Assembly (NCBI GenBank): GCA_964350815.1
Contig: CAYGKW010000001.1
Span: 156,120-220,119, forward strand
Reading direction: 5' to 3'
DNA length: 64,000 nucleotides
Source: an uncultured Rhizobiaceae bacterium
GTDB lineage: Bacteria; Pseudomonadota; Alphaproteobacteria; UBA7879; VGCX01
Part shown: in pieces, positions 1 to 64,000 of the stretch
How positions within the stretch are numbered: position 1 is the stretch's first letter
Layout of the letters: every line of letters begins with the position of its first letter
Notes under the pieces: model-generated
Databases searched by the model: none
Told to the model about the DNA's origin: nothing
What the model saw: the letters and a program-made list of their open reading frames with translations, nothing else
Made by a program: the position numbers and the translations under genes

Positions 1-40
1 TTTTGAACACTTATGATTTCACACAAATGGAACCTTGGCC

Positions 41-1129
41 TTATACTTTGGTTGCCCTTTTCTTGGCCCCTAGAATTTGTGCAATCCCTGCCCGGAACTG
101 GTCCTTTTGACCTTTTTCCTTAACAATACCATGTTGAAATAAAAACCAAACCAAAGGGTCTGTTATGCGCCATCCTGAACCATATGATGCAATTTGATCA
201 TTTGGGTAAGTGAGGGAAAAAGTAAAAAACTGGTACTTAGGCAAATGACTTCTTATAAAATGCAATGTATTCGCACCATACCAAGCACCCGTGTAGGCCA
301 TTAACTCCCCGGAAATTTGTTGATTATTACTTTGATCAAATCCATTTTTATGTTCAGAATTTCTAAGCAAAATATTGGCATCTGGTAATAATGGGGCCAA
401 TTTTTCAAAGCTGTGGTATCCAATTGCAAATGGTTTTGAAATTTTCTTTTTCCCAGCCATAGGCGCCTTAAGAACTAACTGTAACAAATCTTCAAAAGCG
501 TTGTATTTCAGAGGTAACGTGGGGATAGGCAACCAATAAAAAAAGGAATCATATTTATCAAAATCAATATTGTTTTTTTCCTCACCAATGTTATGAAAAA
601 CAATTGTTTGAAAATCTGGTGTTGATTTAACCTTTCTTAAGGCTGAATTTGATTTTTCTAAATTTTCAAAACATATTTCCAGATCTTTATTTTCAGAGGG
701 ATTTATTTTTAAACCTAAATTATGGGCTTCATTATCCACAAACACTTGTCGGGCCATTGTAACATAATGCGCCAGTTGTGACGTCATGGCCCCAATAACA
801 CCTATATGAATATAATTCGTTGCAAAAAAATCTTTCGCCAAATTATGGTGGCATGTAGGGCACACCTTTTGCTCTGTCGTATGGGCACATAAATCACATT
901 TTTGACGATCACTATCATTTAACCTTTTCAGCAAGTCTTGATTTTGACCCTCAATCAGTCGCCCTTGTTTTTCTATACCCCCTTTGGGATGATAGTGGTT
1001 ATAAACCGCATCTTCTTCGTGGTCACAAATTTCTGGTATTGACTGACACCGCGCCAACGCTTGCTGCTTTGCAAGCTTTGTAAAACAATGGGGACAGGTA
1101 TATTTTCTTTTTATAGATTCTTTAATCAT
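41..1129 (-). CDS. Hypothetical protein with two N-terminal zinc-ribbon-like CxxC pairs (CPHC..C, CDLC..CPTCH). It is the fourth gene of the vWA/PP2C/kinase operon
   Basis: 362-aa ORF that abuts the kinase gene stop (1131) on the same strand. Cys pairs sit in the first 100 residues. No other recognisable motif. Confidence 0.5.
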   Translation of the reverse strand: MIKESIKRKYTCPHCFTKLAKQQALARCQSIPEICDHEEDAVYNHYHPKGGIEKQGRLIEGQNQDLLKRLNDSDRQKCDLCAHTTEQKVCPTCHHNLAKDFFATNYIHIGVIGAMTSQLAHYVTMARQVFVDNEAHNLGLKINPSENKDLEICFENLEKSNSALRKVKSTPDFQTIVFHNIGEEKNNIDFDKYDSFFYWLPIPTLPLKYNAFEDLLQLVLKAPMAGKKKISKPFAIGYHSFEKLAPLLPDANILLRNSEHKNGFDQSNNQQISGELMAYTGAWYGANTLHFIRSHLPKYQFFTFSLTYPNDQIASYGSGWRITDPLVWFLFQHGIVKEKGQKDQFRAGIAQILGAKKRATKV

Positions 1130-1130
1130 A

Positions 1131-3896
1131 TTAAACCTTAAATGGGTGTACTAACTGTAACTTATTTTGCCAAACTGGATCAATTATTTCTAAGCGATAT
1201 TGCCATTTTTTATTCAGTTTTTGGTTTATCAAAACTTCCATCCTATTCGACCTTTTTGCCTCTATACTACATGGCGGAATTTCACCAATGATAATTGCTT
1301 CAGGATCTTGATGGGCTGGGAACCGATCTTCTACAGCAACTAAGCGCATACGCGGTAAATGATTTTCACTATTTGCGGCTATTTGTAAAATAATTTTATG
1401 AGTAAATCCTTTTCCAAACCCGCGCCATTTGGCCTTTTTTACACGAACGTCATAAGCCATACTTGATATGTTTTGGTCCTTTAATGTATAGGGGTCGCCC
1501 AATAATAAAGGCTGTCCACATATAATTGCTGCTGGCCAAACATGAACATTTACATTTTCAGAAGACAATTTTGGTATTCTGGCCTGGCCAACAGAGTCTG
1601 TTTTTTCAACCAAACAACGATACAAGCATTCAATATCATTATGCCTAACTGCAGAGTTTCCCAAGCTTGCCGTTACCAGGCAACAAGGAATACGGGCATT
1701 GGATTCAGGCCATAACCATCGCGCTGTTATAAAATCTTTTTCATTATGGATTTGCTGCCAGTTTGGTTGGGTGAAATTAATGTTTTTATAATAAGTTTGA
1801 AAAGCTTTGCGAACCTTTGCAGCCTTAAGATCATCTTCAATTAAAGGGGCAAATTTTTCTTCTTCCCAATTTTCAACGATAACAGTTGTCTGATCTTCTT
1901 GAATGGCTCTATATACTTTGCGCCATGTAGATGCCAAAGTTTCTGCAACTTTTACTTTTGGTAAAAATATTTCAAATTCAGGGCGTCCAGCGCATATCTT
2001 TGGATCCCATAAATTTGCTAGCGTTTGCAAATCTGATTTTTCATTGGCTTTTTGGAATTTTTTTAATAATTCATACCGTTTTTGTGATTGAAGAATATGG
2101 TCTTTAAGGGTTTCCCCTAAAAAATTTTCTTCTATAAAATCAGATTCATGCAGGGATGGGTGTTTTGTCCACCAGGCATCTACCATTGCATCACTTTTAT
2201 CAATCAATTCCTTTAGGGAATCGACTGCTGATTTATGTACCCGGGCATCTTGAATGAATTTTTTTTGAGGATCATTTAGCCCAAATTTTTGATATATATC
2301 CTTATTTGAATCCCATAATTTCAAAGCTGTTGCATGTTTTTGTTTTTCATAAGATTCTTTGAATGCACGCCAGGATTCAATGCGTTGACGGGCAATATCC
2401 ACCCGGTCAAAAATTTCTGATTCTGCTGATTTAATACTTTCTGGCCATTGATGCTGAAAATATACTTCCAGGATTTGTCGTTCAAAATCTTCGTCAATAA
2501 TTGGATCCCCAAAAGAATCTTTTTTATCTGCCTTCTGAACAGCCTCTTTTAACCTAGTTAGTGATTGGCGGCGTCGACGAATTTCTTCTAAAAATTCTTT
2601 TAAAGGCTTGCCATTCACACGTTCTGTTGGTGTTAAAGGGAAATAATTTAACTTGTCATCTGTACTCCACCAATCCAAAATTTCTTGATCACTTTTACTT
2701 TGCAAACAAAATTCCTTAAATTGGTCCAATACTTGGATATATTCACACGCTTTTTTTATTTGATCCCTGTGCGTTGTAAAACGACTTTCTTTGTGTAAAA
2801 CCGTATTGGTATTCCATAGCCGGGCGATTTCCCGCATATCCTCAGTTCTAATGGCTTGTTCCAGCTTAACCACATCTTCTGTACGGGCCTGGCCTGCCAC
2901 TTCAGGAAAAACATCTACGCCTGTTTTTTCCTTACGATCACACCAAAAACAGGTATCCCCATACATAAAATGTTGGGAATTATGACTGCACGTATGCAAA
3001 GTTTGAATAACTTCAGTTAAAATTGTTTTCCATTTGCTGGCTGTCAATCTTTCACGGGGATTTACAAAACCGTCATTAAAAGTTTTCAAAAAAGCGTCCC
3101 GAATTTTAGGATGGAGTATTTCTTGGGGTAACGCATACATCGGACTTTGCACCTTACTATTTGGTGCAAAAGGCCATTCTCCTTTTAAAATAGCTGCATC
3201 TCTACTTTCGGGTTCTTCGCCTTCTGGCCACTCTCCACTAAAAGGATGATATCCCAACAACAAAAGGTGAATAATGATAGCCAGCCCAAATCGATCATGG
3301 ACCTCAGTACGATCTGTCTTGGAAAGATTTTTCCCTATAAGTTCATGGGGGGTAAACCCTTCAGATCCGACGGGGCAACGATACACATCGCCTTCTTGCT
3401 GAATTTGGAAAGAATCGGCATCTGTAATGGCAACCAGCGCACGATCATTAATCATAAAATTATCAGTTTTAATATCCCCAACCACATACCCTTTTTTATG
3501 CAAGGCTTCCATAATTGAGGCAATGTTATAAGCCGTAACATGTAGGTAGTGCCAGTTAAAACCTGGGGCATTCCGCTTGCGCAGTTTTGCATTGTAAACG
3601 TGGTTTACCCTTAAAGACCCTGAAACACGCGGCATAATAAAACCACAAAACTGTCCTTGATCATCTTGAATTAACCCTTGGGGCCAAGCAATAGATATAT
3701 GATTTTGACTTTTTGTGGGGTCTTCAGGGGGGTTTTGCACCATCGAAAGGACTTTGCTTTCATAATCGTGACGCGGCGCATGATATATTTTTGCGACAAC
3801 TTCAGGAAGGTTTGTCAGCCAAATCGCGCCCTCGCCCCCACTGTCTAAGCGCTGTTTTAAATCAATTTTCTGGCCTTTATCTTTTATTGAATACAT
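1131..3896 (-). CDS. Hanks-type Ser/Thr protein kinase with a long C-terminal region of unknown function (about 650 aa)
   Basis: Gly-rich loop SGGEGAIW, beta3 lysine in VAKIY, catalytic-loop-like VGDIKTDNF and a DFG-equivalent ITDADS. A Cys cluster (CSHNSQH..CFWC) follows the kinase domain. No TM segments seen. Confidence 0.7.
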   Translation of the reverse strand: MYSIKDKGQKIDLKQRLDSGGEGAIWLTNLPEVVAKIYHAPRHDYESKVLSMVQNPPEDPTKSQNHISIAWPQGLIQDDQGQFCGFIMPRVSGSLRVNHVYNAKLRKRNAPGFNWHYLHVTAYNIASIMEALHKKGYVVGDIKTDNFMINDRALVAITDADSFQIQQEGDVYRCPVGSEGFTPHELIGKNLSKTDRTEVHDRFGLAIIIHLLLLGYHPFSGEWPEGEEPESRDAAILKGEWPFAPNSKVQSPMYALPQEILHPKIRDAFLKTFNDGFVNPRERLTASKWKTILTEVIQTLHTCSHNSQHFMYGDTCFWCDRKEKTGVDVFPEVAGQARTEDVVKLEQAIRTEDMREIARLWNTNTVLHKESRFTTHRDQIKKACEYIQVLDQFKEFCLQSKSDQEILDWWSTDDKLNYFPLTPTERVNGKPLKEFLEEIRRRRQSLTRLKEAVQKADKKDSFGDPIIDEDFERQILEVYFQHQWPESIKSAESEIFDRVDIARQRIESWRAFKESYEKQKHATALKLWDSNKDIYQKFGLNDPQKKFIQDARVHKSAVDSLKELIDKSDAMVDAWWTKHPSLHESDFIEENFLGETLKDHILQSQKRYELLKKFQKANEKSDLQTLANLWDPKICAGRPEFEIFLPKVKVAETLASTWRKVYRAIQEDQTTVIVENWEEEKFAPLIEDDLKAAKVRKAFQTYYKNINFTQPNWQQIHNEKDFITARWLWPESNARIPCCLVTASLGNSAVRHNDIECLYRCLVEKTDSVGQARIPKLSSENVNVHVWPAAIICGQPLLLGDPYTLKDQNISSMAYDVRVKKAKWRGFGKGFTHKIILQIAANSENHLPRMRLVAVEDRFPAHQDPEAIIIGEIPPCSIEAKRSNRMEVLINQKLNKKWQYRLEIIDPVWQNKLQLVHPFKV

Positions 3897-4682
3897 TTAT
3901 GGATTTCCTAAAAATTTTGCAATAATAAGTGTACGATCATCATTTGATCGCTGTTGTAGCCGTTCAGATTTTAAGAACTTTTCAAGCTCTGCATCAATCG
4001 TCTTTTTTGATGGCTTATCTTTTAAAAAAACATCAAACGGTTTGAAAAATCCTATATGTGCCTCATTTAATCGGTGATCAATGGCCACATGGTCCAACCC
4101 ATCTGTTGCCAACGCCACAAAATTAATGGGTTCGCGCTGTACAAATGTTTGAACATCTAAGGTTTCATCTGTAACAAAACTTGTTTCATTAACGTATTCC
4201 CCTTTTTTACCAGAAAACACCAAATCATATTCGTCTTCTATGCCGGAAACCAAAAAACCATCACCCACTTGCAAGCCTAACAAACGATCAGGCATAAAGA
4301 TTGCAGCCACTAATGTGCTTGCATAATCATGGGGGTTTTCTTTTTTCTTTTTTGCTTCTTTTCGAATGTCTTCTCTGATAAGCACAGGGATTTGATGCAG
4401 CTGTTGTAAGGTTTTCTCAGATATATCATTTAAATTCAATTCTTTCATATACTGCATTGCTTTTTTTACAGTAAGCTGCGCCCCTTCTTTTGCTTTTGCA
4501 ACAGAACCTGCCCCATCCGCAACAATGGCGATCACCTGATCGGGGCCTATTTTTTCAATTAAATAAGCATCTTGGCATTCGCTATCATGCTGTCTGATTT
4601 GTTTTGCAACGGCACAAGCGCCTGTAATCCATGTCATATCATGTTCCTGTTGCTGCCCAACCTGATACAGAAGGAAGTTCAA
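3897..4682 (-). CDS. PP2C-family Ser/Thr protein phosphatase
   Basis: 261 aa with PP2C metal-binding motifs (IAIVADGAGS, QVGDGFLV, ALATDGL). Directly adjacent to the kinase and overlaps the vWA gene by 44 nt. Confidence 0.65.
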   Translation of the reverse strand: MNFLLYQVGQQQEHDMTWITGACAVAKQIRQHDSECQDAYLIEKIGPDQVIAIVADGAGSVAKAKEGAQLTVKKAMQYMKELNLNDISEKTLQQLHQIPVLIREDIRKEAKKKKENPHDYASTLVAAIFMPDRLLGLQVGDGFLVSGIEDEYDLVFSGKKGEYVNETSFVTDETLDVQTFVQREPINFVALATDGLDHVAIDHRLNEAHIGFFKPFDVFLKDKPSKKTIDAELEKFLKSERLQQRSNDDRTLIIAKFLGNP

Positions 4683-5325
4683 TCATATCACCACCCACCC
4701 TGTTTGTAGAAATACGGCGTACAGAGGATGATAGCCAACGAAATAACTCTTTAAATTTCAGGTCTTGCAATTGGATGGGGGGGCGACTTGCTGGTGCCAC
4801 ACGTTCAAGAATTTCCATATCAGCACCTTCCACAGCAATTGTAAAAAAACTGATACGTTTGTTGGCTTCAAGATCGCTAACACGTGCGGCGGCTTCTTTC
4901 CATTTCTCCCCATCAGTTGGGGCCCCATCTGTAACAAGAAAAACCCAGGGGCGATAATATTGCACGCCATTTGCTCTGTACACTTGTTTACGTTCATCTA
5001 AAGCATCTAAACCCATATCAATCGCACTTCCTAATGGGGTTTTTCCAGCCGTATTTAATATAGGGGGCGTAAAATCATCAATTGTAACAAAAGGTTGTAG
5101 GATATTAACTTCTTTGCCAAAGCTGATAATACTTAACTCTACTCTTAATGCCGCTAATTCATCTTGCTCTACGTCAAATTTAAATTCAGCCAAACCTTGA
5201 TTTAATGATTCAATAGGCGCCCCCTCCATCGAAGCAGAGGTGTCTAGGATTAAAACAACCGGGCATCTATTTTCTGGATTATCCACAAATTCTGGCTTTA
5301 TTAATGACATCATTACCTCGTGCAA
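4639..5325 (-). CDS. von Willebrand factor A (vWA) domain protein, TerY-like
   Basis: MIDAS DxSxS motif in VVLILDTSASMEG, followed by LVTDGAPTDG. No signal peptide or TM, so it looks cytoplasmic. First gene of the operon. Confidence 0.75.
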   Translation of the reverse strand: MHEVMMSLIKPEFVDNPENRCPVVLILDTSASMEGAPIESLNQGLAEFKFDVEQDELAALRVELSIISFGKEVNILQPFVTIDDFTPPILNTAGKTPLGSAIDMGLDALDERKQVYRANGVQYYRPWVFLVTDGAPTDGEKWKEAAARVSDLEANKRISFFTIAVEGADMEILERVAPASRPPIQLQDLKFKELFRWLSSSVRRISTNRVGGDMIELPSVSGWAATGT

Positions 5326-5566
5326 TTATTGTTTTAAGTTTATACTCTACCATAAGGTATTTTATATGTTAATAAATAGTGTTATAGTTAGACTTAAGAG
5401 CACTGCAGATTTTATGTCACACTATAGTGGTAAAAATGCTACAAAACGAAAAAAATACAAAAAAATTAGTATTTTACGTTTACACTAAGACCTAAAAGTG
5501 GCAATCTGTGTTGTAGAAGTAACAAGTCTTATGACTTAAGAAACAATAAACTGGGAGAGTCTCGAT

Positions 5567-6124
5567 ATGGCTGAAAGTACTCAACATAAGTTAGACCGCG
5601 TACGCCCTCCGCGCGTACAAATTACATATGACGTAGAAGTCGGTGATGCAATTGAAATGAAAGAATTGCCTTTCGTTGTAGGTATCATGGCTGATCTTTC
5701 TGGGGACAGAGACCCCGAAAAGGCAATGAAAGCACTTAAAGAACGTAAATTCACAGAAATTGACCGTGATAACTTTAATGATATTATGGCTGACATTACA
5801 CCAAGAGCAGCAATGCGTGTTGAAAACCGCCTTGGTGGTGGTGAAGAAAATGAAGACAGTTCCTTAAGTGTTGCTCTTAACTTTAAAAACATGGAAGATT
5901 TTGATCCGGTAAACATTATTAAACAAGTTGAGCCTATGCGCAAACTATACGAAGCGCGCACTAAGCTTAGTGACCTTATGTCAAAGCTTGACGGTAATGA
6001 TGACTTGGAAGGCATGCTTCAAGATGTTCTTGAAAACACCGAAGTTCGCGAAGAAGTTAAAAAGAACTTAGGTGAAGTTAAGAAGGACGAAGGTGGCGAA
6101 GAAGACGCTAAGCCTAAAAAGTAG
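5567..6124 (+). CDS. tssB: T6SS contractile sheath small subunit TssB (VipA)
   Basis: 185 aa with the canonical N-terminus ...PPRVQITYDVEVGDAIEMKELPFVVGIMADLSGD. Followed directly by tssC. Confidence 0.88.
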   Translation: MAESTQHKLDRVRPPRVQITYDVEVGDAIEMKELPFVVGIMADLSGDRDPEKAMKALKERKFTEIDRDNFNDIMADITPRAAMRVENRLGGGEENEDSSLSVALNFKNMEDFDPVNIIKQVEPMRKLYEARTKLSDLMSKLDGNDDLEGMLQDVLENTEVREEVKKNLGEVKKDEGGEEDAKPKK

Positions 6125-6177
6125 GTTGAACAATAAATAAAAGTAACATACGCTAGTCTTAATATAGGGAGGGCAAA

Positions 6178-7659
6178 ATGGCTGATGAAAAAAAAGCACA
6201 AGGTCAGGCAGCTGAAGGCCAAGAAAACCTAACGGTTTTAGACCAGATTATTCAAAAAGGAAAACTGGCCCGCGACGAAGAACAACTTGTTTATGCACAA
6301 GATATGGTGGATGAATTTGTTGAACAGATTCTTCAAGCAGGGGATACAGTTAGCAACAACACAATTTCATTCATTAACAAGCGCATTCAAGAAGTTGACT
6401 TGCTATTAAGTCAACAGTTAGATGAAATCTTACACCATGAAAACTTTCAAAAAGTGGAAGCAACATGGCGCGGGATGAATTATCTTGTTATGAATTCAGA
6501 AACAAGTACGAAACTTAAACTACGTGTTTTCAACGTTTCCAAAAAAGAACTTCGCGATGATCTTGAAAAAGCAGTAGAATTTGATCAAAGCGTTCTTTTC
6601 AAGAAAATTTACGAGGAAGAATATGGAACATTCGGGGGGAACCCTTATTCATGTCTGGTTGCAGATTATGAATTTGGACCTATTGCCCCAGACATGTCAC
6701 TTCTAACAAAATTGTCAAACGTTGCAGCAGCGGCACATGCCCCTGTGATTTCAGCAGCATCACCTACTTTGTTTGACATGGATGACTTTACTGATTTAGG
6801 TAAGCCTCGTGATTTGGCCAAAATCTTTGAAGGAACAGACAAAATCAAATGGCGTTCATTCCGTGAAAGCGAAGATTCACGTTATGTTGTATTAACAATG
6901 CCACGTGTTTTGATGCGTCTTCCTTACGGGCCGAACACGAATCCTGTAGAAGGCTTGAACTATGAAGAAGTTGTTGATGGTACAACATTAAAAACTTTCA
7001 CATGGGGAAACCCATCTTACATGATGGCACAAAGAATTACTGATGCTTTCGCGAAATATGGCTGGACAGCGGCAATCCGCGGTGTTGAAGGTGGGGGTCT
7101 TGTTGAAGGCTTACCAAGTTACACTTTCAAAACAACTGATGGTGATTTGGCTTTGAAATGCCCAACACAAATTGCAATTACTGACCGTCGTGAAAAGGAA
7201 TTAAGTGATCTTGGCTTCATTTCATTATGTCACTGTAAAGGAACTGACAAAGCGGCTTTCTTTGGTGGGCAAACTGTTCAAAAACCAAAGAAATACAATA
7301 CGCCACAAGCGAATGCGAATGCTGCAACATCTGCACGCATCCCATATTTGCTGGCGGCGTCACGCTTTGCGCATTACATTAAGTCAATCATGCGGGATAA
7401 AATTGGGTCCTTTATGACTCGTGATCAAGTTCAACGCTATTTGCAAACTTGGATCTCTCAGTATGTATTGTTAAATGATGATGCATCACAATCAATGAAA
7501 GCTCGCTTCCCACTTCGTGAAGCCCGTATTGATGTATTTGATGTACCAGGCGAACCTGGAAAATTCCGTGCAACAGTATTCTTAAGGCCGCACTTCCAAT
7601 TGGAAGAATTGACAGCGTCCATCAGGCTTGTTGCTGAATTGCCTCCACCTGCAGGTTGA
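6178..7659 (+). CDS. tssC: T6SS contractile sheath large subunit TssC (VipB)
   Basis: 493 aa that matches the TssC family along its full length (LMRLPYGP, GWTAAIRGVEGGG...). Confidence 0.9.
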   Translation: MADEKKAQGQAAEGQENLTVLDQIIQKGKLARDEEQLVYAQDMVDEFVEQILQAGDTVSNNTISFINKRIQEVDLLLSQQLDEILHHENFQKVEATWRGMNYLVMNSETSTKLKLRVFNVSKKELRDDLEKAVEFDQSVLFKKIYEEEYGTFGGNPYSCLVADYEFGPIAPDMSLLTKLSNVAAAAHAPVISAASPTLFDMDDFTDLGKPRDLAKIFEGTDKIKWRSFRESEDSRYVVLTMPRVLMRLPYGPNTNPVEGLNYEEVVDGTTLKTFTWGNPSYMMAQRITDAFAKYGWTAAIRGVEGGGLVEGLPSYTFKTTDGDLALKCPTQIAITDRREKELSDLGFISLCHCKGTDKAAFFGGQTVQKPKKYNTPQANANAATSARIPYLLAASRFAHYIKSIMRDKIGSFMTRDQVQRYLQTWISQYVLLNDDASQSMKARFPLREARIDVFDVPGEPGKFRATVFLRPHFQLEELTASIRLVAELPPPAG

Positions 7660-7716
7660 TCCTAGATCAGCCCAGGTTGGCGATTATGTGGAATAGAATA
7701 AGAACATAGGTGTAAG

Positions 7717-8247
7717 ATGAAGAACGATATAGTTGTAATGATGGTTGAAAATGTTGACGCAATGTGTGGAAGCGTCAAGTACGAAGGATATGCAAGAGGA
7801 ATTCGTCTTCTTGAATTTCCTGAAGTCCAAACCATTAACTCTGCAGAAGCATCCCACAGTATCGGAATTCGTCCAAACAACGGGGAATGTTTACCCATTA
7901 CTGTACGCACACACTATGACAAAAGTGTTCCTAAAGGCCTTGAAGCCATGGTTAAAGGTACAAACCTAACGAAGATTAGTATTTTCCACCTTGTATCAAC
8001 TGGCGGAGACACACTTACCTTAAATAGGTATATTGAAATGTCAGATGTTTATTTAATTAAATACAGCCTGCACTATTTTGATGCATTTAACCACGAATCA
8101 CCGCAAGGTGGGGTTGCCACATACACATTTAAATTTGATGAGTTTTCATCTGTTGCCAATGTGTTTGATGATCAAATGCAAGAACAAGGTAAAACTGGTT
8201 ACATGACCAACAATACAAAACGCTTAACAGGTAACACAGGCGGATAA
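7717..8247 (+). CDS. hcp: Hcp (T6SS inner tube protein)
   Basis: 176 aa, the right size for Hcp. N-terminus MKNDIVVMMVENVDAMCGSVKYEGYARGIRLLEF.. follows the Hcp pattern. Sits between tssC and tssE. Confidence 0.6.
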   Translation: MKNDIVVMMVENVDAMCGSVKYEGYARGIRLLEFPEVQTINSAEASHSIGIRPNNGECLPITVRTHYDKSVPKGLEAMVKGTNLTKISIFHLVSTGGDTLTLNRYIEMSDVYLIKYSLHYFDAFNHESPQGGVATYTFKFDEFSSVANVFDDQMQEQGKTGYMTNNTKRLTGNTGG

Positions 8248-8271
8248 TTTTTTTAAAAAGCGGAGTAAGCC

Positions 8272-8928
8272 ATGGTAGAAAGACCATACAATTCATTAGA
8301 AAGCAGTCAAGTTAACGATGGGCAGATTGTTGCCTCTCCTACGTGTTTACTAACTTCAACAGTTCATGAAGGTGGGGTTAGCGTTGGAACTATTGAAAAT
8401 GCACATGAAGTATTTTATTACTTTATTTCTGCTTCCCGTGCATCATTACCTGGGTATCATGGACTTCATGAATCCACAGCAAAGATTCGTTTTAGTGCTT
8501 TGAACATTGCATTACACAACAACAGCTATACAGAACCTTTCATGAAGGCTGTATACAGTGGGGCAAGTATTGGGGATATTGAAATCACAAGTCTTCAACA
8601 CTCTGGTGAAGAATCTTTACCAAGCTTCACAATGCAATACAAAAATTGTCGCCCAGTAAGCGGTAAAGTTTCCAGATTAAACGTTGGCGGTCGCTTAGGT
8701 GAAAATGTCATGAGTCGTGGGCATTATGAAGATCGCCTTGATATTGTCAATCGTTCTGTTGATGCAGATGATCCGTATAATCGCACAGCAGAAGTTACAG
8801 CATGTTGCCTTAAAATTCTTTTTGATCAGGTATCCATTGTTTATCATGCATTAACTGAAACTGGTGAAGTTGACGGTCAAATTGCAGGTGGATTTAACTT
8901 GGTTAAAAACACAACAGAGCTTGAATAA
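8272..8928 (+). CDS. Hypothetical protein, possibly a divergent second Hcp-like paralog
   Basis: 218 aa. The central and C-terminal segments (PFMKAVYSGASIGDIEITSLQHSGEE...; TAEVTACCLKILFDQ) resemble Hcp beta-strand patterns. Embedded in the T6SS operon. Confidence 0.3.
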   Translation: MVERPYNSLESSQVNDGQIVASPTCLLTSTVHEGGVSVGTIENAHEVFYYFISASRASLPGYHGLHESTAKIRFSALNIALHNNSYTEPFMKAVYSGASIGDIEITSLQHSGEESLPSFTMQYKNCRPVSGKVSRLNVGGRLGENVMSRGHYEDRLDIVNRSVDADDPYNRTAEVTACCLKILFDQVSIVYHALTETGEVDGQIAGGFNLVKNTTELE

Positions 8929-8935
8929 ATAGGTC

Positions 8936-9493
8936 GTGGCAAGAAAGTGGACAGACAAAGGGGCAGATGCCCCCTTATTCGACAAGCTTCGTGATGAAAA
9001 TCCACAAACCAAAGAAGAACATCCTATCTTTAAAAAATATGATCGCAAGGAACTTTTAGTATCTGTACAACAAGAAGTTTCAAACATCTTAAACACCCGT
9101 TGTAAAATGCCATACGAAGAGTACAAAAATTTGGATCCTTCTGATCTAGAGTATGGATTTCCTGAACTATTTGGCCTGCCTGACCAATCTTATGCTGACC
9201 CACGATCCCCAGAAGGGGCAGATAAAATGGCAGATTTAATTGCCAATGCCATTGAAATATTTGAACCTAGGTTAGCAAATATTTCTATCGAAATACAAGA
9301 TTTCCACAAACAAAATCAATCTTTATCTGTTGGTGTCAGTGGAGATTTAGTGATAGGGGAAATACGCGAACCAATTTCATTCCCTGTTTCTGTTCAAGAC
9401 TATGGATCTGTCGCAACGCAAGAAAAAGTTGGGTATGACACAACTGCCAAAATAGAGTATAATAAAAATGATTCTGAGGGGGCAGATGAATGA
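8936..9493 (+). CDS. tssE: T6SS baseplate protein TssE (gp25-like)
   Basis: Carries the LFDKLRDE, ILNTR, FGLPD and FEPRL motifs typical of TssE. Apparent GTG start. Its 3' end overlaps tssF. Confidence 0.8.
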   Translation: MARKWTDKGADAPLFDKLRDENPQTKEEHPIFKKYDRKELLVSVQQEVSNILNTRCKMPYEEYKNLDPSDLEYGFPELFGLPDQSYADPRSPEGADKMADLIANAIEIFEPRLANISIEIQDFHKQNQSLSVGVSGDLVIGEIREPISFPVSVQDYGSVATQEKVGYDTTAKIEYNKNDSEGADE

Positions 9494-11298
9494 ATGACTT
9501 TCACGAAAAACATTTACAGTATTATCAGCGTGAAATGTCCTTCCTACGTAAAATGGGGGGCATCTTTTCTGCCAAATACCCTAAAATTGCCAAACGTCTT
9601 GGCCTTAGTGATACAACTGCGTCAGACCCGCATGTTGAACGACTCATTGAATCTTTTGCCTATCTAACTTCCTATTTACAAAAAGATATAGACAACCAAT
9701 TTCCACGCATTTCATCCGCGTTATTAAATACATTATACCCCCAGCAAGTAAGCTTGATTCCGCCCATGAGTATTTGCCAATTTGAACCGGACCCAGAGGC
9801 TGGATTAACAACTGCCTACGATATTCCACGAAACTTTTCCATGTATGTTGAAGGCGATACAGGGGATGTCAGCCGATTTAAAACAGCCTACCCTGTTGAA
9901 ATGTGGCCTATTAAAGTAACTGATATTGCCATGGTAAAATCAAATCTTTATGATCTTGGGGAAGAGCTGACAAAGCATACTTATGTTTTACGCATTAAAT
10001 TAAAATCTTTATCCGAAGATTTAAGTATCTTAAATTTAAAAAAACTTCGGTTTTTTATTAACATGCCGCGTGCACAAGCGAATGTTTTGTATCAACTTTT
10101 GTTTGAAGAATCTATGAAAATTGGTGTGGTTGGGGCAGATGATAAACCAGCCTATATCACCCCAAAGGATAGTATTTCACAAGTTGGGTTCTCGCCTGAT
10201 GAATCTGTTTTACATGTTCCCAAAAATGGACACCCGGCCTATGCCCTTTTACAGGAATACTTCTTATTTCAAAAAAAGTTTATGTTTTTTGATATTGATA
10301 ACCTAAATTTCAACAACGCCGGACAAACAGCAGAAATTTTAATTCCTTTGTGTCATTCACAAGATGCCAAAAGTTTGGTTTTTGGGGAACGATCCCTTCT
10401 TTTAAATTGCAGCCCTATTGTTAATTTATTTTATAAAACATCTGAACCCATTCGCCTGGATCACCAACGTGTTGAATATCGTTTAATTGCTGACCATCGG
10501 CGTGAAATGACAACAGAAATTCACAGCATTGACCGTGTCTTTTGTTCAGGGGAAGAGGAAAAAGACACAATTGAAATTGATCCTTATTTTTCATACAACC
10601 ATCATTCTTTAAGCGAAGATAAAATGGGGTTTTGGCATGCACGACGGGTCCCTGCAGCAAATAAAAACATACCCGGAACAGATATGCAAATTTCTTTTGT
10701 AAACTTAAATTTTTCACCAAATAGTCCCCCTGTTGATGTGGCTTATGCCCGGGTTTTGTGTACAAACCGACAACTTGCGCCGACTGTCCCTGCGAATGCA
10801 ATTTTAAATGAAGATGAGGGAACCCCAACCAAGTCTATACGTTGTTTATATCAACCTACTGATACAACATATCCTTCCGAAGAAGGGGCAACCCAATGGC
10901 AATTGATATCCCAACTTGCTTTGAATTATTTATCTTTGTCTAACAATGAAAAAAGCTTGGACGCCTTAAAGGAAATGTTACGCTTGTATTCCGGTGGCGG
11001 GAAAAAAATTAATGATGTTGAAATTAACAGCATGATAAAAATGGATTGCGAACCAATTGTTCGCCGATTTGGAAAAGATGCTTGGCGCGGTTTTACAAAA
11101 GGAACATCTGTCACCCTTACAGTTGATGAAGGTGCCTCTGCAAGCTTAGGATCTTTCTTATTTTCATCTGTGCTTGCCCATTTTTTTGGTTTATATACAA
11201 CCATAAATTCTTTTGTAGAGGTATCTATTAAAAGCACACGACGGGAAGGAGTATGGAAAAAATGGCCACCGATCGCCGGCGCACAAGAACTTCTGTAG
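9490..11298 (+). CDS. tssF: T6SS baseplate protein TssF
   Basis: 602 aa with an N-terminus YYQREMSFLRKMGGIFSAKYPKIAKRL typical of TssF. Lies between tssE and tssG. Confidence 0.8.
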   Translation: MNDFHEKHLQYYQREMSFLRKMGGIFSAKYPKIAKRLGLSDTTASDPHVERLIESFAYLTSYLQKDIDNQFPRISSALLNTLYPQQVSLIPPMSICQFEPDPEAGLTTAYDIPRNFSMYVEGDTGDVSRFKTAYPVEMWPIKVTDIAMVKSNLYDLGEELTKHTYVLRIKLKSLSEDLSILNLKKLRFFINMPRAQANVLYQLLFEESMKIGVVGADDKPAYITPKDSISQVGFSPDESVLHVPKNGHPAYALLQEYFLFQKKFMFFDIDNLNFNNAGQTAEILIPLCHSQDAKSLVFGERSLLLNCSPIVNLFYKTSEPIRLDHQRVEYRLIADHRREMTTEIHSIDRVFCSGEEEKDTIEIDPYFSYNHHSLSEDKMGFWHARRVPAANKNIPGTDMQISFVNLNFSPNSPPVDVAYARVLCTNRQLAPTVPANAILNEDEGTPTKSIRCLYQPTDTTYPSEEGATQWQLISQLALNYLSLSNNEKSLDALKEMLRLYSGGGKKINDVEINSMIKMDCEPIVRRFGKDAWRGFTKGTSVTLTVDEGASASLGSFLFSSVLAHFFGLYTTINSFVEVSIKSTRREGVWKKWPPIAGAQELL

Positions 11299-12311
11299 TA
11301 GAGCGTGCTTATAAAGACGCAGATAAATTTGAATTTCATGCAATGGTCAAATTGTTGGAAAGCATGGAGAAAGACTGTACCCCTTTAGGCGAAGGCCCAG
11401 ATCCAACAAAAGAAGCATTACGCCTGCAAGCGCGTGTTGCCGAAGGGTTTCCAAACACAGATATTTTTAAACTTATTGACCCCAAAACAAAAGAAATTCC
11501 ACCTTTATTGATAACTAATTTCTTGGGCATTGCTGGGGCACATGGCCCCTTGCCTTCCCCTTATACCCAGCAGATAATAGAACGTACATCAAGACGTGAT
11601 ACAGGGTTCAGAGATTTTATTGATATCTTTAATCATCGGTTAATATCTTTATTACATCGCATACGAAAAAAACATTGGATTGGCATTTCCAACCAGCCTT
11701 CAGAAGAATCCTTAATGGGAAAATGTTTGAAGGCTTTACTTGGAATCTTTAACCCTTATTTAGAAGACCGCTTAGGTGTTCCTGACCAAAGCTTAACACA
11801 TTATGCCGGTTTATTATGGCAACGCCCTAGATCTGCATTTGGACTACGTCAACTTCTTGAAGGTTTTTTTCGAATGCCTGTTGAAGTTCAAGAATTGAAA
11901 GGCAAATGGAATTTTGTACCCCACGACCAACTTACAAGTATTGGAAGTCAGGGAAAATTTAATGTGCTTGGGCAATCTGCCGTTATTGGCTCAAGGTTTT
12001 GGGATCAACAAGCCCTATTCACTGTAAAAATTGGCCCAATGGATTTAGATCAGTATGTTGACTTCTTGAAACCTGGAAAATCATGGCGTACAATCTGTAG
12101 TATAATTCGATATTATGTAGGTAATGATCAAGATTTCATGATAAACTTAGTTTTAAAAAAAGAACAGGTTCCAAAGCCCAGGCTGGGTTATGGTGTTGCT
12201 ATTGGATGGACAAACTGGTTGAATCGCACAAAAACTGAATCCTATATAGATGATAATCAATGCCAATTAACAACACGTTCTTTTAAAGTTTCAGCAGGAG
12301 GCCATAATTAA
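11253..12311 (+). CDS. tssG: T6SS baseplate protein TssG
   Basis: N-terminal FEFHAMVKLLE motif, equivalent to FDFFQAVRLLE in TssG. Overlaps the tssF 3' end, so the start may be at 11262 instead. Confidence 0.75.
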   Translation: MEKMATDRRRTRTSVVERAYKDADKFEFHAMVKLLESMEKDCTPLGEGPDPTKEALRLQARVAEGFPNTDIFKLIDPKTKEIPPLLITNFLGIAGAHGPLPSPYTQQIIERTSRRDTGFRDFIDIFNHRLISLLHRIRKKHWIGISNQPSEESLMGKCLKALLGIFNPYLEDRLGVPDQSLTHYAGLLWQRPRSAFGLRQLLEGFFRMPVEVQELKGKWNFVPHDQLTSIGSQGKFNVLGQSAVIGSRFWDQQALFTVKIGPMDLDQYVDFLKPGKSWRTICSIIRYYVGNDQDFMINLVLKKEQVPKPRLGYGVAIGWTNWLNRTKTESYIDDNQCQLTTRSFKVSAGGHN

Positions 12312-14974
12312 TGCAAAATTTACAATCTTTAATTGGAAACTTAAACACAACTTGCAAAAGATGTTTGGAAGAATCTGCACAATTATGTATTACCAATACA
12401 AATGCAACTGTTGATATTGAACATTTACTATTTCAAATTCTGGAAAAGCCTGCAACGGATCTTTCTGTTATTGCAAAATACTATGAAATTGATTTAAAGC
12501 GTGCAAAGCAACAGCTTCAAAATGCAATAAATGATTTCAAACGTGGCAACAATAAAACACCTTCCATGTCTGCTCAGTTAGTTAAATTATTGGAAAGGGC
12601 GTGGGTTATCACTTCCTTGAATCTGAAACAAACTCAGGTACGCTCAGCCGCGATATTAATGGCGATTTTAAAAACTGAAGAATTATTAGGCGTAATTGTA
12701 AATAGCTGCCAAGAATTATTAAAAATTCCACGTAATAAACTGGAAGAAGATATTCTAGAATTAATTAAATCCAGCCCAGAAGATGTAGGGGAAGGAAATT
12801 TAAGCAGCAATACAGGGGGCAGCAAAAGCAGTTCTTCTGATGGAAAATCCCCGACGCAAGCCTTGGATAAATTTACAATTGATCTTACACGCCAAGCCCG
12901 TGAAGGGAAAATTGATCCCATTGAAGGGCGTGATTCAGAAATCCGCCAGATGCTGGATGTTTTGGGACGCCGGCGTCAAAACAACCCCATTTTAACAGGG
13001 GATGCAGGTGTTGGGAAAACAGCAGTTGTTGAAGGCCTTGCCTTGCGCATTGCAAATGGGGATGTTCCTGATAGTTTGAAAAAAGTAAGCATTCGCACTT
13101 TGGATCTTGGTTTACTTGAAGCCGGGGCTGGTATGAAAGGTGAATTTGAAAACAGGCTGAAATCCGTTATTCAAGAAGTACAAAGTTCTTTAACCCCAGT
13201 TATTTTGTTTATTGATGAAGCCCATACATTAATCGGCGCCCAACAAAATGCCCAAAATGATGCAGCCAACCTTTTAAAGCCTGCTTTGGCCAGGGGTGAA
13301 TTGCGAACGATTGCTGCAACCACTTGGGATGAATATAAAAAATTCTTTGAAAAAGACGCAGCCCTTACCCGTCGTTTCCAAGTTATAAAAGTTGAAGAGC
13401 CTGACGAAGAAACAGCTGTGAAAATGTTGCGCTGTTTAACAGAAAAGTTAGAACACCATCACAAAGTTTTGATACTGGATTCTGCCATTAAAGATGCTGT
13501 TCGTTTGTCCACTCGATATATTGGGGGCCGCAAATTACCAGACAAGGCAGTCAGTGTTTTAGATACTGCCTGCGCACGCGTACACTTAGCACAAAACGCA
13601 ACCCCTGAAGCCGTTGAAACATTAACCCGTGATTTGGAACTTTTAGAAATTGAAAAATCACGCTTACAAAAAGAAGAATTAAGTGGCCATGTTCACCAAG
13701 ATCGATTGGCCCAAATTTCTGTCGATGCGCAAACAAAACAAAAAGAATTGGATGAGGTAAAAAAAACTTGGGAAGAAGAATTAAACCTTGTAAAAGAAAT
13801 TAACCAACTTCACAACAACATCTTAGAAATAAATGAAAAAAATGGCCCTGACCATCACGACCTAAAAGATTTAAAAATAAAAATCAGTAAACTTAAAAAA
13901 GATTTGGAAACCAAACAAGGGGAAAAAGGGTTGGTCCCTGCATGTGTTGATGGCAATGTTGTTGCCCAAGTTGTTGCAGGGTGGACGGGCATTCCTTTAG
14001 GTAAAATGTTGCGCGATGAAATCAATACCGTGTTAACCTTAAAAGATATTATGGCCAATCGCTTGATCGGGCAAAAACAAGCTGTGGATACCATTGCAAA
14101 ACATATTGTGACATACCGTGCAAACTTAGATGAGCCTGGAAAACCAGTAGGCGTCTTTTTATTAGTTGGACCCAGCGGTATTGGGAAAACAGAAACAGCC
14201 TTGGCTTTGGCTGACACACTATATGGCGGGGAACGAAATCTTGTCACCATTAACATGTCTGAATACCAAGAATCTTATACTGTTTCTTCTTTGAAAGGGT
14301 CGCCTCCCGGATATGTAGGATATGGTGAAGGGGGTGTTCTGACCGAAGCCGTCAGACGCAACCCATACAGCGTTGTTCTTTTAGATGAAATTGAAAAAGC
14401 CCACCCGGACGTAATGGAATTATTCTATCAAGTTTTTGATAAAGGAATCTTGGAAGATGCAGAAGGTATTGAAATTGATTTTAAAAATACCGTTATTTTA
14501 ATGACAACCAATTTGGCATCTGAAACCATTATGAAGGAATGCAAAAATCCGAAAAAAATGCCGGATGCCAAGAAGGTTTCAGATACCATTCGTCCTGAAT
14601 TGGCTGCCCATTTTAAACCTGCTTTGCTTGGGCGCATGACAATTGTTCCGTATTATCCTTTAACAAGTGAAGAAATATCTGAAATTGTAAAACTTAAATT
14701 GGATCGCATCAAAAGTCGATTTGAAGGAAATCATGGGGCTGACTTTTCTTACAGCAAAGATGTCATTAAATTCATCACAGATCGATGTGATGATCCTGAT
14801 TCCGGGGCACGTAATATTGATTACGTTATTAACCAAAACTTACTTCCCCTTTTATCTGCAGAAGTTTTAAAACATATTGCTGATGAAACACCCTTTGGCA
14901 GTATAAAAGTTTCCATCAAACGGGATGAATTTATATGTGATTTTGAGGCATCAAAAATTGCAAACAAAGCTTAA
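12311..14974 (+). CDS. clpV: T6SS AAA+ ATPase ClpV (TssH)
   Basis: 887 aa with two Walker A motifs (GDAGVGKTAV and GPSGIGKTE) and ClpB-like architecture. Its ATG overlaps the tssG stop. Confidence 0.9.
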   Translation: MQNLQSLIGNLNTTCKRCLEESAQLCITNTNATVDIEHLLFQILEKPATDLSVIAKYYEIDLKRAKQQLQNAINDFKRGNNKTPSMSAQLVKLLERAWVITSLNLKQTQVRSAAILMAILKTEELLGVIVNSCQELLKIPRNKLEEDILELIKSSPEDVGEGNLSSNTGGSKSSSSDGKSPTQALDKFTIDLTRQAREGKIDPIEGRDSEIRQMLDVLGRRRQNNPILTGDAGVGKTAVVEGLALRIANGDVPDSLKKVSIRTLDLGLLEAGAGMKGEFENRLKSVIQEVQSSLTPVILFIDEAHTLIGAQQNAQNDAANLLKPALARGELRTIAATTWDEYKKFFEKDAALTRRFQVIKVEEPDEETAVKMLRCLTEKLEHHHKVLILDSAIKDAVRLSTRYIGGRKLPDKAVSVLDTACARVHLAQNATPEAVETLTRDLELLEIEKSRLQKEELSGHVHQDRLAQISVDAQTKQKELDEVKKTWEEELNLVKEINQLHNNILEINEKNGPDHHDLKDLKIKISKLKKDLETKQGEKGLVPACVDGNVVAQVVAGWTGIPLGKMLRDEINTVLTLKDIMANRLIGQKQAVDTIAKHIVTYRANLDEPGKPVGVFLLVGPSGIGKTETALALADTLYGGERNLVTINMSEYQESYTVSSLKGSPPGYVGYGEGGVLTEAVRRNPYSVVLLDEIEKAHPDVMELFYQVFDKGILEDAEGIEIDFKNTVILMTTNLASETIMKECKNPKKMPDAKKVSDTIRPELAAHFKPALLGRMTIVPYYPLTSEEISEIVKLKLDRIKSRFEGNHGADFSYSKDVIKFITDRCDDPDSGARNIDYVINQNLLPLLSAEVLKHIADETPFGSIKVSIKRDEFICDFEASKIANKA

Positions 14975-14984
14975 AAGTTAACAA

Positions 14985-17552
14985 ATGGCTGGACTTATTT
15001 CCCAAGAAAATACCTATCTGACCATCACAACAAAATTGGGTGCAGATAAAATTATCCTTAATCATTTTAAGGCTGAAGAAAAATTAAATGGGCTTTTTGA
15101 ATTTAATTTAGAACTTTATATCCCATATGCCACGGATGCCAAAAATTATGACTTAGACTTTACAAAACTTATTGAAACTGAAGTTACCATTACCCTGACT
15201 TTAGGAAAAAAAATACGTTACTTTCATGGATTAATTACTGAATTAATACAAGGTCCGACAGTTGCAACTGGGATGGAAAAAATGCAACGCACCCATGAAC
15301 GGACTTATTTTTATGCCAAAGTACATCCCACGGCCTGGTTAATGCAATTAACTGAAAACTGTGAAATTCATCAAAATAAATCGGCGATGGATATTATTAA
15401 AGAATTGTTAGGCAAACATAAAATTACTTTTAAAGACCTAACATCCAAGCGCGGAAAATTAAAACGCGAATACTGTGTTCAATATAACGAAAGTGATTTT
15501 GCCTTTATTTCAAGATTAATGGAAAATGAAGGCATTTATTATTTTTTCAAACATGAAAAAGCCAAACACACGATGTATCTTGCTGACGGCGGGAAACCTT
15601 GGGAGAAGCATACGGACAAAGATTTAGCAACTGTTACAGTTTATAACACCCAACACCCAACACCTGTACAATTCAGTCTGTACGATATGCGTGTATCAAA
15701 ACAAATTGTTCCTTCAAGCTTTACTTATAATGATTATGATTTTGAAAAACCGACCACTAAATTAAAGGCAGAATCAAAAGGCGAAGGAAAAGGTCGGGAT
15801 TATTATCACTATCCAGGGAAATATATTGTACAAAAAAATGGGATGGCTCTGACGGATATGCGTTTAGAATCCCTTGAATACCCATCTGATGCCATCCATT
15901 CAAAATCAGATATTCCTATGTTTGAAATTGGCCATTCTTTTAAATTGGATAATGCCTTAAGAAAAGATATTAACAAAAAAGAATTTGTTATTTTTTCTAT
16001 TCACCATGAAGCCAAAATTCAAGCAGAACCTGATGAAAATAATGAAGGGGAAAAGCTTGTAAAAACAGAATATGATGGCGAAGTTGTTTATGAAAACAAG
16101 GTTTGCTTTTTCAGCAAAGACCTTCCTTACCGTCCCGCACTAAAAACTCCGTGCCCAAAAATTCACGGCACCCAAACGGCAACCGTTTCTGGTAAAGCCG
16201 GTGAAGAAATTTGGACAGATAAGTATGGTCGTGTTCTTCTTAAGTTTCATTGGGATCTAAGCCCCACAAAAGATGATAAAGTTTCGTGCTTTGTCCGTGT
16301 TTCCCAGGCCTGGACAGGCAAACAATGGGGGGTTTTGTTTACCCCACGTGTCGGCCAAGAAGTTGTTGTCACATACCTAAATGGGAACCCTGACAAACCC
16401 CTGGTGACTGGGTGTGTTTATAATGGGGATAACCTTCCCCCCTATTTACCGGCTGAAAAAACGAAAAGCACCATTAAAACAAATACAAGCCCTAAAGGTG
16501 GTGGTTTTAACGAATTACGATTTGAAGATAAAAAAGACGCTGAGGAAGTTTTTATCCATGCCCAAAAAGATTACAACACAACTGTTTTAAATGGGGAACG
16601 TACTGTTACAATTGAAGGTGCTGAAGATTGTGGCCATGATAAATTAACCATTCGCAAAGGGGATCGTACCTTTTTAATTGAGGAAGGCAGTCAATCCGAT
16701 ACCTTAAAAAAAGGGGACAAGTCCACCCTTCTTGAAAAAGGTAATGATACAGAAACATTAAAAGATGGAAATCAAACCATTACCCTTGAAAAAGGGAACC
16801 AAGCAACAACCCTGAAAAAAGGAAATCAATCTGTTACCTTAAAAGGGGGCAATCAAGAAATTGATATCAAAGGAAATCAAACTGAAACCATTTCTGGAAA
16901 TCAAACCGTCACAATAAAGGGGAATAGAAAAGTTTCAGTTACTGGCAATGATACTTTATCCGTTAAAGGAAATATGACCGTTGATGTTATGGGAAATATT
17001 ACAGCCAAAGCAAAAGGTAATGTTACAATTGAGGCCATGGGCATGATCAATATTAAAACACCAACTGGTATGATAACAGTTGAAGGAGGCATGATCACTG
17101 CAAAGTCCAAGATGCTTACGACAGACACACAAGGTCCTGCAACACACAGTGCCATGATGATGACGATAGAATCAAAAGGACCTTTGGCAATGAAAGGATC
17201 CCCTATTGCAATTGGCGCACCAATGATGACAATGGCAGCCGGCGGATCTGCCGCAATGACAACGGATACTGGCGGTGGTCTTGAAATGGGTGGCGGTGGA
17301 GATGTTGGCTTAAGTTCAACAGGCCCCATGAAAATGAGCAGTACCGCGCCCGCAAAAATGGATAGTCCCGCTGGTGTAAAAATTTCTTCTGGTGCAAGTT
17401 CTATTGACTTAAAGGCAGCAATGGGCACAATTAAATCTGCTATGTTAACGGTTGAAGGTTCTGGAATGATGGCAGTAAAAAGTGGTGGGATGTTAAATGT
17501 TCAAAGTGGTGGATTGGTTAATATTAAAGGCTCAATGGTAATGATAGGATAA
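14985..17552 (+). CDS. vgrG: VgrG spike protein with a C-terminal gp5-like beta-helix
   Basis: 855 aa. N-terminal gp27/gp5 region, then reiterated (T/S)xKGNQ/GNxT octapeptide-like repeats at aa 560-700 that form a beta-helix, then a Gly/Met-rich tail. Confidence 0.85.
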   Translation: MAGLISQENTYLTITTKLGADKIILNHFKAEEKLNGLFEFNLELYIPYATDAKNYDLDFTKLIETEVTITLTLGKKIRYFHGLITELIQGPTVATGMEKMQRTHERTYFYAKVHPTAWLMQLTENCEIHQNKSAMDIIKELLGKHKITFKDLTSKRGKLKREYCVQYNESDFAFISRLMENEGIYYFFKHEKAKHTMYLADGGKPWEKHTDKDLATVTVYNTQHPTPVQFSLYDMRVSKQIVPSSFTYNDYDFEKPTTKLKAESKGEGKGRDYYHYPGKYIVQKNGMALTDMRLESLEYPSDAIHSKSDIPMFEIGHSFKLDNALRKDINKKEFVIFSIHHEAKIQAEPDENNEGEKLVKTEYDGEVVYENKVCFFSKDLPYRPALKTPCPKIHGTQTATVSGKAGEEIWTDKYGRVLLKFHWDLSPTKDDKVSCFVRVSQAWTGKQWGVLFTPRVGQEVVVTYLNGNPDKPLVTGCVYNGDNLPPYLPAEKTKSTIKTNTSPKGGGFNELRFEDKKDAEEVFIHAQKDYNTTVLNGERTVTIEGAEDCGHDKLTIRKGDRTFLIEEGSQSDTLKKGDKSTLLEKGNDTETLKDGNQTITLEKGNQATTLKKGNQSVTLKGGNQEIDIKGNQTETISGNQTVTIKGNRKVSVTGNDTLSVKGNMTVDVMGNITAKAKGNVTIEAMGMINIKTPTGMITVEGGMITAKSKMLTTDTQGPATHSAMMMTIESKGPLAMKGSPIAIGAPMMTMAAGGSAAMTTDTGGGLEMGGGGDVGLSSTGPMKMSSTAPAKMDSPAGVKISSGASSIDLKAAMGTIKSAMLTVEGSGMMAVKSGGMLNVQSGGLVNIKGSMVMIG

Positions 17553-17556
17553 AATT

Positions 17557-18525
17557 ATGACAAAAAATATTTCCCCAGAATTTTTAGAAAAACTTCGTCT
17601 GATACGTAAAAAAAACGAAGTTGATAAAACCAATGAAAATGACATCAATAGTGTTGAATCTTATAATGCTTATGATGTCGTTGATAAAGTTGATCTTCCC
17701 GAAGGGTTTGACCCTGGTGAAGCAGAAGAAAATGCACAAGAAGAAAGTCTTGAGGGTCCTTTCCCACCTGACATGACCCAGGCCCCAAAGAACCCTGCTG
17801 CTGAAAAGAAAGAGGAGGATATAGATCCAAATGCCTTGGATTCAGGGTATCAAGAAATCAAAGATGCTGATGACAATATCATTCAAAAAATTCCCTATGA
17901 GAATAAAAAAATCCATGGAGATGTCGAAATTTTTGATAGCCAAGGAAATCTTATTCAAACCATACCCTACAATCAGGGAATAATTGAAGGTGTTTCAAAA
18001 GCATACAACAGTGATGGTAATATAATGCAAGAAGTTACCTTCAAGGCTGGTCAAAAAAATGGTCGGGGGATTTTTTATAATAATGGTGTCAAAGCAGCGG
18101 AGATGGTTTATGAAAATGATGAAATTAATGGGCCTTCTGTTTTTTATACACCAAGCGGTGGAATAAGCACCATTTGTTATTATAAAGATAGTTTAATGCA
18201 TGGCGAAATGACAGCTTATGATGATAAAAAAGCGATTGTAAAAAAAACCATGTATGAAGAAGGAAAAATGCATGGCCCTTCGTATGTCTATTATCCCAGC
18301 GGTCAAATTTTTGAAGAAGCTTATTATGAAAAGGATCAACTATCTGGCAAAGTTCTTAATTATTATGAAAATGGAGAAGTTCTTTCAGAAAAAAAATATG
18401 AAGAAGGTAAATTAATTTCAGAATTAAGATACGACACAAATGGCAAACGGACAGATGATAATGAATATGAAGGGGACTATCCCAAATCAGCCCGCAATGC
18501 CTTAAAAGATATTGAAGGATCATAA
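17557..18525 (+). CDS. MORN-variant / YwqK-family repeat protein; VgrG-linked cargo, adaptor or immunity candidate
   Basis: 322 aa with an acidic N-terminal region and then about 8 tandem Y..NG...E.-type repeats (YENGEVLSEKKYEEGKLISELRYDTNGK). Starts 4 nt after the vgrG stop. Confidence 0.5.
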   Translation: MTKNISPEFLEKLRLIRKKNEVDKTNENDINSVESYNAYDVVDKVDLPEGFDPGEAEENAQEESLEGPFPPDMTQAPKNPAAEKKEEDIDPNALDSGYQEIKDADDNIIQKIPYENKKIHGDVEIFDSQGNLIQTIPYNQGIIEGVSKAYNSDGNIMQEVTFKAGQKNGRGIFYNNGVKAAEMVYENDEINGPSVFYTPSGGISTICYYKDSLMHGEMTAYDDKKAIVKKTMYEEGKMHGPSYVYYPSGQIFEEAYYEKDQLSGKVLNYYENGEVLSEKKYEEGKLISELRYDTNGKRTDDNEYEGDYPKSARNALKDIEGS

Positions 18526-18912
18526 ATGCCACAACTTACATCTACAGGGGGTCTTGCAAAATGCATTTTTGGGGTGGCGCCAAGCCCCCTAAACTTTTTA
18601 CCTGTCTATAAGGTTATGGCAACAACACCTGTTGGAAATATTAATGATTTCAAACCATTTGCAAATATTATTCCTTTTGGAATGTGCATGAGCCCGGGAA
18701 ATCCTGCAGTTATTGCTGCCACGGCCGCTGCGTTGGGTGTGCTGACACCGATGCCCTGCACCCCTAATATTTCAACTCCCTGGATACCTATGGCCCCCAC
18801 AAAAATGGTTGGGAATATGCCGGTTGTACCGTCTACCAGCATGCAAATATGTAAATTTGGGGGACTAGTTACCATTACTTTTCCAGGACAAGTCACTGTA
18901 CAAGTAAGCTAG
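18526..18912 (+). CDS. PAAR-like DUF4280 family protein
   Basis: 128 aa with the conserved PFGMC, NPAV and PCTP pattern of DUF4280 (PAAR-like). Its ATG overlaps the stop of the preceding gene. Confidence 0.55.
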   Translation: MPQLTSTGGLAKCIFGVAPSPLNFLPVYKVMATTPVGNINDFKPFANIIPFGMCMSPGNPAVIAATAAALGVLTPMPCTPNISTPWIPMAPTKMVGNMPVVPSTSMQICKFGGLVTITFPGQVTVQVS

Positions 18913-18963
18913 CATTTCTTCAAAATTAATGATAATTTATTATGTATAGAAATATAATTCATT

Positions 18964-19947
18964 ATGAAAAGATTAACAAAAACATTATTTATCGGAACTG
19001 GTTTTTTAGCTGCAGGGTTATATCTTGCAAGCAACTTTAATGATCCTCAAAATCCTTCTGTCATGTCCACCCTTAAACACGTCAGTGTTGCTGTGCGTAA
19101 TGCACTTCAGCAGTATGTGAAATTTTCTGATGATGGGGTGTCTATTGGTAAGCAAGAAAAAAAACAAGAAAAATACAGCCCTACTGATATAAGAAGCGCC
19201 ACACATATGGATGATGATGAAGTAACAGATGCCCAAAAGTTTTTCAATCGTCTTGCCGGTTTAGATCCAGAGGAATTGGCTAAGCAAAAAGAAGATAAAA
19301 AGAAAGCAGAAGAAGAGGCCCTAAAAGCAGCGGAAGAGGCTGCAAAAAAAGAAGGGGAAACAGCCGAAGATAAAGATGCAGGAGAAGAACTTCCCGAATC
19401 ACTTTGGCCCATGAAGCGTAAACGTAAAGGTATTATTGAAATTACCGGACACAAAACTGGGGCAGTATATAATAAAGGAGCCCTTCCTTATGGCCCACCC
19501 CCTTTTGTTAAGTCTGAAATTTTTTCTGATGAAGCGCGCCTACAAATTTATAATGATCCAGAAGCAGAAACATCTAAAAAAATAAAAATAGAGGATCAAG
19601 ATGAAATTAACTATGGGCCAGATTCTATTATTAACATAACTGATCAAAAACCATTTCCTGATAAAATTAAGGCTCCACTTATGCAGCATGGAGATGCATA
19701 TACGGTTCAGCTTGGCGCTTATGAAACAAAAAATGATGCACGTAAAATGGCTGATAAATTGGTTACCAAAGGATTTAATGCAGGGGTTTACCAAGGCGAC
19801 ACATCCCATAACAACTGGTATTTTGTTAGATTAAATTCAAAAGAAACTGAACAAGAAGCAATGGATCACGCCCAAGAAATTATGGAACAACATGGTATTT
19901 TCCCCCTTGTTGTCCCCACTAAAAAAGAAGAACGTAGAATACAGTAG
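18964..19947 (+). CDS. Membrane-anchored SPOR-domain protein (FtsN/DedD-like architecture)
   Basis: N-terminal TM (LFIGTGFLAAGLYLA), a Glu/Lys-rich linker and a C-terminal SPOR-like segment (YTVQLGAYETKNDARKMADKLVTKGFNAGVY...WYFVRL). Confidence 0.5.
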   Translation: MKRLTKTLFIGTGFLAAGLYLASNFNDPQNPSVMSTLKHVSVAVRNALQQYVKFSDDGVSIGKQEKKQEKYSPTDIRSATHMDDDEVTDAQKFFNRLAGLDPEELAKQKEDKKKAEEEALKAAEEAAKKEGETAEDKDAGEELPESLWPMKRKRKGIIEITGHKTGAVYNKGALPYGPPPFVKSEIFSDEARLQIYNDPEAETSKKIKIEDQDEINYGPDSIINITDQKPFPDKIKAPLMQHGDAYTVQLGAYETKNDARKMADKLVTKGFNAGVYQGDTSHNNWYFVRLNSKETEQEAMDHAQEIMEQHGIFPLVVPTKKEERRIQ

Positions 19948-19957
19948 AGGTCTTAAA

Positions 19958-20485
19958 ATGAAAAAATTATGGATTTTATTATTTGTTTTAACAGCAGGAT
20001 GTGAAACCGTCACAAACTATGTCTTTGAAGATACAGACATTGAATTTATTGATGAATTAACATTGATAGGGTCTAAAAATATGAACAACAGAAAACCCCT
20101 TCGTGTTGATTTTGTCGTTGTGAAGCACCCTGTCGTTGCCCAACAAATAGGGCGCATTTCAGCTGATAACTATATGCGTAATCGCAAGCAGTTAAAACAA
20201 GACTATCCAAAACATATTAAGTTTAATTCTTATGAACTTGTCCCAGGCCAATCAATTGTTAAAGATTTAAGTTACCCTAAGAAAGATGTGGTTGCTGCCT
20301 TTATCTTTGCAGATTTTGACAATGAAAACGTAAACCGTTGGTCCATTTTTTCTGCTGATCATGTTGTTGTGAAATTTCTGGAAAACACCTTAAAAATCAC
20401 GTCCCGCAATCAAGGTGAAGAAGAAAAAATTAAACCTAGACAATTATCTGAGGATATTGTGATTATTGAAAGTAACCCCTTATAG
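19958..20485 (+). CDS. Lipoprotein, TssJ candidate
   Basis: Lipobox in MKKLWILLFVLTAGC, with the start reassigned to the internal ATG at 19958. About 175 aa. Segments RVDFVVVKHPVVAQQ and AAFIFADFDNEN resemble TssJ. Last gene of the T6SS block. Confidence 0.4.
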   Translation: MKKLWILLFVLTAGCETVTNYVFEDTDIEFIDELTLIGSKNMNNRKPLRVDFVVVKHPVVAQQIGRISADNYMRNRKQLKQDYPKHIKFNSYELVPGQSIVKDLSYPKKDVVAAFIFADFDNENVNRWSIFSADHVVVKFLENTLKITSRNQGEEEKIKPRQLSEDIVIIESNPL

Positions 20486-20487
20486 AT

Positions 20488-24221
<3,734 letters not shown>

Positions 24222-24247
<26 letters not shown>

Positions 24248-25031
24248 CCCACTGTTTTTTCAAATTTAGATCTAAGTCAGCTTTAGGAAGCATCCCCTTT
24301 GAATCAAGCAGTTTGTATGAACGCTTGTACCAAGCGTTATCACTATAGTTATGCCCTAAAACAATTGCTGTTGCCTGGGCTTCATAAACAATACCCAGCA
24401 TTAAATAAATTTCAACCAAACGATGTAATGCTTCGGGAACATGGCTGGTTCCTTCATATTCTTTAACAACTTGTTGAAAGCGGTTCAAAGCAGCAATTAA
24501 AAGTTTTTGTGAAAGATAAAAGCGCCCTATCTCCATATTTTTACCTGCCAAATGTTCATAAGCCAGATCCAATTTTAACTTGGCATCTTTTGAATATTTG
24601 CTGTTGGGAAAACGGCGAATTAGTTCTTCAAATGTTTGGCGCGCAAGTTCTGTCATTTCTTGGTCACGGTCAACTGTGGAAATTTGAACGTAATAAGACA
24701 TCCCTTTTAAAAAGTATGCATATGCAATATCTTGGCTACCTGGGTAAATTTGTATGTACGTATCTAAAGACGTAACAGCATCTTCAAAAGATTGGGCTTT
24801 GTAATAAGCATAAGCTGACATTAACTGAGCTTGTTTTGCCCATCCTGAATAAGGGTGCTGGCGAATGACTTCTTCAAATGCGATGCCTGCCTTTTTATTC
24901 TTACCTTCTTCTAAAAGCTTTTCTGCTCTTTTATACAATTCTTCAACGGGCTTTTCTTCATACTTTTCTTTATCACTACTGCAACTGCATAGGAATAAAA
25001 CAAATACAAAAAGACTTAAATTTTTCAACAT
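24222..25031 (-). CDS. bamD: Outer membrane assembly lipoprotein BamD (TPR)
   Basis: Lipobox LFLCSCSS followed by TPR repeats. The 269-aa size is typical for BamD/YfiO. Confidence 0.7.
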
Positions 25032-25083
25032 TGTTAACCTTTTCTTTATGACTCCCTATGTTATAGCATATCAGTTGAATTTT

Positions 25084-25118
25084 AAAATAAAAAAAGCTGC
25101 CTTATATTTAGGCAGCTT
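25084..25118 (-). terminator. Rho-independent terminator downstream of the small secreted-protein gene
   Basis: Stem AAGCTGCC / GGCAGCTT with a 9-nt loop, followed on the minus strand by TTTTTATTTT. Confidence 0.45.
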
Positions 25119-25143
25119 TTAAAAAACATAAGCTTGTAATAAT

Positions 25144-25312
25144 TAAGCTTCGTCTGCAGGCTTGTTGGCAACCCATGCACCGTTTACAACGGAACCATCC
25201 CCAGCAGCCGGGGAATAAAGTGTGTAGTTTGCTGTTGGGCACATATCTGCATTTGCAGAAACTGCGAATGTTACTCCCAAGACACATAATAGTATTTTAA
25301 ATTTATTCATGT
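25144..25312 (-). CDS. Small secreted protein (55 aa) missing from the ORF track
   Basis: ATG at 25312, translating to MNKFKILLCVLGVTFAVSANADMCPTANYTLYSPAAGDGSVVNGAWVANKPADEA. It has a clear signal peptide and is followed by a hairpin and T-run terminator. Confidence 0.4.
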
Positions 25313-25433
25313 TTTTCCTCCACCAAAATTTTGTTAATTATCTCCTAAGTATCAGTTTATTGTCAAGGGGATTGATCATGAAAACAGATCGGAGTACCAT
25401 CAACGCAGTAAAAATGGAAAAAGGAGCGATCTT

Positions 25434-26033
25434 ATGAGTTTTACATTACCAAAACTTCCTTATGATAAAACGGCATTAGAACCGCATATATCTAGGGATA
25501 CCCTTAATTTTCACCATGAAAAGCATCACCAAACATATGTCACAAAATTAAATGAATTGATTGAAGGCACAAATCTAGAAAAGCTTGAACTGGAAGACAT
25601 CATTAAAGAAACCGCTGATAACAAAGATTTTACAGGCGTTTTTAATAATGCAGCCCAAGTTTGGAACCATACATTTTATTGGCATTGCATGTCTCCAGAT
25701 GGGGGTGGGAAACCCAGTGGTTCAATTGACGAAGCAATTGACAAAGCCTTCGGTAGTTATGATGAATTTAAAGAAGCCTTTAAGCAAGCAGCATTAACCC
25801 AATTTGGAAGCGGCTGGGCCTGGCTTGTAACAGATGATAACGGCCTGCGTATCATGAAAACTGGTAATGCCGACACACCCGTTGCCCACGGAGTTCGCCC
25901 CTTGTTAACGTGTGACGTTTGGGAACATGCCTATTATCTTGATTATCAAAATCGCCGGCCTGATTATGTGGATACATTTTTAAACCATTTGATTAATTGG
26001 GATTTTGTTAATAAGAATTTTACGTCTCCTTAA
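25434..26033 (+). CDS. sodB: Fe/Mn superoxide dismutase
   Basis: 199 aa with HHxKHH at the N-terminus and the DVWEHAYY signature. Confidence 0.92.
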   Translation: MSFTLPKLPYDKTALEPHISRDTLNFHHEKHHQTYVTKLNELIEGTNLEKLELEDIIKETADNKDFTGVFNNAAQVWNHTFYWHCMSPDGGGKPSGSIDEAIDKAFGSYDEFKEAFKQAALTQFGSGWAWLVTDDNGLRIMKTGNADTPVAHGVRPLLTCDVWEHAYYLDYQNRRPDYVDTFLNHLINWDFVNKNFTSP

Positions 26034-26036
26034 CCT

Positions 26037-27266
26037 ATGGAAAAAGTAACTGCACAAGTTGTTATCGTTGGGGGTGGTCCTGTCGGGGCCACTTTCGCTT
26101 GTGCACTTGCCTCTGCCAACATTAAGTCAGTAATAATTGATCAACTTGATATTAAAGATATCAAAAAACCCCAGCCTGATGGACGTGCCATCGCCATCAA
26201 TAGTGCCAGTCGTAATTTATTCAAAACACTGAACATTTGGGAAAATATTCCTGAAAACGAAATCCAGCCAATCCATACAATAAAAACGTTAAATGGGTAT
26301 GAAAAAAAAGGGTTACTGTTCCAAGATCTTAAAGATACAGGTCAAGGGCTTGGTTCAATTATCGAAATGCCTATCCTTAGATCAGCCATTTTAAAAAAAG
26401 TTGAAAAATATATAAAAAAAGACTTAGTTCAATGGGTTGGCAATACAAAAGTCGAAAGTATAAAATTTCAAGATCCGTATGCAACGGTTTCTACAGAATC
26501 AGGAAGTTCTTATGTAACCCCCTGCGTTGTGGGGGCAGATGGAAAAAATTCCATCACACGCAAACTTGCGGGCATTAATGCCAAGACAAAATCCTATAAA
26601 CAAAAAGCAATTGTTTGTGCATTCGAACATACAAATTCCCATGATAATATTGCGTATGAAATTTTCCTACCAAATGGCCCATTTGCAATACTTCCCATGA
26701 CCAAAAATCGATCCTCAATTGTATGGAGTTTAGATGAGGAAATTGCAGACGCATTGTTAAGTGGACCAGAATCTGAATTAGACAAACAAATAATAACAAT
26801 GATGTCTGACTACCTATCTGATTTAAAAAGGGTTGGAAAAATTTGGACGTACCCACTTAGTTTATCTTATGTTAACCAATATTCTGCAAATAGATGTGCC
26901 TTAATTGGTGATTCTGCACATGCCATTCATCCACTTGCTGGGCAAGGGGTTAATTTAGGCTTAAAAGATGCAGCAATTTTGGCCGAAATTATTACAGATT
27001 CTATAAGTTTAGGCATAGATTACGGGATGGCATCCTCTTTAAACAAATATGATCAATGGCGAAAATTTGAAGTTCCAAGTTTATTGGTTATGACAGACTC
27101 TTTGAACCATCTTTTTTCAAACAATTCTAAAACGCTTAATTTTGTACGGAGTAAGGGTATTAAACTTGTTAATCGCCTTCCTATCTTAAAAAGGTCTTTA
27201 GAAAATCAAGCTAAGGGACTGGGTGGGAAACTTCCTAAGTTAATTAAAGGGGAAAGCTTAAAATGA
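26037..27266 (+). CDS. FAD-dependent monooxygenase of the UbiH/UbiF/Coq6 family
   Basis: GxGxxG FAD-binding site (VIVGGGPVGAT) and GDSAHAIHPLAGQGVNLGLKDA near the C-terminus. Confidence 0.75.
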   Translation: MEKVTAQVVIVGGGPVGATFACALASANIKSVIIDQLDIKDIKKPQPDGRAIAINSASRNLFKTLNIWENIPENEIQPIHTIKTLNGYEKKGLLFQDLKDTGQGLGSIIEMPILRSAILKKVEKYIKKDLVQWVGNTKVESIKFQDPYATVSTESGSSYVTPCVVGADGKNSITRKLAGINAKTKSYKQKAIVCAFEHTNSHDNIAYEIFLPNGPFAILPMTKNRSSIVWSLDEEIADALLSGPESELDKQIITMMSDYLSDLKRVGKIWTYPLSLSYVNQYSANRCALIGDSAHAIHPLAGQGVNLGLKDAAILAEIITDSISLGIDYGMASSLNKYDQWRKFEVPSLLVMTDSLNHLFSNNSKTLNFVRSKGIKLVNRLPILKRSLENQAKGLGGKLPKLIKGESLK

Positions 27267-28303
27267 ACCTGTCTAGTAAAAACATACGATTTATCTTAGC
27301 AGTTATTATTGTCCCCATAATTATTTCAGTGATTTGGTTTCATGAAAGTAATAAAAAATTGATAATTGCGCACAGCCTTTATGATTCAAGTTTACAAACA
27401 AATATATTACGAATTTTTACTGACAATGTGGAGTTAGCCACAAACAATGAAATCAAGTTCGAACTATCCAAAACTGAAGAAATGTTATGGCCGGGATCTC
27501 GATTAAGTGAACTTGCCGAAACAGGAAAAGTTGATATTTCAAACTTTCTTTTATCTGCTTTTTCCCCTGACCTTACCCCTTTTTCAGCAAACAGTCTTCC
27601 TTATATTGCCCAGAATTTTGATCAGGCAAAGGCTTTATCAGAAGTTAGTCAACCTTATCTTGAAAAAACCCTTAGCAAAAATAATTTAATGCTGTTGTTT
27701 TTTATACCTTGGCCACCGCAGGGTTTGTTCTTAAAAAAGCCTTTAACAAATGATACAGATCTGAAAAAAATAAAAATTCGTGTATTCGATAAAATTGGGC
27801 ATGATTTTATTCAAAAAATAGGCTTCACGCCCGTACTTACTGAAAACCATGAAATCAGCAAAGCCCTGGACCAAGGCTCTATTGATGGGTCCCTTGGTTC
27901 AAAAACACATTTTTATGACTTTGGGTATACCCGCACCCTGCCCTATTTTTATGATCTAAAATTAATGCTACCCAAGTATGCTGTTGTTATGAATAAGGAA
28001 GTTTTTCAAAACCTGCCCGATGAAAAACAACAAGCAATTCTAGAAAATGCAAATTTTACAGATTCAATTTCATGGCGGCTAAGTGCTGCTGATGAATACA
28101 AAAAAACAATGATTATGAAAAAGGACTACCAAAAACCACCTCAATGGCTTTTAGAAAAAACAGGAGAAGCCTCAGTTGAAATTATTTCAGAATGGATGGC
28201 TGCTAATGAAGAAAACAAAGCTTTGCTAAGGGACTATAAACGCTATTTACAAGAAAATAATATTACTGCTCCACATATTTTAAGAAAAATACCCCTTAGG
28301 TGA
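27263..28303 (+). CDS. Periplasmic solute-binding protein, DctP/TRAP-like (orphan)
   Basis: N-terminal TM or signal sequence. The size and segment pattern resemble the DctP family. No DctQ/M genes are adjacent. Weak call. Confidence 0.35.
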   Translation: MNLSSKNIRFILAVIIVPIIISVIWFHESNKKLIIAHSLYDSSLQTNILRIFTDNVELATNNEIKFELSKTEEMLWPGSRLSELAETGKVDISNFLLSAFSPDLTPFSANSLPYIAQNFDQAKALSEVSQPYLEKTLSKNNLMLLFFIPWPPQGLFLKKPLTNDTDLKKIKIRVFDKIGHDFIQKIGFTPVLTENHEISKALDQGSIDGSLGSKTHFYDFGYTRTLPYFYDLKLMLPKYAVVMNKEVFQNLPDEKQQAILENANFTDSISWRLSAADEYKKTMIMKKDYQKPPQWLLEKTGEASVEIISEWMAANEENKALLRDYKRYLQENNITAPHILRKIPLR

Positions 28304-28374
28304 AATTCTTAACTTGTTTAAGTACATAAAATTTCATATCATGATCTTTCAAATAAATATTTTAAGGGGGACAT

Positions 28375-29145
28375 ATGTCTAATAAAACTTTATCAACTTT
28401 AGTTATAATAAGTTTAGTACTTTCAATTTATTCAGTTGTTAATATCCATCTACCACATCTAAGTCTTGCAAGTGGTGTTATGGATCATATGGATGCTGAA
28501 TCAGAACGCATGGCAAAAATGACAGTGAATGGCATGCAAAAAATTCAAAAGCGTATCGAAGAAGAAGCAAAAATGACAATGAAGAAAGTCATGAAAGACG
28601 TTGCCCAAAAAGCTGAAGACGATTCATCAACACCCTTTTCTGGCAACCCAAATGCCGATGTCAAAATGATTTACTTTTTTGATTACCGTTGTGGGTATTG
28701 CCGCAAAAACCATCCCACAATTAAAAAACTTTTGGAAGAAGATAAAAATCTAAAAGTTATTTTCAAAGAATATCCTATTTTTGGAGATACTACTTTGGCA
28801 CAAATTGCCCTTGCAGCCCATAATCAAGATAAATACGAAGCCTTCCACAGCAAACTTATGGAACAAAGTGGTCAAATTGACGAAGCAAAAGCTTTGTCTA
28901 TTGCAAAAGATTTGGGGATGGATTTGGAACAACTTAAAAAAGATATGAACAGTGACGGCATTAAAGATGCAATCACAGACAATATCAAGTTGGCACAATC
29001 CATGCAAATAAGTGGAACACCTACTTCAATCGTTGGGGATTCTATCATTCTTCCTGGCGCTTTATCTTTTGATGAATTTAAGGAAGCTGTCGACTCTGCC
29101 CGGTCAGGCGAAGGTACATCTGAAGATGAATCTGAAACTGAATAA
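28375..29145 (+). CDS. DsbA-like thiol:disulfide oxidoreductase
   Basis: Signal or TM sequence, a CGYC active site in FDYRCGYCRKNHP and a thioredoxin-fold length. Confidence 0.65.
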   Translation: MSNKTLSTLVIISLVLSIYSVVNIHLPHLSLASGVMDHMDAESERMAKMTVNGMQKIQKRIEEEAKMTMKKVMKDVAQKAEDDSSTPFSGNPNADVKMIYFFDYRCGYCRKNHPTIKKLLEEDKNLKVIFKEYPIFGDTTLAQIALAAHNQDKYEAFHSKLMEQSGQIDEAKALSIAKDLGMDLEQLKKDMNSDGIKDAITDNIKLAQSMQISGTPTSIVGDSIILPGALSFDEFKEAVDSARSGEGTSEDESETE

Positions 29146-29169
29146 TTTATTAATTATCTTATGACTATA

Positions 29170-29197
29170 GGGGAAGATTTTTCTTCCCCTTTTTTTT
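29170..29197 (+). terminator. Rho-independent terminator after the dsbA-like gene
   Basis: GGGGAAGA-tttt-TCTTCCCC hairpin followed by a T8 run. Confidence 0.55.
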
Positions 29198-29244
29198 ATC
29201 TTTTACAAACTTACCCCAAACCTAGTCTGGGTTTTAACCATGAT

Positions 29245-30003
29245 TTATACGTAAAATTGTTCTTTTATAACCCTTTTTTCAAGGTTATGTTCAGGGTCAA
29301 ATAATAAAGGCAGTTCTATTTCACTTGATTCTTGTATTTGAACTTTTTTAAGGTCACTAAATTCCAGGTAATCCGATACAGCCGCTGCTGGACGACGTTC
29401 TGCCTCAATAACTTCGATTTCAACTTTTGCATTATGGGGCAACAAAGCCCCTTTCCAACGCCGGGGTCTAAAAGCACAAATTGGGGTCAGGGCCATTATA
29501 TTACTGCCAATTGGAATAATTGGCCCATTTGCTGAAAGATTATAGGCTGTACTGCCCGCAGGGGTTGCGACCAAAACCCCGTCACAAACAAGTTCAGGTA
29601 AATGTTCTTGATCATCAACCTTTATTTTTAAATGCGCCGCTTGTGAACTTTGTCTGTATATGGATACTTCATTGATGGCATAAGATGTTTGCATTTTCCC
29701 ATGAATGTTTTCAGCGTTCATTTCCAGGGGTTTTAATATAACTTTTTCTGCTTTTTCAATTCTTTTCTCTAAATCATCAAGGTTAAATTCATTCAATAAA
29801 AACCCCACTTTTCCACAGTTCATTCCAAACATCGGAATTGGACGGTTAATTCTTTCATGTAAGGTACGTAACATAAAACCGTCACCGCCCAGAACAACCA
29901 AAACATCTGCATCTGACGGGGAAACCATCTTAAATTTATCTTTTATTTTTTTTAAAGCCTCTTGCGAAACAGGCTTATTACTTGCAACAACACTTAACTT
30001 CAT
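29245..30003 (-). CDS. nadK: NAD kinase
   Basis: GGDGFMLR motif and DGVLVATPAGSTAYNLSANGPI. Confidence 0.88.
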   Translation of the reverse strand: MKLSVVASNKPVSQEALKKIKDKFKMVSPSDADVLVVLGGDGFMLRTLHERINRPIPMFGMNCGKVGFLLNEFNLDDLEKRIEKAEKVILKPLEMNAENIHGKMQTSYAINEVSIYRQSSQAAHLKIKVDDQEHLPELVCDGVLVATPAGSTAYNLSANGPIIPIGSNIMALTPICAFRPRRWKGALLPHNAKVEIEVIEAERRPAAAVSDYLEFSDLKKVQIQESSEIELPLLFDPEHNLEKRVIKEQFYV

Positions 30004-30205
30004 ATATTTACCTATTGTTTTTTATATATTAGCAGAAATCTGATCTTGTACAAATTGAATACCTAAACTAAACCTTTTAATTTTATTACAGCTTTGCGTA
30101 ATAACTATCTTATGATCCACACAGAAAAATAGTTAATCTATATGCAAATCACCCTTTGCCAAACCCGGCTGTTTACGATATAAATATATAAGGCATAATT
30201 TATAA

Positions 30206-31255
<1,050 letters not shown>

Positions 31256-31269
31256 ACCGGAGAATATAA

Positions 31270-32157
31270 GTGTTTGGACGCTCCCCTAAACTAGGGCTTG
31301 GATTATACGGAAGAAGACCTTGGTTAAAGAGAGCCCGTGCCACCTTTCATTTATACAAAAAACTTTTTCTTGTTTTTGTCTTTATCCTTATTTCCATTTT
31401 TACCTTAGGCTTAAGCTATGCAAACATTCCTTTTGCCACGAAAGTGCGGGTGTTTTTAACAGATATGACAACGCCTATTATGTCTGTTGCGTCCATTCCT
31501 TATGATCTAACTATTTCCACAAAAAACAAAATTTATAAGTGGGTAAATACTTATTATATTTTAGACGAGTTGGAAGAAGAAAACACAAGTTTAAAAAGAC
31601 AACTTAATCGACTAAAAAGTCTTGAGGAAGAAAATAAAAAACTTCGCCAACTAACACATATGGTGCCAGACCGTTTCCGCACTTATATCACTGCGCGCAT
31701 TGTGGCTTATCCAGGCAGGCCTTTTGTAAAAAGCATTCTTTTGAATGCCGGTTCAAAAGATGGGGTTGAATTCCAACAACCTGTTGTTACCGATAATGGC
31801 CTTGTCGGCAGAACAATTGATGTAGGAATGCATTCAAGTCGCATTTTATTGATTACAGATCTTAACTCGCGGGTGCCTGTTATTATTGAAGGGTTAAATG
31901 AGCATGCCATCCTTGCAGGGGACAATACAGATTATCCGAAACTGAAGTACGTTAAAGAAATTTCAAAAGTTAAAATTGGGGATGTTATCAGAACCTCTGG
32001 CAGGGGTGGCGTTTTTTCTTCTTCCATTCCTGTAGGCATTGTTAGTAAAATAGAAAATGATGATATCAAGGTTCAACCATACGTTGATCTAGAATCTTTG
32101 ACTCATGTAACACTTGTTACTCCCCTGGTTGATCACAGGCTTATAAAAGCGGAGTAA
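31270..32157 (+). CDS. mreC: Rod-shape protein MreC
   Basis: Follows mreB. N-terminal TM, coiled-coil and a beta-rich C-terminus. GTG start. Confidence 0.8.
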   Translation: MFGRSPKLGLGLYGRRPWLKRARATFHLYKKLFLVFVFILISIFTLGLSYANIPFATKVRVFLTDMTTPIMSVASIPYDLTISTKNKIYKWVNTYYILDELEEENTSLKRQLNRLKSLEEENKKLRQLTHMVPDRFRTYITARIVAYPGRPFVKSILLNAGSKDGVEFQQPVVTDNGLVGRTIDVGMHSSRILLITDLNSRVPVIIEGLNEHAILAGDNTDYPKLKYVKEISKVKIGDVIRTSGRGGVFSSSIPVGIVSKIENDDIKVQPYVDLESLTHVTLVTPLVDHRLIKAE

Positions 32158-32162
32158 GCATC

Positions 32163-32654
32163 ATGTTGTATGATTTAATACTTCGATACAAATTATTTTT
32201 TAAAAGTATCTTTCCACTTTTTTCTATTTTCTTAGCTGTAATTCTTGATCGGTTTCATGTGTTTCGTGCCCTTCCTTTAGAACCAAACTTAACCTTTCCT
32301 ATTATTTATTACTGGACAATTCACCGGGCAGAATCTTTGCCAGTTATCGGCATTTTCTTAGCTGGTCTTTTAGATGATGCTTTAGGCGGCGCTTACCTGG
32401 GCCAAAATACTTTGGAATTTTTATTCTTATTTGGGGCTGTTTTGGGACAAAGGCAATATTTAATTAACTCTTCCTTCTTTATGGGGTGGCTGATTTTATT
32501 TTTCCTGTCTTTAGGGTTAATGGTTATTGAATGGGGCATTGCAAGTTTAGTGGCCCAAGAATGGATGGACGCAACTTCGTTATTCTTACAAAATACTTTA
32601 AGTGTTATTTTGTACCCGTGGCTAACGTATCTATTAAATAAAGTTAAAGATTAA
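32163..32654 (+). CDS. mreD: Rod-shape protein MreD
   Basis: 163-aa polytopic membrane protein in the mreBCD position. Confidence 0.6.
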   Translation: MLYDLILRYKLFFKSIFPLFSIFLAVILDRFHVFRALPLEPNLTFPIIYYWTIHRAESLPVIGIFLAGLLDDALGGAYLGQNTLEFLFLFGAVLGQRQYLINSSFFMGWLILFFLSLGLMVIEWGIASLVAQEWMDATSLFLQNTLSVILYPWLTYLLNKVKD

Positions 32655-32667
32655 GGATAATTAACCT

Positions 32668-34509
32668 GTGCAACATACAAACAAAAATGATTTTTTAAAA
32701 AGAATTGCAATCATTGCGTTGCTTCAGTTTATTTTGATTTTTATCATTGTTGTACGTTTGTATGTTTTACAGGTTTTGCATTCAGAACAATATAAAACCT
32801 TATCTGATGACAATAGAATTCGTGTGCGACTTACACTTCCAAATCGTGGCCATATCTATGATAGAAATGGAAAACCACTGGCAACAAATACGACAAGTTA
32901 TCGTGCCATTCTTATTCCTGAAGATTCTCCGGATCCTAAAAAAACTTTGCAGCAAGTTTCCAAATTATTAGATTTATCACCTGAAGAAATTGATAAAATT
33001 TTAAAACAGTTAAAACAAAAACCTAGGTTCCTTCCAACAGTTGTAAAAAACGAATTAACCTGGGATCAAGTTTCTGCAATCGAAATCAATATGCTTGAAA
33101 TTCCTGGCTTAACTGTAGAAGAAGGCCGTGGACGTAATTATTCTTTAGGACGCCATACATCCCATGTACTTGGCTATATTTCAGCCCCATCAGATGAAGA
33201 TGTTAAAGAAGATAAATCTTTGATGTTGCCTGGGGCGAAAGTTGGGAAAAATGGCGTAGAAAAATTTTATGAAAATACTTTAAAAGGAAAAGCGGGTCAA
33301 AAAGAAGTTGAAGTCAATGCGCACGGCCGTATCATCCGCGAATTAAATTACACCCCGTCTATACCTGGACAAGACTTGCAATTAACAATTCAGAAAGAAT
33401 TACAAGAATATACTGCAACACTTTTAGAACCCTATAACAGCGTTGGTGTTGTTGTCATAGATATTCATTCAGGCGAAGTTCTTTCTTTGGTTTCAGTGCC
33501 GGGATATAACCCTGAATTATTTTTTAATGGGATCGATCACAAAACTTGGAATGCCTTGATGGAAAATAAGTATACCCCCATGACAAACAAAGTTATTGCC
33601 GGACAATACAGCCCGGCATCAACCATGAAAGGTATCGTTGCATTGGCTGCCCTTGAATCTAATGTATCCCCAAAAGAAAGTTTTTATTGCCCTGGGTTTA
33701 TGATGATGGGCCGTCATAAGTTCCACTGCTGGAAAAAAGGGGGGCATGGTAATATGAATATGAAAAATGCCATTATAAAATCATGCGACGTTTATTTTTA
33801 TCAAATTGCAAAAAAAATAGACGAAGGCCCAATTATTGCAATGGCAAGAAAATTTGGTGTCGGGTCGAAAACAGGGATTGATGTTCCTTATGAACAAGAT
33901 GGGTTTATTGCAAGTCCAGAATGGAAAAAACGGGTAAGAAAACTTCCGTGGTATCCGGGGGATACAATTTTAACTTCAATTGGGCAAGGGTATGTTTTAA
34001 TGACGCCTATTCAGTTGGCCGTTATGATGGGTCAAACTGTAAATGGGGGGTATAAAATAACACCGCATATTGTTAAAAAGGAAACGGCTGTGGAACAGGA
34101 ATCTTTAAATGTATCAAAAGACCATCTTAAATTTATTCAAAATGCCCTAGCAGATGTGGTTAATAGTCCTGGTGGAACTGCCTATCATTCACGCATTCGT
34201 GAAAATAAATGGCGCATGGGGGGTAAAACAGGAACAGCCCAAGTACGTCGTATTACAATGTCTGAACGTGAAACAGGTGTCAGAAAAGGGGATCAATTAC
34301 CCTGGGAACTGCGCAACCATTCCTTGTTTGTTGGATTTGCCCCTATTGATGAACCACGTTATGCAATTGCAATTGTAGGTGCGCACGAAGGATTCGGAAG
34401 TTCTTTCGCGGCCCCTATGGCAAAAAAGATTTTGGAAAAAACACAAGAACTTATGGAAAAAGAAGATCCAAAACAACCTGAAAAAGTAAAGGTTCAAGAT
34501 CATGTATAG
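32668..34509 (+). CDS. mrdA: Penicillin-binding protein 2 (MrdA)
   Basis: 613 aa with transpeptidase motifs STMK (SxxK), SCD (SxN) and KTGTA. Confidence 0.9.
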   Translation: MQHTNKNDFLKRIAIIALLQFILIFIIVVRLYVLQVLHSEQYKTLSDDNRIRVRLTLPNRGHIYDRNGKPLATNTTSYRAILIPEDSPDPKKTLQQVSKLLDLSPEEIDKILKQLKQKPRFLPTVVKNELTWDQVSAIEINMLEIPGLTVEEGRGRNYSLGRHTSHVLGYISAPSDEDVKEDKSLMLPGAKVGKNGVEKFYENTLKGKAGQKEVEVNAHGRIIRELNYTPSIPGQDLQLTIQKELQEYTATLLEPYNSVGVVVIDIHSGEVLSLVSVPGYNPELFFNGIDHKTWNALMENKYTPMTNKVIAGQYSPASTMKGIVALAALESNVSPKESFYCPGFMMMGRHKFHCWKKGGHGNMNMKNAIIKSCDVYFYQIAKKIDEGPIIAMARKFGVGSKTGIDVPYEQDGFIASPEWKKRVRKLPWYPGDTILTSIGQGYVLMTPIQLAVMMGQTVNGGYKITPHIVKKETAVEQESLNVSKDHLKFIQNALADVVNSPGGTAYHSRIRENKWRMGGKTGTAQVRRITMSERETGVRKGDQLPWELRNHSLFVGFAPIDEPRYAIAIVGAHEGFGSSFAAPMAKKILEKTQELMEKEDPKQPEKVKVQDHV

Positions 34510-35620
34510 TGAAAATATTAAAATTATTGAAAAATTAAAGAATTTAAATTATTTCCTTATCATGATGATTTTTGGCCTAAGTCTTCTTGGTTTTTCCCTT
34601 CTTTACTCTGCTGGTGGGGGGTCTTTTCTTCCTTGGGCACAACCACAAATTATAAGATTTTTTGTTGGCTTTACCTTGATGATTTTTGTAGCCGTAATTA
34701 ACATCCGATTTATTTTAAATTATGCGTATGTTTTTTATGGATTTTCTTTCATTTTACTGGTGGCCGTTGAAATTTTCGGAATGGTTGGTATGGGTGCCCA
34801 ACGCTGGATTGACATTGGGTTTATTCGCATTCAACCTTCTGAACTTATGAAAATTGGTCTGGTCCTGGCTTTAGCTTGTTATTATCATCGACTTGGCACT
34901 GAAGAAGTAAGAAGTTTTAAATATTTATTTGTTCCGCTTATTTTAATTTTTGCACCTTCTGTTCTTGTTTTAAAACAACCTGACCTTGGAACAACTCTTT
35001 TATTAATTATGATTGGAATAAGTATTATTTTTGCAGCAGGGGCAAAAGCACGGTATTTTGTTATTGCTGGCTTAACATTTTTAGGGTCTATTCCTTTTGC
35101 CTGGAACTTTTTACATGAATATCAAAAAAATCGGGTACTAACATTCCTTAGCCCTGAAAGTGATCCTTTGGGTGCGGGCTATCACATTATGCAATCCAAA
35201 ATTGCCTTAGGATCCGGGGGATTAACTGGCAAAGGATTTTTAAAAGGAACCCAAAGTCACTTAAACTTTTTACCCGAAAAGCAAACTGACTTTATCTTCA
35301 CAATGTTTTGTGAAGAATTTGGATTAATAGGTGCCCTTGCCTTAATTACTGTTTATATGACTTTGATATTTTATTGTTTAATCATTGCCATCCGTTGTCG
35401 AAACCGCTTTGGTCAGCTTTTGGTTTTTGGAATCACCATGACATTGTTTATTTACGTCTTTATTAATATTGCCATGGTTATTGGCTTGGTACCTGTTGTT
35501 GGTGTTCCTCTGCCTTTGGTCTCTTATGGGGGAACATCTTTAATAACCCTTTTGCTTGGATTCGGTCTTTTGTTAAATGCTGATGTTCACCAAGAATTTA
35601 AATTGCCAAGATATGATTGA
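34502..35620 (+). CDS. rodA: SEDS-family peptidoglycan polymerase RodA
   Basis: 372-aa polytopic FtsW/RodA-family protein that overlaps the mrdA stop. Confidence 0.88.
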   Translation: MYSENIKIIEKLKNLNYFLIMMIFGLSLLGFSLLYSAGGGSFLPWAQPQIIRFFVGFTLMIFVAVINIRFILNYAYVFYGFSFILLVAVEIFGMVGMGAQRWIDIGFIRIQPSELMKIGLVLALACYYHRLGTEEVRSFKYLFVPLILIFAPSVLVLKQPDLGTTLLLIMIGISIIFAAGAKARYFVIAGLTFLGSIPFAWNFLHEYQKNRVLTFLSPESDPLGAGYHIMQSKIALGSGGLTGKGFLKGTQSHLNFLPEKQTDFIFTMFCEEFGLIGALALITVYMTLIFYCLIIAIRCRNRFGQLLVFGITMTLFIYVFINIAMVIGLVPVVGVPLPLVSYGGTSLITLLLGFGLLLNADVHQEFKLPRYD

Positions 35621-35697
35621 TTTTTATCGACATCGTGCTTAAGTTTTGGTAATAATCTAGTAATTTATAGTTAAAGTAAAAATGCTTTTGCTATGAA

Positions 35698-35773
<76 letters not shown>

Positions 35774-35822
35774 CTTAAAATCAAGGACTACAGACGTTCG
35801 TACTATTCTTATAAAACTCTTC

Positions 35823-35842
35823 GGTGCTACCCTGGTGCTACT
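35823..35842 (+). repeat. Inner 20-bp direct repeat GGTGCTACCCTGGTGCTACT (copy 1)
   Basis: Identical 20-mer at 49801..49820, just upstream of the integrase start codon. Each copy sits just inside the att repeats. Possible arm-type or secondary att site. Confidence 0.5.
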
Positions 35843-35889
35843 TTTGGAATATTAAAAAGCTATGCCCAAAAATAAAAGGGATCTTAATT

Positions 35890-36426
35890 ATGAAAAAAAA
35901 CTCAAATAAAATAATCCTTGGAATTCCAGATAATCCAGAAGTTAAGCAAGCTGTAGGAGAACTGGCTATTGCGCATGGAAATATGGAAATGATTTTTATT
36001 TACTGTCTAAAAACTATAGAAGACGTAAAGCCAATACAAGCTATGAAGCAATACAGGAACTCAAGTGGCGAGAAGAAAGGTAAGAAAATTAGTACTAGAG
36101 GAAGAATCACACGTATACTGGATAACAACGTGCCTGAAACTCCTCCTTATAGTGAAGCAAAAGAAAAAATAAATGACTATATAGAAGAATCCTGGAAACT
36201 AACTCATATTAGGGATAGATATCTTCATTGTTTTTGGGGGAAAAGAAATGACTCAGGAAACTGGGAAATAAGCACTGACCACAATATTTGGAAACCATTA
36301 CCTGCTGCCGATGAAATAACAAAACATGCTAAGGAAATTAGTAAATTTTCAGAAGAATTAAACAAAGAAAGACTGAATAAGAATGGAGCGTTCGAATTTA
36401 TAAGAGCGAAATTATCAAAAGCTTGA
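35890..36426 (+). CDS. Hypothetical protein (island cargo)
   Basis: Start reassigned to the ATG at 35890 (MKKNSNKIIL...); the upstream extension runs across the 20-bp repeat. No recognisable motifs. Confidence 0.5.
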   Translation: MKKNSNKIILGIPDNPEVKQAVGELAIAHGNMEMIFIYCLKTIEDVKPIQAMKQYRNSSGEKKGKKISTRGRITRILDNNVPETPPYSEAKEKINDYIEESWKLTHIRDRYLHCFWGKRNDSGNWEISTDHNIWKPLPAADEITKHAKEISKFSEELNKERLNKNGAFEFIRAKLSKA

Positions 36427-36445
36427 TAGTTAATCTTCATTTGTT

Positions 36446-36982
36446 TCAATACAAAAGAGACAACCTTTCAATTTCTTCTTCCATGTTTGATAATATGGAA
36501 GCTCTTAGCCAATCATATTTAGTTTCCCACCACTCAAAATCTTTTATTTTATCAAGTTTTTCGTTTAAACTTTTACTAAAATATTTATTAGAAAAAACTT
36601 TAATTTCATCAAATATTTGTAAACATACCGATTCAAAATTCTTATATTCTTCCTTGTTATGCAATTCAGAAGATAACAATAAAGCATCTATGCCATTTGA
36701 AGATAATCCGCTGCAAACATTAGAAGCAAATTCATTGATTTCAGCAATTCTTTTTTTATTTAAGCGAACCATCGCATTTTTTTGAATAAACAAATCTCTA
36801 GTTTTTTGGAAAACATTTAATTTAATTCTAAACAAGTCTTTTAATCTCTCTTCCTCTCTATATTGTTCTGTTTTAGAATCTGATTTATATCCTATATACA
36901 TAGCAATAATTCCCGTTAATGCAGAAATTATAGAAACTACTAATGTTGTTATTAATATAAAGTTTTTCTGTGAATTTTTCAT
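36446..36982 (-). CDS. Hypothetical membrane-anchored coiled-coil protein (island cargo)
   Basis: 178 aa with an N-terminal TM (FILITTLVVSIISALTGIIAMYIGY) and a charged helical remainder. Convergent with the 35890 gene. Confidence 0.5.
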   Translation of the reverse strand: MKNSQKNFILITTLVVSIISALTGIIAMYIGYKSDSKTEQYREEERLKDLFRIKLNVFQKTRDLFIQKNAMVRLNKKRIAEINEFASNVCSGLSSNGIDALLLSSELHNKEEYKNFESVCLQIFDEIKVFSNKYFSKSLNEKLDKIKDFEWWETKYDWLRASILSNMEEEIERLSLLY

Positions 36983-37075
36983 AAACCTACCTTTTTACTT
37001 TTTAGATTAAATTAATCCCCATTCACATAAATTCAAGTAGGCTAAATAAATTAGCATATTATATAGAAAACTTTT

Positions 37076-37432
37076 TTACCAAAAGTCATCAACAAACTCT
37101 CTATCTTCATAATCAAAGTCGGGGTCCACTTTTGCGTCCCAGCCTCTCTTACGGCCTTTTGCCTTTAGAAAATATAAAAGACTTTTAACACAACCATTTT
37201 CTATATGTTCCCATAGTTTGTTTTCTGCATAATCGACAAGTTTATATTCAACTTCCTTACAAGCCTTCTTAAATGCAAGGTCTCGTTTTTTCCATTGATA
37301 AAAAGTTTCTGCAGAAATATTTAATTCACGGCAAGTTTCATATATCCTGCCACGATTCTTTTCTAAAACCTTTGGGAATAGTTCTTTTTCTTTTTGTTTG
37401 TATGGCAATCTTGTAATTGTATCTGAACTCAT
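37076..37432 (-). CDS. HTH protein resembling a phage terminase small subunit (TerS-like)
   Basis: Start reassigned to MSSDTITRL at 37432. HTH in ETCRELNISAETFYQWKKR, with a C-terminal ...YFLKAKGRKRGWDAK tail like HTH-type TerS proteins. The longer ORF-track extension overlaps the orphan toxin fragment. Confidence 0.4.
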   Translation of the reverse strand: MSSDTITRLPYKQKEKELFPKVLEKNRGRIYETCRELNISAETFYQWKKRDLAFKKACKEVEYKLVDYAENKLWEHIENGCVKSLLYFLKAKGRKRGWDAKVDPDFDYEDREFVDDFW

Positions 37433-37481
37433 AGTCCCTCTCCTTTCTCTCTTTTTAATATTAAACAATAAACCAAGCCAT

Positions 37482-37745
37482 CTAAAAACGAAGAAATTTA
37501 TCAGATTTATCAGATTTCGGAGAAAAAGGGGGTATAAACATGGCCGCAGCAGCACCGCAGGCAGCCCCAACCCATGGATCATCCCAAGATAAAAGCGCCC
37601 CTGTCGCTGCCCCCAATCCTGCATGCAGAATTTTATGATTCCAATAGCCTATAGCTTCATCCCCATACAATCCACCTATGTTGCTGGCCCCATAACTGCC
37701 GGCCGTCGCAGCAACCATAGATAAGATGCCCTGGGGAAGAATGTC
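37482..37745 (-). pseudogene. Orphan fragment of a polymorphic-toxin gene, homologous to an internal Gly/Ala-rich segment of the 2109-aa toxin
   Basis: Peptide ATAGSYGASNIGG..HKILHAGLGAATGALLSWDDPWVGAACGAAAAM matches toxin residues in the ...ATAGSYGASTIGDAYWHGGVGYVGHKVLHAGLGAATGALSSWDNPWVGAASGAAAAM region. Nucleotide identity holds over about 240 bp (compare 39400..39640), then the frame diverges and stops 18 codons later. Confidence 0.6.
37499..37519 (+). repeat. 21-bp direct repeat TATCAGATTTATCAGATTTCG (copy 1, at the 3' end of the orphan fragment)
   Basis: Exact 21-mer also at 44878..44898 (290 bp upstream of the toxin start). Contains an internal 9-mer tandem (ATCAGATTT x2). Confidence 0.6.
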
Positions 37746-37779
37746 TAATTATCTTTTAAAGACTAAAAATAATGGACTG

Positions 37780-38271
37780 TTATTTTTTTCTTAATTCTTC
37801 CAGTTCTTTCATTGCTTCTTCTTCTGACTTCAAGTTATTCATTAATTCATCAAAGTCATTCGCAAGCAAAGAAATTCCATCCCCCTCAACGTGCCAAAAA
37901 ACAATAGGGGGATTATCTGTGTCTGGATTTTCCCTGTAATCAAAACAAAATAAATTTCCTCCACCATCAATACCAAAAGCCACTATGCCTTTGGGAAAAA
38001 ATTCTGGGGGAGCATTTAATATTTCTATAAATTTTTCATAGGGATATGATCGTCCAAACCCCAAAAAACCATCAAAATTGTATATAGAATGGTAGTTTAA
38101 GTTTTTATCGTAATAGCAGCCATAGCTATGTATATCTTCTAAAACTCCTCCATTACAATCTATTTGAGTGTTTATATATAATTCAGGAAAGCTATAGCCG
38201 CATAGTTTTAATTCTTTATTAATTTCTTCAGGATTACCAGAAAAACATTTAGAAAACTTATTTTTCAACAT
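37780..38271 (-). CDS. Immunity protein, SMI1/KNR4 (SUKH-1) family
   Basis: 163 aa. Its start overlaps the toxin stop by 14 nt. SUKH-1 pattern: ..LP/FPELYINTQIDCNGG.. then GIVAFGIDGGGNLFCFDY and PIVFWHVEGDG...LANDFDELMNNL. Confidence 0.6.
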   Translation of the reverse strand: MLKNKFSKCFSGNPEEINKELKLCGYSFPELYINTQIDCNGGVLEDIHSYGCYYDKNLNYHSIYNFDGFLGFGRSYPYEKFIEILNAPPEFFPKGIVAFGIDGGGNLFCFDYRENPDTDNPPIVFWHVEGDGISLLANDFDELMNNLKSEEEAMKELEELRKK

Positions 38272-41200
38272 TAACTTCCCCCCATGTATTCATTCCACCT
38301 TTGTGCCCAGTTTCTCTATGGGGCACTCTTTTCATTAATTGCATTCGGCCTGCTTCTTGATGATGATGCCAAGTATAATTTGGTATTCTAGCTTTACCTT
38401 GTAAAACTGCTTCTAGCTCTGCTACAGTAAATTTTTCACTATTAAACTTACCTTGGCGAATTAGTTGTCTCAAGTGTCTTGTCCCCTCTTTCATATGTGA
38501 AACTGAAATCCCGCTTCTTAAACTCTCCGTCACACGCGTTTCAAAGACCACATGTTCATCAAAAATGGGAAATCCTCTGGCATCAAAAGGCACACCCGTT
38601 GTTGGGTGTCGGCTTCCTGCCAAGTGCGCATTTCTTTCCCCAGCACGCAATAATGTATGTGGATGCACTTCCCTATAATGGCTTTCTAACATCCTTAACA
38701 TTGTACGTGGATTATACGGCCCTCTATCCAAATGGGCAAGGTGTCTTGCCCTTGAAAGTTTCCAAGTATTCCACCCCATATGACCTAATTTTCCAATGCC
38801 ATAAGTCCCATATCCAATTCCCATATCAAAGGCTAACTCTCCAAAAGTATGGGGTAACATTACATCAAGGGTTTGTCCCAAGCTGATATCTGGTACCCTC
38901 ATGGCTGCTTGATGCATGGCTATTCTTTCACTGTATGAAAACCCTGAGTCTCCAACACCACTATAGGCCAAAGCTGCTCTTAGGTTTCGTGTAACTAATG
39001 GAACCTTCTGGGTTAATTCTATTAGAGACCCAACGCCTGGTATAGAAGTTCTGCCAAGCCTTCCTAAAGCAATTCCGCCTGCTTCATATATATCATCAGC
39101 CACATCAACTACATGCATATCCCCCGATTCATCGGTGATCACCTCTTCCATACGAGAGAGCATACTCATTGTATTATTCCGAATCGCGCGGTCGGCTGTG
39201 GCATCAGAGATATAGGGGTTACCGCCGGCATAGGCAGTGCCTAGGACAATGCCCACACGCGTTACCCCTTGGACCCATTCAGCCCGTTGTCTTAATGTGC
39301 TGGAGGGTTCCCGTGCATCCCATAGCTTGACAGGTTTATCATTTCCATAAGCTTTACGGAGTTCTGCTGGACTGCCTATGGCGGCCTCCATCACCATTTC
39401 TGCCGTCATGGCCGCAGCAGCCCCACTAGCGGCACCTACCCAGGGATTATCCCAAGATGAAAGCGCCCCTGTCGCTGCCCCCAATCCTGCATGCAATACT
39501 TTATGGCCAACATATCCAACACCCCCATGCCAATAGGCGTCTCCTATAGTAGATGCCCCATAACTGCCCGCTGTGGCAGAAGCAATGGATAAACCAGCCT
39601 GGGTTAAAATGTCAGATCCACGCCCCCCATGCACTGCCCAATTCACCCCTGTCGATACACCTGTCTGTATCGCTGCCCGCCCTAAATGACCCCCAAAGGT
39701 GGTTGCCCTTGGGATAAAACGTATACCTTCCGCATTCACACTTCCATATGCAGAATGAAGGGCCCCTTGGGTTAATCCCTGAGTTACTGCCTGCAAAGCA
39801 ATGGTTTGTATTAAGTCACGTGTAAAAGGATCTTGGCCATTAATGGCTGAAGTTGCAAGATGACTGATCGCTGCTGCACTTGCCCCTTGGGCTGCACCGG
39901 CCAAGAAGGCACTGCTCCAGGTGGATCCGATACCCCCAGTGGCCAGGCCTGCCGCAATAGCTATACCTACTTGTAATCCAGCTCCTGCTGAGTATTGTGT
40001 GTCAGAATAAGAGTGATGCCTATCAGAGACCCACCTACGCACAATATTACCTGATGCCAGGTCAATACTATTCATATTCATTGGCCGCATACGGGGGTCT
40101 TCAACCAAAATGCCATCAGCAGCAAACCTGACAAAACCATCCGTTGTTACAGCGGGACCATAGGTTGTGGAATCATCTGTTCTGATTTTTGAAGTATTAA
40201 CGGCAAATCCTCTTTCAAAGGTTTGACTCATATGATATCGGCGATCTTGGGGCGCCCTTAAAAATATCTGCGGATATCGCCATTTATGGCGGCCTTCAAA
40301 ATGAACCCCTGTCAGATCTGCATCATCGCCCTCTTCATTTAATTCTCCTTCAAATGAATCACGTACATGTTTTTGTTCTGAATCAATTTCTTCTTTTCTT
40401 TTTCCAGAAAAACCAGATTCCCTAGAGACATGTTTTCTTGTAGTGGTTTGTACTGCTCCTATAGCTCTTAATCTATCTGAATGGAAGGTACCCCTTCCTC
40501 TGGCGCGTGCACCAGCCATTAGTGTTTCGTCGACTTTTATATCAAACTCACCAAGTTTTTTACCTTCTCCCGCAATAGCTGAAGCCCGAACGGGGACATG
40601 CCCCTCTTCATGGGTATCTTCATCTATTTGATACATAGTTGTATAGTACGCAGCCTGCATTGTTAGCCTGGGGGCCCTGGCTTTTAAAGCTTCCTTTCCT
40701 TGCACAGTTCCCCCAACCAGGTGGATTTTATTTCCATAAAATAATTGCAACCTTCTAGCTGAAGTATGTCCTGTGGGGGTTGTATCGATTCTACGGATAA
40801 AGGCCGGCATCATTGTTGGATAACCATCCATCATTTGAATACCCCATAAAATCATTGGTTTATCAACGTGGGAAGGATTAATCATTGACATCGTTGTCAT
40901 AGGATTCATAGGAACCATTCGGGTTTCTTTGACCTCTGCATCCATTAATAAGGACTGAGGTCTTGACATAGGTAACGCCAAATGTCCTTTTTCCATAAAC
41001 GTTTGCGTATTGTTTTCTAAATAGGCTAATAAAGCAGGGGGAGATAATTTACTCACCTCTATATCCGTTCCCACCTGCATCGCCAAAACATGGTCTAACG
41101 CTTCAGGGCTAAGGTACTGTCTTACGGGTCTATCACGTGGAAAGTAAACCCCTGGATGAACAAAAACCATTTGAGGGTTGATGGGTAAACCATACCTTAG

Positions 41201-44200
41201 ACGAATAGGGGCCCGAGGGATCATCACTGGACCTCTTGGATCTGGATTTCTTTTATACAGGACCGAATCTAGTTCAGGCCATGATAGGCGAATACCTCCT
41301 TGCCTACCCTCAGGATCAATATTTTCAGAATAAAAATCATGAGAACCTCTAAAAGTTGCCACCCCTCCTGCCCTAAAACGTCCTGTTTGAATCACCCCAT
41401 CTGCTGAAATTGCAGCATCGCGGCCAACTATTATATCGGCAATGGTAGCGGTTCTGGTTTTTCTATAACAACCATTCTTCCACCCCCCCTTTTGGTGATG
41501 TGAATCAGACTCTATCTCCCTAGTTTCATTTCTAAAAAATCCTGAAGGAGAAACGACTGTACCTGCAACAGCTATTTTTCCAATGATATTCACAATACTA
41601 GAAACATTGCGTACATTTGGCATACGATCTGCAATTAAATCTCTAGCTATTCTTATATGTGACGGCCTAGAGGTTTCGGCATCAAAATAAGCTTTCGTGT
41701 AGGCCCCCTCAAGACCATACTCTTTTCTAAAAATATCATAAATAGTATTTTCAATCTTTCTCACATGGGGATAAGCATTACCATCAACTCTTAAATGAGC
41801 AGCTATTAACTTAAAAAGTACTGATGGAGAAGTCCTATCAAAATGACCCAGCCTCATATTCCCAATGATGTGAACGCTTGCATTGTCAATCAGCATTTGA
41901 TTTCCAAAATAAAACCCTGCTGATCCACTTGTTTGAAGATACGCCCCATTAGGTAAGTAAAACTCAACTGGTCTTTCCCCATCTCTGTGGTGGGTTTTGC
42001 TGCTTAACTTCCCCGTCCCAAGAATAATATCTGTTTTAGACGTTAGAGCCATATCTTGTTCACTGAATAATCGTGCCCATCTTAGATCAAGTAAATGAGC
42101 AGATAGTTCTAGTGGACCTCTTAAGGTATAAACTTCAACCAAATGACCCCCTCGACCAACCCGAAGGGTTTTTGGGGTTGTTAACCTTAATCCATACTCT
42201 CCTTCAACTCTTAAAGGACGTTCGATGATGATATTGCCGTGCGTATCAACATGATATCCATTGGCTTTAAACCGTTCCGGAAGTCTAAAGTCCCCCGTGT
42301 TTTTATTGGTAATCGAAATTGCCCCAGAGGATTGTAATCTGGCACTTTCTAAATCCATCGTATCTGCTTCTAGAACTAATGAAGCTTTGGCTGCCCCTAA
42401 ATCACTTGTTGCTGTTACAAAAGGCATTAAAAAGTGTCTTTCTCTTTCCCATGCTGCATCTTCTCTTGCTTCAGCAATTTCTGCGGCTCTTGCTTCTCTT
42501 ATCAATCTATTTAAGGCATTTGAAAAATCCCTACGTTTTTGCCTCATTTTTTTGCCAGGGGAAAAACATTCTTTATATATTTTCCCAAGGTCAATTCTTT
42601 TAAACATCCCAAGAGTTACCCCTTTACGAGTTAGAGCTCTTTTTACAACCTCCCTCTCTGGGAAAGATAAGTTTGTTAATGGATCAGGGAAAAACACTCT
42701 TTTTAAGGGACGAAGGTCTTTCGTTAAACCAAACCTAAGGCTTGCTGAATTAAGCACTATTCTTGTCGCCTCTATATCACTCCTAATCTTTAAGGCCTCT
42801 TCAATCTCTGCTGTAAACCCTCCCTCTTTTGATAATACCCGACCTTTTAAATCTAATGATTTTGATTCAACCGAGATATCTTTTTCACTTTCAAAACTTG
42901 CGGCCTCACCAGCAAAAACAACACCAACACCAGGGGCCTTTAAATCCACCCCACCCTTGGCAAAAATTGGTTTTTCAAGCCCTAAAGTCCCTAATCCAGA
43001 ATTAACCCTAAGCTGTAAGGCTGAGCTTGTTCTTATCCCTTCTCTTAAATCTGGAAGGGCGTCAAACGTCATATCTAATAATCTTGCCGCACGCAAACGT
43101 TCTGGGTCATAGGCAAAGGCGCCACGGGATCTTATGATAAGGTCTGCCAACTGTAGAGCGGTTCCTTCTGAATCTTTTGAAAGACTAGAGTATTTCCCTT
43201 CCAAATTTCCCTCAGAAAAATCCAATTCGACTTTGCCATCAGAGGCCATAATACCTGTTTTGGCATGGTACAAGCGCCCTTGGGATTTCAATTGAACACC
43301 TAAACGGGCACTTACCAAACCTGCAACAGTTAGGCCTTCTGCCATAGTTGAAAATAATTGATCGCTACGACTAAAGAGTTTGGCTGATTCAGCAACAAGC
43401 AATGATCTCCCTGTTAAATCTAATCTATTTTCTGCCCTTAAATCACCTTCTATACTGAGTACATCGAAATCCATAGAACCGGTATCCGTATCAAGGACAC
43501 CCCCCTTATCGAGGGTTAAAGCTCCTCTCTCTAAAACAAAATGTTTTGCTTTAACAGAACCTGCTATATGTCCTTCACCTGATAATCCAAGCGTGTGATC
43601 AACAGAAGTCTCGACCTCTCCTCGTTGGGCATAAGCGCTTTCCACGGTTTCCGTTAATCTTTCTGCTGTGATTTTTCCATCATTCACATAATGGGCGGAT
43701 AAAATACTTAACCAATTATCAGCATCCATGGTGGATCGGGCATCAATAATACCTGTCTCTCTATTGATAAAATAATCGGTAGCGATTAAAGATTGATGGG
43801 CTTCACCCCCTCCATACACACTCAATTCGCCGGCACTATCAAACCGGCTGCCGTAGGCCATAAATCTTGAAAGGCCATGGACTTCATTTCCCTTGGCCAG
43901 TTTAAATCCAGTAGAAGTCGGCCCGCCTGTCATCACAGCTTCCAAAGCAACAGTCATAAAATCTTGTTCAACACTTAATCCTGGGGCCATAACTTTTAAA
44001 CCAGCTGCAACATAAGCATCTTTATAGCCGGAAAAGGTAACATCTTGGGATAACCTTATGGTAAACCGGGTTTGGCTTTCGTTCAGATTAATAACTTCAA
44101 CCTTACCATCTGGCATTAAAACAAAACTTAATGGAAATTCCGGAATTTTTTCGGTTGAAAGGCTGCATTCCATACCCCCTTTTTTAGGAACAGCCGCAAT

Positions 44201-44587
44201 CCGTGAAGCCCCCCTTTTTGATGCAGAGGCAACTGATGCTAAATCTCCAGAATCTGTTTTCCTAAATTGTTCTGAGGTTTCCCATTGGGGGGTTCCCGCC
44301 TTATCCAGCTGACGTATACGAACCTCAAACCCAGGCAAAGTTTTTGCAAACCCATCTGCGCCATCAGCATCAACAAGTTTTCCCTCCACACTTTTAAGTT
44401 TTTTTAAATTTGAAAATCTTCCTGGCAGATGTCGGACTTCAACTTCGATATCTTGCATCGCACAGGCACAAACGGCCAGCATGTTTTGAAAGATAAATGT
44501 AAACAGAACTGTATAAACCACAATCCTTTTGCTTGGTCTTAGCGCCTTAACCGCCCTGTTAAAGATGTTCTTTGTTCTATTGTTCAT
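38258..44587 (-). CDS. Giant polymorphic toxin (2109 aa): signal sequence, a long beta-helical or filamentous repeat region, a Gly/Ala-rich pre-toxin segment and a C-terminal WHH-family HNH-superfamily nuclease domain
   Basis: N-terminal hydrophobic signal or anchor (VVYTVLFTFIFQNMLAVCACA). More than 1000 aa of degenerate G/S/T-rich repeats. The C-terminus ...NYTWHHHQEAGRMQLMKRVPHRETGHKGGMNTWGE fits the WHH nuclease signature. An immunity gene follows immediately. Confidence 0.7.
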   Translation of the reverse strand: MNNRTKNIFNRAVKALRPSKRIVVYTVLFTFIFQNMLAVCACAMQDIEVEVRHLPGRFSNLKKLKSVEGKLVDADGADGFAKTLPGFEVRIRQLDKAGTPQWETSEQFRKTDSGDLASVASASKRGASRIAAVPKKGGMECSLSTEKIPEFPLSFVLMPDGKVEVINLNESQTRFTIRLSQDVTFSGYKDAYVAAGLKVMAPGLSVEQDFMTVALEAVMTGGPTSTGFKLAKGNEVHGLSRFMAYGSRFDSAGELSVYGGGEAHQSLIATDYFINRETGIIDARSTMDADNWLSILSAHYVNDGKITAERLTETVESAYAQRGEVETSVDHTLGLSGEGHIAGSVKAKHFVLERGALTLDKGGVLDTDTGSMDFDVLSIEGDLRAENRLDLTGRSLLVAESAKLFSRSDQLFSTMAEGLTVAGLVSARLGVQLKSQGRLYHAKTGIMASDGKVELDFSEGNLEGKYSSLSKDSEGTALQLADLIIRSRGAFAYDPERLRAARLLDMTFDALPDLREGIRTSSALQLRVNSGLGTLGLEKPIFAKGGVDLKAPGVGVVFAGEAASFESEKDISVESKSLDLKGRVLSKEGGFTAEIEEALKIRSDIEATRIVLNSASLRFGLTKDLRPLKRVFFPDPLTNLSFPEREVVKRALTRKGVTLGMFKRIDLGKIYKECFSPGKKMRQKRRDFSNALNRLIREARAAEIAEAREDAAWERERHFLMPFVTATSDLGAAKASLVLEADTMDLESARLQSSGAISITNKNTGDFRLPERFKANGYHVDTHGNIIIERPLRVEGEYGLRLTTPKTLRVGRGGHLVEVYTLRGPLELSAHLLDLRWARLFSEQDMALTSKTDIILGTGKLSSKTHHRDGERPVEFYLPNGAYLQTSGSAGFYFGNQMLIDNASVHIIGNMRLGHFDRTSPSVLFKLIAAHLRVDGNAYPHVRKIENTIYDIFRKEYGLEGAYTKAYFDAETSRPSHIRIARDLIADRMPNVRNVSSIVNIIGKIAVAGTVVSPSGFFRNETREIESDSHHQKGGWKNGCYRKTRTATIADIIVGRDAAISADGVIQTGRFRAGGVATFRGSHDFYSENIDPEGRQGGIRLSWPELDSVLYKRNPDPRGPVMIPRAPIRLRYGLPINPQMVFVHPGVYFPRDRPVRQYLSPEALDHVLAMQVGTDIEVSKLSPPALLAYLENNTQTFMEKGHLALPMSRPQSLLMDAEVKETRMVPMNPMTTMSMINPSHVDKPMILWGIQMMDGYPTMMPAFIRRIDTTPTGHTSARRLQLFYGNKIHLVGGTVQGKEALKARAPRLTMQAAYYTTMYQIDEDTHEEGHVPVRASAIAGEGKKLGEFDIKVDETLMAGARARGRGTFHSDRLRAIGAVQTTTRKHVSRESGFSGKRKEEIDSEQKHVRDSFEGELNEEGDDADLTGVHFEGRHKWRYPQIFLRAPQDRRYHMSQTFERGFAVNTSKIRTDDSTTYGPAVTTDGFVRFAADGILVEDPRMRPMNMNSIDLASGNIVRRWVSDRHHSYSDTQYSAGAGLQVGIAIAAGLATGGIGSTWSSAFLAGAAQGASAAAISHLATSAINGQDPFTRDLIQTIALQAVTQGLTQGALHSAYGSVNAEGIRFIPRATTFGGHLGRAAIQTGVSTGVNWAVHGGRGSDILTQAGLSIASATAGSYGASTIGDAYWHGGVGYVGHKVLHAGLGAATGALSSWDNPWVGAASGAAAAMTAEMVMEAAIGSPAELRKAYGNDKPVKLWDAREPSSTLRQRAEWVQGVTRVGIVLGTAYAGGNPYISDATADRAIRNNTMSMLSRMEEVITDESGDMHVVDVADDIYEAGGIALGRLGRTSIPGVGSLIELTQKVPLVTRNLRAALAYSGVGDSGFSYSERIAMHQAAMRVPDISLGQTLDVMLPHTFGELAFDMGIGYGTYGIGKLGHMGWNTWKLSRARHLAHLDRGPYNPRTMLRMLESHYREVHPHTLLRAGERNAHLAGSRHPTTGVPFDARGFPIFDEHVVFETRVTESLRSGISVSHMKEGTRHLRQLIRQGKFNSEKFTVAELEAVLQGKARIPNYTWHHHQEAGRMQLMKRVPHRETGHKGGMNTWGEVNVEK

Positions 44588-44877
44588 AATCCACCTGTAC
44601 TTGTCTTATTGTTTATAGAAATGTTCTTGTATGAAGTAGGATATTTATACGGACACCAGATCTGTGAGTAAAGACCAAAACAAAAACATTTCCCGTTATT
44701 TTTTTATTTGTTTTTTATTGAGAAGGATAAGGTCGTTTGAAAAACTGCCTCCTGTTATTTTTTACTTAGATTGGAATCTGTAACCTATTTTTCAAGTTTA
44801 AATATGAAATATAATAAAAGTTATGGTTATAAACCTTGATTGAATTTTAAAAAGACACTTAAAAAAAACCATAAAAA

Positions 44878-44898
44878 TATCAGATTTATCAGATTTCG
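44878..44898 (+). repeat. 21-bp direct repeat TATCAGATTTATCAGATTTCG (copy 2, upstream of the toxin gene)
   Basis: Exact match to 37499..37519. Together the two copies bracket the toxin, the immunity gene and the orphan fragment (about 7.4 kb). Confidence 0.6.
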
Positions 44899-44919
44899 TT
44901 AACCTATCTTAGCCTTTGT

Positions 44920-45090
44920 GAAACATCTCTGTTTCAGCATTTGTTTCCATGGTGTTTCAGATGAATCGCTGTACACAGGTCTTTTTCTATAGACGTTTCA
45001 TCTTTTGTTTCATAGGCGTCTCAATTTAATAACAAGTGTTTCACTGTTCCATTCCTATAGAGTGAAACAATGAAACAAACTTCATGTAAC
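44920..45090. repeat. Iteron-like array of GTTTCA/TGAAAC motifs; putative replication origin of the island
   Basis: At least nine copies of (T)GTTTCA(C/T) or its complement lie within 170 bp, immediately 3' of the primase-helicase gene. P4-type origins sit in the same position. Confidence 0.3.
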
Positions 45091-47037
45091 TTATTTGGCA
45101 ACCAATACTTCTGCCTCCATCTTCTTTATCACCCTATGCGCCTTGCTAGAACTAATATCAAGTTCCTTAGCAATTTCACGTCGGGACATTCCTTCTTGCT
45201 GAAGCTCCCATACTTTTTTCTCTAAAATATTTTCTATATCATTAACTTGCCATGCTAAAGCCTCATCTTCTTCTGTTATCAAAGTTAACTCAAAAGGTTT
45301 AGATGACTCTCCATAAAAACCCCTTGCCTTTTGGTAGTGAAGTTCAAAAGTTGCCCCATTATGCTCTTCTTTGTCATTGCTTTCTTTTAATTCAATAACA
45401 GTATCTAATGAATCTTCTTTTCTTGAAGTTCCCCTTTGCTTTCCATTTTTATTTGCATGATGGATAATAAGAACAGATATTCCACGACACCTTAACGATA
45501 AAAGCCATTCAAGAATCAATACCCAACTATCACTGTCATTTTCTTTATAAGAGCGGCACAAAGAAGAAAGATTATCGAGGATTAATAACTCTACACCTTC
45601 CAAATGCTCTTCAATATATGATTGCCCTTCTTGGGTTGATAAATCTGGCATCGAATGCTCTTGTTGATCGGGGGTAATAATATGAAGTTTTTTTAAATCC
45701 CTTTCCTTGCACCCATACCCTCTACTAATAGACCTTATTCTTTCTTGTAATGAAACCTGGGACATTTCTCCATCCAAAAACAAGACTTTCCTTGGAGATG
45801 GCGCTTTCCATCGACCATCAAACATTTCTTTTCCAGAAACAACAGCACATGCGATAGACAAACTTAAGAATGTTTTTCCAATACCAGGTTTTGCAAATAT
45901 CATCGCTAAACCCTGTTCTGGGATAATAGGGCCTAAAATCATTTCTCTTGGACGAAGGGGAATTGTTAAAAAATCCAAGGCATTATTACATCTTAATCTT
46001 CTTCTGTTTAAAGCATCCTCAATTTGCTTTTTAACTTCCTCTAACCCTTCTAAAACATGTAGATCATTAAAGTCTTTTGGATGCGTCTTTGTTTCCTTAA
46101 ACTGAGGCAATACCATTTTACACCCATATCGACTAGCAACTGATTGAGCAGCTTCTTTCCCTGTATTCTTTCCTTTCCACTGATCATTATCACCAGCTAT
46201 TAGAAAAGAATGGTATAGATACTGATCACGGAAAACCTTAACTACAGGATCAATATTCCCGGCATCAAAACAGATAATAACTGGATAGCCAGTTGCTTCA
46301 TGAATAGAGGCTGCTGTGGCATATCCCTCTGAAAAAATAATTGGCTTAGTTTTGTTAGCTTCAATCGTTCCTATTATATGAAAGCATCCTTGCTTACGCC
46401 CGCCAGTTTTAAACCATTTATCCCTGCCATTTTTATCTCTCTTCTCTGCTATTCTCTGATAACTCCATATCTTTCCATAAATATCCTGCAACGGTATAAC
46501 CAGATAGCTTTGATTGATACGAACGCCATAGGGATTAACATGCTTTATCTGTAAATAGGTGTGACAGTCTTTTGACTGAACTTCTCTAAAACTTTCCAAG
46601 TCTTTTACTGCTTGTTCAGCAATTTCTTTTTGGGATTTAAGGCGCCTTTCTTCTCTTTCTTTTTTTGCTGCAACAATTTTGGATTGAATTTCCTTCCACT
46701 GTTCTGGATTTAGGAGTTGTCTATCTTTTTTGAACCAGAGAACTTTAGGTAAATTACCACTCCAATCCCCAATTACTCCCCAAGTTAGGCCTGCAATATA
46801 CCAACACCTTTTTTTCTTGCCAAAGCGATGAACATTCTCATCATGCTGTATAGAAAGGGGAATGTCATATCCTGACAACCTAAAACAATCTTCAAATATT
46901 TCCGCTTCACATCTAAACTCATTTCCAAAATCAAAAGTCTTTGTTTGATGTTTAGAACCAAAATTGGTATTGTTACTATTGAAACTACTATCACGTCCGC
47001 CTCGACCAAAGGCGGGCTTTTTTATGCCATTACTCAT
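45091..47037 (-). CDS. Replication protein: TOPRIM primase domain fused to a P-loop (RepA/D5-like) helicase, with a C-terminal HTH
   Basis: TOPRIM-like segment VIICFDAGN...LIAGDNDQWKG. Walker A FAKPGIGKTFLSL and Walker B LLILDNLSS. C-terminal HTH MSRREIAKELDISSSKAHR. Likely start at M13 (47037), 2 nt after the alpA stop. Confidence 0.7.
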   Translation of the reverse strand: MSNGIKKPAFGRGGRDSSFNSNNTNFGSKHQTKTFDFGNEFRCEAEIFEDCFRLSGYDIPLSIQHDENVHRFGKKKRCWYIAGLTWGVIGDWSGNLPKVLWFKKDRQLLNPEQWKEIQSKIVAAKKEREERRLKSQKEIAEQAVKDLESFREVQSKDCHTYLQIKHVNPYGVRINQSYLVIPLQDIYGKIWSYQRIAEKRDKNGRDKWFKTGGRKQGCFHIIGTIEANKTKPIIFSEGYATAASIHEATGYPVIICFDAGNIDPVVKVFRDQYLYHSFLIAGDNDQWKGKNTGKEAAQSVASRYGCKMVLPQFKETKTHPKDFNDLHVLEGLEEVKKQIEDALNRRRLRCNNALDFLTIPLRPREMILGPIIPEQGLAMIFAKPGIGKTFLSLSIACAVVSGKEMFDGRWKAPSPRKVLFLDGEMSQVSLQERIRSISRGYGCKERDLKKLHIITPDQQEHSMPDLSTQEGQSYIEEHLEGVELLILDNLSSLCRSYKENDSDSWVLILEWLLSLRCRGISVLIIHHANKNGKQRGTSRKEDSLDTVIELKESNDKEEHNGATFELHYQKARGFYGESSKPFELTLITEEDEALAWQVNDIENILEKKVWELQQEGMSRREIAKELDISSSKAHRVIKKMEAEVLVAK

Positions 47038-47242
47038 GATCACCCCCCTCTTTAACAGTCGTATTATTTTCAATAAAATTCATTAAGTCCGACAATCGAT
47101 ACTTTGCTAATCGCCCCACCTTGACCATCGGCAACCCATAACGTTTGTTACAAGCCCATACGGCCAAAGTACCTTCTGTTGTTCCTAAAAGTTCAGCTGC
47201 TTCTTTCCGATTGAGAAGCTTATTAGTTTGTTCTATTTTCAT
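47030..47242 (-). CDS. alpA: AlpA-family transcriptional regulator / excisionase (Phage_AlpA HTH)
   Basis: 70 aa, LLNRKEAAELLGTTEGTLAVWACNKRYGLPMVKVGRLAKYRLSDL, the classic prophage CP4-57 AlpA fold. Confidence 0.75.
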   Translation of the reverse strand: MKIEQTNKLLNRKEAAELLGTTEGTLAVWACNKRYGLPMVKVGRLAKYRLSDLMNFIENNTTVKEGGDHE

Positions 47243-47310
47243 AGGCTTTATTCCTCTTAAAGTTAAAACTACCTATGTTAATAATCATTCTGAATTGTTG
47301 AAAAAAGACC

Positions 47311-47324
47311 GTTCGCTAGCGAAC
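47311..47324. promoter_or_regulatory. 14-bp perfect palindrome GTTCGCTAGCGAAC upstream of alpA (candidate operator)
   Basis: Perfect dyad about 70 bp upstream of the alpA start codon, in an AT-rich intergenic region. Confidence 0.25.
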
Positions 47325-47630
47325 CTACCTAAAAATTTTAGAGGTTGGACTAGATAAGTTACCTGGAGGTTGTTTGTATTGGCGAAATAAGCAGCAGAGG
47401 TAGCAAATATAAATAAGAAAAGTTATGGATTTTTGTGCTAAAGTAACAGGATGAGTAGTAGTAGAAGTTAGCATTAGCCATCTTCAGTGATTCTTAATTA
47501 TTAAAAAGTTCACAGACAGCAATTTTACCACTTCTTGAAAGAAGTGAATTCAGATTCACTTTTTGTTTTTCTAGTGACAATTGAAGCTTTTGAGGGAACT
47601 GTGTATTTTTGTTAACTCTTAGTTCCTTTA

Positions 47631-48626
47631 TCAAGGCCAACCAAAAAAATAACCTCTATTTTTGGTTAGCCAATTTTCAATTTCAATAAGCTTCTCAATA
47701 ATTTTTTTGGAGGGAATACCTATATGAATTTCTTTATCTTTCCCTTTCTCGTGTTCATTAATCCATTTTATAATGGTCTTGATGCCCTGCTCTTCTGAAA
47801 TTAAATGTTTATCCCCACTATCTTTCAATTTTTCATAAATTGCAGTTGCTGCTTCGGTTTTATTCTTATAGTTATTTTTATTTTCATCCCAATGCTTAAT
47901 TGCAAATTCATTTGATTTTTGAAATTTGTTATTCCATCGTTTTTGGAACCCTTTCTTTCTTGATTTTAGCTCCTTCCAAATCAGAGCAATTCTTTGATTA
48001 GACATAGTATTATAATCTTCAAAAAAAGTTTTAGGTTCAGAAAATTTTCCATGGCGCGTCCAGGAATTATATGAATTACAATGTTCTATCGGTGACCATG
48101 AAGTTTGATTATTAAACTCTTGATAGGCTTTTGAAGCAACTTTTATCCAACTCACTTGATGCATATTAATTTTTAACGAATATTCAGAATTATGCACGGT
48201 GTTTTTTTGGATAGATATATACTCCCCTAGGGATATAAGAAAGATGACAGGAAAGATATCCTTTAACATTAAATCAGTCCAACCTTCATCTTTTAGGTTT
48301 AAAAAAAATTCCTCTTTATTCCATTTATAATATAAATTAAATACATCGAAAAAATCAGGATTCTTAGTTTCTGTACATCTTTGAAAGTGAACTTCATTTC
48401 TAATATTTCTCAATTTAGAAAGTATTCCCTCTTGATTTGTATCAATTAGATTTTCCAAAAAATAAGCTAAGTTTAATATTTCTTCTGTAGAAAATCTTCT
48501 TTGCTTAAAATACTCATTAACATGCCAGAGTTCATGTTGAAAAGGTAGATTATAATCTTCTAATAATGATTTATAATTCTCACCTAGGAGTTCTGAAATA
48601 ACCTCTTGGTATGATTTAGTTTTCAT
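47631..48626 (-). CDS. Hypothetical protein (island cargo, unknown function)
   Basis: 331 aa, W/Y/K-rich, no recognisable motif. Its start overlaps the integrase stop (ATGA). Confidence 0.5.
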   Translation of the reverse strand: MKTKSYQEVISELLGENYKSLLEDYNLPFQHELWHVNEYFKQRRFSTEEILNLAYFLENLIDTNQEGILSKLRNIRNEVHFQRCTETKNPDFFDVFNLYYKWNKEEFFLNLKDEGWTDLMLKDIFPVIFLISLGEYISIQKNTVHNSEYSLKINMHQVSWIKVASKAYQEFNNQTSWSPIEHCNSYNSWTRHGKFSEPKTFFEDYNTMSNQRIALIWKELKSRKKGFQKRWNNKFQKSNEFAIKHWDENKNNYKNKTEAATAIYEKLKDSGDKHLISEEQGIKTIIKWINEHEKGKDKEIHIGIPSKKIIEKLIEIENWLTKNRGYFFGWP

Positions 48627-49798
48627 TTTGACCTACCTTCCTCAGTCACATTCATAAGCATTGCGCTGGTGGCACGGTTAACTGATTCCCTTACTGGATC
48701 AATATTTAATCGAGCATAAATGGCTGTTGCTTGTTGTGTTTTGTGTCCTAAAGATTTCCCAATGACATAGCTGTTGGCTCCAGTGGCCGCTTGCCAGCTC
48801 CCTAATGTTCTTCGTAAATCATGCAATCTTAAGTCTGTCAGATTTGCTTCTTCTAATATTCTTTTCCAGACACGCTTTGGTTCTTCTAAGTGTCCTGACT
48901 GGCTAGTTTTACTGGGAAATACCCAATCATTTTCTTTATAGATATGGCGTTGACGAAGAATTTTGATAATGTCAGACGATAATGGAATAAGATGCGATTC
49001 CCCATTCTTTGTTTCTGGTATGTTCCAAGTCTCCTTATTAAGGTCCACATCTTGCCAACGCATACTTAAGACATTTCCCTTGCGAGCCCCTGTTAAAAGA
49101 CACACCATAAAAAAGTCTGTAAATAATTTATTGGGTTCTTTTGCCAGAGCTTGAAAGAAACGTGATAGTTCTTCTCCTTGTAAAAATCTTTCGCGACTTT
49201 TTTCTTTAAACTTCTTAATACCTTCGACAGGTGATTTTCCATCCCATCCCCAATCCATGGCTTTATTAAACATAACCCCTAAAAGAGCCAACATACGATT
49301 TGCAGCATAAACTCCATTTACCTTTCCTACATTTGAATGGAGTGCTTCAAAGTCAGCTTTATGAAAACTAGAAATCTTTCTTTTCTTTAAATGAGATAAA
49401 TAAAGGCGATAAATATTTTCATCATTCTTCCAAGACTTTTTATGAAGCTTTGCATGTCCCTCTAGGTATCTTTCAAAAAGCTCCCCAAAAGTTAACTCTG
49501 CTTTTAATTTTGATTTCTCACGATTAGGATTTTTGCCTAGAGAAATTTGTGAATTTATACTTGAAGCTTGTCCACGTGCATTTTCAACAGACAGATCAGG
49601 ATAATACCCCAACATAATACGTTCAGGCCGACCTTTAACCTTTCGGTAGACATAAAAAGTTTTTGTTCCTTTGCTTGTAACGGAAATAATAAGAGCACGT
49701 ACTTTTGTATCATAATAATAAAATCTCTTCCCTTGTGGTGGTAAAGGAAGAACCTCCAAAGCTTTCTTAGTAAAGTTAATTTTGTTATCAGTCTTCAT
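48623..49798 (-). CDS. int: Tyrosine site-specific integrase (phage/P4-type)
   Basis: 391 aa. C-terminal catalytic box ...HDLRRTLGSWQAATGANSYVIGKSLGHKTQQATAIYARL (R..HxxR..Y). N-terminal arm-binding-like domain. Adjacent to attR. Confidence 0.9.
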   Translation of the reverse strand: MKTDNKINFTKKALEVLPLPPQGKRFYYYDTKVRALIISVTSKGTKTFYVYRKVKGRPERIMLGYYPDLSVENARGQASSINSQISLGKNPNREKSKLKAELTFGELFERYLEGHAKLHKKSWKNDENIYRLYLSHLKKRKISSFHKADFEALHSNVGKVNGVYAANRMLALLGVMFNKAMDWGWDGKSPVEGIKKFKEKSRERFLQGEELSRFFQALAKEPNKLFTDFFMVCLLTGARKGNVLSMRWQDVDLNKETWNIPETKNGESHLIPLSSDIIKILRQRHIYKENDWVFPSKTSQSGHLEEPKRVWKRILEEANLTDLRLHDLRRTLGSWQAATGANSYVIGKSLGHKTQQATAIYARLNIDPVRESVNRATSAMLMNVTEEGRSK

Positions 49799-49800
49799 TT

Positions 49801-49820
49801 GGTGCTACCCTGGTGCTACT
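49801..49820 (+). repeat. Inner 20-bp direct repeat GGTGCTACCCTGGTGCTACT (copy 2)
   Basis: Identical to 35823..35842. Begins 3 nt upstream of the integrase ATG (minus strand). Confidence 0.5.
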
Positions 49821-49938
49821 CTCTAGGTTAAATTTAGTTAATTTCAGTTGACTTTAGTAAAGAGTGGAATACCATAAAATATAAGGCTGGTAAAGAGAAA
49901 TTAAACTTTGTTAAATTTGAGAAAATGTATGACTTTAA

Positions 49939-49985
49939 GACTCTTAATCAGCGGGTCACAGGTTCGAATCCTGTAGTGCCCACCA
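49939..49985 (+). repeat. attR: 47-bp duplicate of the tRNA-Lys 3' half
   Basis: Exact copy of 35727..35773. Similarity to the tRNA stops abruptly 5' of the anticodon loop. Confidence 0.8.
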
Positions 49986-50168
49986 TTCAAATTAAAATTT
50001 GTCAGTCTATTCTAGAACTATTGGTAAAAGAGAGAGACATCAATGAAAAACCAATTTCTAAAATTTATATTTTTGATATTTTTCACCACTGGATTTTTCC
50101 ATAGCACAGATGCCAAAAACAACTGCAACAATAGCCTTCCAATAAACTTAGATAAAATAAGAGTATAA

Positions 50169-51203
50169 TATAATCTACAAGCCTTTGCCGTTGGTTTTGT
50201 TGACATTAAAAATATTAACACTTGGGTTATTAGTAATGATACTCCAAGGAGTAAACCCAGACTTAAAAGCAAATGGCTTTTTGCCTCTAACACAAAACCG
50301 ATGACAGCCCTACTTATTGCAAAATTGGTGGAACAAGGTAAACTTACTTGGTCATCAAAAATCAAAGATATCTTTCCTGAGCTTTCAAATCAATCTCTTG
50401 CAGAGTTCAATGAAATCACAGTTGAACAGCTTCTGTCACATTCAGCAGGGCTGGCTAAAGATAGCCCTGGTATATTTGAATCTCTCGAAAACTGGCCAGG
50501 ATATATTAAACATATTGATACAATGAACGCGCACATTTTAGAAAATAAAAACCGACCCCTTACAGATCAACGATTAGATGTTCTGGCAGATTTTGGAAAG
50601 AAAAAACTTAAACACCCCAAAAATGAATTTCATTATTCAAATGTTGGATATGTTATTTTGGGGGCAATTATAGAAAAGGTGACCGGCCTTAGTTATGAAA
50701 CAGCGATGACCAAGCTTTTATTTAAACCTTTAGGAATAGACTCAGCTGAATTCAAACTTTCTGATGACTCTGTCCCTCCTACTAAACTTAATGGGCATTA
50801 CTTTACAAATCAACCTAGGCAAAAAGTTATGCTACTTGCTTTATGAATCCAGCGGGTGGGGTTTATATTGCAATAAATGATTGGGCTTTTTTCATCCAAG
50901 AACTTATTAATGGGCTTGCAGGTAAAAGTACTTACTTGAAAAAAGAAACTTATAAAAAAGTTATTTACACCGGTTATTAATGACAGGACACTAACACACA
51001 AAATTATTGATGGAGAATTATCCCATCTTGGAACAGATCTTTTATCAACTTCTATTTCAAAAATAGACATCAAAAAGAAAACTGGGGTCTTGTTTGTCAT
51101 AAACAGAGGGTTTAATTATTCTCTTCCCCCCAGTCAGTATAAACAGACCCCAGTGTTTAAAGCTTTTAATGAGACAAAGTTACTGCCATTTCATGAATTA
51201 TAA
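50169..51203 (+). pseudogene. Beta-lactamase / PBP4*-family serine hydrolase pseudogene (frameshifted, no start codon)
   Basis: SxxK motif in FASNTKPMTA (about 50275..50300). Reading continues through frameshifts near 50846 and 50980 (NPAGGVYIAINDW..., then ...KKTGVLFVINRGFNYSL). No ATG upstream in frame after the stop at 50166. Confidence 0.5.
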
Positions 51204-51334
51204 AACATTATGCTTCTTAACTATCAATATCTGAGTCCATTTGTTGAAAATCCACCACCTTCGTTTACTAGAAAAAAACCGGGGCCACCGGCTTTTTATC
51301 TACATTGAACTTTAATGGAATCTCATGACAGTGT

Positions 51335-51703
51335 TTAAGGCACTTTCTTAAAGAACCACTTAGCTGACTTAACGTCTCTTTTGTGAGAAAGCATAAAGTC
51401 AATGGTATCCCCTTTTTTATCAATGGCCCTATAGAGATATTTCCACTGACCTTTAACTTTGATATACGTTTCATCGATTCTCCAGGAAAATCCTATAGGC
51501 TGACTATACCAACGAAGTTTTTTTCAAACTCAGGCGCATATCTCTGAATCCAACGGTAGATAGTTGTATGATCAACTTTAACACCCCATTCTGACATCAT
51601 TTCAGATAATTGACTAACTCAAAGGATATCTCAAATACCATCTCATACACTGCAAGATAACTTCTGGAACAAAATGTCGCCACTTAAAGGCCATTGGCTT
51701 CAT
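51335..51703 (-). pseudogene. IS6-family (IS26-like) transposase remnant: N-terminal half only, with an internal stop and a frameshift
   Basis: Minus-strand translation gives MKPMAFKWRHFVPEVILQCMRWYLRYPLS*, then ..MMSEWGVKVDHTTIYRWIQRYAPEFEK and IDETYIKVKGQWKYLYRAIDKKGDTIDFMLSHKRDVKSAK. These are collinear with the IS26 Tnp N-terminal half. No intact IRs were found. Confidence 0.6.
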
Positions 51704-52068
51704 AAACAAATCCCCTATTTATGATTAGATCCTTAGATCTTACCTCATTAATCTTTTTTTGCAACAGACCCATGAAACGGATAGATAGATAGATACATAA
51801 AAAAAGGATGCCATGCATAAGCAAACAAAAATAACTTTGGAAGACGCAATCGCGGAGAAGATATCTTTTACAGAATCAAGACTATTTTTGATAGAACCTT
51901 CATTTCTAGGATTTGGAAAAATCAAAAAATTGAAGCGAAGCTGATTGCTAATATACTGAATAAAATGACAAGCCTTAGTATATCAATAACGCAATAATAT
52001 CCCAAACCTTTGGAAATATTGTCCTTCAACCGTTTTTTGATTTACAACACAAAGCAAAGCCAAAAAAG

Positions 52069-52200
52069 ATGCTTTAGGATTCAGTAGCGTTTAATTTTAT
52101 AGTTGACATCTTAATAGCAAGGCATAGAATTAGCTATGATTTTTAAGGAGACAGGTGATGAGTAATTTATCAAAATTTAGGAAAGAACTAAAAAACTTTT
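52069..52200 (+). repeat. About 130-bp leader repeat (copy 1): the promoter plus the first codons of the GT-C gene, duplicated at 62050..62185
   Basis: About 85% identity between the two copies, including TTGACA-N16-TAGAAT and the ATGATGAGTAATTT(A/G)TCAAAATTTAGG start region. Confidence 0.6.
52103..52130 (+). promoter_or_regulatory. Sigma70-like promoter (TTGACA-16 nt-TAGAAT) upstream of the polysaccharide locus
   Basis: Near-consensus -35 and -10 hexamers, 25 bp before the ATG at 52155. A TTGATA/TAGAAT counterpart is conserved in the duplicate at 62090-62117. Confidence 0.4.
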
Positions 52201-53825
52201 TTGCGTTTATGATAACTAAGACGATTAAAAATGTGAAAACGTGGAATAGTTATGGGATTATAAACTCTCCCCTGTTTTGGATATTGGGTTTATACATTTT
52301 TATGTATCTTCCACAATGTTTTATCATGCTTGAAGACATGAACATTGTTAGAGCCTTTGAGGTAGATCCAGGCTCTATTCTTGACGCTATTAATAAGTTA
52401 TTTAAAGGACCTTATTATTACAGCATGTACAACGGCTACCACTCATATTACTATGGCTGGACATTCTTTAGTATAAATTTTTTCGTGATTTTGCCCATAA
52501 AGGTACTTTTTTCCATATTCAACATTACAAGTCCTGAAACCATAACATTTGTGGTCCGCTTTGTGTTATTTTTGATTGGCTTTGGATCGGTTTTTGCTTT
52601 TTATAATCTCGTTAAGAAAGCTACGGGAAAAACCTTTGTTGCCGCTTTTTTAAGCCTTTTTATAGTTGTGTCGACAGTAGCATCCAAAGGATATTATTTT
52701 ATACACCCTGAGACGACAGGTGTTCTATTTTCTATTACTGGCTGTTTTGCACTTTTAGAATTTATAAGTCAGAAAAAAAACCAAAACCAATGGTTTATAT
52801 TTGGTCTAACAGCTTTGGTTTTATCAGCATTGTCAAAACAGATATTTCTTATTATTTCTTTTCCCTTGTTAGCACTATTTTTATATTTTCGGGCGCAAAC
52901 CCAAAACAAGAGTGTTTTAGCCTTTCTAAAAACGAACCAGTTTAAAAATAATTTTTTCTTTACATGCACCTGGTCACTCTTACTTTTATTCATGGTACAT
53001 CCTTACGCATTTATTGCGCCATACAAATTTATAAAATCTCAGTTAGATACTATTATTTATCATACAAGTGTCGAACATACTTTTTCCTTAACAGAGACTA
53101 TGAAAATATGGTGGATAACTATAATTCATAGGATGCCTTTATATTCTTTTACCGTAATTTCAGCGCCCTTATGCTTATTTGTATGTTATAAAAGTCGCCA
53201 AATATATAAAAAATCCAAAATTTTGTATACGACTAATCTTTTAAGCATAATAGGCATATTATTTGTTGTTAGCTATATTGAAAGAGCTTTTCCAGGCCAA
53301 GTCTTTTATTTGTATCCTTTATTGCCATATGTATTATTAAACATTGGTGCAATCATATGGTATGTATTGATGGTTATCAGTAGGCCTGTGCGGTTTATAA
53401 TAACCTGTTTTATTTTTTGCATTGGTTTTCTGTTTTTAGCATTTAATTATATGTCTACAAATCAAATATTAAAAAAACGCTTAGATTATAAGGATTCAAT
53501 GGTTTATAAAGTATACAACTATATTCGTAGTGAATTGCCAAAAAATTCACGAATTGCACATGATCATGTTATCGCAGTGCCTTTAAGTGATGGATATAAA
53601 TCTTGTCACTATTGGAACTCCTGCGCTTCTTTAAATGCAATTAAAGATTATGATCCTGATTATATTATTTTCAATAAGGAGTTTAATATTAATGGTAAGG
53701 CACATAATAACACAGAAAATCTCAAGAAGTATATTTTACGACATGATTATAAAATTAGGAAAGTTTTAAATATGAAAGAAAACCCAACGGTCAGTATTTC
53801 AATTTATGAAAGGCCCAAAAATTAA
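52155..53825 (+). CDS. Polytopic membrane glycosyltransferase, GT-C fold (ArnT/PMT-like), putative
   Basis: 556 aa with 11 or more predicted TM helices, an acidic ED pair in the first loop (MLEDMN) and a soluble C-terminal domain. Confidence 0.45.
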   Translation: MMSNLSKFRKELKNFFAFMITKTIKNVKTWNSYGIINSPLFWILGLYIFMYLPQCFIMLEDMNIVRAFEVDPGSILDAINKLFKGPYYYSMYNGYHSYYYGWTFFSINFFVILPIKVLFSIFNITSPETITFVVRFVLFLIGFGSVFAFYNLVKKATGKTFVAAFLSLFIVVSTVASKGYYFIHPETTGVLFSITGCFALLEFISQKKNQNQWFIFGLTALVLSALSKQIFLIISFPLLALFLYFRAQTQNKSVLAFLKTNQFKNNFFFTCTWSLLLLFMVHPYAFIAPYKFIKSQLDTIIYHTSVEHTFSLTETMKIWWITIIHRMPLYSFTVISAPLCLFVCYKSRQIYKKSKILYTTNLLSIIGILFVVSYIERAFPGQVFYLYPLLPYVLLNIGAIIWYVLMVISRPVRFIITCFIFCIGFLFLAFNYMSTNQILKKRLDYKDSMVYKVYNYIRSELPKNSRIAHDHVIAVPLSDGYKSCHYWNSCASLNAIKDYDPDYIIFNKEFNINGKAHNNTENLKKYILRHDYKIRKVLNMKENPTVSISIYERPKN

Positions 53826-53828
53826 AGT

Positions 53829-54827
53829 TTAAAAATTAATTCGTTCCTCTTCTATTACTAAAGGTCTTTTCCTTACCTGAGCATGAATGCTAACCACATA
53901 CTCTCCCATTAGACCCAAAAAGAAAAGATTAATACCGCTTAAGAAGAACATTCCTACTATGAGGGTTGGAATACCTGCTACAGTAGCAGGATTAAAAAAG
54001 ACAGCTACAAACAATTGGTACAAGCCGTAAAGGAAACTAAGAAAAGAAATGAGGAGACCTCCAAACAGGCAAGCGCGGATAGGCATTTGACTATGACCAA
54101 CAAGTCCATTTAAACTAGTATTTATCATATCAAAAAAGCTTGTTTTTGACTCACCTTTTTCACGAACACCCCACCGATAGGAAACCCCGATTGTTTTAAA
54201 CCCACATTCTGCAATCATACCGCGTATATAAGGCTCACAATCATCAAATTGACGGAGGACTTCTACAACTTTTTTATCTATGAGCTGATACTCACCTGCA
54301 TCATGTGGGATATCATATCTAGCCATTCGATTTACTAGGCGATAATGAAGCTTGCGCAGTGTTTCAATGATGGCAGATTCCGAACGGTTTATCCGTTGGC
54401 CATAAACAATATCATATCCCTTTTCCCAATACTTAATAAATTGGGGTAGAACCTCTACAGGATCTTGTAAATCAACAGGAAGCATTGGGACCACAGCATC
54501 TCCTCTAGAGTTCAAAAGGCCATTGAACATAGACCTGAAAACTCCAAAATTACGTGAGTTTAAAATGACTTTTACATTTTTGTCTTTTTTCGCGATGGCA
54601 CGCAAAGCATCAACTGTATGATCTTTAGATCCATTATCGCAAAAAATATGTTCATAATCATAATCTAACAAGGTGTTTTCAAAAATTTGTTTAATTGCCA
54701 TATAGCATTTATTCACAGAATCTTCTTCATTATAAACAGGGGTTATAATGCTTATAAGAGTCCTTTTTATGGCCGTCCTTTTATTTTTTTTAAACTGGTT
54801 TTTTACAGTGTTTTTAGCGCTTGACAT
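53829..54827 (-). CDS. GT2 polyprenyl-phosphate glycosyltransferase (ArnC/GtrB/DPM1-like)
   Basis: N-terminal GT-A domain (ISIITPVYNEEDSV, DNGSKD, DLQD) plus two C-terminal TM helices; 332 aa. Confidence 0.7.
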   Translation of the reverse strand: MSSAKNTVKNQFKKNKRTAIKRTLISIITPVYNEEDSVNKCYMAIKQIFENTLLDYDYEHIFCDNGSKDHTVDALRAIAKKDKNVKVILNSRNFGVFRSMFNGLLNSRGDAVVPMLPVDLQDPVEVLPQFIKYWEKGYDIVYGQRINRSESAIIETLRKLHYRLVNRMARYDIPHDAGEYQLIDKKVVEVLRQFDDCEPYIRGMIAECGFKTIGVSYRWGVREKGESKTSFFDMINTSLNGLVGHSQMPIRACLFGGLLISFLSFLYGLYQLFVAVFFNPATVAGIPTLIVGMFFLSGINLFFLGLMGEYVVSIHAQVRKRPLVIEEERINF

Positions 54828-54982
54828 ATTTTAAGTACCTTAAATATAAAAATTCTAAAAAATTTGTAACATAAAAAGTATAAAAAATAAAGACTTGCTC
54901 TTCTAAAAAATTATTTGTCATTTTCCTTAGTTTTATGCTAGTAGATATGGTTATAGTTAAAATTTTACATACATAATATATT

Positions 54983-55378
54983 ATGACTGAAACAAATAAA
55001 TGGATTATTAGTACATTTTTGATATTACTTGCTGTAATACTAATTGCAGGAAGTCAGATAATTCTTAAGACACAAATGGAAAAAGTCCCCACTTTTCCCT
55101 CTTTATTGAACGAGCGGGCTTTGTGGGTATTAAGCCTATTCTTAAATCCTTCGGTTGTTCTTGTTTTTATATGTGTTTTTTTATCTGGTTTAATTTGGAT
55201 AATTGCTCTAACAAATGTACCGTTATCTTATGCCTACCCTTTTACAAGTTTAACATTGCCTCTGATATTATTATTAAGTTATGTATTTTTAGAAGAAACA
55301 CTGGGGTTATCTCAAGTGTTAGGAACGCTACTAATTGTTAGTGGTGTTATTATTACGTCAACAAAAATAGTAGGATAA
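54983..55378 (+). CDS. Small 4-TM membrane protein (ArnE/ArnF/GtrA-like flippase candidate, SMR/DMT-like)
   Basis: 131 aa with four hydrophobic helices, adjacent to the GT2 and GT-C genes. Confidence 0.45.
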   Translation: MTETNKWIISTFLILLAVILIAGSQIILKTQMEKVPTFPSLLNERALWVLSLFLNPSVVLVFICVFLSGLIWIIALTNVPLSYAYPFTSLTLPLILLLSYVFLEETLGLSQVLGTLLIVSGVIITSTKIVG

Positions 55379-55381
55379 GGT

Positions 55382-56170
55382 ATGAAAGCAGTTATTCTTG
55401 CAGGTGGCTTTGGGACAAGATTGGGAGATATAACAAGAGAAATCCCGAAACCAATGGTGAGAGTTGGGGGCAAGCCTATTCTATGGCATGTTATGAAAAC
55501 TTATGCGACTTATGGTATAAAAGACTTTATTGTATGTTTGGGTTATAAAGGGCACGTTATTAAACAATATTTTGCAAATTATTATTTGAATAATTCTGAT
55601 GTTGTTTTTAACCTTGGAACAAATGAGGTTAAATATTTACGGAATTCAGGCAATGACTGGCGAGTTTCTCTAATCGAAACTGGGCCTGACTCACAAACTG
55701 GTGGTCGATTGGGCCGTTTACGCAATATGCTGAAAAATGAGGAATATTTTTGCTTTACGTACGGAGATGCCGTAAGTGATTTAGATATTGGTGCGACATT
55801 AGAATTTCATAAAAAAAGGAATGCGATTGCTACCGTAACAGGTGTCCGTCCGCAAGGACGTTTTGGAGCGCTAAAAATCTCAGATACAGATCGTGTAGTA
55901 AGTTTTCAAGAAAAGTTGTTGGGTGACGGAAGCTATGTAAATGGTGGGTTTTTCGTACTATCAAATAAAGTCTTTAATTATATAAATGGAGATAATTGTA
56001 TTTGGGAGCGGGGACCTTTGCCACAGCTGGCTAAGGAAAATAATCTGCACGTTTACAAGCATGATGGCTTTTGGCAATGTATGGATACCTTGCGGGATAA
56101 AGAAGAGCTTGAAAAACTTTGGGATGAAGGAGATGTGCCATGGATTTCTGGCATAAAAAAAGGGTCTTAG
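55382..56170 (+). CDS. rfbF: Glucose-1-phosphate cytidylyltransferase
   Basis: Near-collinear match to Salmonella RfbF (MKAVILAGGFGTRL..., GGRLGRLRN, GFWQCMDTLRDK). 262 aa. Confidence 0.93.
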   Translation: MKAVILAGGFGTRLGDITREIPKPMVRVGGKPILWHVMKTYATYGIKDFIVCLGYKGHVIKQYFANYYLNNSDVVFNLGTNEVKYLRNSGNDWRVSLIETGPDSQTGGRLGRLRNMLKNEEYFCFTYGDAVSDLDIGATLEFHKKRNAIATVTGVRPQGRFGALKISDTDRVVSFQEKLLGDGSYVNGGFFVLSNKVFNYINGDNCIWERGPLPQLAKENNLHVYKHDGFWQCMDTLRDKEELEKLWDEGDVPWISGIKKGS

Positions 56171-57207
56171 TATTAGGCCACACAGGTTTTAAAGGTGGAT
56201 GGTTGAGTGAGTGGCTTATTAAGTCAGGAGCACAACTTTGTGGCTACTCTCTAGAGCCATATACCAATCAGTCTTTATTTGAAGACTTGGAATTAAAAGA
56301 AAAGATGGAAAGTCATATTTCTGATGTTCGTGATGCTAAAAAGATAGCCGAGGTTGTTCAAGAATTTCAACCTGAAATCATTTTTCATATGGCCTCTCAA
56401 CCTATTGTATCTATTGGTTTTAATGATCCTGTTGGAACATATGAAACAAATATCATGGGAACAGTAAATGTGCTGGAGTCAATCCGTCACCTTGAAAGTA
56501 TCCGTTCTGTTGTAGTGGTAACAAGTGATAAATGTTACGAAAATAAAGGAAATAACACGGCTTTTTCAGAGACAGATCGTCTAGGTGGATTGGACCCCTA
56601 TAGCAATAGTAAGGCTTGCCAAGAACTGGTTGTGCAATCTTACAGAGATTCGTTTTTTTTCAAGGAGAGAGGTGTACGCATTGCCACCGCACGAGCTGGT
56701 AATGTTATAGGTGGGGGAGATTGGGCATTAAACAGATTGATTCCAGACTTAGTACGCGCATTTAAAAATAACGAAAGTGCTGTAATTCGCAACCCTTCTT
56801 ATACACGTCCCTGGCAGCATGTCTTGGATCCATTAAATGGCTATATAATGTTAGCTAAAAAATTGTATGAAGAAGATGGTTTTGACTACGCGGATAGCTG
56901 GAACTTCGGCCCTGATGAGACACACTGTATTCCTGTATCAGAAGTTGTGAAAATCGCTACTGAAACATGGTCAAATGATGCAAAATGGCATCACGAAAAA
57001 GTTGAGTTAGGTAAAGAATGTTCTTTATTACGGTTAAACAGTTTGAAAGCCAAAAACAAATTAGGCTGGCATCCCTTATTTGACGTTTATACTGCAATTA
57101 AAATGAGTATGGACTGGTATAAAATTTCTTCACAAAAAGATAATATTAAGCTTTTAACAACGTATCAAATTAAAAAAATTGAAAATTTACTGTCAATTAA
57201 CATATAA
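56140..57207 (+). CDS. rfbG: CDP-glucose 4,6-dehydratase
   Basis: RfbG-like along its full length (KRVLVLGHTGFKGGWLSEWL, YSNSKAC, RPWQHVLDPL). 355 aa. Confidence 0.92.
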   Translation: MDFWHKKRVLVLGHTGFKGGWLSEWLIKSGAQLCGYSLEPYTNQSLFEDLELKEKMESHISDVRDAKKIAEVVQEFQPEIIFHMASQPIVSIGFNDPVGTYETNIMGTVNVLESIRHLESIRSVVVVTSDKCYENKGNNTAFSETDRLGGLDPYSNSKACQELVVQSYRDSFFFKERGVRIATARAGNVIGGGDWALNRLIPDLVRAFKNNESAVIRNPSYTRPWQHVLDPLNGYIMLAKKLYEEDGFDYADSWNFGPDETHCIPVSEVVKIATETWSNDAKWHHEKVELGKECSLLRLNSLKAKNKLGWHPLFDVYTAIKMSMDWYKISSQKDNIKLLTTYQIKKIENLLSINI

Positions 57208-57237
57208 TAAAATTGGTTTTTTATAAAGGATTAAATT

Positions 57238-58347
57238 ATGAAAGAAATTTCTTCTGCTGGTCCATGGATTGAACAAAAAGAATTAGATTATGTCTCTGAT
57301 GCTTGTCAAAACGGGTGGTATAACAACTGGCATGAATATCTAGATCGTTTTGAAGCAGCTTTGTGTAAAGCAACTAAAAATAAATATTGCCTTTTAACCT
57401 CCAGTTGTACTGGTGCACTTCATATTTCAATGTTGGCTTTGGGTGTAGGGCCTGGGGATGAGGTGATTGTACCAGAAGTTACTTGGGTTGCGACAGCAGC
57501 TTGTGTAAAGTATGTAGGGGCAACTCCTGTTTTTGTTGATGTAGAGAAAGATACTTGGTGTATGGATCCTGAAAAAGTAAAGGCGGCGATAACCGCTAAA
57601 ACCAAAGCAATTATTCCCGTCCATATGTATGGGCACCCAGCAGATATGGACGCAATTAATGAAATTGCAAAAGAACATGGTTTAATGGTGATCGAAGATG
57701 CGGCACCATCTATTGGCTCAAAATACAAAGGTCGACCTACTGGCAGTCTGGGGTTGGCAGGGGCTTTTAGTTTTCAAGGCGCAAAGCCAATCACAACAGG
57801 GGAAGGTGGAGCATTGCTTACTAATGATGATAATTTTTATGACCGTGCTTATTATTATTGGGACCATTGTCGTGATAAGGAAAAAGTTTTATTCAATACT
57901 GACATTGGCGTTAAATATAAAATGTCGAACATCCAGGCTGCTCTGGGTTTGGGACAAATTGAACGTTTGGACGAAATTATTGAAAAGCGTCGTCAGATTT
58001 TTTTCTGGTATCAAAAACGTTTGTGCGATATCCAAGGGTTGTGCTTAAATGTAGAACGGGAAGGTTGCTATAATAATTATTATGTTCCAACACTCATATT
58101 GGATGGTCAGTTTAATATTTCTACAGAAGAATTGATGTTGGGTATGAATAACAAAGGGGTTCGTAATCGTCCTTTTTTCCGTCCGATAAGTAAGTTTCCG
58201 ATGTTTGCTCCATCTGAAACTCCTGTTGCAGATTTTCTAAGTCAAAACGGTATAAATCTACCAGCTGCTGCGTCATTAATTGAAAGCGATGTTGAGTATT
58301 CTTGTAATGTTATACGAGAGCTTTTAGAACAAAACTATAAATCATAG
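57238..58347 (+). CDS. DegT/DnrJ/EryC1/StrS-family PLP-dependent sugar aminotransferase
   Basis: 369 aa. The active-site lysine is present in SFQGAKPITTGEGG. Confidence 0.8.
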   Translation: MKEISSAGPWIEQKELDYVSDACQNGWYNNWHEYLDRFEAALCKATKNKYCLLTSSCTGALHISMLALGVGPGDEVIVPEVTWVATAACVKYVGATPVFVDVEKDTWCMDPEKVKAAITAKTKAIIPVHMYGHPADMDAINEIAKEHGLMVIEDAAPSIGSKYKGRPTGSLGLAGAFSFQGAKPITTGEGGALLTNDDNFYDRAYYYWDHCRDKEKVLFNTDIGVKYKMSNIQAALGLGQIERLDEIIEKRRQIFFWYQKRLCDIQGLCLNVEREGCYNNYYVPTLILDGQFNISTEELMLGMNNKGVRNRPFFRPISKFPMFAPSETPVADFLSQNGINLPAAASLIESDVEYSCNVIRELLEQNYKS

Positions 58348-58357
58348 GTTATGTTAA

Positions 58358-59017
58358 ATGACTGAGTTTAAAGCCCAACTTATTCATACCTTCAAAGCTT
58401 TGAAATATGGAAAATCAGGCAAAGTTTTGATAAGGTCATGTACCTCACCTATTTGTCTACTTGTTCCTTTTGTTCAAGATGATATTTCTGATGCTAATAA
58501 AATAGCAATATTATCGAAATGGCGCCTTGATAACATTCACGGCTTTCCAAGTATATTTAATATAACTGATAAAGGTACTCGTAAATGGGCGCAGACAGAG
58601 CTTATTAATCGTGAGGACCGTATTCTCTTTTTTGTCACTGATGAAAAAGGGGAACCGCTTGGTCATGTAGGTCTTTCTTCTTTTGATTATGCAAATGAAA
58701 CTTGTGAAATTGATAACATCGTCCGCGGAGAAAAAGATGGGCCAAAAGGTATTATGCAACAAGCTGTTAATGTTATGTTAGATTGGTCCTATGAAACTTT
58801 AAAGCCAAAAAAAATTCACCTCAGAACTTTTAATGACAATCCACGCGCCTTGGCTTTGTATTACCGTCTTAAATTTAAGCCAGTGGAGCTCATTCCCTTA
58901 ACAAGGACGGAGGCACCCGGTGTTATAGAATGGAAAAAATCTAATGAAAATGATATTATTGATCGCTTTTATATTGTAATGTGCCATAAAAATAATACTT
59001 ATAAATTAAGGAGATAA
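58358..59017 (+). CDS. GNAT-family N-acyltransferase (probable amino-sugar N-acylase)
   Basis: 219 aa. Acetyl-CoA-binding-like segment IVRGEKDGPKGIMQQAVNVMLDWSYETL and a GNAT fold pattern. Confidence 0.45.
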   Translation: MTEFKAQLIHTFKALKYGKSGKVLIRSCTSPICLLVPFVQDDISDANKIAILSKWRLDNIHGFPSIFNITDKGTRKWAQTELINREDRILFFVTDEKGEPLGHVGLSSFDYANETCEIDNIVRGEKDGPKGIMQQAVNVMLDWSYETLKPKKIHLRTFNDNPRALALYYRLKFKPVELIPLTRTEAPGVIEWKKSNENDIIDRFYIVMCHKNNTYKLRR

Positions 59018-59019
59018 TA

Positions 59020-60246
59020 ATGAAAAATGATTTAGTCTATAAAAAAGAAGATTTTATACATGTACCCTATGGTATGACAGTTCATGGTGATGAAGAAGAA
59101 CGTGCTGTGGTTGAAGTTATACGTACATCAACTCAGATGGGTAAAAATGTGTGCGAAATGGAAAGTCGGATAGCCAAAATGTTTAATAAAAAACATGGGA
59201 TTATGGTGAATTCTGGATCTTCCGCACTGTACCTTGCTATTGAAGGATTGAATCTCCCTAAAAAAAGTGAAGTTATTACTCCAGCATTGACTTTTTCAAC
59301 GACTGTAGGCTGTATAGTAAAAAACGATTTAATCCCGTCTTTTATTGATTGTGAAACAGATACATACTGTATTGATGTTAATAAGATTGAGGATGCTATT
59401 ACAGAAAAAACTAGTGCAATGCTAGTTCCAAATCTATTGGGCAACATGCCTGAATGGGATAAGCTGGCTGCAATTGCAAAAAAATATAACCTAAAAGTAA
59501 TTGAAGATTCAGCCGATACGGTAGGTGGAGAATTTAAAGAAGGATCCAGTGGTGCTTATTCTGATATTTCAATTACTAGTTTTTATGGGTCACACGTGAT
59601 TAATTGTGCAGGAAATGGGGGCATGCTTTGTATAAATGATGATGATCTTAAAGACCGTATAAAACTTCTTCGTTCTTGGGGTCGAAGTTCGTCACTTTAC
59701 GTTGAATCTGAAGCAATTGAGAATCGATTTGATATCAATATTGACGGTGTAGATTACGATAAGAAATTTGTTTTTGAAGCAATAGGTTATAATCTTGAGC
59801 CTAATGAAATGGGTGCGGCATTTGGTTTGGTCCAACTGAATAAATTGCAAAAAAATATTGATCTACGTATTAAGTACTTTAATGCGCAATATGAATTTTT
59901 TAAAAAATACGAAGAGTATTTTATATTGCCACGTCAGTGTAAAAACACACGCACTGGTTGGCTTGCTTTTCCATTGATTGTTAAAGAAAATTCTCCATTC
60001 ACACGTCAAGAAATGCAAATCTTTTTAGAAAGACGCAATATCCAAACTCGTGTTGTTTTTACAGGAAATATTTTGCGTCAACCTGGTTTCAAAAACATTG
60101 AATGCCGCGGTGTTGCTTCTGACTTTACAGGAGCGGACCGTATCATGAATGGAGGAATTCTTCTTGCCTGCCATCATGGTTTAACAGATAAAATGTTAGA
60201 GCATGTGCATGAAAGTTTTAATTCATTCATAAACCAATTAAAATAA
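59020..60246 (+). CDS. DegT-family sugar 3-dehydratase (RfbH/E1/ColD-like; His replaces the Schiff-base Lys)
   Basis: C-terminus TRVVFTGNILRQPGFKNIECR...TGADRIMNGG is collinear with the Salmonella RfbH tail. The active site reads SFYGSHVINCAGNGG (His, no Lys). The Cys-rich 2Fe-2S insertion of RfbH (CYCAPGCDNTC) is absent. Confidence 0.65.
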   Translation: MKNDLVYKKEDFIHVPYGMTVHGDEEERAVVEVIRTSTQMGKNVCEMESRIAKMFNKKHGIMVNSGSSALYLAIEGLNLPKKSEVITPALTFSTTVGCIVKNDLIPSFIDCETDTYCIDVNKIEDAITEKTSAMLVPNLLGNMPEWDKLAAIAKKYNLKVIEDSADTVGGEFKEGSSGAYSDISITSFYGSHVINCAGNGGMLCINDDDLKDRIKLLRSWGRSSSLYVESEAIENRFDINIDGVDYDKKFVFEAIGYNLEPNEMGAAFGLVQLNKLQKNIDLRIKYFNAQYEFFKKYEEYFILPRQCKNTRTGWLAFPLIVKENSPFTRQEMQIFLERRNIQTRVVFTGNILRQPGFKNIECRGVASDFTGADRIMNGGILLACHHGLTDKMLEHVHESFNSFINQLK

Positions 60247-60257
60247 AAAACAGTTCT

Positions 60258-61055
60258 ATGTTCAAATCTTCTGATATTAGAAAAACAATTTTGAAAATGG
60301 GCTATTCTGGTGCGACTGCACATTTGGGTTGTGCGTTATCAATTGTAGAAATATTAGCCGTACTCTACCGCAACTATCTAAATTTAAATGATAAAACCCC
60401 GAATTCACCTGATCGTAATTATTTAATTTTAAGCAAAGGACATGGTGTTATGGCTTTATATGCATGTCTTTTCGAACTTGGGTGGGTATCAGAGCAACAT
60501 ATTGCAGATTATTTTAAAAATGGTACATCTTTAAAAGGCTTAGGTGATGCGCATGTTCCAGGAGTAGAGGTGACTGCGGGCTCTCTGGGACATGGTTTGT
60601 CGGTAGGTGTTGGCATGGCTATGGCAGCTAAACGTAGTAAAACAGGACAAAAAGCTTTTGCTATTGTGGGTGATGGGGAGATGAATGAAGGTACCATGTG
60701 GGAGGCACTTTTATTTGCCTCCCACCATAAGCTTGATAATCTTTGTATAATTGTGGATGAAAATAAATATCAGGCAATGGGTATGACAGATGATGTTTTA
60801 GACCTGAAGAATTTAGCCGATAAGTTTTCAGCTTTTGGGTGCGAAACTTTAAAATGTGATGGCCATAATGAACAAGCTCTAAACACTGTTATTAATAAAT
60901 TGATATCGGTTGAGGATGGAAAACCTAAAGCCATTATTGCTAGGACAGTAAAAGGTAAAGGCATAAGTTTTATGGAAAACAATAATATCTGGCATTACAA
61001 AAAATTGAATAAAGGCACGTATGAAAAAGCATTAGAGGAGGTTACAAAAGAATGA
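60258..61055 (+). CDS. Transketolase, N-terminal (ThDP-binding) subunit
   Basis: 265 aa with GHGxxAL (SKGHGVMALYA) and the ThDP motif GDGEMNEG. Confidence 0.85.
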   Translation: MFKSSDIRKTILKMGYSGATAHLGCALSIVEILAVLYRNYLNLNDKTPNSPDRNYLILSKGHGVMALYACLFELGWVSEQHIADYFKNGTSLKGLGDAHVPGVEVTAGSLGHGLSVGVGMAMAAKRSKTGQKAFAIVGDGEMNEGTMWEALLFASHHKLDNLCIIVDENKYQAMGMTDDVLDLKNLADKFSAFGCETLKCDGHNEQALNTVINKLISVEDGKPKAIIARTVKGKGISFMENNNIWHYKKLNKGTYEKALEEVTKE

Positions 61056-61963
61056 GAGAACGCTTTTCAAATCTTTTAACCAAAGCCGCAAAGGAAGATG
61101 AACGCATCTTGTTATTAACAGGGGATCACGGCTATGCTTTGTTTGATGAATTTCGAAGCGCTTACCCAGATCGTTTTATAAATTGTGGGATTGCAGAACA
61201 AAATATGCTTGGTGTAGCTGCCGGTCTAGCAAAATCGGGCTTTCGGCCAATCGTTTATGGTTTAGCTGCCTTTGTTCCTATACGTGTTTTAGAACAGATA
61301 AAAATTGATATTTGCTATGAAAAATTGCCTATAATAATTATTGGGGATGGTGCAGGGGTCGTCTATGGACACTTAGGAACTAGTCACCAATGCAATGAAG
61401 ATGTTGCAGCCCTAAGGGCTGTTCCAAATATAAATATTTATACTCCGAGTGACCGTGCTGAATTGAACTATTGCTTTCACCATATGCTTGAATCGGCCAC
61501 CCCCTCTTATCTTCGTTTTGGTAAATCTGATCTTGGGGATGTTCACCAAGAAATTCCTAATGCACCTCAAGGTGATCCTATTGAGGTTATAAATAATAAA
61601 TCTGAAAATGCAATTATTGCTTCTGGATCTATGGTAAAACCATCCTTATCAGTATCAGAAAAAATAGGTAATATTGACGTTTGGAGTATGCCTATTATTA
61701 CACCAACTAATAAAGAAAAAATAATGGGAATTCTAACTCGTTATCAAAATGTTTATACTATGGAAGAGCATTCTATTCATGGAGGCATTGGGAGCCTTAT
61801 TTCTGAAATATCTGCGCAAATGGAAAACCCCGTACGTGTAATTTCATTTGGTATTGAAAATAAGTTTTCAGATTATTGTGGAGATTATTACTATCTAATG
61901 CAAACACATGGCTTGGATGTTAAAAGTCTAATCGATAAAATTCAAAGTCTTTCTTTAAAATAA
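61052..61963 (+). CDS. Transketolase, C-terminal (pyrimidine-binding) subunit
   Basis: 303 aa. GIAEQNMLGVAAGLA and GxxGxSHQ match the transketolase Pyr domain and C-terminus. Overlaps the upstream subunit by 4 nt. Confidence 0.85.
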   Translation: MRERFSNLLTKAAKEDERILLLTGDHGYALFDEFRSAYPDRFINCGIAEQNMLGVAAGLAKSGFRPIVYGLAAFVPIRVLEQIKIDICYEKLPIIIIGDGAGVVYGHLGTSHQCNEDVAALRAVPNINIYTPSDRAELNYCFHHMLESATPSYLRFGKSDLGDVHQEIPNAPQGDPIEVINNKSENAIIASGSMVKPSLSVSEKIGNIDVWSMPIITPTNKEKIMGILTRYQNVYTMEEHSIHGGIGSLISEISAQMENPVRVISFGIENKFSDYCGDYYYLMQTHGLDVKSLIDKIQSLSLK

Positions 61964-62049
61964 AGTATAGAGAAATTTTATATAAATATTTTTTATTACA
62001 CCTAACTTTATAATCTTTACTTTACAGAAAATACATGTACGGGAAAAAA

Positions 62050-62185
62050 GGTGCTTTAGGGTTCAGGAGCGTTTAATTTTTATGTTGATATTTTAATAGA
62101 AAAGCATAGAATAGGCTATGCTATTAAGAAAATAGATGATGAGTAATTTGTCAAAATTTAGGGAAGACTATAAAAATTTAAATAA
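62050..62185 (+). repeat. Leader repeat (copy 2): diverged duplicate of the promoter and 5' stub of the 52155 gene
   Basis: Encodes MMSNLSKFREDYKNL..., then diverges and terminates after about 32 codons. Confidence 0.6.
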
Positions 62186-62271
62186 TAAATGTGAGAATAC
62201 TTATATCTCTAATCTATGAGAAATAAGTAAACTCAATTTAAATTAGTTATCTGGTACAGCCCCAAACTTAA

Positions 62272-62850
62272 TTATATCAGCCCAAGTTCGTATTCGATGG
62301 CATTGCAAAGCATTTGCCCAATCATAATATGCATTTCTTGAATTCGTGCTGTTGTATTTGAGGGAACGATCAATAGAGGGCCTTTAATATCTTTGATATC
62401 TCCACCATCTTTACCACTTAAGGCACCATATTTAATACCCATTTTATCGGCTTGTTCAAAAGCCTTGATAACATTTGGGCTTTTGCCAGATGTGGTTATT
62501 CCAATAATAAAATCTTCGGGTTTTGCAAGGGCCTCGATTTGTCTTGAAAATAAAAATTCAAAACCAAAATCATTTCCAATTGCTGTTAAAGCAGACGTAT
62601 CTGTACTTAAAGAAATTGCTGCAATAGCCACACGGTTTTCTTTATAGCGAACAGTTAATTCTGTTGCTAGGTGCTGTGCGTCTGATGCAGATCCGCCATT
62701 CCCCATAAGAATTATTTTTCCGCCTTTTTTAAGAGCAGATACACAAGTGTTAACCAATGAATAAAAACTATCTTCGACAGCTTTTTCAGTATCATTTAAA
62801 ACTTTCTGGTGTTCTAAAAATTCTGATTTGTAAAATTCTTTAAGATTCAT
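62272..62850 (-). CDS. gmhA: Phosphoheptose isomerase (SIS domain)
   Basis: 192 aa, GKIILMGNGGSASDAQHLATEL... typical of GmhA. Confidence 0.85.
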   Translation of the reverse strand: MNLKEFYKSEFLEHQKVLNDTEKAVEDSFYSLVNTCVSALKKGGKIILMGNGGSASDAQHLATELTVRYKENRVAIAAISLSTDTSALTAIGNDFGFEFLFSRQIEALAKPEDFIIGITTSGKSPNVIKAFEQADKMGIKYGALSGKDGGDIKDIKGPLLIVPSNTTARIQEMHIMIGQMLCNAIEYELGLI

Positions 62851-63608
62851 TTTTCACCTATTTTATTTTTAGTTGCGTTAAAATATTTAGGGCCAAGAGT
62901 TTTAATGTCACCAAATTCTTTAACCTTGCCTTTTTCCAAAATAAGTATTTTATTACACATTTCATAAACAAGTTCTTTGCTGTGGGAAACAAAAAGGAGA
63001 ATACTGGAATTTTCCACAAGTTCCATCATTTTTTTTCTGGCTTTTTCAATAAATTTTTTATCCCCAGCCCCAAAAAACTCATCAATCAACAAAATGTCAG
63101 AACTCATAAAGCTAATGACAGAAAAAGCCAAACGTACGCGCATTCCAGAAGAATAGGTGCGAACAGGTATATTTACAAAATTTCCCAACTCTGAAAATTC
63201 TATGATTTTATCCATGCGGGTTTCTATTTGTTTTTTCGTAGCCCCCAAGACATAGGACATACAAAATATATTTTGAATGCCTGTTAATTCATCATTCATT
63301 CCCAAGGTAATATCCAATAATGTTGAGATTTTTCCTTCCACCTTTATTTGGCCTGAAGACGGTTCATAAATACCTGCAACTGTCCTTAGGAATGTTGACT
63401 TTCCTGCACCATTTCCGCCCACGATTGCCACACGGTCACCATGGTTAAACTCTAGAGTAATATCATTCAAAGCATGGATTGAAACATCTTTTCCAGATTC
63501 AATCCTACCGCCTGTTGCAGCTTTAAGTAATTTCAAACGAAAATCGTTTGCACTTACATCATAAAGTGGATAGTGGAGGTTGACCTTATCTAGAATAATT
63601 TTTGACAT
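62847..63608 (-). CDS. Polysaccharide-export ABC transporter ATP-binding protein (KpsT/Wzt-like)
   Basis: Walker A GGNGAGKST, signature YSSGMRVRLAF and Walker B ILLIDE. 253 aa, with no extra C-terminal domain. Confidence 0.8.
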   Translation of the reverse strand: MSKIILDKVNLHYPLYDVSANDFRLKLLKAATGGRIESGKDVSIHALNDITLEFNHGDRVAIVGGNGAGKSTFLRTVAGIYEPSSGQIKVEGKISTLLDITLGMNDELTGIQNIFCMSYVLGATKKQIETRMDKIIEFSELGNFVNIPVRTYSSGMRVRLAFSVISFMSSDILLIDEFFGAGDKKFIEKARKKMMELVENSSILLFVSHSKELVYEMCNKILILEKGKVKEFGDIKTLGPKYFNATKNKIGEK

Positions 63609-63612
63609 TTAA

Positions 63613-64000
63613 TTATATCCAATAAATAACTCTGTGCCTAAACCTAGAAAACACCATAAAAGCAAAAAGTGAAATTATAAAGGTTAAAGCAGCAGCTAAA
63701 GATAGTTCAATAATTCCTATTGGTTGGCCTAACAAAGGCTTTCTAAGAAGATCAAGAAAAATGGCAAAGGGGTTTAAGTAAACTAAATAATATTTACTTC
63801 CAAACTGAGAGGCATCCCATAAAACCGGAGTAACCAGCATTCCTACTGACATTAAAGATTTTACTAAAGGTCCAAAGTCTCTGAACCTTGCAACAACAAA
63901 ACTTAAAATCAAACTTACGCCTATTGCTGCCACCAAAGTAAGTATCAACGCTGGAAGAAAAAAAAGGGTATAAAAATTTGGCCAGTTGCCCACAAGAATC
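63613..64000 (-). CDS. ABC-2 type polysaccharide-export permease (KpsM/Wzm-like), partial; continues beyond the window end
   Basis: Hydrophobic ABC-2 C-terminal region immediately upstream of the ATPase gene. The ORF is open to the window edge. Confidence 0.6.
   Translation of the reverse strand, partial: ILVGNWPNFYTLFFLPALILTLVAAIGVSLILSFVVARFRDFGPLVKSLMSVGMLVTPVLWDASQFGSKYYLVYLNPFAIFLDLLRKPLLGQPIGIIELSLAAALTFIISLFAFMVFSRFRHRVIYWI

What the first reader, a model, noticed from the sequence alone, without database searches (positions are those of the whole stretch)
41..5325. A tightly packed vWA–PP2C–Ser/Thr kinase–zinc-ribbon operon (TerY-P-like phospho-switch) sits divergent to the T6SS cluster
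Four minus-strand genes with overlapping or abutting boundaries: stop and start are adjacent at 3896/3897 and 1129/1131, and the vWA and PP2C genes overlap by 44 nt.
- The first gene is a cytoplasmic vWA protein with the TerY-like MIDAS and TDGxPTD motifs.
- The second is a PP2C phosphatase.
- The third is a 921-aa Hanks kinase with a large uncharacterised C-terminal region.
- The fourth is a protein with two N-terminal zinc ribbons.
- By established knowledge, the vWA(TerY)–PP2C–STK triad is a computationally defined module, and TerY-P has been reported as an antiphage system.
- Separately, T6SS firing in some bacteria is controlled by a PpkA (STK with a vWA domain) / PppA (PP2C) threonine-phosphorylation pathway.
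- Here the triad is split into separate proteins, lacks any FHA protein, and shares a 240-bp divergent promoter region with tssB. It could be a defense system, a new T6SS post-translational regulator, or both.
- The fourth gene and the kinase C-terminal domain have no described role.
Basis: partly seen in the sequence, partly recalled or inferred. Interest (0 to 1): 0.8.

Follow-up and report, generated by a model that had tools for sequence, protein, structure and literature searches.

The report
Kinase switch operon beside T6SS genes
A four-gene cytoplasmic protein-phosphorylation switch (binding protein, phosphatase, kinase and a dead GTPase) sits next to the type VI secretion "nano-syringe" genes in many uncultured alphaproteobacteria. 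This suggests a previously undescribed controller of that syringe and a first functional clue for a poorly understood E. coli kinase family.

Summary
Four tightly packed minus-strand genes (41-5310) encode a MIDAS-intact vWA protein, a PP2C phosphatase, a 921-aa Hanks kinase and a 362-aa double-zinc-ribbon protein, divergent from tssB. The 44-nt vWA/PP2C overlap is a longest-ORF artefact.

The triad fits the computational TerY-P definition (vWA + PP2C + kinase-zinc ribbon). It is far closer to E. coli YegL/PphC/YegI (52/33/31% identity) than to plasmid TerY-P (29/23/23%). PADLOC TerY-P models do not detect it.

The kinase C-terminus is a Trp-marked helical-repeat array plus two FnIII-like domains. 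The fourth gene derives from the DO-GTPase2 family but has lost the G1, G3 and G4 motifs, so it is a pseudo-GTPase.

Comparative genomics supports a T6SS link. The long-kinase module lies beside T6SS genes in at least seven lineages from two deeply separated alphaproteobacterial clades (about 40% and 70% GC), in two architectures: divergent from tssB, or downstream of vgrG-ywqK(MORN)-PAAR. Other loci have no T6SS within 10 kb, but Holosporales T6SS genes are normally scattered.

Best reading (about 0.55): a cytoplasmic, FHA-less phospho-switch that regulates T6SS. This is a new variant of a known kind; the mechanism is inferred, not shown.

The parts
4639..5310 (-). vWA protein (223 aa from ATG 5310; the longest ORF runs to TTG 5325). 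YegL/TerY-like, with an intact MIDAS motif (DTSAS...T...TDGAPTD) and a conserved Ser/Thr-rich C-terminal tail WLSSSVRRISTN..LPSVSGW.
   Evidence: Pfam VWA E = 3.4e-9. 52% identity to E. coli YegL, E = 5e-67. 28.7% identity to ter-plasmid TerY. Tail conservation. Start codon.
3897..4637 (-). PP2C-type Ser/Thr phosphatase (246 aa from ATG 4637). The metal-binding motifs ADGAGS, GDG, TDG and DDRT are present.
   Evidence: Pfam PP2C_2 E = 2.3e-37. 33% identity to E. coli PphC, E = 5e-36, aligned from residue 1. Start context TGAtATG.
1131..3896 (-). 921-aa soluble Hanks-type Ser/Thr kinase (whole gene).
   Evidence: Pfam Pkinase E = 7.6e-11. About 30 full-length homologues at 29-82% identity. No hydrophobic segment.
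2997..3875 (-). Kinase catalytic domain (about aa 8-300). The G-loop GGEG, K36, D141-x-K-x-x-N146, D159-x-DSF and GSEGFTPxE are conserved.
   Evidence: Conservation in 19-29 homologues. 31% identity to the biochemically active E. coli YegI over 321 aa, E = 5e-44.
2940..2990 (-). Zinc ribbon directly after the kinase domain (C303, H309, C316, C319).
   Evidence: All four residues are invariant in alignment A4. The region aligns with the YegI and ter-plasmid kinase C-termini.
1791..2882 (-). Array of about six or seven helical repeats of roughly 50-60 aa, each with a conserved Trp (kinase aa about 339-702).
   Evidence: AlphaFold2 model m2543c9179372, pLDDT 85.6. Invariant or near-invariant Trp columns.
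1149..1757 (-). Two tandem FnIII-like beta-sandwich domains at the kinase C-terminus (aa about 714-916).
41..1129 (-). 362-aa protein with two N-terminal zinc ribbons and a degenerate DO-GTPase2-type GTPase domain. G1 reads GAMTSQ, G3 VFHNIGEE and G4 YHSFEK, and there is a ~34-aa switch-I deletion, so it is a pseudo-GTPase.
   Evidence: BLASTP E = 4e-16 over the full length to a PF19993 protein. Motif alignment A5. Profile search found 2,870 relatives, and 145 of 155 top members keep GxxxxGK[ST]. The low-confidence model still matches GTPase folds.
5311..5566 (.). 256-bp divergent intergenic region between the vWA gene and tssB.
   Evidence: Sequence. The arrangement is conserved in L001-L005, L009, L010, L099, L103 and L108. 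The sequence itself is conserved only among close relatives.
5567..17552 (+). T6SS genes tssB, tssC, hcp, hcp-like, tssE, tssF, tssG, clpV and vgrG. This is the proposed target apparatus of the module.
   Evidence: Pfam VipA 2.4e-54, VipB 1.7e-131, TssF 3.4e-175, TssG 9.2e-82, AAA_2/ClpB, Phage_GPD 1.2e-67.
17557..18525 (+). MORN_2-repeat (YwqK-family) protein after vgrG. Its homologues directly follow the fourth gene in L023 and L031, and lie between vgrG and the triad in L092 and L101.
   Evidence: Pfam MORN_2 1.5e-19. tblastn 28-32% identity. MORN_2 8.5e-23 in L101. The ywqK-vgrG pair is described in PMC8163844.

Best explanation
The operon encodes a wholly cytoplasmic Ser/Thr phospho-switch that serves as an accessory regulator of the adjacent type VI secretion system.

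Shown:
- The components are a catalytically competent-looking Hanks kinase, a PP2C phosphatase, a MIDAS-intact vWA protein and a pseudo-GTPase.
- The kinase is built as kinase, zinc ribbon, Trp helical repeats and two FnIII-like domains.
- The pseudo-GTPase carries two zinc ribbons and descends from the DO-GTPase2 family.
- The triad is homologous to E. coli YegL/PphC/YegI, where the kinase and phosphatase activities are biochemically proven, and more distantly to ter-plasmid TerY-P.
- The long-kinase form is repeatedly found touching T6SS genes in two alphaproteobacterial clades and in two gene orders.

Inferred:
- The helical-repeat/FnIII region docks on, or senses, a T6SS component or an intracellular cue.
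- The kinase then autophosphorylates and phosphorylates a target.
- Candidate targets are the conserved RRxS/T-rich tail of the vWA protein or a baseplate, sheath, VgrG or YwqK component.
- The vWA MIDAS domain acts as the phospho-dependent or metal-dependent adaptor that FHA proteins provide in the PpkA/PppA/Fha pathway.
- PP2C resets the switch.
- The pseudo-GTPase has become a nucleotide-independent scaffold.
- The net effect is post-translational gating of T6SS assembly or firing.
For: Component identity.

T6SS linkage, architecture A1 (divergent from tssB):
- Window/L001/L103, L002, L010/L097, L003/L099, L009, L005 and the 71%-GC L108.
- Kinase N-domain identity between these lineages is only 45-57%.
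- The far-side neighbours differ: rluC-dnaX, MlaD and an OMP gene.

T6SS linkage, architecture A2:
- ClpV, VgrG, MORN/YwqK, DUF4280 (PAAR-like), vWA, PP2C and STK lie on one strand in L092 and L101/L102.
- All three sampled loci of the high-GC clade are T6SS-linked.

Other support:
- A MORN/YwqK gene, a conserved vgrG partner in Holosporales (PMC8163844), directly follows the fourth gene in L023 and L031.
- TerY-P triads are known to ride as add-on modules on other machineries (PMC11090510).
- T6SS control by a Hanks kinase and a PP2C is established for PpkA/PppA (general knowledge).
- No FHA protein is present in the window, which leaves the adaptor role open.
Against: - Several long-kinase loci have no T6SS gene within 10 kb: L006, L008, L014/L015, L090, L091, L093 and L031. 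The module therefore persists without adjacency. Whether those genomes have a T6SS elsewhere could not be tested.
- Within the low-GC clade the A1 adjacency could stem from a single ancestral event.
- The closest triads, in about 60 cyanobacterial loci and in E. coli yegL-pphC-yegI, have no T6SS neighbour. T6SS coupling is therefore not a property of the triad family as a whole.
- No substrate, interaction or phenotype is known.
- The T6SS membrane-complex genes and tssK/tssA are not in the window.
- The NJ trees are crude.
Confidence: 0.55

Rival explanations
1. It is a stand-alone conflict or antiphage system of the TerY-P / DO-GTPase kind. The FnIII/helical region senses an invader, phosphorylation triggers a response, and proximity to the T6SS merely reflects co-location or co-transfer of conflict-related genes.
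For: - The triad meets the TerY-P architectural definition (PMC11090510).
- The fourth gene belongs to the DO-GTPase2 family, which was described in predicted conflict systems. These include a kinase-ZnR-beta-rich + PP2C + vWA theme and variable FnIII sensors (PMC7159879).
- Cyanobacterial relatives have highly variable kinase C-termini (WD40, TPR, FGE, IMS). One sits on a conjugative plasmid near an integrase and an HNH gene.
- TA and Fic cassettes are inserted inside the operon in L010.
- Weak PADLOC hits to mad6, PD-T4-6 and PDC-M21C.
Against: - The PADLOC TerY-P models do not detect it: TerY scores E = 0.047 and there are no phosphatase or kinase hits.
- The validated TerY-P has an OB-fold kinase (PMC11090510).
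- The defining GAP1 partner of DO-GTPase systems is absent, and the GTPase is dead.
- No effector gene is present.
- T6SS-less loci are flanked by housekeeping genes, not defence islands.
- The carriers look like obligate intracellular symbionts, which have little phage exposure.
- T6SS adjacency recurs in two architectures and two clades.
Confidence: 0.2
2. It is a general cytoplasmic signalling module, like E. coli YegL/PphC/YegI, that controls some other physiology such as stress, growth or host interaction. Its adjacency to T6SS genes is inherited synteny without functional coupling.
For: - All three triad proteins are close homologues of the E. coli yeg module, which has no T6SS neighbour.
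- About half of the sampled alphaproteobacterial lineages lack adjacency, and one locus is divergent from fliL/fliM.
- L014/L015 keep the dnaX-side synteny of the window without a T6SS.
Against: - Adjacency is kept while the other flank changes.
- It is found at kinase identities of 45-57% and across 40% versus 70% GC genomes.
- It occurs in two different gene orders, including co-directional placement immediately after vgrG-ywqK-PAAR.
- ywqK-like genes follow the module even where no other T6SS gene is seen.
Confidence: 0.17
3. The module regulates T6SS at the level of transcription, through the shared 256-bp divergent promoter region and an unidentified transcription factor, rather than post-translationally.
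For: - The divergent arrangement with tssB is conserved in A1 loci.
- The intergenic region has blocks conserved among close relatives.
Against: - None of the four proteins has a DNA-binding domain.
- Architecture A2 places the triad at the vgrG end with no shared promoter.
- Promoter-like matches are no more frequent than in shuffled sequence.
- The intergenic sequence is not conserved in distant lineages.
Confidence: 0.08

Closest known systems
E. coli YegL (vWA) - PphC/YegK (PP2C) - YegI (Ser/Thr kinase) module
   Same: - All three proteins are clear homologues in the same gene order: YegL 52% identity (E = 5e-67), PphC 33% (5e-36), YegI kinase domain plus zinc ribbon 31% (5e-44).
- The same catalytic residues are used (K, D141, D159).
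- The PP2C-kinase junction is an insertion hotspot in both: yegJ in K-12, and a Sel1 gene or a Fic + HigBA cassette in L002 and L010.
   Different: [quoted passage not shown] Here the kinase is soluble, with helical repeats and FnIII domains.
- E. coli has no fourth pseudo-GTPase gene and no T6SS neighbour.
- The physiological role of the E. coli module is unknown.
TerY-P triad (Anantharaman et al. 2012; as defined in PMC11090510) and the TerY-P antiphage system (Gao et al. 2020)
   Same: - A TerY-like vWA protein, a PP2C and a kinase followed by a zinc ribbon, in that order.
- Detectable homology of all three to ter-plasmid genes (29%, 23% and 23% identity).
- The triad behaves as an add-on module attached to another system.
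   Different: - Only distantly related.
- There is no TerY-C domain and no ter genes.
- PADLOC TerY-P models do not detect it.
- The validated defence version has an OB-fold kinase.
- Here the partner system is a T6SS.
DO-GTPase / GAP1-N2 systems, 'third theme' (Kaur, Burroughs, Iyer, Aravind 2020, PMC7159879)
   Same: - A GTPase-family protein with two N-terminal zinc ribbons.
[quoted passage not shown]
- An adjacent PP2C and a standalone vWA protein.
   Different: - That theme was reported as restricted to actinobacteria and is defined by the GAP1 partner.
- Here the host is an alphaproteobacterium and no GAP1 is present.
- The GTPase has lost G1, G3 and G4, a state seen in fewer than about 5% of the top family members.
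- The module is linked to a T6SS.
T6SS threonine-phosphorylation pathway (PpkA / PppA / Fha1, TagQRST) of Pseudomonas, Agrobacterium and Serratia
   Same: - A Hanks kinase, a PP2C phosphatase and a vWA domain are encoded with T6SS genes.
- The proposed logic is the same: reversible phosphorylation gates assembly.
   Different: - PpkA is a membrane kinase with a periplasmic vWA domain and acts through an FHA protein or TssL.
- Here all proteins are cytoplasmic and separate, and no FHA is present.
- The kinase belongs to the YegI/TerY-P lineage.
- An extra pseudo-GTPase is present.

Membership tests
TerY-P triad (computational definition, PMC11090510 / Anantharaman 2012) | TerY-like vWA domain protein | tested here: met
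   Pfam VWA E = 3.4e-9. 28.7-30.8% identity, E about 1e-12, to TerY proteins of ter plasmids. The MIDAS motif is intact.
TerY-P triad (computational definition, PMC11090510 / Anantharaman 2012) | Adjacent PP2C-like phosphatase | tested here: met
   PP2C_2 E = 2.3e-37. 23% identity, E = 5e-8, to the ter-plasmid PP2C.
TerY-P triad (computational definition, PMC11090510 / Anantharaman 2012) | Ser/Thr kinase fused C-terminally to a zinc ribbon | tested here: met
   Pkinase E = 7.6e-11. C303/H309/C316/C319 are invariant. Homology to the ter-plasmid kinase runs up to the ribbon.
TerY-P antiphage defence system (Gao 2020; PADLOC models) | Detection by the system's HMMs | tested here: not met
   PADLOC gives TerY E = 0.047 only. 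The phosphatase hits PDC-M21C, and the kinase hits mad6 and PD-T4-6 weakly.
TerY-P antiphage defence system (Gao 2020; PADLOC models) | Kinase fused to an OB fold (PMC11090510) | tested here: not met
   The C-terminus is a zinc ribbon, helical repeats and FnIII-like domains.
TerY-P antiphage defence system (Gao 2020; PADLOC models) | Confers phage resistance | not testable with these tools
   This needs an experiment.
YegL/PphC/YegI-type module | Sequence homology of all three proteins, in the same order | tested here: met
   52%, 33% and 31% identity with E = 5e-67, 5e-36 and 5e-44. Gene order.
YegL/PphC/YegI-type module | Kinase is a two-pass inner-membrane protein | tested here: not met
   No hydrophobic 19-mer scores above 1.6 on the Kyte-Doolittle scale.
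DO-GTPase2 family (PF19993) | Homologous GTPase domain preceded by two zinc ribbons | tested here: met
   E = 4e-16 over the full length to a PF19993 member. Profile search results. However, Pfam itself does not score the window protein.
DO-GTPase2 family (PF19993) | Functional GTPase motifs (Walker A, DxxG, xKxD) | tested here: not met
   The window protein reads GAMTSQ, HNIGEE and YHSFEK, against GxxxxGK[ST], FFDxxGED and xKLD in active members.
DO-GTPase / GAP1-N2 conflict system (PMC7159879) | GAP1 partner protein | tested here: not met
   There is no further gene in the operon, and no GAP1 Pfam hit in any of the four proteins at E <= 0.1. Downstream genes are housekeeping.
DO-GTPase / GAP1-N2 conflict system (PMC7159879) | Third-theme accessory set: kinase-ZnR-beta-rich, PP2C and standalone vWA | tested here: met
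T6SS threonine phosphorylation pathway (PpkA/PppA/Fha) | Hanks kinase and PP2C encoded with T6SS genes | tested here: met
T6SS threonine phosphorylation pathway (PpkA/PppA/Fha) | FHA-domain substrate or adaptor | tested here: not met
   No FHA hit in any scanned ORF of the 64-kb window. The rest of the genome was not seen.
T6SS threonine phosphorylation pathway (PpkA/PppA/Fha) | Membrane-spanning kinase with a periplasmic sensor or vWA domain | tested here: not met
   The kinase is soluble and the vWA protein is separate and cytoplasmic.
T6SS threonine phosphorylation pathway (PpkA/PppA/Fha) | Phosphorylation controls T6SS assembly | not testable with these tools
   This needs genetics or phosphoproteomics.

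The most novel reading that the evidence does not exclude
A YegI-type TerY-P triad, extended by a DO-GTPase2-derived pseudo-GTPase, is a dedicated and entirely cytoplasmic regulator of the alphaproteobacterial (including Holosporales endosymbiont) T6SS. It replaces the PpkA-PppA-Fha pathway, with the vWA protein acting as the phospho- or metal-dependent adaptor. If so, this would be the first physiological role assigned to the YegL/PphC/YegI family, and the first known control point of the secretion system thought to mediate Holosporales-host interaction.
Probability: 0.45. Interest if true: 0.75.

Novelty: new variant of a known kind. Interest (0 to 1): 0.6.

Why it matters
- T6SS is conserved in nearly all Holosporineae and is considered their main candidate tool for manipulating protist hosts, yet nothing is known about its control (PMC11909080). 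A conserved kinase/phosphatase/vWA module beside it is a concrete, testable candidate regulator.
- It would extend phosphorylation control of T6SS beyond the PpkA/Fha paradigm to an FHA-less, membrane-independent design.
- It would give the first functional context for the widespread but enigmatic YegL/PphC/YegI (TerY-P-like) triads, whose substrates are unknown even in E. coli.
- It is a clean example of a conflict-system GTPase (DO-GTPase2) being inactivated and retained as a probable scaffold.

Tried and rejected
- An exact-sequence look-up of the fourth protein found nothing. The contig was reached through the kinase instead.
The full-length alignment was used, at the cost of many cyanobacterial kinase-only hits.
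- Strict correlation of P-loop loss with T6SS adjacency was rejected. L014/L015, L090 and L091 have lost the P-loop but have no adjacent T6SS.
- The long proteins that carry the fourth-gene domain are not kinase fusions. Only PF19993 was found in them.
- A search for GAP1 domains, or any other Pfam family, in the kinase C-terminus and the fourth protein found none.
- The AlphaFold model of the fourth protein is poor (pLDDT 51). Its GTPase fold matches are treated only as consistent with the sequence evidence.
- The afdb50 fold library was unavailable.
- Promoter and terminator consensus scans were no better than shuffled sequence.
- The intergenic alignment showed no motif conserved beyond close relatives. 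A sigma-54-like TGGCA..TTG element upstream of tssB was considered, but its spacing and the GC dinucleotide do not fit.
- No paper linking TerY-P or YegI-type triads to T6SS was found.


Full report
**1. What is in the sequence**

Pfam assigns VWA (E = 3.4e-9), PP2C_2 (2.3e-37) and Pkinase (7.6e-11) to the first three genes in transcription order, and nothing significant to the fourth.

The kinase start abuts the PP2C stop. One base separates the kinase stop from the start of the fourth gene.

The reported 44-nt vWA/PP2C overlap depends on a TTG start at 4682. The sequence reads TGAtATG at the vWA stop. Gene callers on the identical public contig start the PP2C gene at that ATG (246 aa). The E. 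coli PphC N-terminus aligns from residue 1 of that shorter product. The overlap is therefore an artefact of taking the longest ORF.

Likewise, the vWA gene most probably starts at ATG 5310 (223 aa), preceded by GAGG.

None of the four proteins has a hydrophobic segment, so the module is cytoplasmic.

**2. The neighbourhood**

Across a 256-bp spacer lie tssB, tssC, hcp, an hcp-like gene, tssE, tssF, tssG, clpV and vgrG, all with strong Pfam support. A MORN_2-repeat protein follows at 17557-18525.

The rest of the window is housekeeping: ligA, recN, bamD, sodB, mreBCD-pbp2-rodA and sugar and LPS genes. There is also an integrase-bounded island. The window holds no tssA, tssJ, tssK, tssL or tssM and no FHA protein.

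The contig continues to the left with a pseudouridine synthase gene, dnaX, ybaB and recR. The four-gene operon is therefore at the edge of the T6SS cluster, not inside it.

This scattered T6SS layout is typical of Holosporales. In that group, tssB-tssC-hcp, tssG-tssF, tssK-L-M-A and ywqK-vgrG usually sit at separate loci, and YwqK is the MORN-repeat family (PMC8163844). Full-length kinase homologues come only from uncultured Alphaproteobacteria and Holosporaceae MAGs.

**3. What the triad is**

The kinase keeps the following features across 19-29 homologues:
- the G-loop
- the catalytic Lys36
- D141-x-K-x-x-N146
- D159-x-DSF
- GSEGFTPxE
- an invariant C/H/C/C zinc ribbon at residues 303-319

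Direct comparisons place the triad as follows.

| Comparison | vWA | PP2C | Kinase |
|---|---|---|---|
| E. coli K-12 YegL / PphC / YegI | 52% (5e-67) | 33% (5e-36) | 31% over 321 aa, including the ribbon (5e-44) |
| Classical ter-plasmid TerY-P genes | 28.7% | 23% | 23% |
| Cyanobacterial triads | about 53% | not compared directly | 41-49% |

The cyanobacterial triads are numerous and closer. They have the same gene order but carry WD40, TPR, IMS or FGE domains on the kinase.

YegI and PphC are biochemically active enzymes whose substrates and physiological role are unknown (bioRxiv 10.1101/819920).

By the published definition, a TerY-P triad is a TerY-like vWA protein, a PP2C and a kinase fused to a zinc ribbon (PMC11090510). 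This locus meets that definition. However, the PADLOC defence models do not detect it (TerY E = 0.047 and nothing for the other two). The experimentally validated antiphage TerY-P has an OB-fold kinase (PMC11090510).

"TerY-P-like" is therefore correct as homology and architecture, but membership in the defence system is not established.

**4.

*(b) The fourth protein.* It aligns over its full length (E = 4e-16) with the fourth-position protein of locus L008. That protein hits Pfam DO-GTPase2 (PF19993, 1.3e-9) and has the same two N-terminal zinc ribbons.

An exhaustive profile search finds 2,870 representative relatives, 467 of them at E <= 1e-30. Of the top 155, 145 carry a canonical GxxxxGK[ST] motif.

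The window protein and its close clade instead read as follows.

| Motif | Active relatives | Window protein |
|---|---|---|
| G1 | GxxxxGK[ST] | GAMTSQ |
| G3 | FFDxxGED | VFHNIGEE |
| G4 | xKLD | YHSFEK |

The window clade also lacks about 34 residues in the switch-I region. It is a pseudo-GTPase. Its own model is poor (pLDDT 51), though it still retrieves GTPase folds.

Kaur et al. (PMC7159879) described DO-GTPases with two zinc ribbons, FnIII-repeat components and an actinobacteria-restricted theme. That theme pairs them with a kinase-zinc-ribbon-beta-rich protein, a PP2C and a standalone vWA protein. The present operon is an alphaproteobacterial relative of that theme. It lacks the defining GAP1 partner and has an inactivated GTPase.

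**5. Is the T6SS adjacency meaningful?**

Loci were collected by exact-protein look-ups, a scan of GTDB species genomes and a metagenome scan. All were scored by tblastn with the window's proteins.

*Architecture A1 (tssB divergent from vWA-PP2C-kinase).* It occurs in these lineages:
- the window species (L001, L103)
- L002
- L010/L097
- L003/L099
- L009
- L005
- L108, a 71%-GC alphaproteobacterium whose kinase shows no detectable tblastn similarity to the window kinase's C-terminal region

Kinase N-domain identity between these lineages is 45-57%. The genes on the other side of the operon differ between them.

*Architecture A2.* It occurs in L092 and L101/L102 (68-69% GC). The order is clpV, vgrG, MORN/ywqK, DUF4280 (PAAR-like), vWA, PP2C and kinase, all on one strand.

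All three sampled loci of the high-GC clade are T6SS-linked, and they use both architectures. In addition, a MORN/YwqK-like gene directly follows the fourth gene in L023 and L031.

*Against the link.* L006, L008, L014/L015, L090, L091, L093 and L031 have no T6SS gene within 10 kb. Their neighbours are housekeeping genes such as maf, rng, sdh, fliL/fliM, gpsA and groEL. L014/L015 even keep the dnaX-side synteny of the window. The cyanobacterial and E. coli triads have no T6SS context.

Because Holosporales T6SS genes are normally dispersed, non-adjacency does not exclude coupling. I could not test T6SS presence genome-wide.

Overall, recurrence across two clades and two gene orders makes chance unlikely. 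I put functional coupling at roughly 0.55-0.65.

**6. Proposed mechanism (inferred)**

- The soluble kinase uses its helical-repeat/FnIII region to bind a T6SS component or an intracellular cue.
- It autophosphorylates, as YegI does, and phosphorylates a target.
- An attractive candidate target is the vWA protein's extremely conserved tail (WLSxSVRRVSxG..LPxVxGW). A baseplate, sheath, VgrG or YwqK protein is the alternative.
- The MIDAS-intact vWA protein would be the adaptor. That role is played by FHA proteins in the PpkA/PppA pathway, and no FHA was found here.
- PP2C resets the switch.
- The pseudo-GTPase probably survives as a zinc-ribbon scaffold whose nucleotide switch became dispensable.

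None of these steps is demonstrated.

**7. Rivals**

- A stand-alone conflict or defence system (0.2). The family pedigrees and the variable cyanobacterial sensors fit this. It is weakened by the lack of model hits, of an effector, of GAP1 and of a defence-island context, and by the endosymbiont lifestyle.
- An unrelated general signalling module with inherited synteny (0.17).
- Purely transcriptional control through the divergent promoter (0.08). This is disfavoured by architecture A2 and the absence of DNA-binding domains.

**8. Novelty and score**

Every component belongs to a described family. What appears to be new:
- the conserved association of a YegI-type TerY-P triad with a T6SS (no paper found)
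- the alphaproteobacterial long-kinase architecture
- the inactivated DO-GTPase2 as a fourth subunit

I rate this a new variant of a known kind, with interest 0.6. It offers a testable regulator for a secretion system central to Holosporales biology and a first functional lead for the YegL/PphC/YegI family.

Noticed in passing
window 35698-49798: An integrative island lies next to tRNA-Lys (35698-35773). It holds an integrase (48623-49798, minus strand), a Toprim/AAA_25 primase-like gene (45091-47073) and a 2,109-aa polymorphic toxin with a C-terminal WHH/colicin-DNase nuclease (38258-44587, minus strand). A SUKH/SMI1 immunity gene follows the toxin (37780-38271). The toxin region has 42-46% GC against about 36% around it.
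   Followed up: partly
window 17557-18525; L023 6609-7802; L031 13437-14213; L092 7216-8013; L101 3910-4701: A MORN_2-repeat (YwqK-family) protein follows vgrG in the window. Its homologues sit either between vgrG and the triad or directly after the fourth gene in other lineages. It may be the physical link, or the substrate, between the module and the T6SS.
   Followed up: partly
L010 8249-9993; L002 9025-9846: Close relatives carry insertions exactly between the PP2C and kinase genes. L010 has a Fic-domain gene plus a HigB/HigA toxin-antitoxin pair, and L002 has a Sel1-repeat gene. This is the same junction where E. coli K-12 carries yegJ (bioRxiv 10.1101/819920).
   Followed up: partly
window 7717-8247 and 8272-8928: There are two consecutive small genes after tssC. 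The first is a weak Hcp match (E = 2.4e-7). The second has no Pfam hit here, but its L009 counterpart is flagged as weakly Hcp-like. This may be a divergent tandem Hcp pair.
   Followed up: no
window 5567-18525 (whole window for absences): The T6SS cluster has sheath, tube, baseplate-wedge, ClpV and VgrG genes, but no tssA, tssK, tssJ, tssL or tssM anywhere in the 64 kb. This is consistent with the scattered, possibly non-standard T6SS reported for Holosporineae (PMC8163844, PMC11909080).
   Followed up: partly
L092 2525-7219: The VgrG of the high-GC lineage carries an N-terminal extension of about 900 aa with no Pfam match, ahead of the Phage_GPD/gp5 core. It may be an evolved effector or adaptor domain.
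   Followed up: no
L096 (E. coli K-12 2147674-2153128): In E. coli the yegL-pphC-yegI module lies beside yegD, an HSP70-family gene. Kaur et al. describe an HSP70-containing theme among DO-GTPase/GAP1-N2 systems, so the pairing may not be accidental.
   Followed up: no
window 4639-4760 (vWA C-terminus) and homologues: The last ~40 residues of the vWA protein (WLSxSVRRVSxG..LPxVxGW) are conserved from Holosporales-like bacteria to cyanobacteria. This suggests a docking or phospho-acceptor motif common to all YegL-type triads.
   Followed up: no

What the first reader, a model, noticed from the sequence alone, without database searches (positions are those of the whole stretch)
1131..3896. Ser/Thr kinase with a roughly 650-aa C-terminal region of unknown function and an internal Cys cluster
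Only the first 280 residues or so are kinase-like. After a CSHNSQH...CFWC zinc-ribbon-like cluster, the remaining two thirds of the protein are soluble (no TM) and match no motif I can recognise. It may be the sensor or target-binding part of the switch.
Basis: seen in the sequence. Interest (0 to 1): 0.55.

Follow-up and report, generated by a model that had tools for sequence, protein, structure and literature searches.

The report
Kinase with repeat arm beside T6SS
The long tail of this bacterial protein kinase is a rare, previously undescribed arm (seven helical repeats plus two Ig-like domains) that always travels with a degenerate GTPase gene, and the whole kinase/phosphatase cassette often sits next to a type VI secretion gun that it probably controls.

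Summary
Window 1131-3896 (minus strand) is one intact 921-aa ORF with a Hanks-type kinase (residues 1-300), an invariant C303/H309/C316/C319 zinc knuckle, and about 600 soluble residues that match no Pfam, NCBIfam, PADLOC or PDB family.

The tail is not featureless. It holds about seven tandem helical repeats of roughly 50 aa with a D..(I/L)..LW motif (338-706), then two Ig/FN3-like beta-sandwiches (707-921). It is very rare: 33 representatives among 1.84 billion proteins.

The gene is third in a four-gene operon: vWA, PP2C, kinase, then a two-zinc-ribbon protein. That last protein is a DO-GTPase2 relative that has lost its P-loop.

The tail co-occurs with this partner in 13 of 14 informative loci. 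In a distant relative the tail is fused to an active DO-GTPase2 instead of to the kinase.

In 8 of 15 informative lineages the cassette is divergently adjacent to tssBC-hcp-tssEFG-clpV-vgrG.

Best reading: the tail is a non-catalytic docking arm that couples a YegI/TerY-P-type phospho-switch to a (pseudo)GTPase. The unit probably gates T6SS assembly, but that step is inferred. I rate it a new variant of a known kind, of moderate interest.

The parts
1131..3896 (-). Complete 921-aa kinase gene, stop codon included
   Evidence: ORF list and translation. An identical protein exists in public data (P0001).
2997..3896 (-). Hanks-type Ser/Thr kinase domain, residues 1-300. Gly loop G21-E22-G23, K36, catalytic D141/K143/N146, D159-x-D161-S162-F163.
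   Evidence: Pfam PF00069 above its gathering score. These residues are invariant or nearly so in 28-45 homologues. Foldseek of the full model returns only kinases, including PknB at TM 0.73.
2922..2996 (-). Zinc knuckle, residues 301-325 (C303, H309, C316, C319): a beta-hairpin followed by a helix
   Evidence: All four ligands are invariant in 45 sequences, including kinases with unrelated tails. Secondary structure comes from the model. Metal binding is inferred.
1779..2885 (-). All-helical arm, residues 338-706. About seven tandem ~50-aa repeats with a D..(I/L)..LW motif (W361, W410, W484, W528, W576, W630, W677).
   Evidence: Model pLDDT is about 80-94 here. Profile-profile comparison of repeat units scores up to 51.1, and 14 of 21 pairs exceed the best reversed-sequence control of 13.4.
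1134..1778 (-). Two tandem Ig/FN3-like beta-sandwiches, residues 707-921
   Evidence: The model is all-beta from 715 to 916. The best Foldseek matches are tandem sandwich pairs (transglutaminase C-terminal barrels, PECAM Ig1-2, FN3 pairs, arrestin), but only at E >= 1.7e-3.
41..1129 (-). 362-aa partner protein: two N-terminal zinc ribbons plus a degenerate DO-GTPase2-like domain. P-loop, G3 Asp and G4 motif are lost.
   Evidence: Alignment A4. hhalign against the ZnR-DO-GTPase2 part of P0137 gives 98% probability, E 1.7e-13. The L086 orthologue hits PF19993 at 1.3e-9. P-loop survey.
3897..4637 (-). PP2C phosphatase. The ORF runs to 4682 from a TTG; the gene caller gives 246 aa from the ATG.
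   Evidence: PF13672, E 2.3e-37. Gene call in L171.
4639..5310 (-). Stand-alone vWA protein with an intact MIDAS motif (DTSAS ... TDG)
   Evidence: PF00092, E 3.4e-9. Sequence. It is 58-68% identical across lineages and is the most conserved gene of the cassette.
5326..5566 (.). 241-bp AT-rich divergent intergenic region between the vWA gene and tssB
   Evidence: Coordinates and sequence. Not analysed further.
5567..17552 (+). T6SS core genes: tssB, tssC, hcp, an hcp-like ORF, tssE, tssF, tssG, clpV, vgrG
   Evidence: Pfam hits. The same divergent arrangement appears in homologous loci.

Best explanation
The 921-aa protein is the kinase of a cytoplasmic vWA / PP2C / Ser-Thr-kinase phospho-switch, the same operon type as E. 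coli YegL-PphC-YegI and the TerY-P triad.

Its C-terminal two thirds are not an enzyme. They form a rod of about seven ~50-aa helical repeats ending in two Ig-like beta-sandwiches. This arm fills the variable 'specificity' slot of the kinase family.

The arm's job is to dock the protein encoded immediately downstream. That protein has two zinc ribbons and is derived from a DO-GTPase2. In this clade it has lost GTP-binding motifs, so it would act as a fixed adaptor or as a phospho-substrate rather than as a switch.

The kinase writes and the PP2C erases a phosphorylation mark on this complex or on a client held by the vWA MIDAS site. In the lineages where the cassette is divergently transcribed from tssB, including this window, the output is most likely control of T6SS baseplate and sheath assembly. 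That would be the role PpkA/PppA/Fha play in Pseudomonas, done here with different parts.

Shown:
- The domain anatomy.
- The rarity of the tail.
- The operon.
- The link between arm and partner.
- The degeneration of the partner's P-loop.
- The recurrent T6SS adjacency.

Inferred:
- Physical docking of the partner to the arm.
- The phosphorylation targets.
- T6SS control.
For: Anatomy:
- The full-length AF2 model has mean pLDDT 87.6 and the tail-only model 85.0.
- The repeats are verified against a reversed-sequence control.
- The only conserved tail residues are core Trp/Phe/Pro plus a few charged residues. No catalytic constellation is visible.

Triad:
- vWA and PP2C lie upstream of the kinase in 108 of 125 loci that have enough flank.
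- YegI belongs to a yegL(vWA)-pphC-yegI operon with catalytic residues K39 and D141. The equivalents here are K36 and D141.

Variable slot:
- Relatives with the same first ~335 residues (45-50% identity) carry TPR, WD40, FGE-sulfatase, IMS, SLH, dCache, MORN or PDZ tails.

Partner link:
- Every tblastn hit to the partner lies in a locus whose kinase carries this tail: 13 of 14 informative loci, the exception being L088.
- None of the more than 100 loci with other tails has such a hit.
- In L090 the arm (P0137 residues 53-507) is detached from the kinase and fused to ZnR-DO-GTPase2 with an intact GPPGVGKS motif.
- The P-loop is intact only in the deep-branching L013, L086 and L090. It is lost in 11 others, including every T6SS-linked partner examined.

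Prior description:
- Kaur et al. 2020 (PMC7159879) reported DO-GTPases with two N-terminal zinc ribbons. They also reported a theme in which these associate with an active kinase (plus zinc ribbon and a beta-rich domain), PP2C and vWA.

T6SS:
- A divergent tssB...clpV/vgrG cluster is present in 8 of 15 informative lineages, down to 33% kinase identity.
- A T6SS core cluster is a small fraction of a genome, so chance adjacency this often is unlikely (my estimate, not computed).
Against: - No physical or co-folding evidence for arm-partner binding.
- One full-length family member (L088) has no partner gene next to it.
- T6SS adjacency is absent in 7 of 15 lineages. L087 sits beside fliL/fliM instead, and L089 lacks the PP2C.
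- The adjacent lineages are related, so the 8 cases are not independent events.
- T6SS-linked kinases in L102 and L095/96 keep only the first ~4 repeats, and L102 lacks the partner. If there is a T6SS link, it does not strictly need the full arm or the pseudo-GTPase.
- No FHA-domain gene or T6SS membrane-complex gene was found in the 64-kb window, so no substrate candidate is in hand.
- pTM is 0.49, so the relative placement of the domains is not reliable.
Confidence: 0.55

Rival explanations
1. The cassette is an anti-phage or conflict system of the TerY-P / DO-GTPase kind. The fast-evolving tail would be the sensor that recognises an invader, and the position next to the T6SS would reflect clustering of conflict genes rather than regulation.
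For: - Same gene triad as TerY-P.
- The partner derives from a DO-GTPase2, which Kaur et al. assign to conflict systems with a non-enzymatic, variable sensing module.
- The tail and the partner are the fastest-evolving parts: 20-34% and 22-33% identity, against 58-68% for vWA.
- L090 carries a TerY_C ORF upstream.
Against: - PADLOC gives no significant TerY-P match. TerY scores E 0.047, and the kinase hits only generic kinase models.
- No effector domain is present in the cassette.
- The GTPase switch is dead in most members.
- The loci sit among housekeeping genes, not in defence islands.
- No GAP1 component is detectable.
Confidence: 0.2
2. The cassette is a general cytoplasmic signalling module unrelated to the T6SS, for example for envelope, motility or host adaptation. 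The T6SS adjacency would be inherited synteny in one alphaproteobacterial clade.
For: - Seven of 15 lineages lack the adjacency. One sits next to flagellar genes, and another near T2SS/pilus genes.
- The window and L001 also share a pseudouridine synthase on the other flank, so some plain synteny survives.
Against: - Adjacency persists down to 33% kinase identity.
- It also occurs in a high-GC lineage (L102) and in L095/96 with a different arrangement, VgrG upstream.
- The head-to-head arrangement with tssB recurs in the seven tssB-adjacent lineages.
Confidence: 0.2
3. The tail is a diverged copy of a known domain (TPR/HEAT-type solenoid, GAP1, GASH, FN3 array) that sequence methods miss.
For: - The beta part has the generic Ig/FN3 fold.
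- GAP1-N2-type DO-GTPase systems normally include an FNIII-repeat protein.
Against: - No Pfam family, including the GAP1/GASH entries if present in the library, matches any of 28 members at E <= 1.
- The PDB profile search is empty.
- Foldseek finds nothing for the helical part.
Confidence: 0.05

Closest known systems
E. coli YegL-PphC-YegI and the TerY-P triad (vWA + PP2C + Hanks kinase operons)
   Same: - Same three genes in the same order.
- The kinase N-terminal module is homologous.
- The catalytic residues sit at almost the same positions: K36/D141 here, K39/D141 in YegI.
   Different: [quoted passage not shown] This kinase and its partners have no TM segment.
- The tail here is a repeat arm plus Ig-like domains.
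- A fourth gene (ZnR-pseudo-GTPase) is part of the unit.
- PADLOC TerY-P models do not match.
DO-GTPase / GAP1 'GTPase-centric' systems, third GAP1-N2 theme (Kaur, Burroughs, Iyer, Aravind 2020, PMC7159879)
   Same: - A DO-GTPase2-type protein with two N-terminal zinc ribbons.
[quoted passage not shown]
- PP2C and a stand-alone vWA are also present.
   Different: - That theme was described as restricted to actinobacteria. These loci are alphaproteobacterial MAGs.
- No GAP1 and no separate FNIII protein are detectable.
- The GTPase has lost G1, G3 and G4 in most members.
- A helical-repeat arm is not mentioned in the sections of the paper I read.
- The T6SS linkage is not mentioned there either.
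T6SS threonine phosphorylation pathway (PpkA/TagE, PppA/TagG, Fha/TagH)
   Same: - A Hanks kinase and a PP2C are encoded at a T6SS locus.
- A vWA domain is part of the signalling set. In PpkA the vWA is the periplasmic domain.
   Different: - PpkA is transmembrane with the vWA fused to it. Here everything is cytoplasmic and the vWA is a separate protein.
- No FHA protein, TagQRST or TagF is present in the window.
- A pseudo-GTPase partner is not among the T6SS accessory factors in a 2026 review.

Membership tests
Hanks-type Ser/Thr protein kinase (PF00069) | Profile match above the curated threshold, and the kinase fold | tested here: met
   42.3 bits against a 31.7 cutoff. Foldseek returns 1961 PDB matches at E <= 1e-3, and all 50 listed are protein kinases, including PknB at TM 0.73.
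Hanks-type Ser/Thr protein kinase (PF00069) | Catalytic residues: Gly-rich loop, ATP-anchoring Lys, catalytic Asp/Asn, metal-binding Asp | tested here: met
   G21/E22/G23, K36, D141, N146 and D159/D161 are invariant or >=90% conserved in 28-45 sequences. Enzymatic activity itself was not tested.
vWA-PP2C-kinase triad (YegLKI / TerY-P type) | vWA and PP2C genes in the same operon as the kinase | tested here: met
   True in the window and in 108 of 125 related loci.
TerY-P anti-phage system as modelled in PADLOC | Proteins match the system's HMMs | tested here: not met
   vWA against TerY scores E 0.047. The kinase and PP2C match only unrelated or generic models weakly.
TerY-P anti-phage system as modelled in PADLOC | Confers phage resistance | not testable with these tools
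   Needs an experiment.
DO-GTPase2 (PF19993), for the downstream partner | Homology to the family, with 1-2 N-terminal zinc ribbons | tested here: met
   The family profile aligns to the ZnR-DO-GTPase2 part of P0137 at 98% probability, E 1.7e-13. The L086 orthologue hits PF19993 at 1.3e-9. Two CxxC...CxxC ribbons are invariant. The window protein itself does not reach the Pfam threshold.
DO-GTPase2 (PF19993), for the downstream partner | Functional GTPase motifs: Walker A GxxxxGK[ST], Walker B with Glu, [NT]KxD | tested here: not met
   The window has IGAMTSQL, FHNIGEE and YHSFE at these positions, where L086 has GPKNVGKS, FFDMSGED and LPKLD.
DO-GTPase/GAP1 system (Kaur et al. 2020) | A GAP1 protein (GAP1-N/M/C), plus GASH or an FNIII-repeat component | tested here: not met
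   No such Pfam hit in the kinase tail of 28 members or in the precomputed annotations of neighbouring genes. The two Ig/FN3-like sandwiches in the tail could stand in for the FNIII component, but only by fold.
T6SS threonine phosphorylation pathway (PpkA/PppA/Fha) | Kinase and PP2C encoded at a T6SS locus | tested here: met
   Divergently adjacent to tssB in the window and in 7 further lineages.
T6SS threonine phosphorylation pathway (PpkA/PppA/Fha) | Transmembrane kinase with a periplasmic sensor, and an FHA-domain substrate | tested here: not met
   No TM segment. No FHA domain among the ORFs of the window scanned with Pfam (most of those of at least 150 aa). The rest of the genome was not seen.
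T6SS threonine phosphorylation pathway (PpkA/PppA/Fha) | Phosphorylation controls T6SS assembly | not testable with these tools
   Needs genetics and imaging.

The most novel reading that the evidence does not exclude
This cassette is a previously unrecognised, Fha-independent post-translational checkpoint for type VI secretion in uncultured (Holosporales-like) alphaproteobacteria. It would consist of a fully cytoplasmic kinase whose ~370-residue helical-repeat arm and Ig-like domains, together with a GTPase-derived pseudo-enzyme and a MIDAS-bearing vWA protein, dock onto baseplate or sheath components and license firing by reversible phosphorylation.
Probability: 0.3. Interest if true: 0.65.

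Novelty: new variant of a known kind. Interest (0 to 1): 0.5.

Why it matters
**What is new in the protein.** It defines a new, very rare protein module: an LW-type helical repeat arm plus tandem Ig-like domains. The gene-fusion and gene-neighbour evidence gives that module a concrete partner.

**Wider taxonomic range.** The kinase/PP2C/vWA-DO-GTPase association was described for actinobacteria. This finding extends it to alphaproteobacteria and shows the GTPase decaying into a pseudo-enzyme.

**A testable T6SS hypothesis.** T6SS regulation by Ser/Thr phosphorylation is understood only for the membrane-bound PpkA/Fha route. The recurrent head-to-head placement with tssB suggests a second, cytoplasmic route in poorly studied, probably host-associated bacteria.

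Tried and rejected
**Checks on the ORF itself**
- Plus-strand reading: full of stops.
- Frameshift fusion: rejected, because 28 colinear full-length homologues exist.
- TM or signal segments: none found.

**Searches for a known domain in the tail**
- Pfam on the query and on 28 members, NCBIfam, PADLOC, and PDB by sequence and by profile: nothing beyond the kinase.
- Foldseek of the tail against PDB and BFVD: only weak generic tandem beta-sandwich hits.
- GAP1/GASH identity of the tail: no support.
- The kinase as a PADLOC TerY-P component: no support.

**Searches that could not run or added little**
- A profile search of the 5.8-billion-protein set with the tail alignment returned only 5 close relatives, because of the word index, and added nothing.

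**Context searches**
- FHA or T6SS membrane-complex genes in the window: none in the ORFs scanned with Pfam.
- Literature on T6SS accessory factors and on Holosporales T6SS: no description of this cassette.
Full report
**1. The observation**

The interval 1131-3896 holds a single ORF, but on the minus strand. The plus-strand frame is broken by many stops. The reverse complement gives 921 codons from an ATG to a stop.

Pfam recognises a protein kinase only over residues 113-262 (PF00069, E 7.6e-11, above its gathering score). PDB sequence matches are all kinase catalytic domains within residues ~92-246.

No 19-residue window reaches transmembrane hydrophobicity in this protein or in its three operon partners.

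An identical protein and 27 further full-length relatives (896-959 aa, 30-82% identity) align end to end. The long tail is therefore not a sequencing-frameshift fusion.

**2. Anatomy of the protein**

A full-length AlphaFold2 model built on 45 homologues has mean pLDDT 87.6. A tail-only model of residues 330-921 has mean pLDDT 85.0. pTM is 0.49 in both, so the individual domains are trustworthy but their mutual arrangement is not.

- **Residues 1-300** are a Hanks kinase. Foldseek returns only kinases, including M. tuberculosis PknB at TM 0.73. The Gly loop (G21-E22-G23), K36, D141/K143/N146 and D159-x-D161-S162 are invariant or nearly so, so the enzyme should be active.
- **Residues 301-325** form a hairpin plus helix that carries C303, H309, C316 and C319. 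These four are invariant in all 45 sequences, including kinases with unrelated tails. The zinc knuckle therefore belongs to the conserved kinase module, not to the variable region.
- **Residues 338-706** are entirely helical, with three tiny hairpins.
- **Residues 715-916** are entirely beta.

**3. The helical region is a repeat array**

Conserved tryptophans recur every ~50 residues in a D..(I/L)..LW context: W361, W410, W484, W528, W576, W630 and W677.

I cut the family alignment into seven units and compared them profile against profile:

| Pair | hhalign probability |
|---|---|
| U2 vs U5 | 97.5% |
| U1 vs U4 | 95.6% |
| U1 vs U6 | 93.6% |
| U1 vs U2 | 92.2% |
| U4 vs U5 | 88.3% |
| U3 vs U5 | 85.8% |

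As a control, each unit was compared with the reversed sequences of the others. That gave a maximum score of 13.4 in 42 comparisons, with none above 85% probability. By contrast, 14 of the 21 real pairs exceed 13.4, and the top score is 51.1. The repeats are real.

**4. The beta region**

Foldseek against PDB finds nothing at E <= 1e-3. The best matches (E 1.7e-3 to 5e-2) are all pairs of beta-sandwiches: the two C-terminal barrels of transglutaminase 2 and factor XIII, PECAM Ig1-2, FN3 pairs, arrestin, and Fab light chains. The viral library gives the same picture.

**5. Is the tail a known domain?**

No tool links it to one:
- Pfam on each of 28 members at E <= 1 finds only kinase models.
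- NCBIfam and PADLOC find nothing.
- A profile of the tail against all PDB sequences has a best E of 0.33.

An exhaustive HMMER scan of 1.84 billion representative proteins with the tail alone finds only 33 proteins at E <= 1e-3. Nearly all of those scanned are kinases. The tail is thus both undescribed and very rare.

Its conserved positions are mostly buried aromatics and prolines. I see no catalytic constellation.

**6. Genomic context**

The kinase is the third gene of a four-gene minus-strand operon:
- A vWA protein with an intact MIDAS motif (4639-5310).
- A PP2C phosphatase (3897-4637; PF13672, E 2.3e-37).
- The kinase.
- A 362-aa ORF rich in CxxC pairs (41-1129).

Beyond that ORF, the same genome has housekeeping genes: a pseudouridine synthase, dnaX, ybaB and recR.

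vWA and PP2C precede the kinase in 108 of 125 related loci with enough flank. This includes the many cyanobacterial kinases that share the first ~335 residues at 45-50% identity but end in TPR, WD40, FGE-sulfatase, IMS, SLH, dCache, MORN or PDZ domains.

This is the operon type of E. coli yegL-pphC-yegI, where YegI's catalytic residues are K39 and D141, and of the TerY-P triad. The tail therefore occupies the variable specificity slot of a conserved phospho-switch.

**7. The downstream ORF is a decayed DO-GTPase2**

- Its orthologue next to P0025 (locus L086) is annotated PF19993 DO-GTPase2, and I confirmed this at E 1.3e-9.
- A profile of six orthologues aligns to the ZnR-ZnR-GTPase part of P0137 at 98% probability, E 1.7e-13.
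- Two zinc ribbons are invariant. This matches the Kaur et al. description of DO-GTPases.

The motifs compare as follows:

| Motif | L086 | Window |
|---|---|---|
| Walker A | GPKNVGKS | IGAMTSQL |
| Walker B | FFDMSGED | FHNIGEE |
| G4 | LPKLD | YHSFE |

The window protein also has a ~30-residue deletion. Across loci, the P-loop is intact only in the deep-branching L013, L086 and L090. It is lost in 11 others, including every T6SS-linked partner examined.

**8. The tail and this partner belong together**

- Every tblastn hit to the partner lies in a locus whose kinase carries this tail (13 of 14 informative loci). The exception is L088.
- None of the more than 100 loci with other tails has such a hit.
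- In the high-GC locus L090 the operon is vWA, PP2C, a shorter kinase (678 aa), and then P0137. In P0137, residues 53-507 match the repeat arm and first sandwich (E 3.3e-6 library-wide). These are fused to two zinc ribbons and an intact DO-GTPase2.

The arm is thus attached to the kinase in one lineage and to the GTPase in another. This is classic evidence that the arm mediates the contact between them. The contact itself remains an inference.

Kaur et al. [quoted passage not shown] In the present family I find no GAP1 or separate FNIII protein. The hosts are alphaproteobacterial MAGs, such as Holosporaceae UBA7879 and 'Alphaproteobacteria bacterium'. In most members the GTPase is dead.

**9. 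The T6SS connection**

A T6SS core operon starts 241 bp upstream of the vWA gene on the other strand. It contains tssB, tssC, hcp, an hcp-like ORF, tssE, tssF, tssG, clpV and vgrG, followed by a MORN-repeat protein.

The same head-to-head arrangement recurs in these relatives:
- 96% identity (L097/L171).
- 79% identity (L004/L091).
- 45% identity (L093).
- 41% identity (P0007).
- 37% identity (P0017).
- 33% identity (P0019).

Two more distant kinases that keep only the first ~4 repeats are also T6SS-linked: L102, with tssBCEFG-vgrG, and L095/96, with vgrG upstream.

Seven lineages lack the adjacency:
- P0005, which also lacks PP2C.
- P0018, which sits beside fliL/fliM.
- P0021.
- The UBA7879 group.
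- P0025.
- P0022.
- L090.

That makes 8 of 15 informative lineages. This is far more than chance placement would give, but the lineages are related and some ordinary synteny survives.

No FHA protein, TagF, TagQRST or T6SS membrane-complex gene was found among the window ORFs I scanned with Pfam (most of those of at least 150 aa). A 2026 review of T6SS accessory factors lists PpkA/TagE, PppA/TagG and Fha/TagH, but no GTPase or stand-alone vWA factor. P. aeruginosa PpkA is a membrane kinase with a periplasmic vWA domain. Here every component is cytoplasmic.

**10. Mechanism**

Shown:
- An apparently active kinase with a zinc knuckle.
- A non-enzymatic repeat arm plus two Ig-like domains.
- An operon with PP2C, a MIDAS-competent vWA protein and a ZnR-pseudo-GTPase.
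- A lineage-wide link between arm and partner, including a fusion.
- Recurrent T6SS adjacency.

Inferred:
- The arm docks the pseudo-GTPase.
- Kinase and PP2C set the phosphorylation state of this complex or of a client bound by vWA.
- In T6SS-linked lineages the output is licensing of baseplate and sheath assembly, analogous to PpkA/PppA/Fha.

I put about 0.55 on the docking-arm/phospho-switch core and about 0.3 on the T6SS-control extension.

The main rivals are:
- A TerY-P/DO-GTPase-type defence system whose tail senses invaders (0.2). It is weakened by the absence of an effector, the dead GTPase, the housekeeping surroundings and the lack of PADLOC matches.
- A T6SS-independent signalling module with inherited synteny (0.2).
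- A diverged copy of a known domain (0.05).

**11. Verdict**

The protein belongs to a known kind: the vWA-PP2C-kinase triads, with a link to DO-GTPase systems.

Three things are not in the literature I could search:
- The tail architecture.
- The pseudo-GTPase partner.
- The recurrent, Fha-less T6SS linkage.

I rate it a new variant of a known kind, interest 0.5.

Noticed in passing
window 38258-44587 (-), with 36446-38271 (-) and 45091-49798 (-): A 2109-aa polymorphic toxin has a C-terminal colicin-DNase/WHH HNH nuclease and a DUF637 (CdiA/haemagglutinin-like) region. It lies in a segment of raised GC (0.42-0.46 against ~0.36). Small candidate immunity ORFs follow it, and a Toprim/AAA_25 primase-helicase and a phage-type integrase flank it, so this is probably a genomic island.
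   Followed up: partly
window 17557-18525 (+): A MORN_2-repeat protein is encoded directly after vgrG. It could be a T6SS effector or adaptor.
   Followed up: no
window 8272-8928 (+): A 218-aa ORF between hcp and tssE has no Pfam hit here, but its L084 counterpart has a weak Hcp match. It may be a second, divergent Hcp.
   Followed up: partly
window 5567-64000: The T6SS cluster holds only sheath, tube, baseplate, ClpV and VgrG genes. No tssJ/K/L/M/A and no FHA gene were found among the window ORFs scanned with Pfam, so the membrane complex must be encoded elsewhere or be unusual.
   Followed up: partly
loci L010-L083 (cyanobacteria): The same kinase-plus-zinc-knuckle module with vWA and PP2C upstream is very common in cyanobacteria. 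There it carries many different C-terminal modules: TPR, WD40, FGE-sulfatase, IMS/ARC6-like, SLH, dCache, MORN and PDZ. It looks like a modular family that has been little studied.
   Followed up: partly
L090 3666-12843: This high-GC relative has a small TerY_C-like ORF upstream of the triad. An uncharacterised 624-aa ORF follows the arm-GTPase fusion and could be a cryptic GAP1 analogue. Type II secretion/pilus genes lie nearby.
   Followed up: no
L089 9308-13806; L087 6114-12095: There are variants of the cassette. P0005's locus lacks the PP2C gene altogether. P0018's cassette is divergently adjacent to fliL/fliM instead of the T6SS.
   Followed up: no
window 5326-5566: The 241-bp AT-rich divergent intergenic region between the vWA gene and tssB presumably holds both promoters. 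Its conservation across L097, L091 and L001 was not examined.
   Followed up: no

What the first reader, a model, noticed from the sequence alone, without database searches (positions are those of the whole stretch)
5567..20485. T6SS-i core cluster lacking the tssK, tssL, tssM and tssA genes
The gene order is tssB-tssC-hcp-(hcp-like)-tssE-tssF-tssG-clpV-vgrG-(repeat protein)-(PAAR-like)-(SPOR protein)-(lipoprotein). The sheath, tube, wedge (TssEFG), ClpV and spike are all present. No membrane-complex (TssL, TssM) or TssK/TssA gene is encoded anywhere in the block or in the 64-kb window. Either the system is split across the genome or it uses non-canonical anchoring; the terminal SPOR protein and TssJ-like lipoprotein may be relevant.
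Basis: seen in the sequence. Interest (0 to 1): 0.6.

Follow-up and report, generated by a model that had tools for sequence, protein, structure and literature searches.

The report
Split type VI secretion gene cluster
This is an intact main gene cluster of a bacterial type VI secretion "nano-harpoon" from an uncultured marine alphaproteobacterium, and its four missing anchoring and assembly genes are most likely encoded elsewhere in the genome, as already described for related symbiotic bacteria, so the finding is fairly ordinary.

Summary
Positions 5567-20485 (+) encode TssB, TssC, Hcp, an Hcp-like paralog, TssE, TssF, TssG, ClpV, VgrG, a MORN/YwqK protein, a DUF4280 PAAR-like protein, a SPOR protein and a lipoprotein. 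No TssK, TssL, TssM or TssA was found in the 64 kb, by Pfam on the long ORFs or by six-frame tblastn.

One correction: the terminal lipoprotein is TssJ. Its eight best PDB fold matches are all TssJ, so one membrane-complex gene is present.

All 13 genes are under strong purifying selection. The layout recurs in independent assemblies and in relatives.

TssF places the cluster in a lineage of alphaproteobacterial and Holosporaceae MAGs whose T6SS genes are routinely scattered. For related Holosporales families, a separate tssJ-tssK-tssL-tssM-tssA locus is published.

A contiguous archetype (TMED82 MAG) runs tssB-C-hcp-E-F-G-vgrG-MORN-DUF4280-tssJ-tssK-L-M-A. The window is collinear with it and stops right after tssJ.

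Best reading (about 0.77): a functional split T6SS-i whose K-L-M-A block lies elsewhere in the genome. I could not locate that block in this genome, so the step is inferred.

A conserved divergent VWA-PP2C-kinase-zinc-ribbon operon is a candidate regulator. Interest is low to moderate.

The parts
41..1129 (-). 362-aa protein with two N-terminal CxxC...CxxC zinc-ribbon motifs and an unknown C-terminal domain. Last gene of the divergent operon.
   Evidence: No Pfam, NCBIfam or PADLOC family at E<=0.01; only weak zinc-ribbon hits. Orthologs sit in the same position in L006 (32% id) and L012 (24% id). Not TssA-like (hhalign prob 0.1%). The AF2 single-sequence model is unusable (pLDDT 31).
1131..3896 (-). 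921-aa Ser/Thr protein kinase: N-terminal Pkinase domain and a roughly 600-aa uncharacterised C-terminal region, with no predicted TM helix.
   Evidence: PF00069 E 8e-11. No hydrophobic segment at the threshold used. Orthologs lie next to tssB in L006 (41% id) and L012 (32% id).
3897..4637 (-). PP2C-family protein phosphatase (246 aa from the ATG used in the Logan gene call).
   Evidence: PF13672 E 2e-37. dN/dS 0.10 against L002.
4639..5310 (-). Small von Willebrand factor A (TerY-like) protein. First gene of the operon transcribed divergently from tssB.
   Evidence: PF00092 E 3e-9. 64-65% identical orthologs in L006 and L012. dN/dS 0.03. No PADLOC hit.
5567..6124 (+). TssB (VipA), small sheath subunit.
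   Evidence: PF05591 E 2e-54. dN/dS 0.028.
6178..7659 (+). TssC (VipB), large sheath subunit.
   Evidence: PF05943 E 2e-131 plus PF18945. dN/dS 0.015.
7717..8247 (+). Divergent Hcp (TssD) tube protein.
   Evidence: PF05638 E 2e-7, 31.5 bits against a cut-off of 23.5. TIGR03344 is below threshold.
8272..8928 (+). Hcp-like paralog ('X', 218 aa), conserved between hcp and tssE across the clade.
   Evidence: hhalign of the X family against the cluster's Hcp family: prob 93.7%, E 2e-7. The L006 ortholog hits PF05638 at E 0.0011; the window protein at E 0.11. dN/dS 0.047.
8936..9493 (+). TssE (gp25-like baseplate wedge).
   Evidence: PF04965 E 3e-11. TIGR03357 E 3e-20, above cut-off.
9490..11298 (+). 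TssF baseplate subunit.
   Evidence: PF05947 E 3e-175. Defines the alphaproteobacterial/Holosporaceae clade.
11253..12311 (+). TssG baseplate subunit.
   Evidence: PF06996 E 9e-82.
12311..14974 (+). ClpV (TssH), AAA+ sheath-recycling ATPase.
   Evidence: AAA_2, AAA_lid_9, AAA and ClpB_D2-small domains. Clp_N in the precomputed hits. dN/dS 0.06.
14985..17552 (+). VgrG (TssI) spike.
   Evidence: TIGR03361 E 8e-159. Phage_GPD, Phage_base_V and Gp5_trimer_C domains.
17557..18525 (+). MORN_2-repeat (YwqK-family) protein that always follows vgrG in this T6SS type. It evolves fast and is a possible adaptor, immunity or cargo protein.
   Evidence: PF07661 E 2e-19. Same position in L002, L006, L010, L017, L104 and L135. 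48% identity and dN/dS 0.26 against L002. The ywqK-vgrG pairing is described in PMC8163844.
18526..18912 (+). DUF4280 PAAR-like spike-tip protein (IglG-like).
   Evidence: PF14107 E 3e-22. NF041248 IglG E 2e-14, below cut-off.
18964..19947 (+). Membrane-anchored protein with a hydrophobic N-terminus, a conserved PYGPPP motif and a C-terminal SPOR peptidoglycan-binding domain. Probable accessory wall anchor.
   Evidence: PF05036 E 7e-11 at residues 245-317. Ortholog in L006. Not TssL-like. A SPOR gene also lies beside the T6SS in L136. dN/dS 0.11.
19955..20485 (+). TssJ outer-membrane lipoprotein (lipobox LTAG|C).
   Evidence: AF2 model pLDDT 72. The eight best Foldseek PDB hits, the only ones with E <= 0.001, are all TssJ entries or chains: 3ZHN E 4e-6, 4A1R, 6IXH_A, 3RX9, 4Y7O_D. 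Its orthologs in L002 and L006 match the lipoprotein gene directly upstream of tssK in L017 and L104 (E 4e-13 and 2e-10). TIGR03352 E 0.006. dN/dS 0.10.

Best explanation
The block is the main locus of a functional canonical-type (T6SS-i) secretion system of an uncultured marine alphaproteobacterium. Its T6SS belongs to the lineage found in Holosporales-like bacteria.

The locus encodes:
- the contractile sheath (TssB/C);
- the tube (Hcp plus an Hcp-like paralog);
- the baseplate wedge (TssE/F/G);
- the spike (VgrG, a DUF4280 PAAR-like tip, and a MORN/YwqK partner);
- the recycling ATPase ClpV;
- the outer-membrane lipoprotein TssJ;
- a SPOR peptidoglycan-binding accessory protein.

The four remaining essential genes, tssK-tssL-tssM-tssA, behave as one movable four-gene block in this T6SS type. 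They are inferred to lie at a second locus elsewhere in the genome and to be supplied in trans. TssJ would dock onto TssM. TssK would link the TssEFG wedge to TssL/M. TssA would prime sheath and tube polymerisation.

Shown: gene identities, intactness, selection, conserved synteny, collinearity with a contiguous archetype, and the published split arrangement in related families.

Inferred: that the K-L-M-A block exists in this particular genome, and that the divergent VWA-PP2C-kinase-zinc-ribbon operon regulates the system.
For: 1. All 13 T6SS genes are intact. Against the 92% relative L002, dN/dS is 0.015-0.11 (MORN 0.26) with dS above 1.

2. The last gene is TssJ by fold. From established T6SS structural work, the only known role of TssJ is to bind the periplasmic domain of TssM. 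Its conservation therefore argues that TssM exists.

3. ClpV is retained, as expected for a system that recycles its sheath.

4. Identical boundaries appear in independent assemblies.
- L001 is 100% identical over window 1-17659.
- L002 has the same convergent tssJ/ligA junction.
- L006 (TssF 57%) has the same 17-gene layout, with no K/L/M/A within 10 kb.

5. In the same TssF clade the T6SS genes are visibly dispersed.
- L012 stops after tssG.
- L013 has only tssF-tssG.
- L011 stops after clpV.

6. PMC8163844 states that in Bodocaedibacteraceae, Paracaedibacteraceae and Caedimonadaceae the core genes sit at four or more loci, including [tssK-tssL-tssM-tssA]. Its Supplementary Table 3 lists CPBP_00933-00937 as lipoprotein, TssK, TssL, TssM and TssA.

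7. The contiguous archetype L135 runs tssB-C-hcp-E-F-G-vgrG-MORN-DUF4280-tssJ-tssK-L-M-A. The window is collinear with it up to tssJ.

8. The K-L-M-A block occurs at the other end of the cluster in L136 and L138. tssK-tssL-tssM occurs alone in L137. So the block moves as a unit.
Against: The second locus was not found for this genome. This is weak negative evidence, because the hit lists were truncated and the seed proteins were distant.
- A TssK profile search listed its best 120 of 265 hits.
- A search of 50%-identity representatives listed its best 150 of 3889.
- No listed hit of the TssK profile search, and none of the 20 representatives checked, lies on a contig of the lengths known for this organism and its more than 90% identical relatives: 243,453, 418,546, 181,279 and 138,225 bp.
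- So the block is probably not on those contigs.

At least one clade member, Holosporaceae CP060261, carries a visibly decayed cluster. Loss of the system does happen in the lineage.
Confidence: 0.77

Rival explanations
1. This lineage really lacks TssK, TssL, TssM and TssA. It runs a reduced contractile machine that is anchored or positioned by other parts, such as TssJ, the SPOR protein or unknown proteins, or that fires inside the cytoplasm. That would resemble the membrane-complex-free subtypes and cytoplasmic contractile injection systems.
For: No K/L/M/A appears within the 64-kb window, its 3.8-kb upstream flank, or 10 kb around the cluster in any of the nine clade contexts examined. No TssK was seen on the large contigs of close relatives. 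A clade-specific SPOR membrane protein and an extra Hcp-like gene are conserved.
Against: - TssJ has no known function without TssM, yet it is under purifying selection.
- The SPOR protein is not TssL-like, and a SPOR gene also accompanies a T6SS locus that carries tssK-L-M-A.
- Sister families with the same T6SS lineage do have K-L-M-A at a separate locus.
- From general knowledge, T6SS-i baseplates have not been shown to assemble without TssK or TssA.
Confidence: 0.1
2. The cluster is a non-functional remnant of a T6SS that lost its membrane-complex genes and is on its way to decay.
For: Decayed versions exist in the clade: split tssG and a fragmented vgrG in Holosporaceae CP060261 (L004).
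Against: - No frameshifts or stops occur in any of the 17 genes.
- dN/dS is 0.015-0.11 at saturated dS against L002.
- The layout is conserved down to 57% TssF identity.
Confidence: 0.05
3. The gap is an assembly or binning artefact: the missing genes were adjacent and were lost through a misjoin.
For: The source is a metagenome-derived contig.
Against: - The tssJ stop lies 2 bp from the convergent ligA stop.
- The same junction is present in the independent MAG L002 (LigA 74% identical), and L001 is 100% identical across the left part.
- L006 also ends the cluster at tssJ.
Confidence: 0.02

Closest known systems
Dispersed T6SS of Holosporales endosymbionts (Ca. Bodocaedibacter vickermanii, Paracaedibacteraceae, Caedimonadaceae; PMC8163844, review PMC11909080)
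   Same: - Same TssF lineage. Clade hits are named Holosporaceae or Alphaproteobacteria, and L013 shows the published isolated [tssF-tssG] layout.
- vgrG is paired with a YwqK/MORN gene.
- Hcp and TssJ are divergent and hard to detect.
- Core genes are not all in one locus, and K-L-M-A is separated from the sheath and baseplate genes.
   Different: - Here 13 genes remain in one operon-like block instead of four or more small loci.
- tssJ stays with vgrG rather than with tssK.
- ClpV, a SPOR protein and a divergent VWA-PP2C-kinase operon are present.
- The organism is a marine, not strongly reduced bacterium: it carries mreBCD, LPS genes and TRAP transporter genes.
Contiguous archetype in 'Betaproteobacteria bacterium TMED82' (GCA_002170395.1, L135) and related AT-rich marine MAG loci (L017, L104)
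   Same: Same order: tssB-C-hcp-(X)-E-F-G-(clpV)-vgrG-MORN-DUF4280-(SPOR)-tssJ. The lipoproteins are homologous.
   Different: - The archetype continues with tssK-tssL-tssM(1355 aa)-tssA, and it lacks clpV, the Hcp-like X and the SPOR gene.
- Protein identities are low (TssF 35%, VgrG 30%), so it is a related layout and not a close relative.
Pseudomonas aeruginosa H1-T6SS with the PpkA/PppA/Fha1 threonine-phosphorylation pathway (from general knowledge)
   Same: Order tssB-tssC-hcp-tssE-tssF-tssG-clpV-vgrG, with a divergently transcribed operon that encodes a Ser/Thr kinase, a PP2C phosphatase and a VWA domain.
   Different: - In H1 the divergent operon also carries tssA, fha, tssJ, tssK, tssL, tssM and tagF.
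- PpkA there is a membrane protein with a periplasmic VWA domain.
- Here the kinase has no predicted TM helix, the VWA is a separate small protein, and no FHA or TagF protein is present.
T6SS subtypes without TssJ/L/M homologs (Bacteroidota T6SS-iii, Amoebophilus T6SS-iv) and cytoplasmic or extracellular contractile injection systems (from general knowledge)
   Same: Contractile sheath, tube and baseplate genes without a recognisable TssL/TssM gene in the locus.
   Different: The sheath, baseplate, ClpV and TssJ here are all of the canonical T6SS-i families. No subtype-iii or subtype-iv genes, or eCIS-specific genes such as a tape measure or tail fibres, were seen.

Membership tests
Canonical T6SS-i (13 core components TssA-M) | Sheath TssB/TssC of the VipA/VipB families | tested here: met
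   PF05591 E 2e-54; PF05943 E 2e-131 plus PF18945.
Canonical T6SS-i (13 core components TssA-M) | Hcp tube and VgrG spike | tested here: met
   PF05638 above cut-off. TIGR03361 E 8e-159.
Canonical T6SS-i (13 core components TssA-M) | Baseplate wedge TssE, TssF, TssG | tested here: met
   TIGR03357, PF05947 and PF06996, all above cut-off.
Canonical T6SS-i (13 core components TssA-M) | ClpV/TssH ATPase | tested here: met
   Two AAA+ modules plus Clp_N.
Canonical T6SS-i (13 core components TssA-M) | TssJ lipoprotein | tested here: met
   Lipobox present. The eight best PDB fold hits are all TssJ entries or chains. The sequence HMM gives only E 0.006.
Canonical T6SS-i (13 core components TssA-M) | TssK, TssL, TssM and TssA encoded in the genome | tested here: inconclusive
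   Absent from the 64-kb window and its flank. The rest of the genome could not be read. Database searches with distant TssK seeds did not reveal a copy on this organism's known contigs.
Holosporales-type dispersed T6SS (PMC8163844) | Core proteins belong to the alphaproteobacterial/Holosporaceae T6SS lineage | tested here: met
   The 45 best TssF hits (92-45% identity) carry names in three cases only, all Alphaproteobacteria or Holosporaceae (P0013, P0026, P0034). Hits below about 47% identity carry names from other phyla. L013 shows the published tssF-tssG layout.
Holosporales-type dispersed T6SS (PMC8163844) | YwqK/MORN gene paired with vgrG | tested here: met
   MORN_2 gene directly after vgrG. 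Pairing described.
Holosporales-type dispersed T6SS (PMC8163844) | Separate tssK-tssL-tssM-tssA locus in the same genome | not testable with these tools
T6SS threonine-phosphorylation pathway (PpkA/PppA/Fha) | Ser/Thr kinase and PP2C phosphatase encoded next to the T6SS | tested here: met
   PF00069 and PF13672. Adjacency conserved in L006 and L012.
T6SS threonine-phosphorylation pathway (PpkA/PppA/Fha) | FHA-domain target protein (Fha/TagH), and a membrane-spanning kinase with a periplasmic VWA domain | tested here: not met
   No FHA domain among the ORFs scanned with Pfam across the window. The kinase has no hydrophobic segment at the threshold used. The VWA is a separate protein with no evident signal peptide.
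TerY-P anti-phage triad (vWA, PP2C, kinase) | Match to the curated defence-system models | tested here: not met
   PADLOC gave no hit for the VWA protein and only weak generic kinase and phosphatase hits. The three-domain gene set is the same.

The most novel reading that the evidence does not exclude
A whole clade of marine and symbiotic alphaproteobacteria keeps a selected, ClpV-recycled T6SS-i sheath, baseplate and spike, together with TssJ, without any TssK, TssL, TssM or TssA. The machine would be anchored through TssJ, the SPOR membrane protein and unknown partners. It would be controlled by the conserved VWA-PP2C-kinase-zinc-ribbon operon.
Probability: 0.08. Interest if true: 0.8.

Novelty: new member of a known kind. 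Interest (0 to 1): 0.27.

Why it matters
If the split reading is right, this is one more example of the scattered T6SS layout already reported for Holosporales-like alphaproteobacteria.

It is still useful in four ways:
- It shows a less fragmented intermediate, with 13 genes still together.
- It pins the breakpoint to just after tssJ.
- It identifies the 'missing' TssJ and Hcp of this lineage. These are divergent proteins that standard HMMs miss.
- It flags a conserved VWA-PP2C-kinase-zinc-ribbon operon as a candidate FHA-independent regulator.

Only if complete genomes of the clade truly lack TssK/L/M/A would it become important. It would then be a canonical-type T6SS working without its membrane complex.

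Tried and rejected
Attempts to find this genome's own tssK-L-M-A locus:
- The genome-contig scan with TssF gave only a 92% relative and a Pseudomonas locus.
- Nine neighbourhood look-ups of clade TssF proteins showed no K/L/M/A within 10 kb.
- A search with the lipoprotein, hoping to land on tssJ-tssK loci, found only nine close relatives.
- A degenerate, AT-biased DNA pattern for the TssK N-terminal motif (W-x-E/D-G-x-x-L-x-P-Q/H-H/Q-F/L-Q) was run on metagenome contigs. It returned 120 loci, nearly all true tssK genes. The ones sharing the MORN-DUF4280-tssJ context turned out to be a marine TMED/Burkholderiales-type system, not this clade.
- A TssK profile was run against the 1.84-billion representative library. 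I then screened AT-rich hits by composition, cluster membership and context. None could be tied to this organism.

Tests of whether the hypothetical proteins are hidden core parts:
- unk362 against TssA: prob 0.1%.
- SPOR protein against TssL: prob 0.15%.
- tblastn of K/L/M/A seeds against the window found nothing.

Other dead ends:
- The unk362 structure from a single sequence had pLDDT 31 and is unusable.
- A PDB sequence search for unk362 found nothing.
- PADLOC gave no TerY-P match.
- The promoter and terminator scan was uninformative.
- A literature search for the run and assembly accessions gave no papers.

Full report
**1. What is in the sequence**

- TssB (5567-6124), TssC (6178-7659), and a divergent Hcp (7717-8247; PF05638 above its gathering score);
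- a 218-aa ORF with no family hit (8272-8928);
- TssE, TssF, TssG, ClpV and VgrG;
- a MORN_2-repeat protein and a DUF4280/IglG-like PAAR protein;
- a protein with a C-terminal SPOR domain;
- a small ORF whose real start (19955) gives a textbook lipoprotein signal, MKKLWILLFVLTAG|C.

A four-gene operon is transcribed divergently from tssB. It encodes a small VWA protein, a PP2C phosphatase, a 921-aa Ser/Thr kinase and a 362-aa protein with two zinc-ribbon motifs.

**2. Absence of tssK/L/M/A in the window**

- Pfam scans of 30 of the longer ORFs between 25 and 64 kb found only other genes: ligA, recN, bamD, sodB, ubiH, mreBCD-pbp2-rodA, an integrated island and sugar/LPS genes.
- tblastn of TssK, TssL, TssM and TssA proteins from three AT-rich loci against all six frames gave nothing better than E 0.16. 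There are no pseudogene remnants.
- The 3.8 kb upstream of the window is housekeeping.

**3. The hypothetical proteins**

The lipoprotein was modelled with an alignment of nine homologs (pLDDT 72).
- Its eight best Foldseek hits in the PDB are all TssJ entries or chains: P. aeruginosa TssJ1 3ZHN (E 4e-6), Serratia Lip 4A1R, 6IXH_A, EAEC SciN 3RX9 and 4Y7O_D. The next hit drops to E 0.03.
- By BLAST, its orthologs in L002 and L006 match the lipoprotein gene that sits directly upstream of tssK in loci L017 and L104, and the window protein matches weakly (21-22%).
- It is TssJ, so one membrane-complex gene is present.

The 218-aa protein is a distant paralog of the cluster's Hcp.
- hhalign gives prob 93.7%, E 2e-7.
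- The L006 ortholog hits PF05638 at E 0.0011.

The SPOR protein is not TssL-like. The 362-aa zinc-ribbon protein is not TssA-like. None of the hypotheticals is a hidden TssK, TssL, TssM or TssA.

**4. Is the cluster alive and correctly assembled?**

- Against the closest genome hit (L002, an uncultured alphaproteobacterial MAG with TssF 92% identical), every T6SS gene is full length. dN/dS is 0.015-0.11 at saturated dS, and only the MORN gene reaches 0.26.
- An independent Logan assembly is 100% identical over window 1-17659.
- L002 shows the same convergent tssJ/ligA junction.
- A relative at 57% TssF identity (L006, GCA_945870825.1) has the same 17-gene layout, including the divergent operon, and ends at tssJ.

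The boundary is real and old, and the genes are under selection.

**5. Which lineage?**

- TssF homologs from 92% down to about 45% identity form a group. The few named members are Alphaproteobacteria or Holosporaceae MAGs. Hits below about 47% identity carry names from other phyla.
- Cluster membership shows that the window's contig is 243,453 bp. Relatives more than 90% identical occur in Tara and JGI marine data.
- Within the clade the T6SS genes are visibly scattered:
  - L012 keeps the divergent operon and tssB to tssG, then stops;
  - L011 stops after clpV;
  - L013 has only tssF-tssG;
  - several members replace clpV with a glycosyltransferase;
  - one Holosporaceae genome carries a decayed copy.

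**6. Precedent**

- Its Supplementary Table 3 lists CPBP_00933-00937 as lipoprotein, TssK, TssL, TssM (4272 bp) and TssA.
- A 2025 review calls the Holosporales T6SS conserved but non-standard, because some components escape detection. Other papers agree that it is widespread.

**7. A contiguous archetype**

A DNA-pattern scan for the TssK N-terminal motif recovered many tssK loci.
- In an AT-rich marine group (L017, L104, L135 = TMED82 MAG) the order is tssB-C-hcp-E-F-G-vgrG-MORN-DUF4280-tssJ-tssK-tssL-tssM-tssA. The window is collinear with this up to tssJ, with X, clpV and SPOR as extras, and lacks only the last four genes.
- Elsewhere the K-L-M-A block sits upstream of tssB (L136, L138). 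tssK-tssL-tssM stands alone among housekeeping genes in L137. The block therefore moves as a unit.
- L136 also has a SPOR gene beside a T6SS locus that carries tssK-L-M-A. This argues that SPOR proteins are accessory wall anchors, not substitutes for TssL/M.

**8. What could not be shown**

I did not find the K-L-M-A locus of this genome.
- The seeds I obtained belong to a different lineage, named Betaproteobacteria and Burkholderiales.
- The hit lists were truncated.
- None of the TssK proteins inspected lies on a contig of this organism or of an assembly known to carry the main cluster.

This is weak negative evidence. The split is therefore inferred, at about 0.77.

The alternatives are:
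- a system that truly lacks K-L-M-A, with non-canonical anchoring (about 0.10);
- a decaying remnant (about 0.05);
- an assembly artefact (about 0.02).

**9. The divergent operon**

- VWA, PP2C and kinase together carry the same domain content as the PpkA/PppA pathway of the P. aeruginosa H1-T6SS. That system also shares the tssB-C-hcp-E-F-G-clpV-vgrG order (general knowledge).
- The operon stays next to tssB in three lineages, even where the rest of the cluster is rearranged.
- However, there is no FHA or TagF protein and the kinase has no predicted TM helix. The VWA is a separate TerY-like protein, and defence-system models do not match.
- A regulatory link to the T6SS is plausible but untested.

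**10. Verdict**

This is a real, intact, selected T6SS-i main locus that includes TssJ. The missing K-L-M-A block is most likely elsewhere in the genome, in line with a published pattern in related bacteria. It is a new member of a known kind, of low to moderate interest.

Noticed in passing
window 35698-49798: An integrated island lies between tRNA-Lys(ctt) (35698-35773) and a tyrosine integrase (48623-49798, -). It carries a 2109-aa polymorphic toxin with a C-terminal Colicin-DNase/WHH nuclease domain (38258-44587, -), a SUKH/SMI1 immunity gene (37780-38271, -) and a primase/AAA_25 gene (45091-47073, -). GC is 42-46% against 35-39% around it. The toxin could be a contact-dependent or T6SS-delivered toxin.
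   Followed up: partly
window 41-5310 (- strand); L006 835-5975; L012 640-5827: An operon of VWA, PP2C, a 921-aa Ser/Thr kinase and a 362-aa double-zinc-ribbon protein is conserved divergently next to tssB in three lineages. It has no FHA or TagF partner and no PADLOC TerY-P match. It is a possible new T6SS regulatory module.
   Followed up: partly
L138 10001-21335 (also L139, L140; GCA_964516545.1): An unrelated compact T6SS carries a 603-aa DotU plus IcmF-N fusion (a very short TssL-TssM) and a 794-aa VipA-VipB (TssB-TssC) fusion protein.
   Followed up: no
L002 3089-4138 (-): In the 92% relative, a 349-aa Fic-like ORF (motif FEDGNKRTARM) is inserted between the PP2C and kinase genes of the divergent operon.
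   Followed up: no
window 17557-18525: The MORN/YwqK gene after vgrG evolves much faster than its neighbours: 48% amino-acid identity and dN/dS 0.26 against L002, compared with 72-97% and 0.015-0.11. It has an acidic, probably disordered N-terminal 100 residues. This fits an adaptor, immunity or cargo role better than a structural one.
   Followed up: partly
L137 8791-16938 (Logan SRR21396292): An isolated tssK-tssL-tssM locus, with a 1582-aa TssM, sits among flagellar and housekeeping genes of an unidentified 35% GC bacterium. Pfam detects no tssA. This is another example of a detached membrane-complex block.
   Followed up: no
L005 7594-8802; L008 12860-14011; L010 14224-15375: In several clade members a Glyco_transf_10 (fucosyltransferase-like) gene occupies the place of clpV between tssG and vgrG.
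   Followed up: no

Follow-up and report, generated by a model that had tools for sequence, protein, structure and literature searches.

A vgrG-linked pair of MORN_2 and DUF4280 genes, a candidate spike-end module of an i4a-like T6SS

Organization of the gene cluster

The window, the whole 64,000-nucleotide stretch of DNA that was analysed, carries a T6SS cluster on its plus strand. Its genes are co-linear and were identified by their Pfam domains: tssB (5567-6124; VipA), tssC (6178-7659; VipB), hcp (7717-8247; T6SS_HCP), tssE (8936-9493; GPW_gp25), tssF (9490-11298; TssF), tssG (11253-12311; TssG) and clpV/tssH (12311-14974; AAA_2/ClpB_D2-small). A 218-aa ORF of unassigned identity (8272-8928; plus strand) lies between hcp and tssE. 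The order of the core genes from 5567 to 14974 is identical in three loci from uncultured relatives, L001, L007 and L010. Next comes vgrG (tssI; 14985-17552, plus strand), which encodes an 855-aa protein with Phage_GPD (1e-67), Phage_base_V, Gp5_trimer_C and Gp5_C domains and a match to TIGR03361 (8e-159). The cluster ends with two further plus-strand genes placed exactly where an earlier note on this DNA had located them. The first encodes a 322-aa MORN_2 protein (17557-18525; PF07661) and the second a 128-aa DUF4280 protein (18526-18912; PF14107).

The tight coupling to vgrG described in the earlier note is real. Only 4 nt separate the vgrG stop from the MORN_2 start, and an AGGA lies within the final vgrG codons. 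The MORN_2 and DUF4280 genes had been said to overlap at TAAATG; in fact the TAA of the one and the ATG of the other abut with a 0-nt spacer and no overlap.

The C-terminus of VgrG reads ...IKGSMVMIG and ends in the β-helix. Alignment with the VgrGs of L001 and L007 showed a ~90-aa Met/Gly/Ser-rich insertion near this end. Pfam and NCBIfam searches detected no toxin or adaptor domain in the VgrG C-terminus, and domain searches found no toxin in VgrG, the DUF4280 protein or the flanking cluster genes, in agreement with the earlier note, which saw no adjacent toxin gene. Toxins were likewise absent around the vgrG/MORN pair in the related loci that were checked, including those of P. phymatum and P. 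aeruginosa. The vgrG-linked proteins gave no match to the Pfam domains DUF2169 or DUF4150. The cluster is co-linear with loci of P. phymatum, Azospirillum and P. aeruginosa, whose VgrGs are 33-35% identical to the present one. Together, the co-linearity and this similarity suggest that the cluster is an i4a-like T6SS.

Architecture of the MORN_2 protein

The MORN_2 protein matches PF07661 with 68.2 bits (cut-off 29.6; E 1.5e-19), which bears out its earlier reading as a YwqK/MORN-variant protein. Three parts can be distinguished, all encoded on the plus strand. The first, aa 1-22 (17557-17622), is a predicted N-terminal amphipathic helix with the motif [IF][ST]PEFLxxL[RK]. AF2 places the helix at residues 7-22, alignments show the motif kept in 10-12 family members, and dN against the closest relative, L010, is 0. 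The second, aa 23-92 (17623-17832), is an acidic, proline-rich linker predicted to be disordered (AF2 pLDDT 31-46). Its 70 residues include 21 D/E, 5 K/R and 8 P and carry a net charge of -16; its dN against L010 is 0.218, and across the MORN family it varies in length and sequence and is gapped and unalignable. The third, aa 93-322 (17833-18525; PF07661 and AF2), is the MORN body, in which about eight MORN_2 β-hairpin repeats (aa 96-292) precede a short helix near the C-terminus (311-317). The first two parts are lineage-specific. The earlier note had described residues 1-110 as acidic and unstructured; this is correct for about residues 23-92, where pLDDT is below 50, but not for residues 1-22, the conserved predicted helix, which that note did not mention.

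The repeat array was modelled with pLDDT above 90 as 18 strands. The model predicts an elongated single-layer sheet of β-hairpins, for which Foldseek ranked MORN1 and junctophilin as the best matches (E 8e-9 to 1e-5). Neither AF2 nor Foldseek pointed to an enzyme or catalytic fold in this model. Searches against NCBIfam gave no match to IglF or any other relevant family. Members of the MORN family were gathered by exhaustive representative search; word-indexed searches with either the protein or the family profile recovered almost none.

Two ideas about the terminal helices were considered and dropped. A regular-expression scan of all the DNA examined found the N-terminal motif in MORN genes only, and therefore gives no support for its modular use as a secretion tag. 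A common terminal "FLxxLK" helix, at the N-terminus of the present protein but at the C-terminus in L020, L022, L029, L023 and P. phymatum, was judged unreliable: the pattern is very short and varies, Azospirillum lacks it, and that of TseF differs.

Similarity to TseF of the P. aeruginosa H3-T6SS

TseF (PA2374) is a 178-aa protein with MORN motifs whose gene adjoins vgrG3 (PA2373) (Lin et al.). In the P. aeruginosa record, the 178-aa gene beside vgrG agrees with published TseF in both length and position. The MORN_2 protein aligns with TseF by BLASTP (5e-16; 24% identity over 107 aa), and hhalign of the MORN family profile with TseF gave 98.4% probability (E 5e-15). By adjacency to vgrG and by homology to PA2374 the MORN_2 protein probably belongs to the TseF family, but the similarity is of the repeat-family kind and leaves orthology unproven. 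With identity of only 22-24% within a repeat family, a claim of orthology rests mainly on position.

Pull-down recovered TseF together with VgrG3, and TseF is released in an H3-T6SS-dependent manner, its secretion being reduced, not abolished, in H3 mutants; most TseF homologues co-localize with a VgrG (Lin et al.). It is reported to be the sole known secreted substrate of the H3-T6SS. Its ligand is PQS, its receptors are FptA and OprF, and it serves iron uptake. These partners are not to be assumed for the MORN_2 protein because they are Pseudomonas-specific; engagement of PQS, FptA and OprF is expected to be confined to Pseudomonas. PA2375 of the same H3 locus is a DUF4280 protein. Among the roles proposed in the earlier note, that of a cargo effector has the strongest support, since the MORN_2 gene is the positional and sequence counterpart of tseF beside PA2375. 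That note had made no connection with TseF or the H3-T6SS.

The DUF4280 protein and the downstream genes

The identification of the second protein as a DUF4280 PAAR-like protein was also upheld, with 79.7 bits against PF14107 (cut-off 26.3; E 3e-22; profile positions 4-109 of 109). The match spans aa 8-122 of 128, leaving no extension. The NCBIfam model of IglG matched weakly (53.9 bits, cut-off 200; 1.9e-14). In an alignment of 20 sequences from several phyla, cysteines C13, C54, C78 and C109 are invariant; four conserved cysteines of DUF4280 proteins are metal ligands according to Rigard et al. and Lays et al. The same alignment revealed a hyperconserved hydrophobic segment, N59-P80, with the invariant AAATAAALGVLTPMPC. 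The protein is 48% identical to the DUF4280-annotated protein of P. aeruginosa, the PA2375 counterpart, and at 55-60% identity across phyla DUF4280 ranks with the best-conserved proteins that the locus encodes. AF2, run from the 20-sequence alignment, gave a model with pLDDT 39 that is unusable, and a profile search of the PDB returned marginal matches only (9jg8_B, E 0.11; the SalCis10 tip protein, E 0.54).

A 327-aa membrane-anchored SPOR-domain protein (18964-19947, plus strand; PF05036 7e-11, with an N-terminal TM segment) is encoded next. It is a recurrent neighbour, found 3' of DUF4280 in L004, L020 and, weakly, L022; in L020 and L022 vgrG, MORN, DUF4280 and SPOR genes all occur together. 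A scan for promoters and terminators between the DUF4280 and SPOR genes gave nothing decisive. The final gene ahead of the convergent ligA encodes a lipoprotein of ~175 aa (MKKLWILLFVLTAGC...; 19958-20485, plus strand) with a lipobox, and a homologue lies downstream of the SPOR gene in L004. Its assignment as TssJ was rejected as sub-threshold (TIGR03352 E 0.0064, 16.2 bits, cut-off 31.6), and a sequence search of the PDB gave no match.

Divergence and recombination

Compared with L010, the MORN and DUF4280 genes have dN/dS ratios of 0.09 and 0.07 respectively; both are real genes under purifying selection. They stand out by their divergence. From 17700 to 18870, across the MORN body and DUF4280 and without reference to strand, 100-nt windows are 58-91% identical to L010, against 89-100% in the flanks (17300 to 19972), which are about 95% identical overall. 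The dS values tell the same story, 1.10 for MORN and 0.93 for DUF4280 versus 0.19-0.34 for nine genes nearby. The MORN body and DUF4280 thus form a block replaced by recombination relative to L010. Such a high-dS block matches the pattern expected for swapped effector modules downstream of vgrG.

The MORN gene is the fastest evolving of the locus in five of six genome pairs, the exception being L001 against L007 (79%). Compared with L001 the MORN protein is 53% identical and the other locus genes 72-91%. The MORN and DUF4280 genes differ in their affinities among L001, L007 and L010; hence the two do not always travel together.

Recurrence of the gene triad

The order vgrG, MORN_2, DUF4280 recurs in L001, L007 and L010 and also in L020, L022, L029, Cupriavidus and the T6SS-b of P. 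phymatum (Bphy_5985 to 5987). Azospirillum and P. aeruginosa keep the three genes side by side but with DUF4280 inverted. The triad is thus found in four other groups: uncultured relatives, P. phymatum, Cupriavidus with Azospirillum, and P. aeruginosa. At seven loci from four clades the MORN start lies -1 to 5 nt from the vgrG stop, and in at least eight independent lineages the MORN gene is paired with a toxin-less VgrG. According to published genome surveys, all reduced Holosporales and Sneabacter endosymbionts have a YwqK gene adjoining vgrG.

This recurrence bears on the reading of the MORN_2 protein as a YwqK-type immunity protein (antitoxin), either an orphan or one directed against an unrecognized toxin. 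Annotation pipelines and two endosymbiont papers use this label. The YwqK family has the same MORN_2 repeats, MORN family members and the P. aeruginosa TseF counterpart alike are automatically named "YwqK family antitoxin", George et al. and Midha et al. term the vgrG-adjacent gene immunity or antitoxin, and fast evolution is also typical of immunity genes. These two papers, however, assign the role by name only, and TseF, the characterized homologue, is an exported substrate. The MORN gene lies ahead of its supposed partner, not behind it, and DUF4280, conserved at 55-60% across phyla, is unlike a polymorphic toxin. Since no toxin domain occurs in VgrG, DUF4280 or their neighbours at any locus examined, an immunity role is unlikely; the orphan version, which the earlier note had entertained, is unlikely because the pairing with toxin-less VgrGs recurs in so many independent lineages. 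Overall we regard immunity as very improbable.

The MORN gene is specifically linked to DUF4280. When 386, 177 and 528 mechanical reading frames from loci fetched with DUF4280 were searched with a MORN-array HMM, matches were found only adjoining DUF4280 or one gene away from it. Among 17 plasmid records that contain DUF4280, at least 12 carry a MORN gene as its neighbour. The linkage extends outside T6SS: MORN-type proteins adjoin DUF4280 in Cohnella, L025 and L030, near cyclase or eCIS genes, and in the eCIS-like locus L027. The Cohnella-type partners carry a TM segment. DUF4280 itself is linked to vgrG or a contractile injection system in the present locus and in the T6SS-linked loci fetched with DUF4280, with exceptions in L004, L023, L024, Cohnella-type loci and P. 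caribensis. The pair is not obligatory in cis. L006, L008 and L013 have MORN after vgrG but no DUF4280 nearby, and L004, Archangium, L024, Caballeronia and P. caribensis have DUF4280 but no MORN. Both proteins matched their families, and their homologues were found at T6SS loci, not consistently away from them. No searchable paper names DUF4280 and MORN together; the occurrence of MORN beside DUF4280 outside T6SS and the recombination block of MORN body plus DUF4280 go beyond the searchable literature.

An alternative is that the MORN_2 protein serves the DUF4280 tip as a chaperone or adaptor without itself being secreted, shielding the hydrophobic DUF4280 protein or aiding its docking on VgrG before firing and staying behind in the cell, as DUF2169 does for PIPY/DUF4150 tips. 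The gene order vgrG, partner, PAAR-like gene is that of vgrG, DUF2169, DUF4150 and of vgrG, iglF, iglG. DUF4280 is very hydrophobic, with its invariant segment, MORN accompanies it outside T6SS, and the two share one divergent block relative to L010. Against this, the homologue TseF is reported to be released and to bind VgrG3, not a PAAR; several DUF4280 genes have no MORN neighbour, several vgrG/MORN pairs have no nearby DUF4280, and a 70-residue acidic disordered linker would be unusual in a dedicated chaperone. On balance such a chaperone role appears rather unlikely.

Retention of MORN beside vgrG where DUF4280 is not adjacent (L006, L008, L013), and in the strongly reduced endosymbiont genomes of the published surveys, fits another role, that of a T6SS accessory unrelated to the tip, such as a regulator of baseplate or sheath assembly whose adjacency to vgrG is operon history. 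Many T6SS-associated genes lack an assigned role. But the adjacency to DUF4280 is repeated and specific, even outside T6SS and after inversion, and TseF binds VgrG3. Regulators, moreover, are usually conserved like core genes, whereas MORN diverges more than any other gene of the locus. We consider this explanation improbable.

Proposed role at the spike end

The reading that we favour, with modest confidence, is that the MORN_2 and DUF4280 proteins form a spike-end module of an i4a-like T6SS, consisting of a TseF-like exported cargo and a PAAR-like cap. Judged by sequence, the pair is probably a lineage-specific variant of a known, little-studied pair of effector and tip.

In the proposed mechanism the DUF4280 protein, as a PAAR-like protein, would cap the VgrG trimer at its blunt end. 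Translational coupling would allow the MORN_2 protein to be made stoichiometrically with VgrG. As a non-enzymatic counterpart of TseF, the MORN_2 protein would bind the spike of VgrG and DUF4280, its own partners, and upon sheath contraction would exit the cell with the spike; in the literature, VgrG binding and T6SS-dependent secretion are shown for TseF only. Outside the cell the MORN sheet may act by binding and not by catalysis, its target being a lipidic or membrane-associated ligand or a surface protein. The N-terminal helix, on its acidic flexible linker, may be a second contact that aids loading at the spike or baseplate. One point against the cargo reading is the TM segment of the Cohnella-type MORN proteins, which fits a passenger role poorly.

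A broader idea, held more tentatively than the cargo-and-cap reading, is that MORN-repeat proteins are ancestral, general partners of DUF4280 tips in T6SS-i4a, eCIS-like loci and the Gram-positive Cohnella-type loci. The sheet would be a tip-docking module onto which lineage-specific payloads were grafted. If so, the payload in the present clade would be the N-terminal helix on its acidic tether, the iron scavenging of TseF would be one derived case, and many "YwqK antitoxin" genes would be mis-annotated spike-tip cargo or partners.

Significance

The repeated adjacency of MORN and DUF4280 points to a putative pairing of cargo and tip. MORN genes of this class have been propagated as "toxin-antitoxin system YwqK family antitoxin", including the copy that matches the published effector TseF, and the endosymbiont genome papers of George et al. 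and Midha et al. built immunity stories on the YwqK antitoxin name. If the endosymbiont YwqK genes of the published surveys are relatives of the MORN family, their products may be the main or only T6SS cargo and therefore candidate host-interaction factors. Tractable carriers of the pair are P. aeruginosa, P. phymatum and Azospirillum brasilense.

Comparison with known systems

The H3-T6SS of P. aeruginosa, of subtype i4a, likewise has the triad at the distal end of a block of tssE, tssF, tssG, clpV and vgrG. In both systems the MORN-repeat gene lies directly 3' of vgrG, beside a stand-alone DUF4280 gene of 128-131 aa, and encodes a protein with no enzyme domain. TseF is shorter, at 178 aa, and has neither the N-terminal helix nor the acidic linker; three MORN motifs are annotated in it, compared with about eight repeats in the MORN_2 protein. 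The DUF4280 gene is convergent in P. aeruginosa but co-directional and abutting in the present cluster.

The T6SS-b of P. phymatum STM815, assigned to subtype i4a by its authors, has the identical triad of vgrG (Bphy_5985), YwqK antitoxin (Bphy_5986) and PAAR-like (Bphy_5987) genes and the same upstream gene order; similar clusters occur in Cupriavidus and Azospirillum. The domains of the P. phymatum triad were detected as MORN_2 (5e-14) and DUF4280 (4e-35), and tblastn of P. phymatum with the MORN_2 and DUF4280 proteins of the present locus gave 1e-16 and 2e-20 respectively. The MORN proteins of P. phymatum, Cupriavidus and Azospirillum are 221-251 aa long and lack the N-terminal extension, some having a short C-terminal amphipathic helix. 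Unlike the present cluster, their triads are not followed by SPOR or lipoprotein genes.

In the Francisella pathogenicity island, which encodes a T6SS of another subtype, the order vgrG, iglF, iglG resembles vgrG, MORN_2, DUF4280. IglG is a DUF4280 PAAR-like protein, and IglF, the product of the middle gene, binds it and is secreted. An N-terminal helix extension of IglG mediates binding; the DUF4280 protein of the present locus has no such extension. The DUF2169 and PIPY (DUF4150) systems share the order vgrG, accessory gene, PAAR-like gene, and the resemblance is one of gene order only. There a non-PAAR tip and its dedicated partner strictly co-occur, whereas DUF4280 is often without MORN, and DUF2169, a non-secreted chaperone, is unrelated to MORN in fold and family.

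YwqK of B. subtilis, the immunity protein to the LXG deaminase toxin YwqJ, shares the PF07661 type of MORN_2 repeat, a protein-binding repeat scaffold. Its gene follows the toxin gene and its product neutralizes the toxin; the MORN_2 gene follows a vgrG in a toxin-less setting, and its product has, in addition to the repeats, an N-terminal helix and linker.

Organization of the locus

The T6SS genes upstream of vgrG are co-linear with it in the order tssB, tssC, hcp, an unknown 218-aa ORF, tssE, tssF, tssG and clpV. vgrG (14985-17552, + strand) encodes 855 aa with the Pfam domains Phage_GPD, Phage_base_V and Gp5_trimer_C. It is followed, after a 4-nt spacer, by a 322-aa MORN_2 (YwqK-type) ORF (17557-18525, +) and a 128-aa DUF4280 ORF encoding a PAAR-like tip protein (18526-18912, +). 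The coordinates of this pair in an earlier note were exact and both domain identities were confirmed; MORN_2 scored 68.2 bits against a Pfam cut-off of 29.6, and DUF4280 79.7 bits against 26.3, with the profile nearly fully covered. Rather than overlapping at TAAATG as had been claimed, the two genes abut, the ATG of DUF4280 standing directly after the TAA stop of the MORN ORF. The exact protein sequences of the pair had no entry in the large protein collection searched.

Downstream of DUF4280 lie genes for a membrane-anchored SPOR-domain protein (18964-19947) and a lipoprotein (19958-20485) with a sub-threshold TssJ match (TIGR03352, E 0.006). These could be a peptidoglycan-binding T6SS membrane accessory and a divergent TssJ. 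A SPOR protein also follows DUF4280 in L004, L020 and, weakly, L022. The lipoprotein has homologues only within the window clade and in L004, a locus with no T6SS genes within 10 kb upstream. The cluster ends at the convergent genes ligA, recN and bamD. No tssA, tssK, tssL or tssM was found among the ORFs scanned (window up to about 47 kb).

The 218-aa ORF (8272-8928) matches no Pfam or NCBIfam model; in two uncultured relatives, L001 and L007, a gene of equal length occupies the same place. Divergent from tssB on the minus strand (41-5325) are genes for a VWA protein, a PP2C phosphatase, a 921-aa kinase-domain protein and an unknown 362-aa protein; this set resembles a module that would regulate the T6SS by threonine phosphorylation. 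A ~90-aa Met/Gly/Ser-rich insertion near the C-terminus (16900-17450, aa ~700-820) is present in VgrG of the window and of its closest relative, L010, and missing from the 759-766-aa VgrGs of L001 and L007. A minus-strand segment at 37780-44587 encodes a 2109-aa protein with DUF637 and a C-terminal Colicin-DNase/WHH nuclease, then a SUKH (SMI1/KNR4) immunity gene. Its GC content is 0.42-0.46, against about 0.36 elsewhere. The segment adjoins a primase/helicase-like gene (45091-47073) and probably represents a polymorphic toxin island gained by horizontal transfer.

Structure of the MORN protein

An AF2 model computed from the family alignment (mean pLDDT 77.6) consists of a helix (aa 7-22), a disordered segment (aa 23-88), an array of 18 strands at aa 96-292 with pLDDT above 90, and a short C-terminal helix. 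The top Foldseek matches of the model are eukaryotic MORN1 and junctophilin, and that search returned no enzyme fold. A PDB sequence search matched only SET7/9, in its MORN part. The linker, strongly acidic, has 21 D/E and 8 P within its 70 residues. The earlier description of an acidic, unstructured N-terminus (aa 1-110) applies to this linker but not to the first 22 residues, which contain the helix and a motif, [IF][ST]PEFLxxL[RK], kept across a small family of 245-358-aa proteins. Between motif and repeats, the linker varies freely across the family. The N-terminal helix on its acidic tether is a lineage-specific feature, and any role assigned to it is putative.

The MORN family behind vgrG

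The family was found by an exhaustive search, among 16,737 MORN_2 hits; word-indexed searches missed it. Wherever the context is visible, the gene starts -1 to 5 nt after the stop of a toxin-less vgrG. The last vgrG codons contain AGGA in 5 of 7 loci and GGAGGA in the other two. The proteins are 82% (L010), 53% (L001) and 49% (L007, L011 and L012, alphaproteobacterial MAGs including a TARA contig) identical to that of the window, and further loci with the gene after vgrG are L006, L008, L013 and L014. The flanks fetched for L006, L008 and L013 contain no DUF4280 gene. In L008 (5379-6539) and L013 (4456-5607) a family-10 glycosyltransferase gene (fucosyltransferase-like) stands between tssG and vgrG, where clpV is expected. 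The MORN gene in these two loci is followed by genes for NfeD-like membrane proteins, and in L013 also for a kinase-like protein (APH, weak).

A conserved ywqK-vgrG module has been noted in Holosporales and in the plasmid T6SS of Sneabacter. Those endosymbiont genome papers assign ywqK an immunity or antitoxin role solely from its name. Orphan immunity had also been one of the roles suggested for the MORN protein of the window, but this reading does not pass the test that defines it, as no toxin is present. The VgrGs terminate in the β-helix (...KGSMVM[IL]G or ...LLGG), and DUF4280, whose model spans almost the whole protein, is far too conserved for a polymorphic toxin. The systematic mislabelling of the MORN family as antitoxins is worth flagging.

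Probable replacement of the MORN-DUF4280 block

Nine neighboring genes show 95-99% protein identity to L010 with dS 0.19-0.34. The corresponding values are 82% and dS 1.10 for MORN, and 91% and dS 0.93 for DUF4280. Both genes are under purifying selection in this comparison (dN/dS 0.09 and 0.07, respectively). Nucleotide identity in 100-nt windows drops to 58-91% at about 17,700-18,870, while the flanks, from 17,300 to 19,972, show 89-100% (mostly about 95%). The first 22 MORN codons lie outside the block (dS 0.16, dN 0), which comprises the MORN body and DUF4280. The combination of high dS and low dN/dS suggests that recombination replaced the block, rather than that its proteins evolved faster. 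Effector modules downstream of vgrG undergo such block replacement. The histories of the two genes can also differ, since L007 shares 85-90% identity with the window and L010 in DUF4280 and only 49-50% in MORN.

Recurrence within and outside T6SS

The DUF4280 protein has 4,389 homologues, with 55-60% identity across Myxococcota, Firmicutes and Verrucomicrobiota. The order vgrG, MORN_2, DUF4280 is repeated in distant T6SS clusters: L020 and L021 (VgrG 37% identical), L022 and L029, Cupriavidus sp. P-10, and the T6SS-b of Paraburkholderia phymatum STM815. For the last of these, which they place in subtype i4a, the authors list vgrG Bphy_5985, a "YwqK family antitoxin" Bphy_5986 and a "PAAR-like" Bphy_5987. 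The three genes are adjacent with DUF4280 inverted in Azospirillum brasilense Sp7 and P. aeruginosa.

The association extends beyond T6SS. In Cohnella (L016/L017), L025 and L030, a 128-aa DUF4280 is directly followed by a 610-694-aa protein that combines a TM segment at its N-terminus with a canonical MORN array (PF02493, 3e-24 and 3e-21). This module is divergent from a HAMP-guanylate cyclase, with an acetyltransferase and a cNMP-binding HEAT protein alongside and eCIS-type genes (Pvc16_N/AAA or Tail_P2_I) nearby; it is a DUF4280 system in Gram-positive bacteria without T6SS. The gene order in an eCIS-like contig (L027) is MORN protein, Pvc16, DUF4280, sheath. In L023 a 194-aa MORN_2 gene abuts DUF4280, and no recognizable vgrG was seen near the pair. 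As a control, a local HMM of the MORN array was run against 386, 177 and 528 mechanical reading frames from DUF4280-fetched loci; it matched only genes adjoining DUF4280 or one gene off. Of the 17 plasmid or chromid records matched by DUF4280, at least 12 have a MORN gene beside it.

There are exceptions to this link. DUF4280 has no MORN neighbor in L004 (cvpA, DUF4280, SPOR, lipoprotein), Archangium (DUF4280, then a TssA-like gene), L024, Caballeronia (tssH, DUF4280, vgrG) or P. caribensis. In an IMG/VR contig (L028, 2459-4228), DUF4280 is the C-terminal part of a 589-aa protein that has an N-terminal phage tail-fibre domain plus a carbohydrate-binding module.

The associations outside T6SS favor the main rival reading, in which the MORN protein would be a dedicated chaperone or adaptor of DUF4280; DUF2169 with PIPY and IglF with IglG are its precedents. 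Such a role is compatible with one as cargo, since a partner bound to the tip could be exported too.

No paper in the searchable literature contains both "DUF4280" and "MORN". Neither their general association, including outside T6SS, nor a MORN-DUF4280 recombination cassette, nor the N-terminal extension family is stated there. The pair is nonetheless a member of a recurrent, partly characterized module and not categorically new.

Comparison with TseF

The P. aeruginosa case settles the comparison. A 178-aa gene, annotated "toxin-antitoxin system YwqK family antitoxin", follows tssI near the H3 genes tssF, tssG and tssH, and agrees in length and position with TseF (PA2374). A P. aeruginosa record filed as a plasmid of 91 kb (L033, NZ_CP137515.1) contains the distal H3-T6SS genes from tssF to vgrG, the TseF-sized gene and DUF4280, along with neighbors that look chromosomal, lldA among them. 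This may reflect either mis-assignment of a piece of chromosome or the triplicated vgrG3 region reported in strain PALA8.

TseF, regarded as the sole known H3-T6SS substrate, is a 178-aa MORN-motif protein adjoining vgrG3. It is held by VgrG3 in a GST pull-down, its release is lowered in clpV3, hsiB3C3 and hcp3 mutants, and its binding of PQS in outer-membrane vesicles serves iron uptake (Lin et al.). Next to it in the H3 locus, PA2375 encodes the DUF4280 protein. P. fluorescens F113 has a TseF homologue, Tfe5, encoded downstream of vgrG3, and a small PAAR gene is linked to it. The MORN protein of the window matches TseF by BLASTP (5e-16, 24% identity) and the family profile does so with 98.4% probability; the DUF4280 proteins of the window and P. 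aeruginosa are 48% identical. On the best-supported reading, the MORN protein would be a binding protein of the TseF type that is loaded on VgrG, exported, and paired with a PAAR-like cap.
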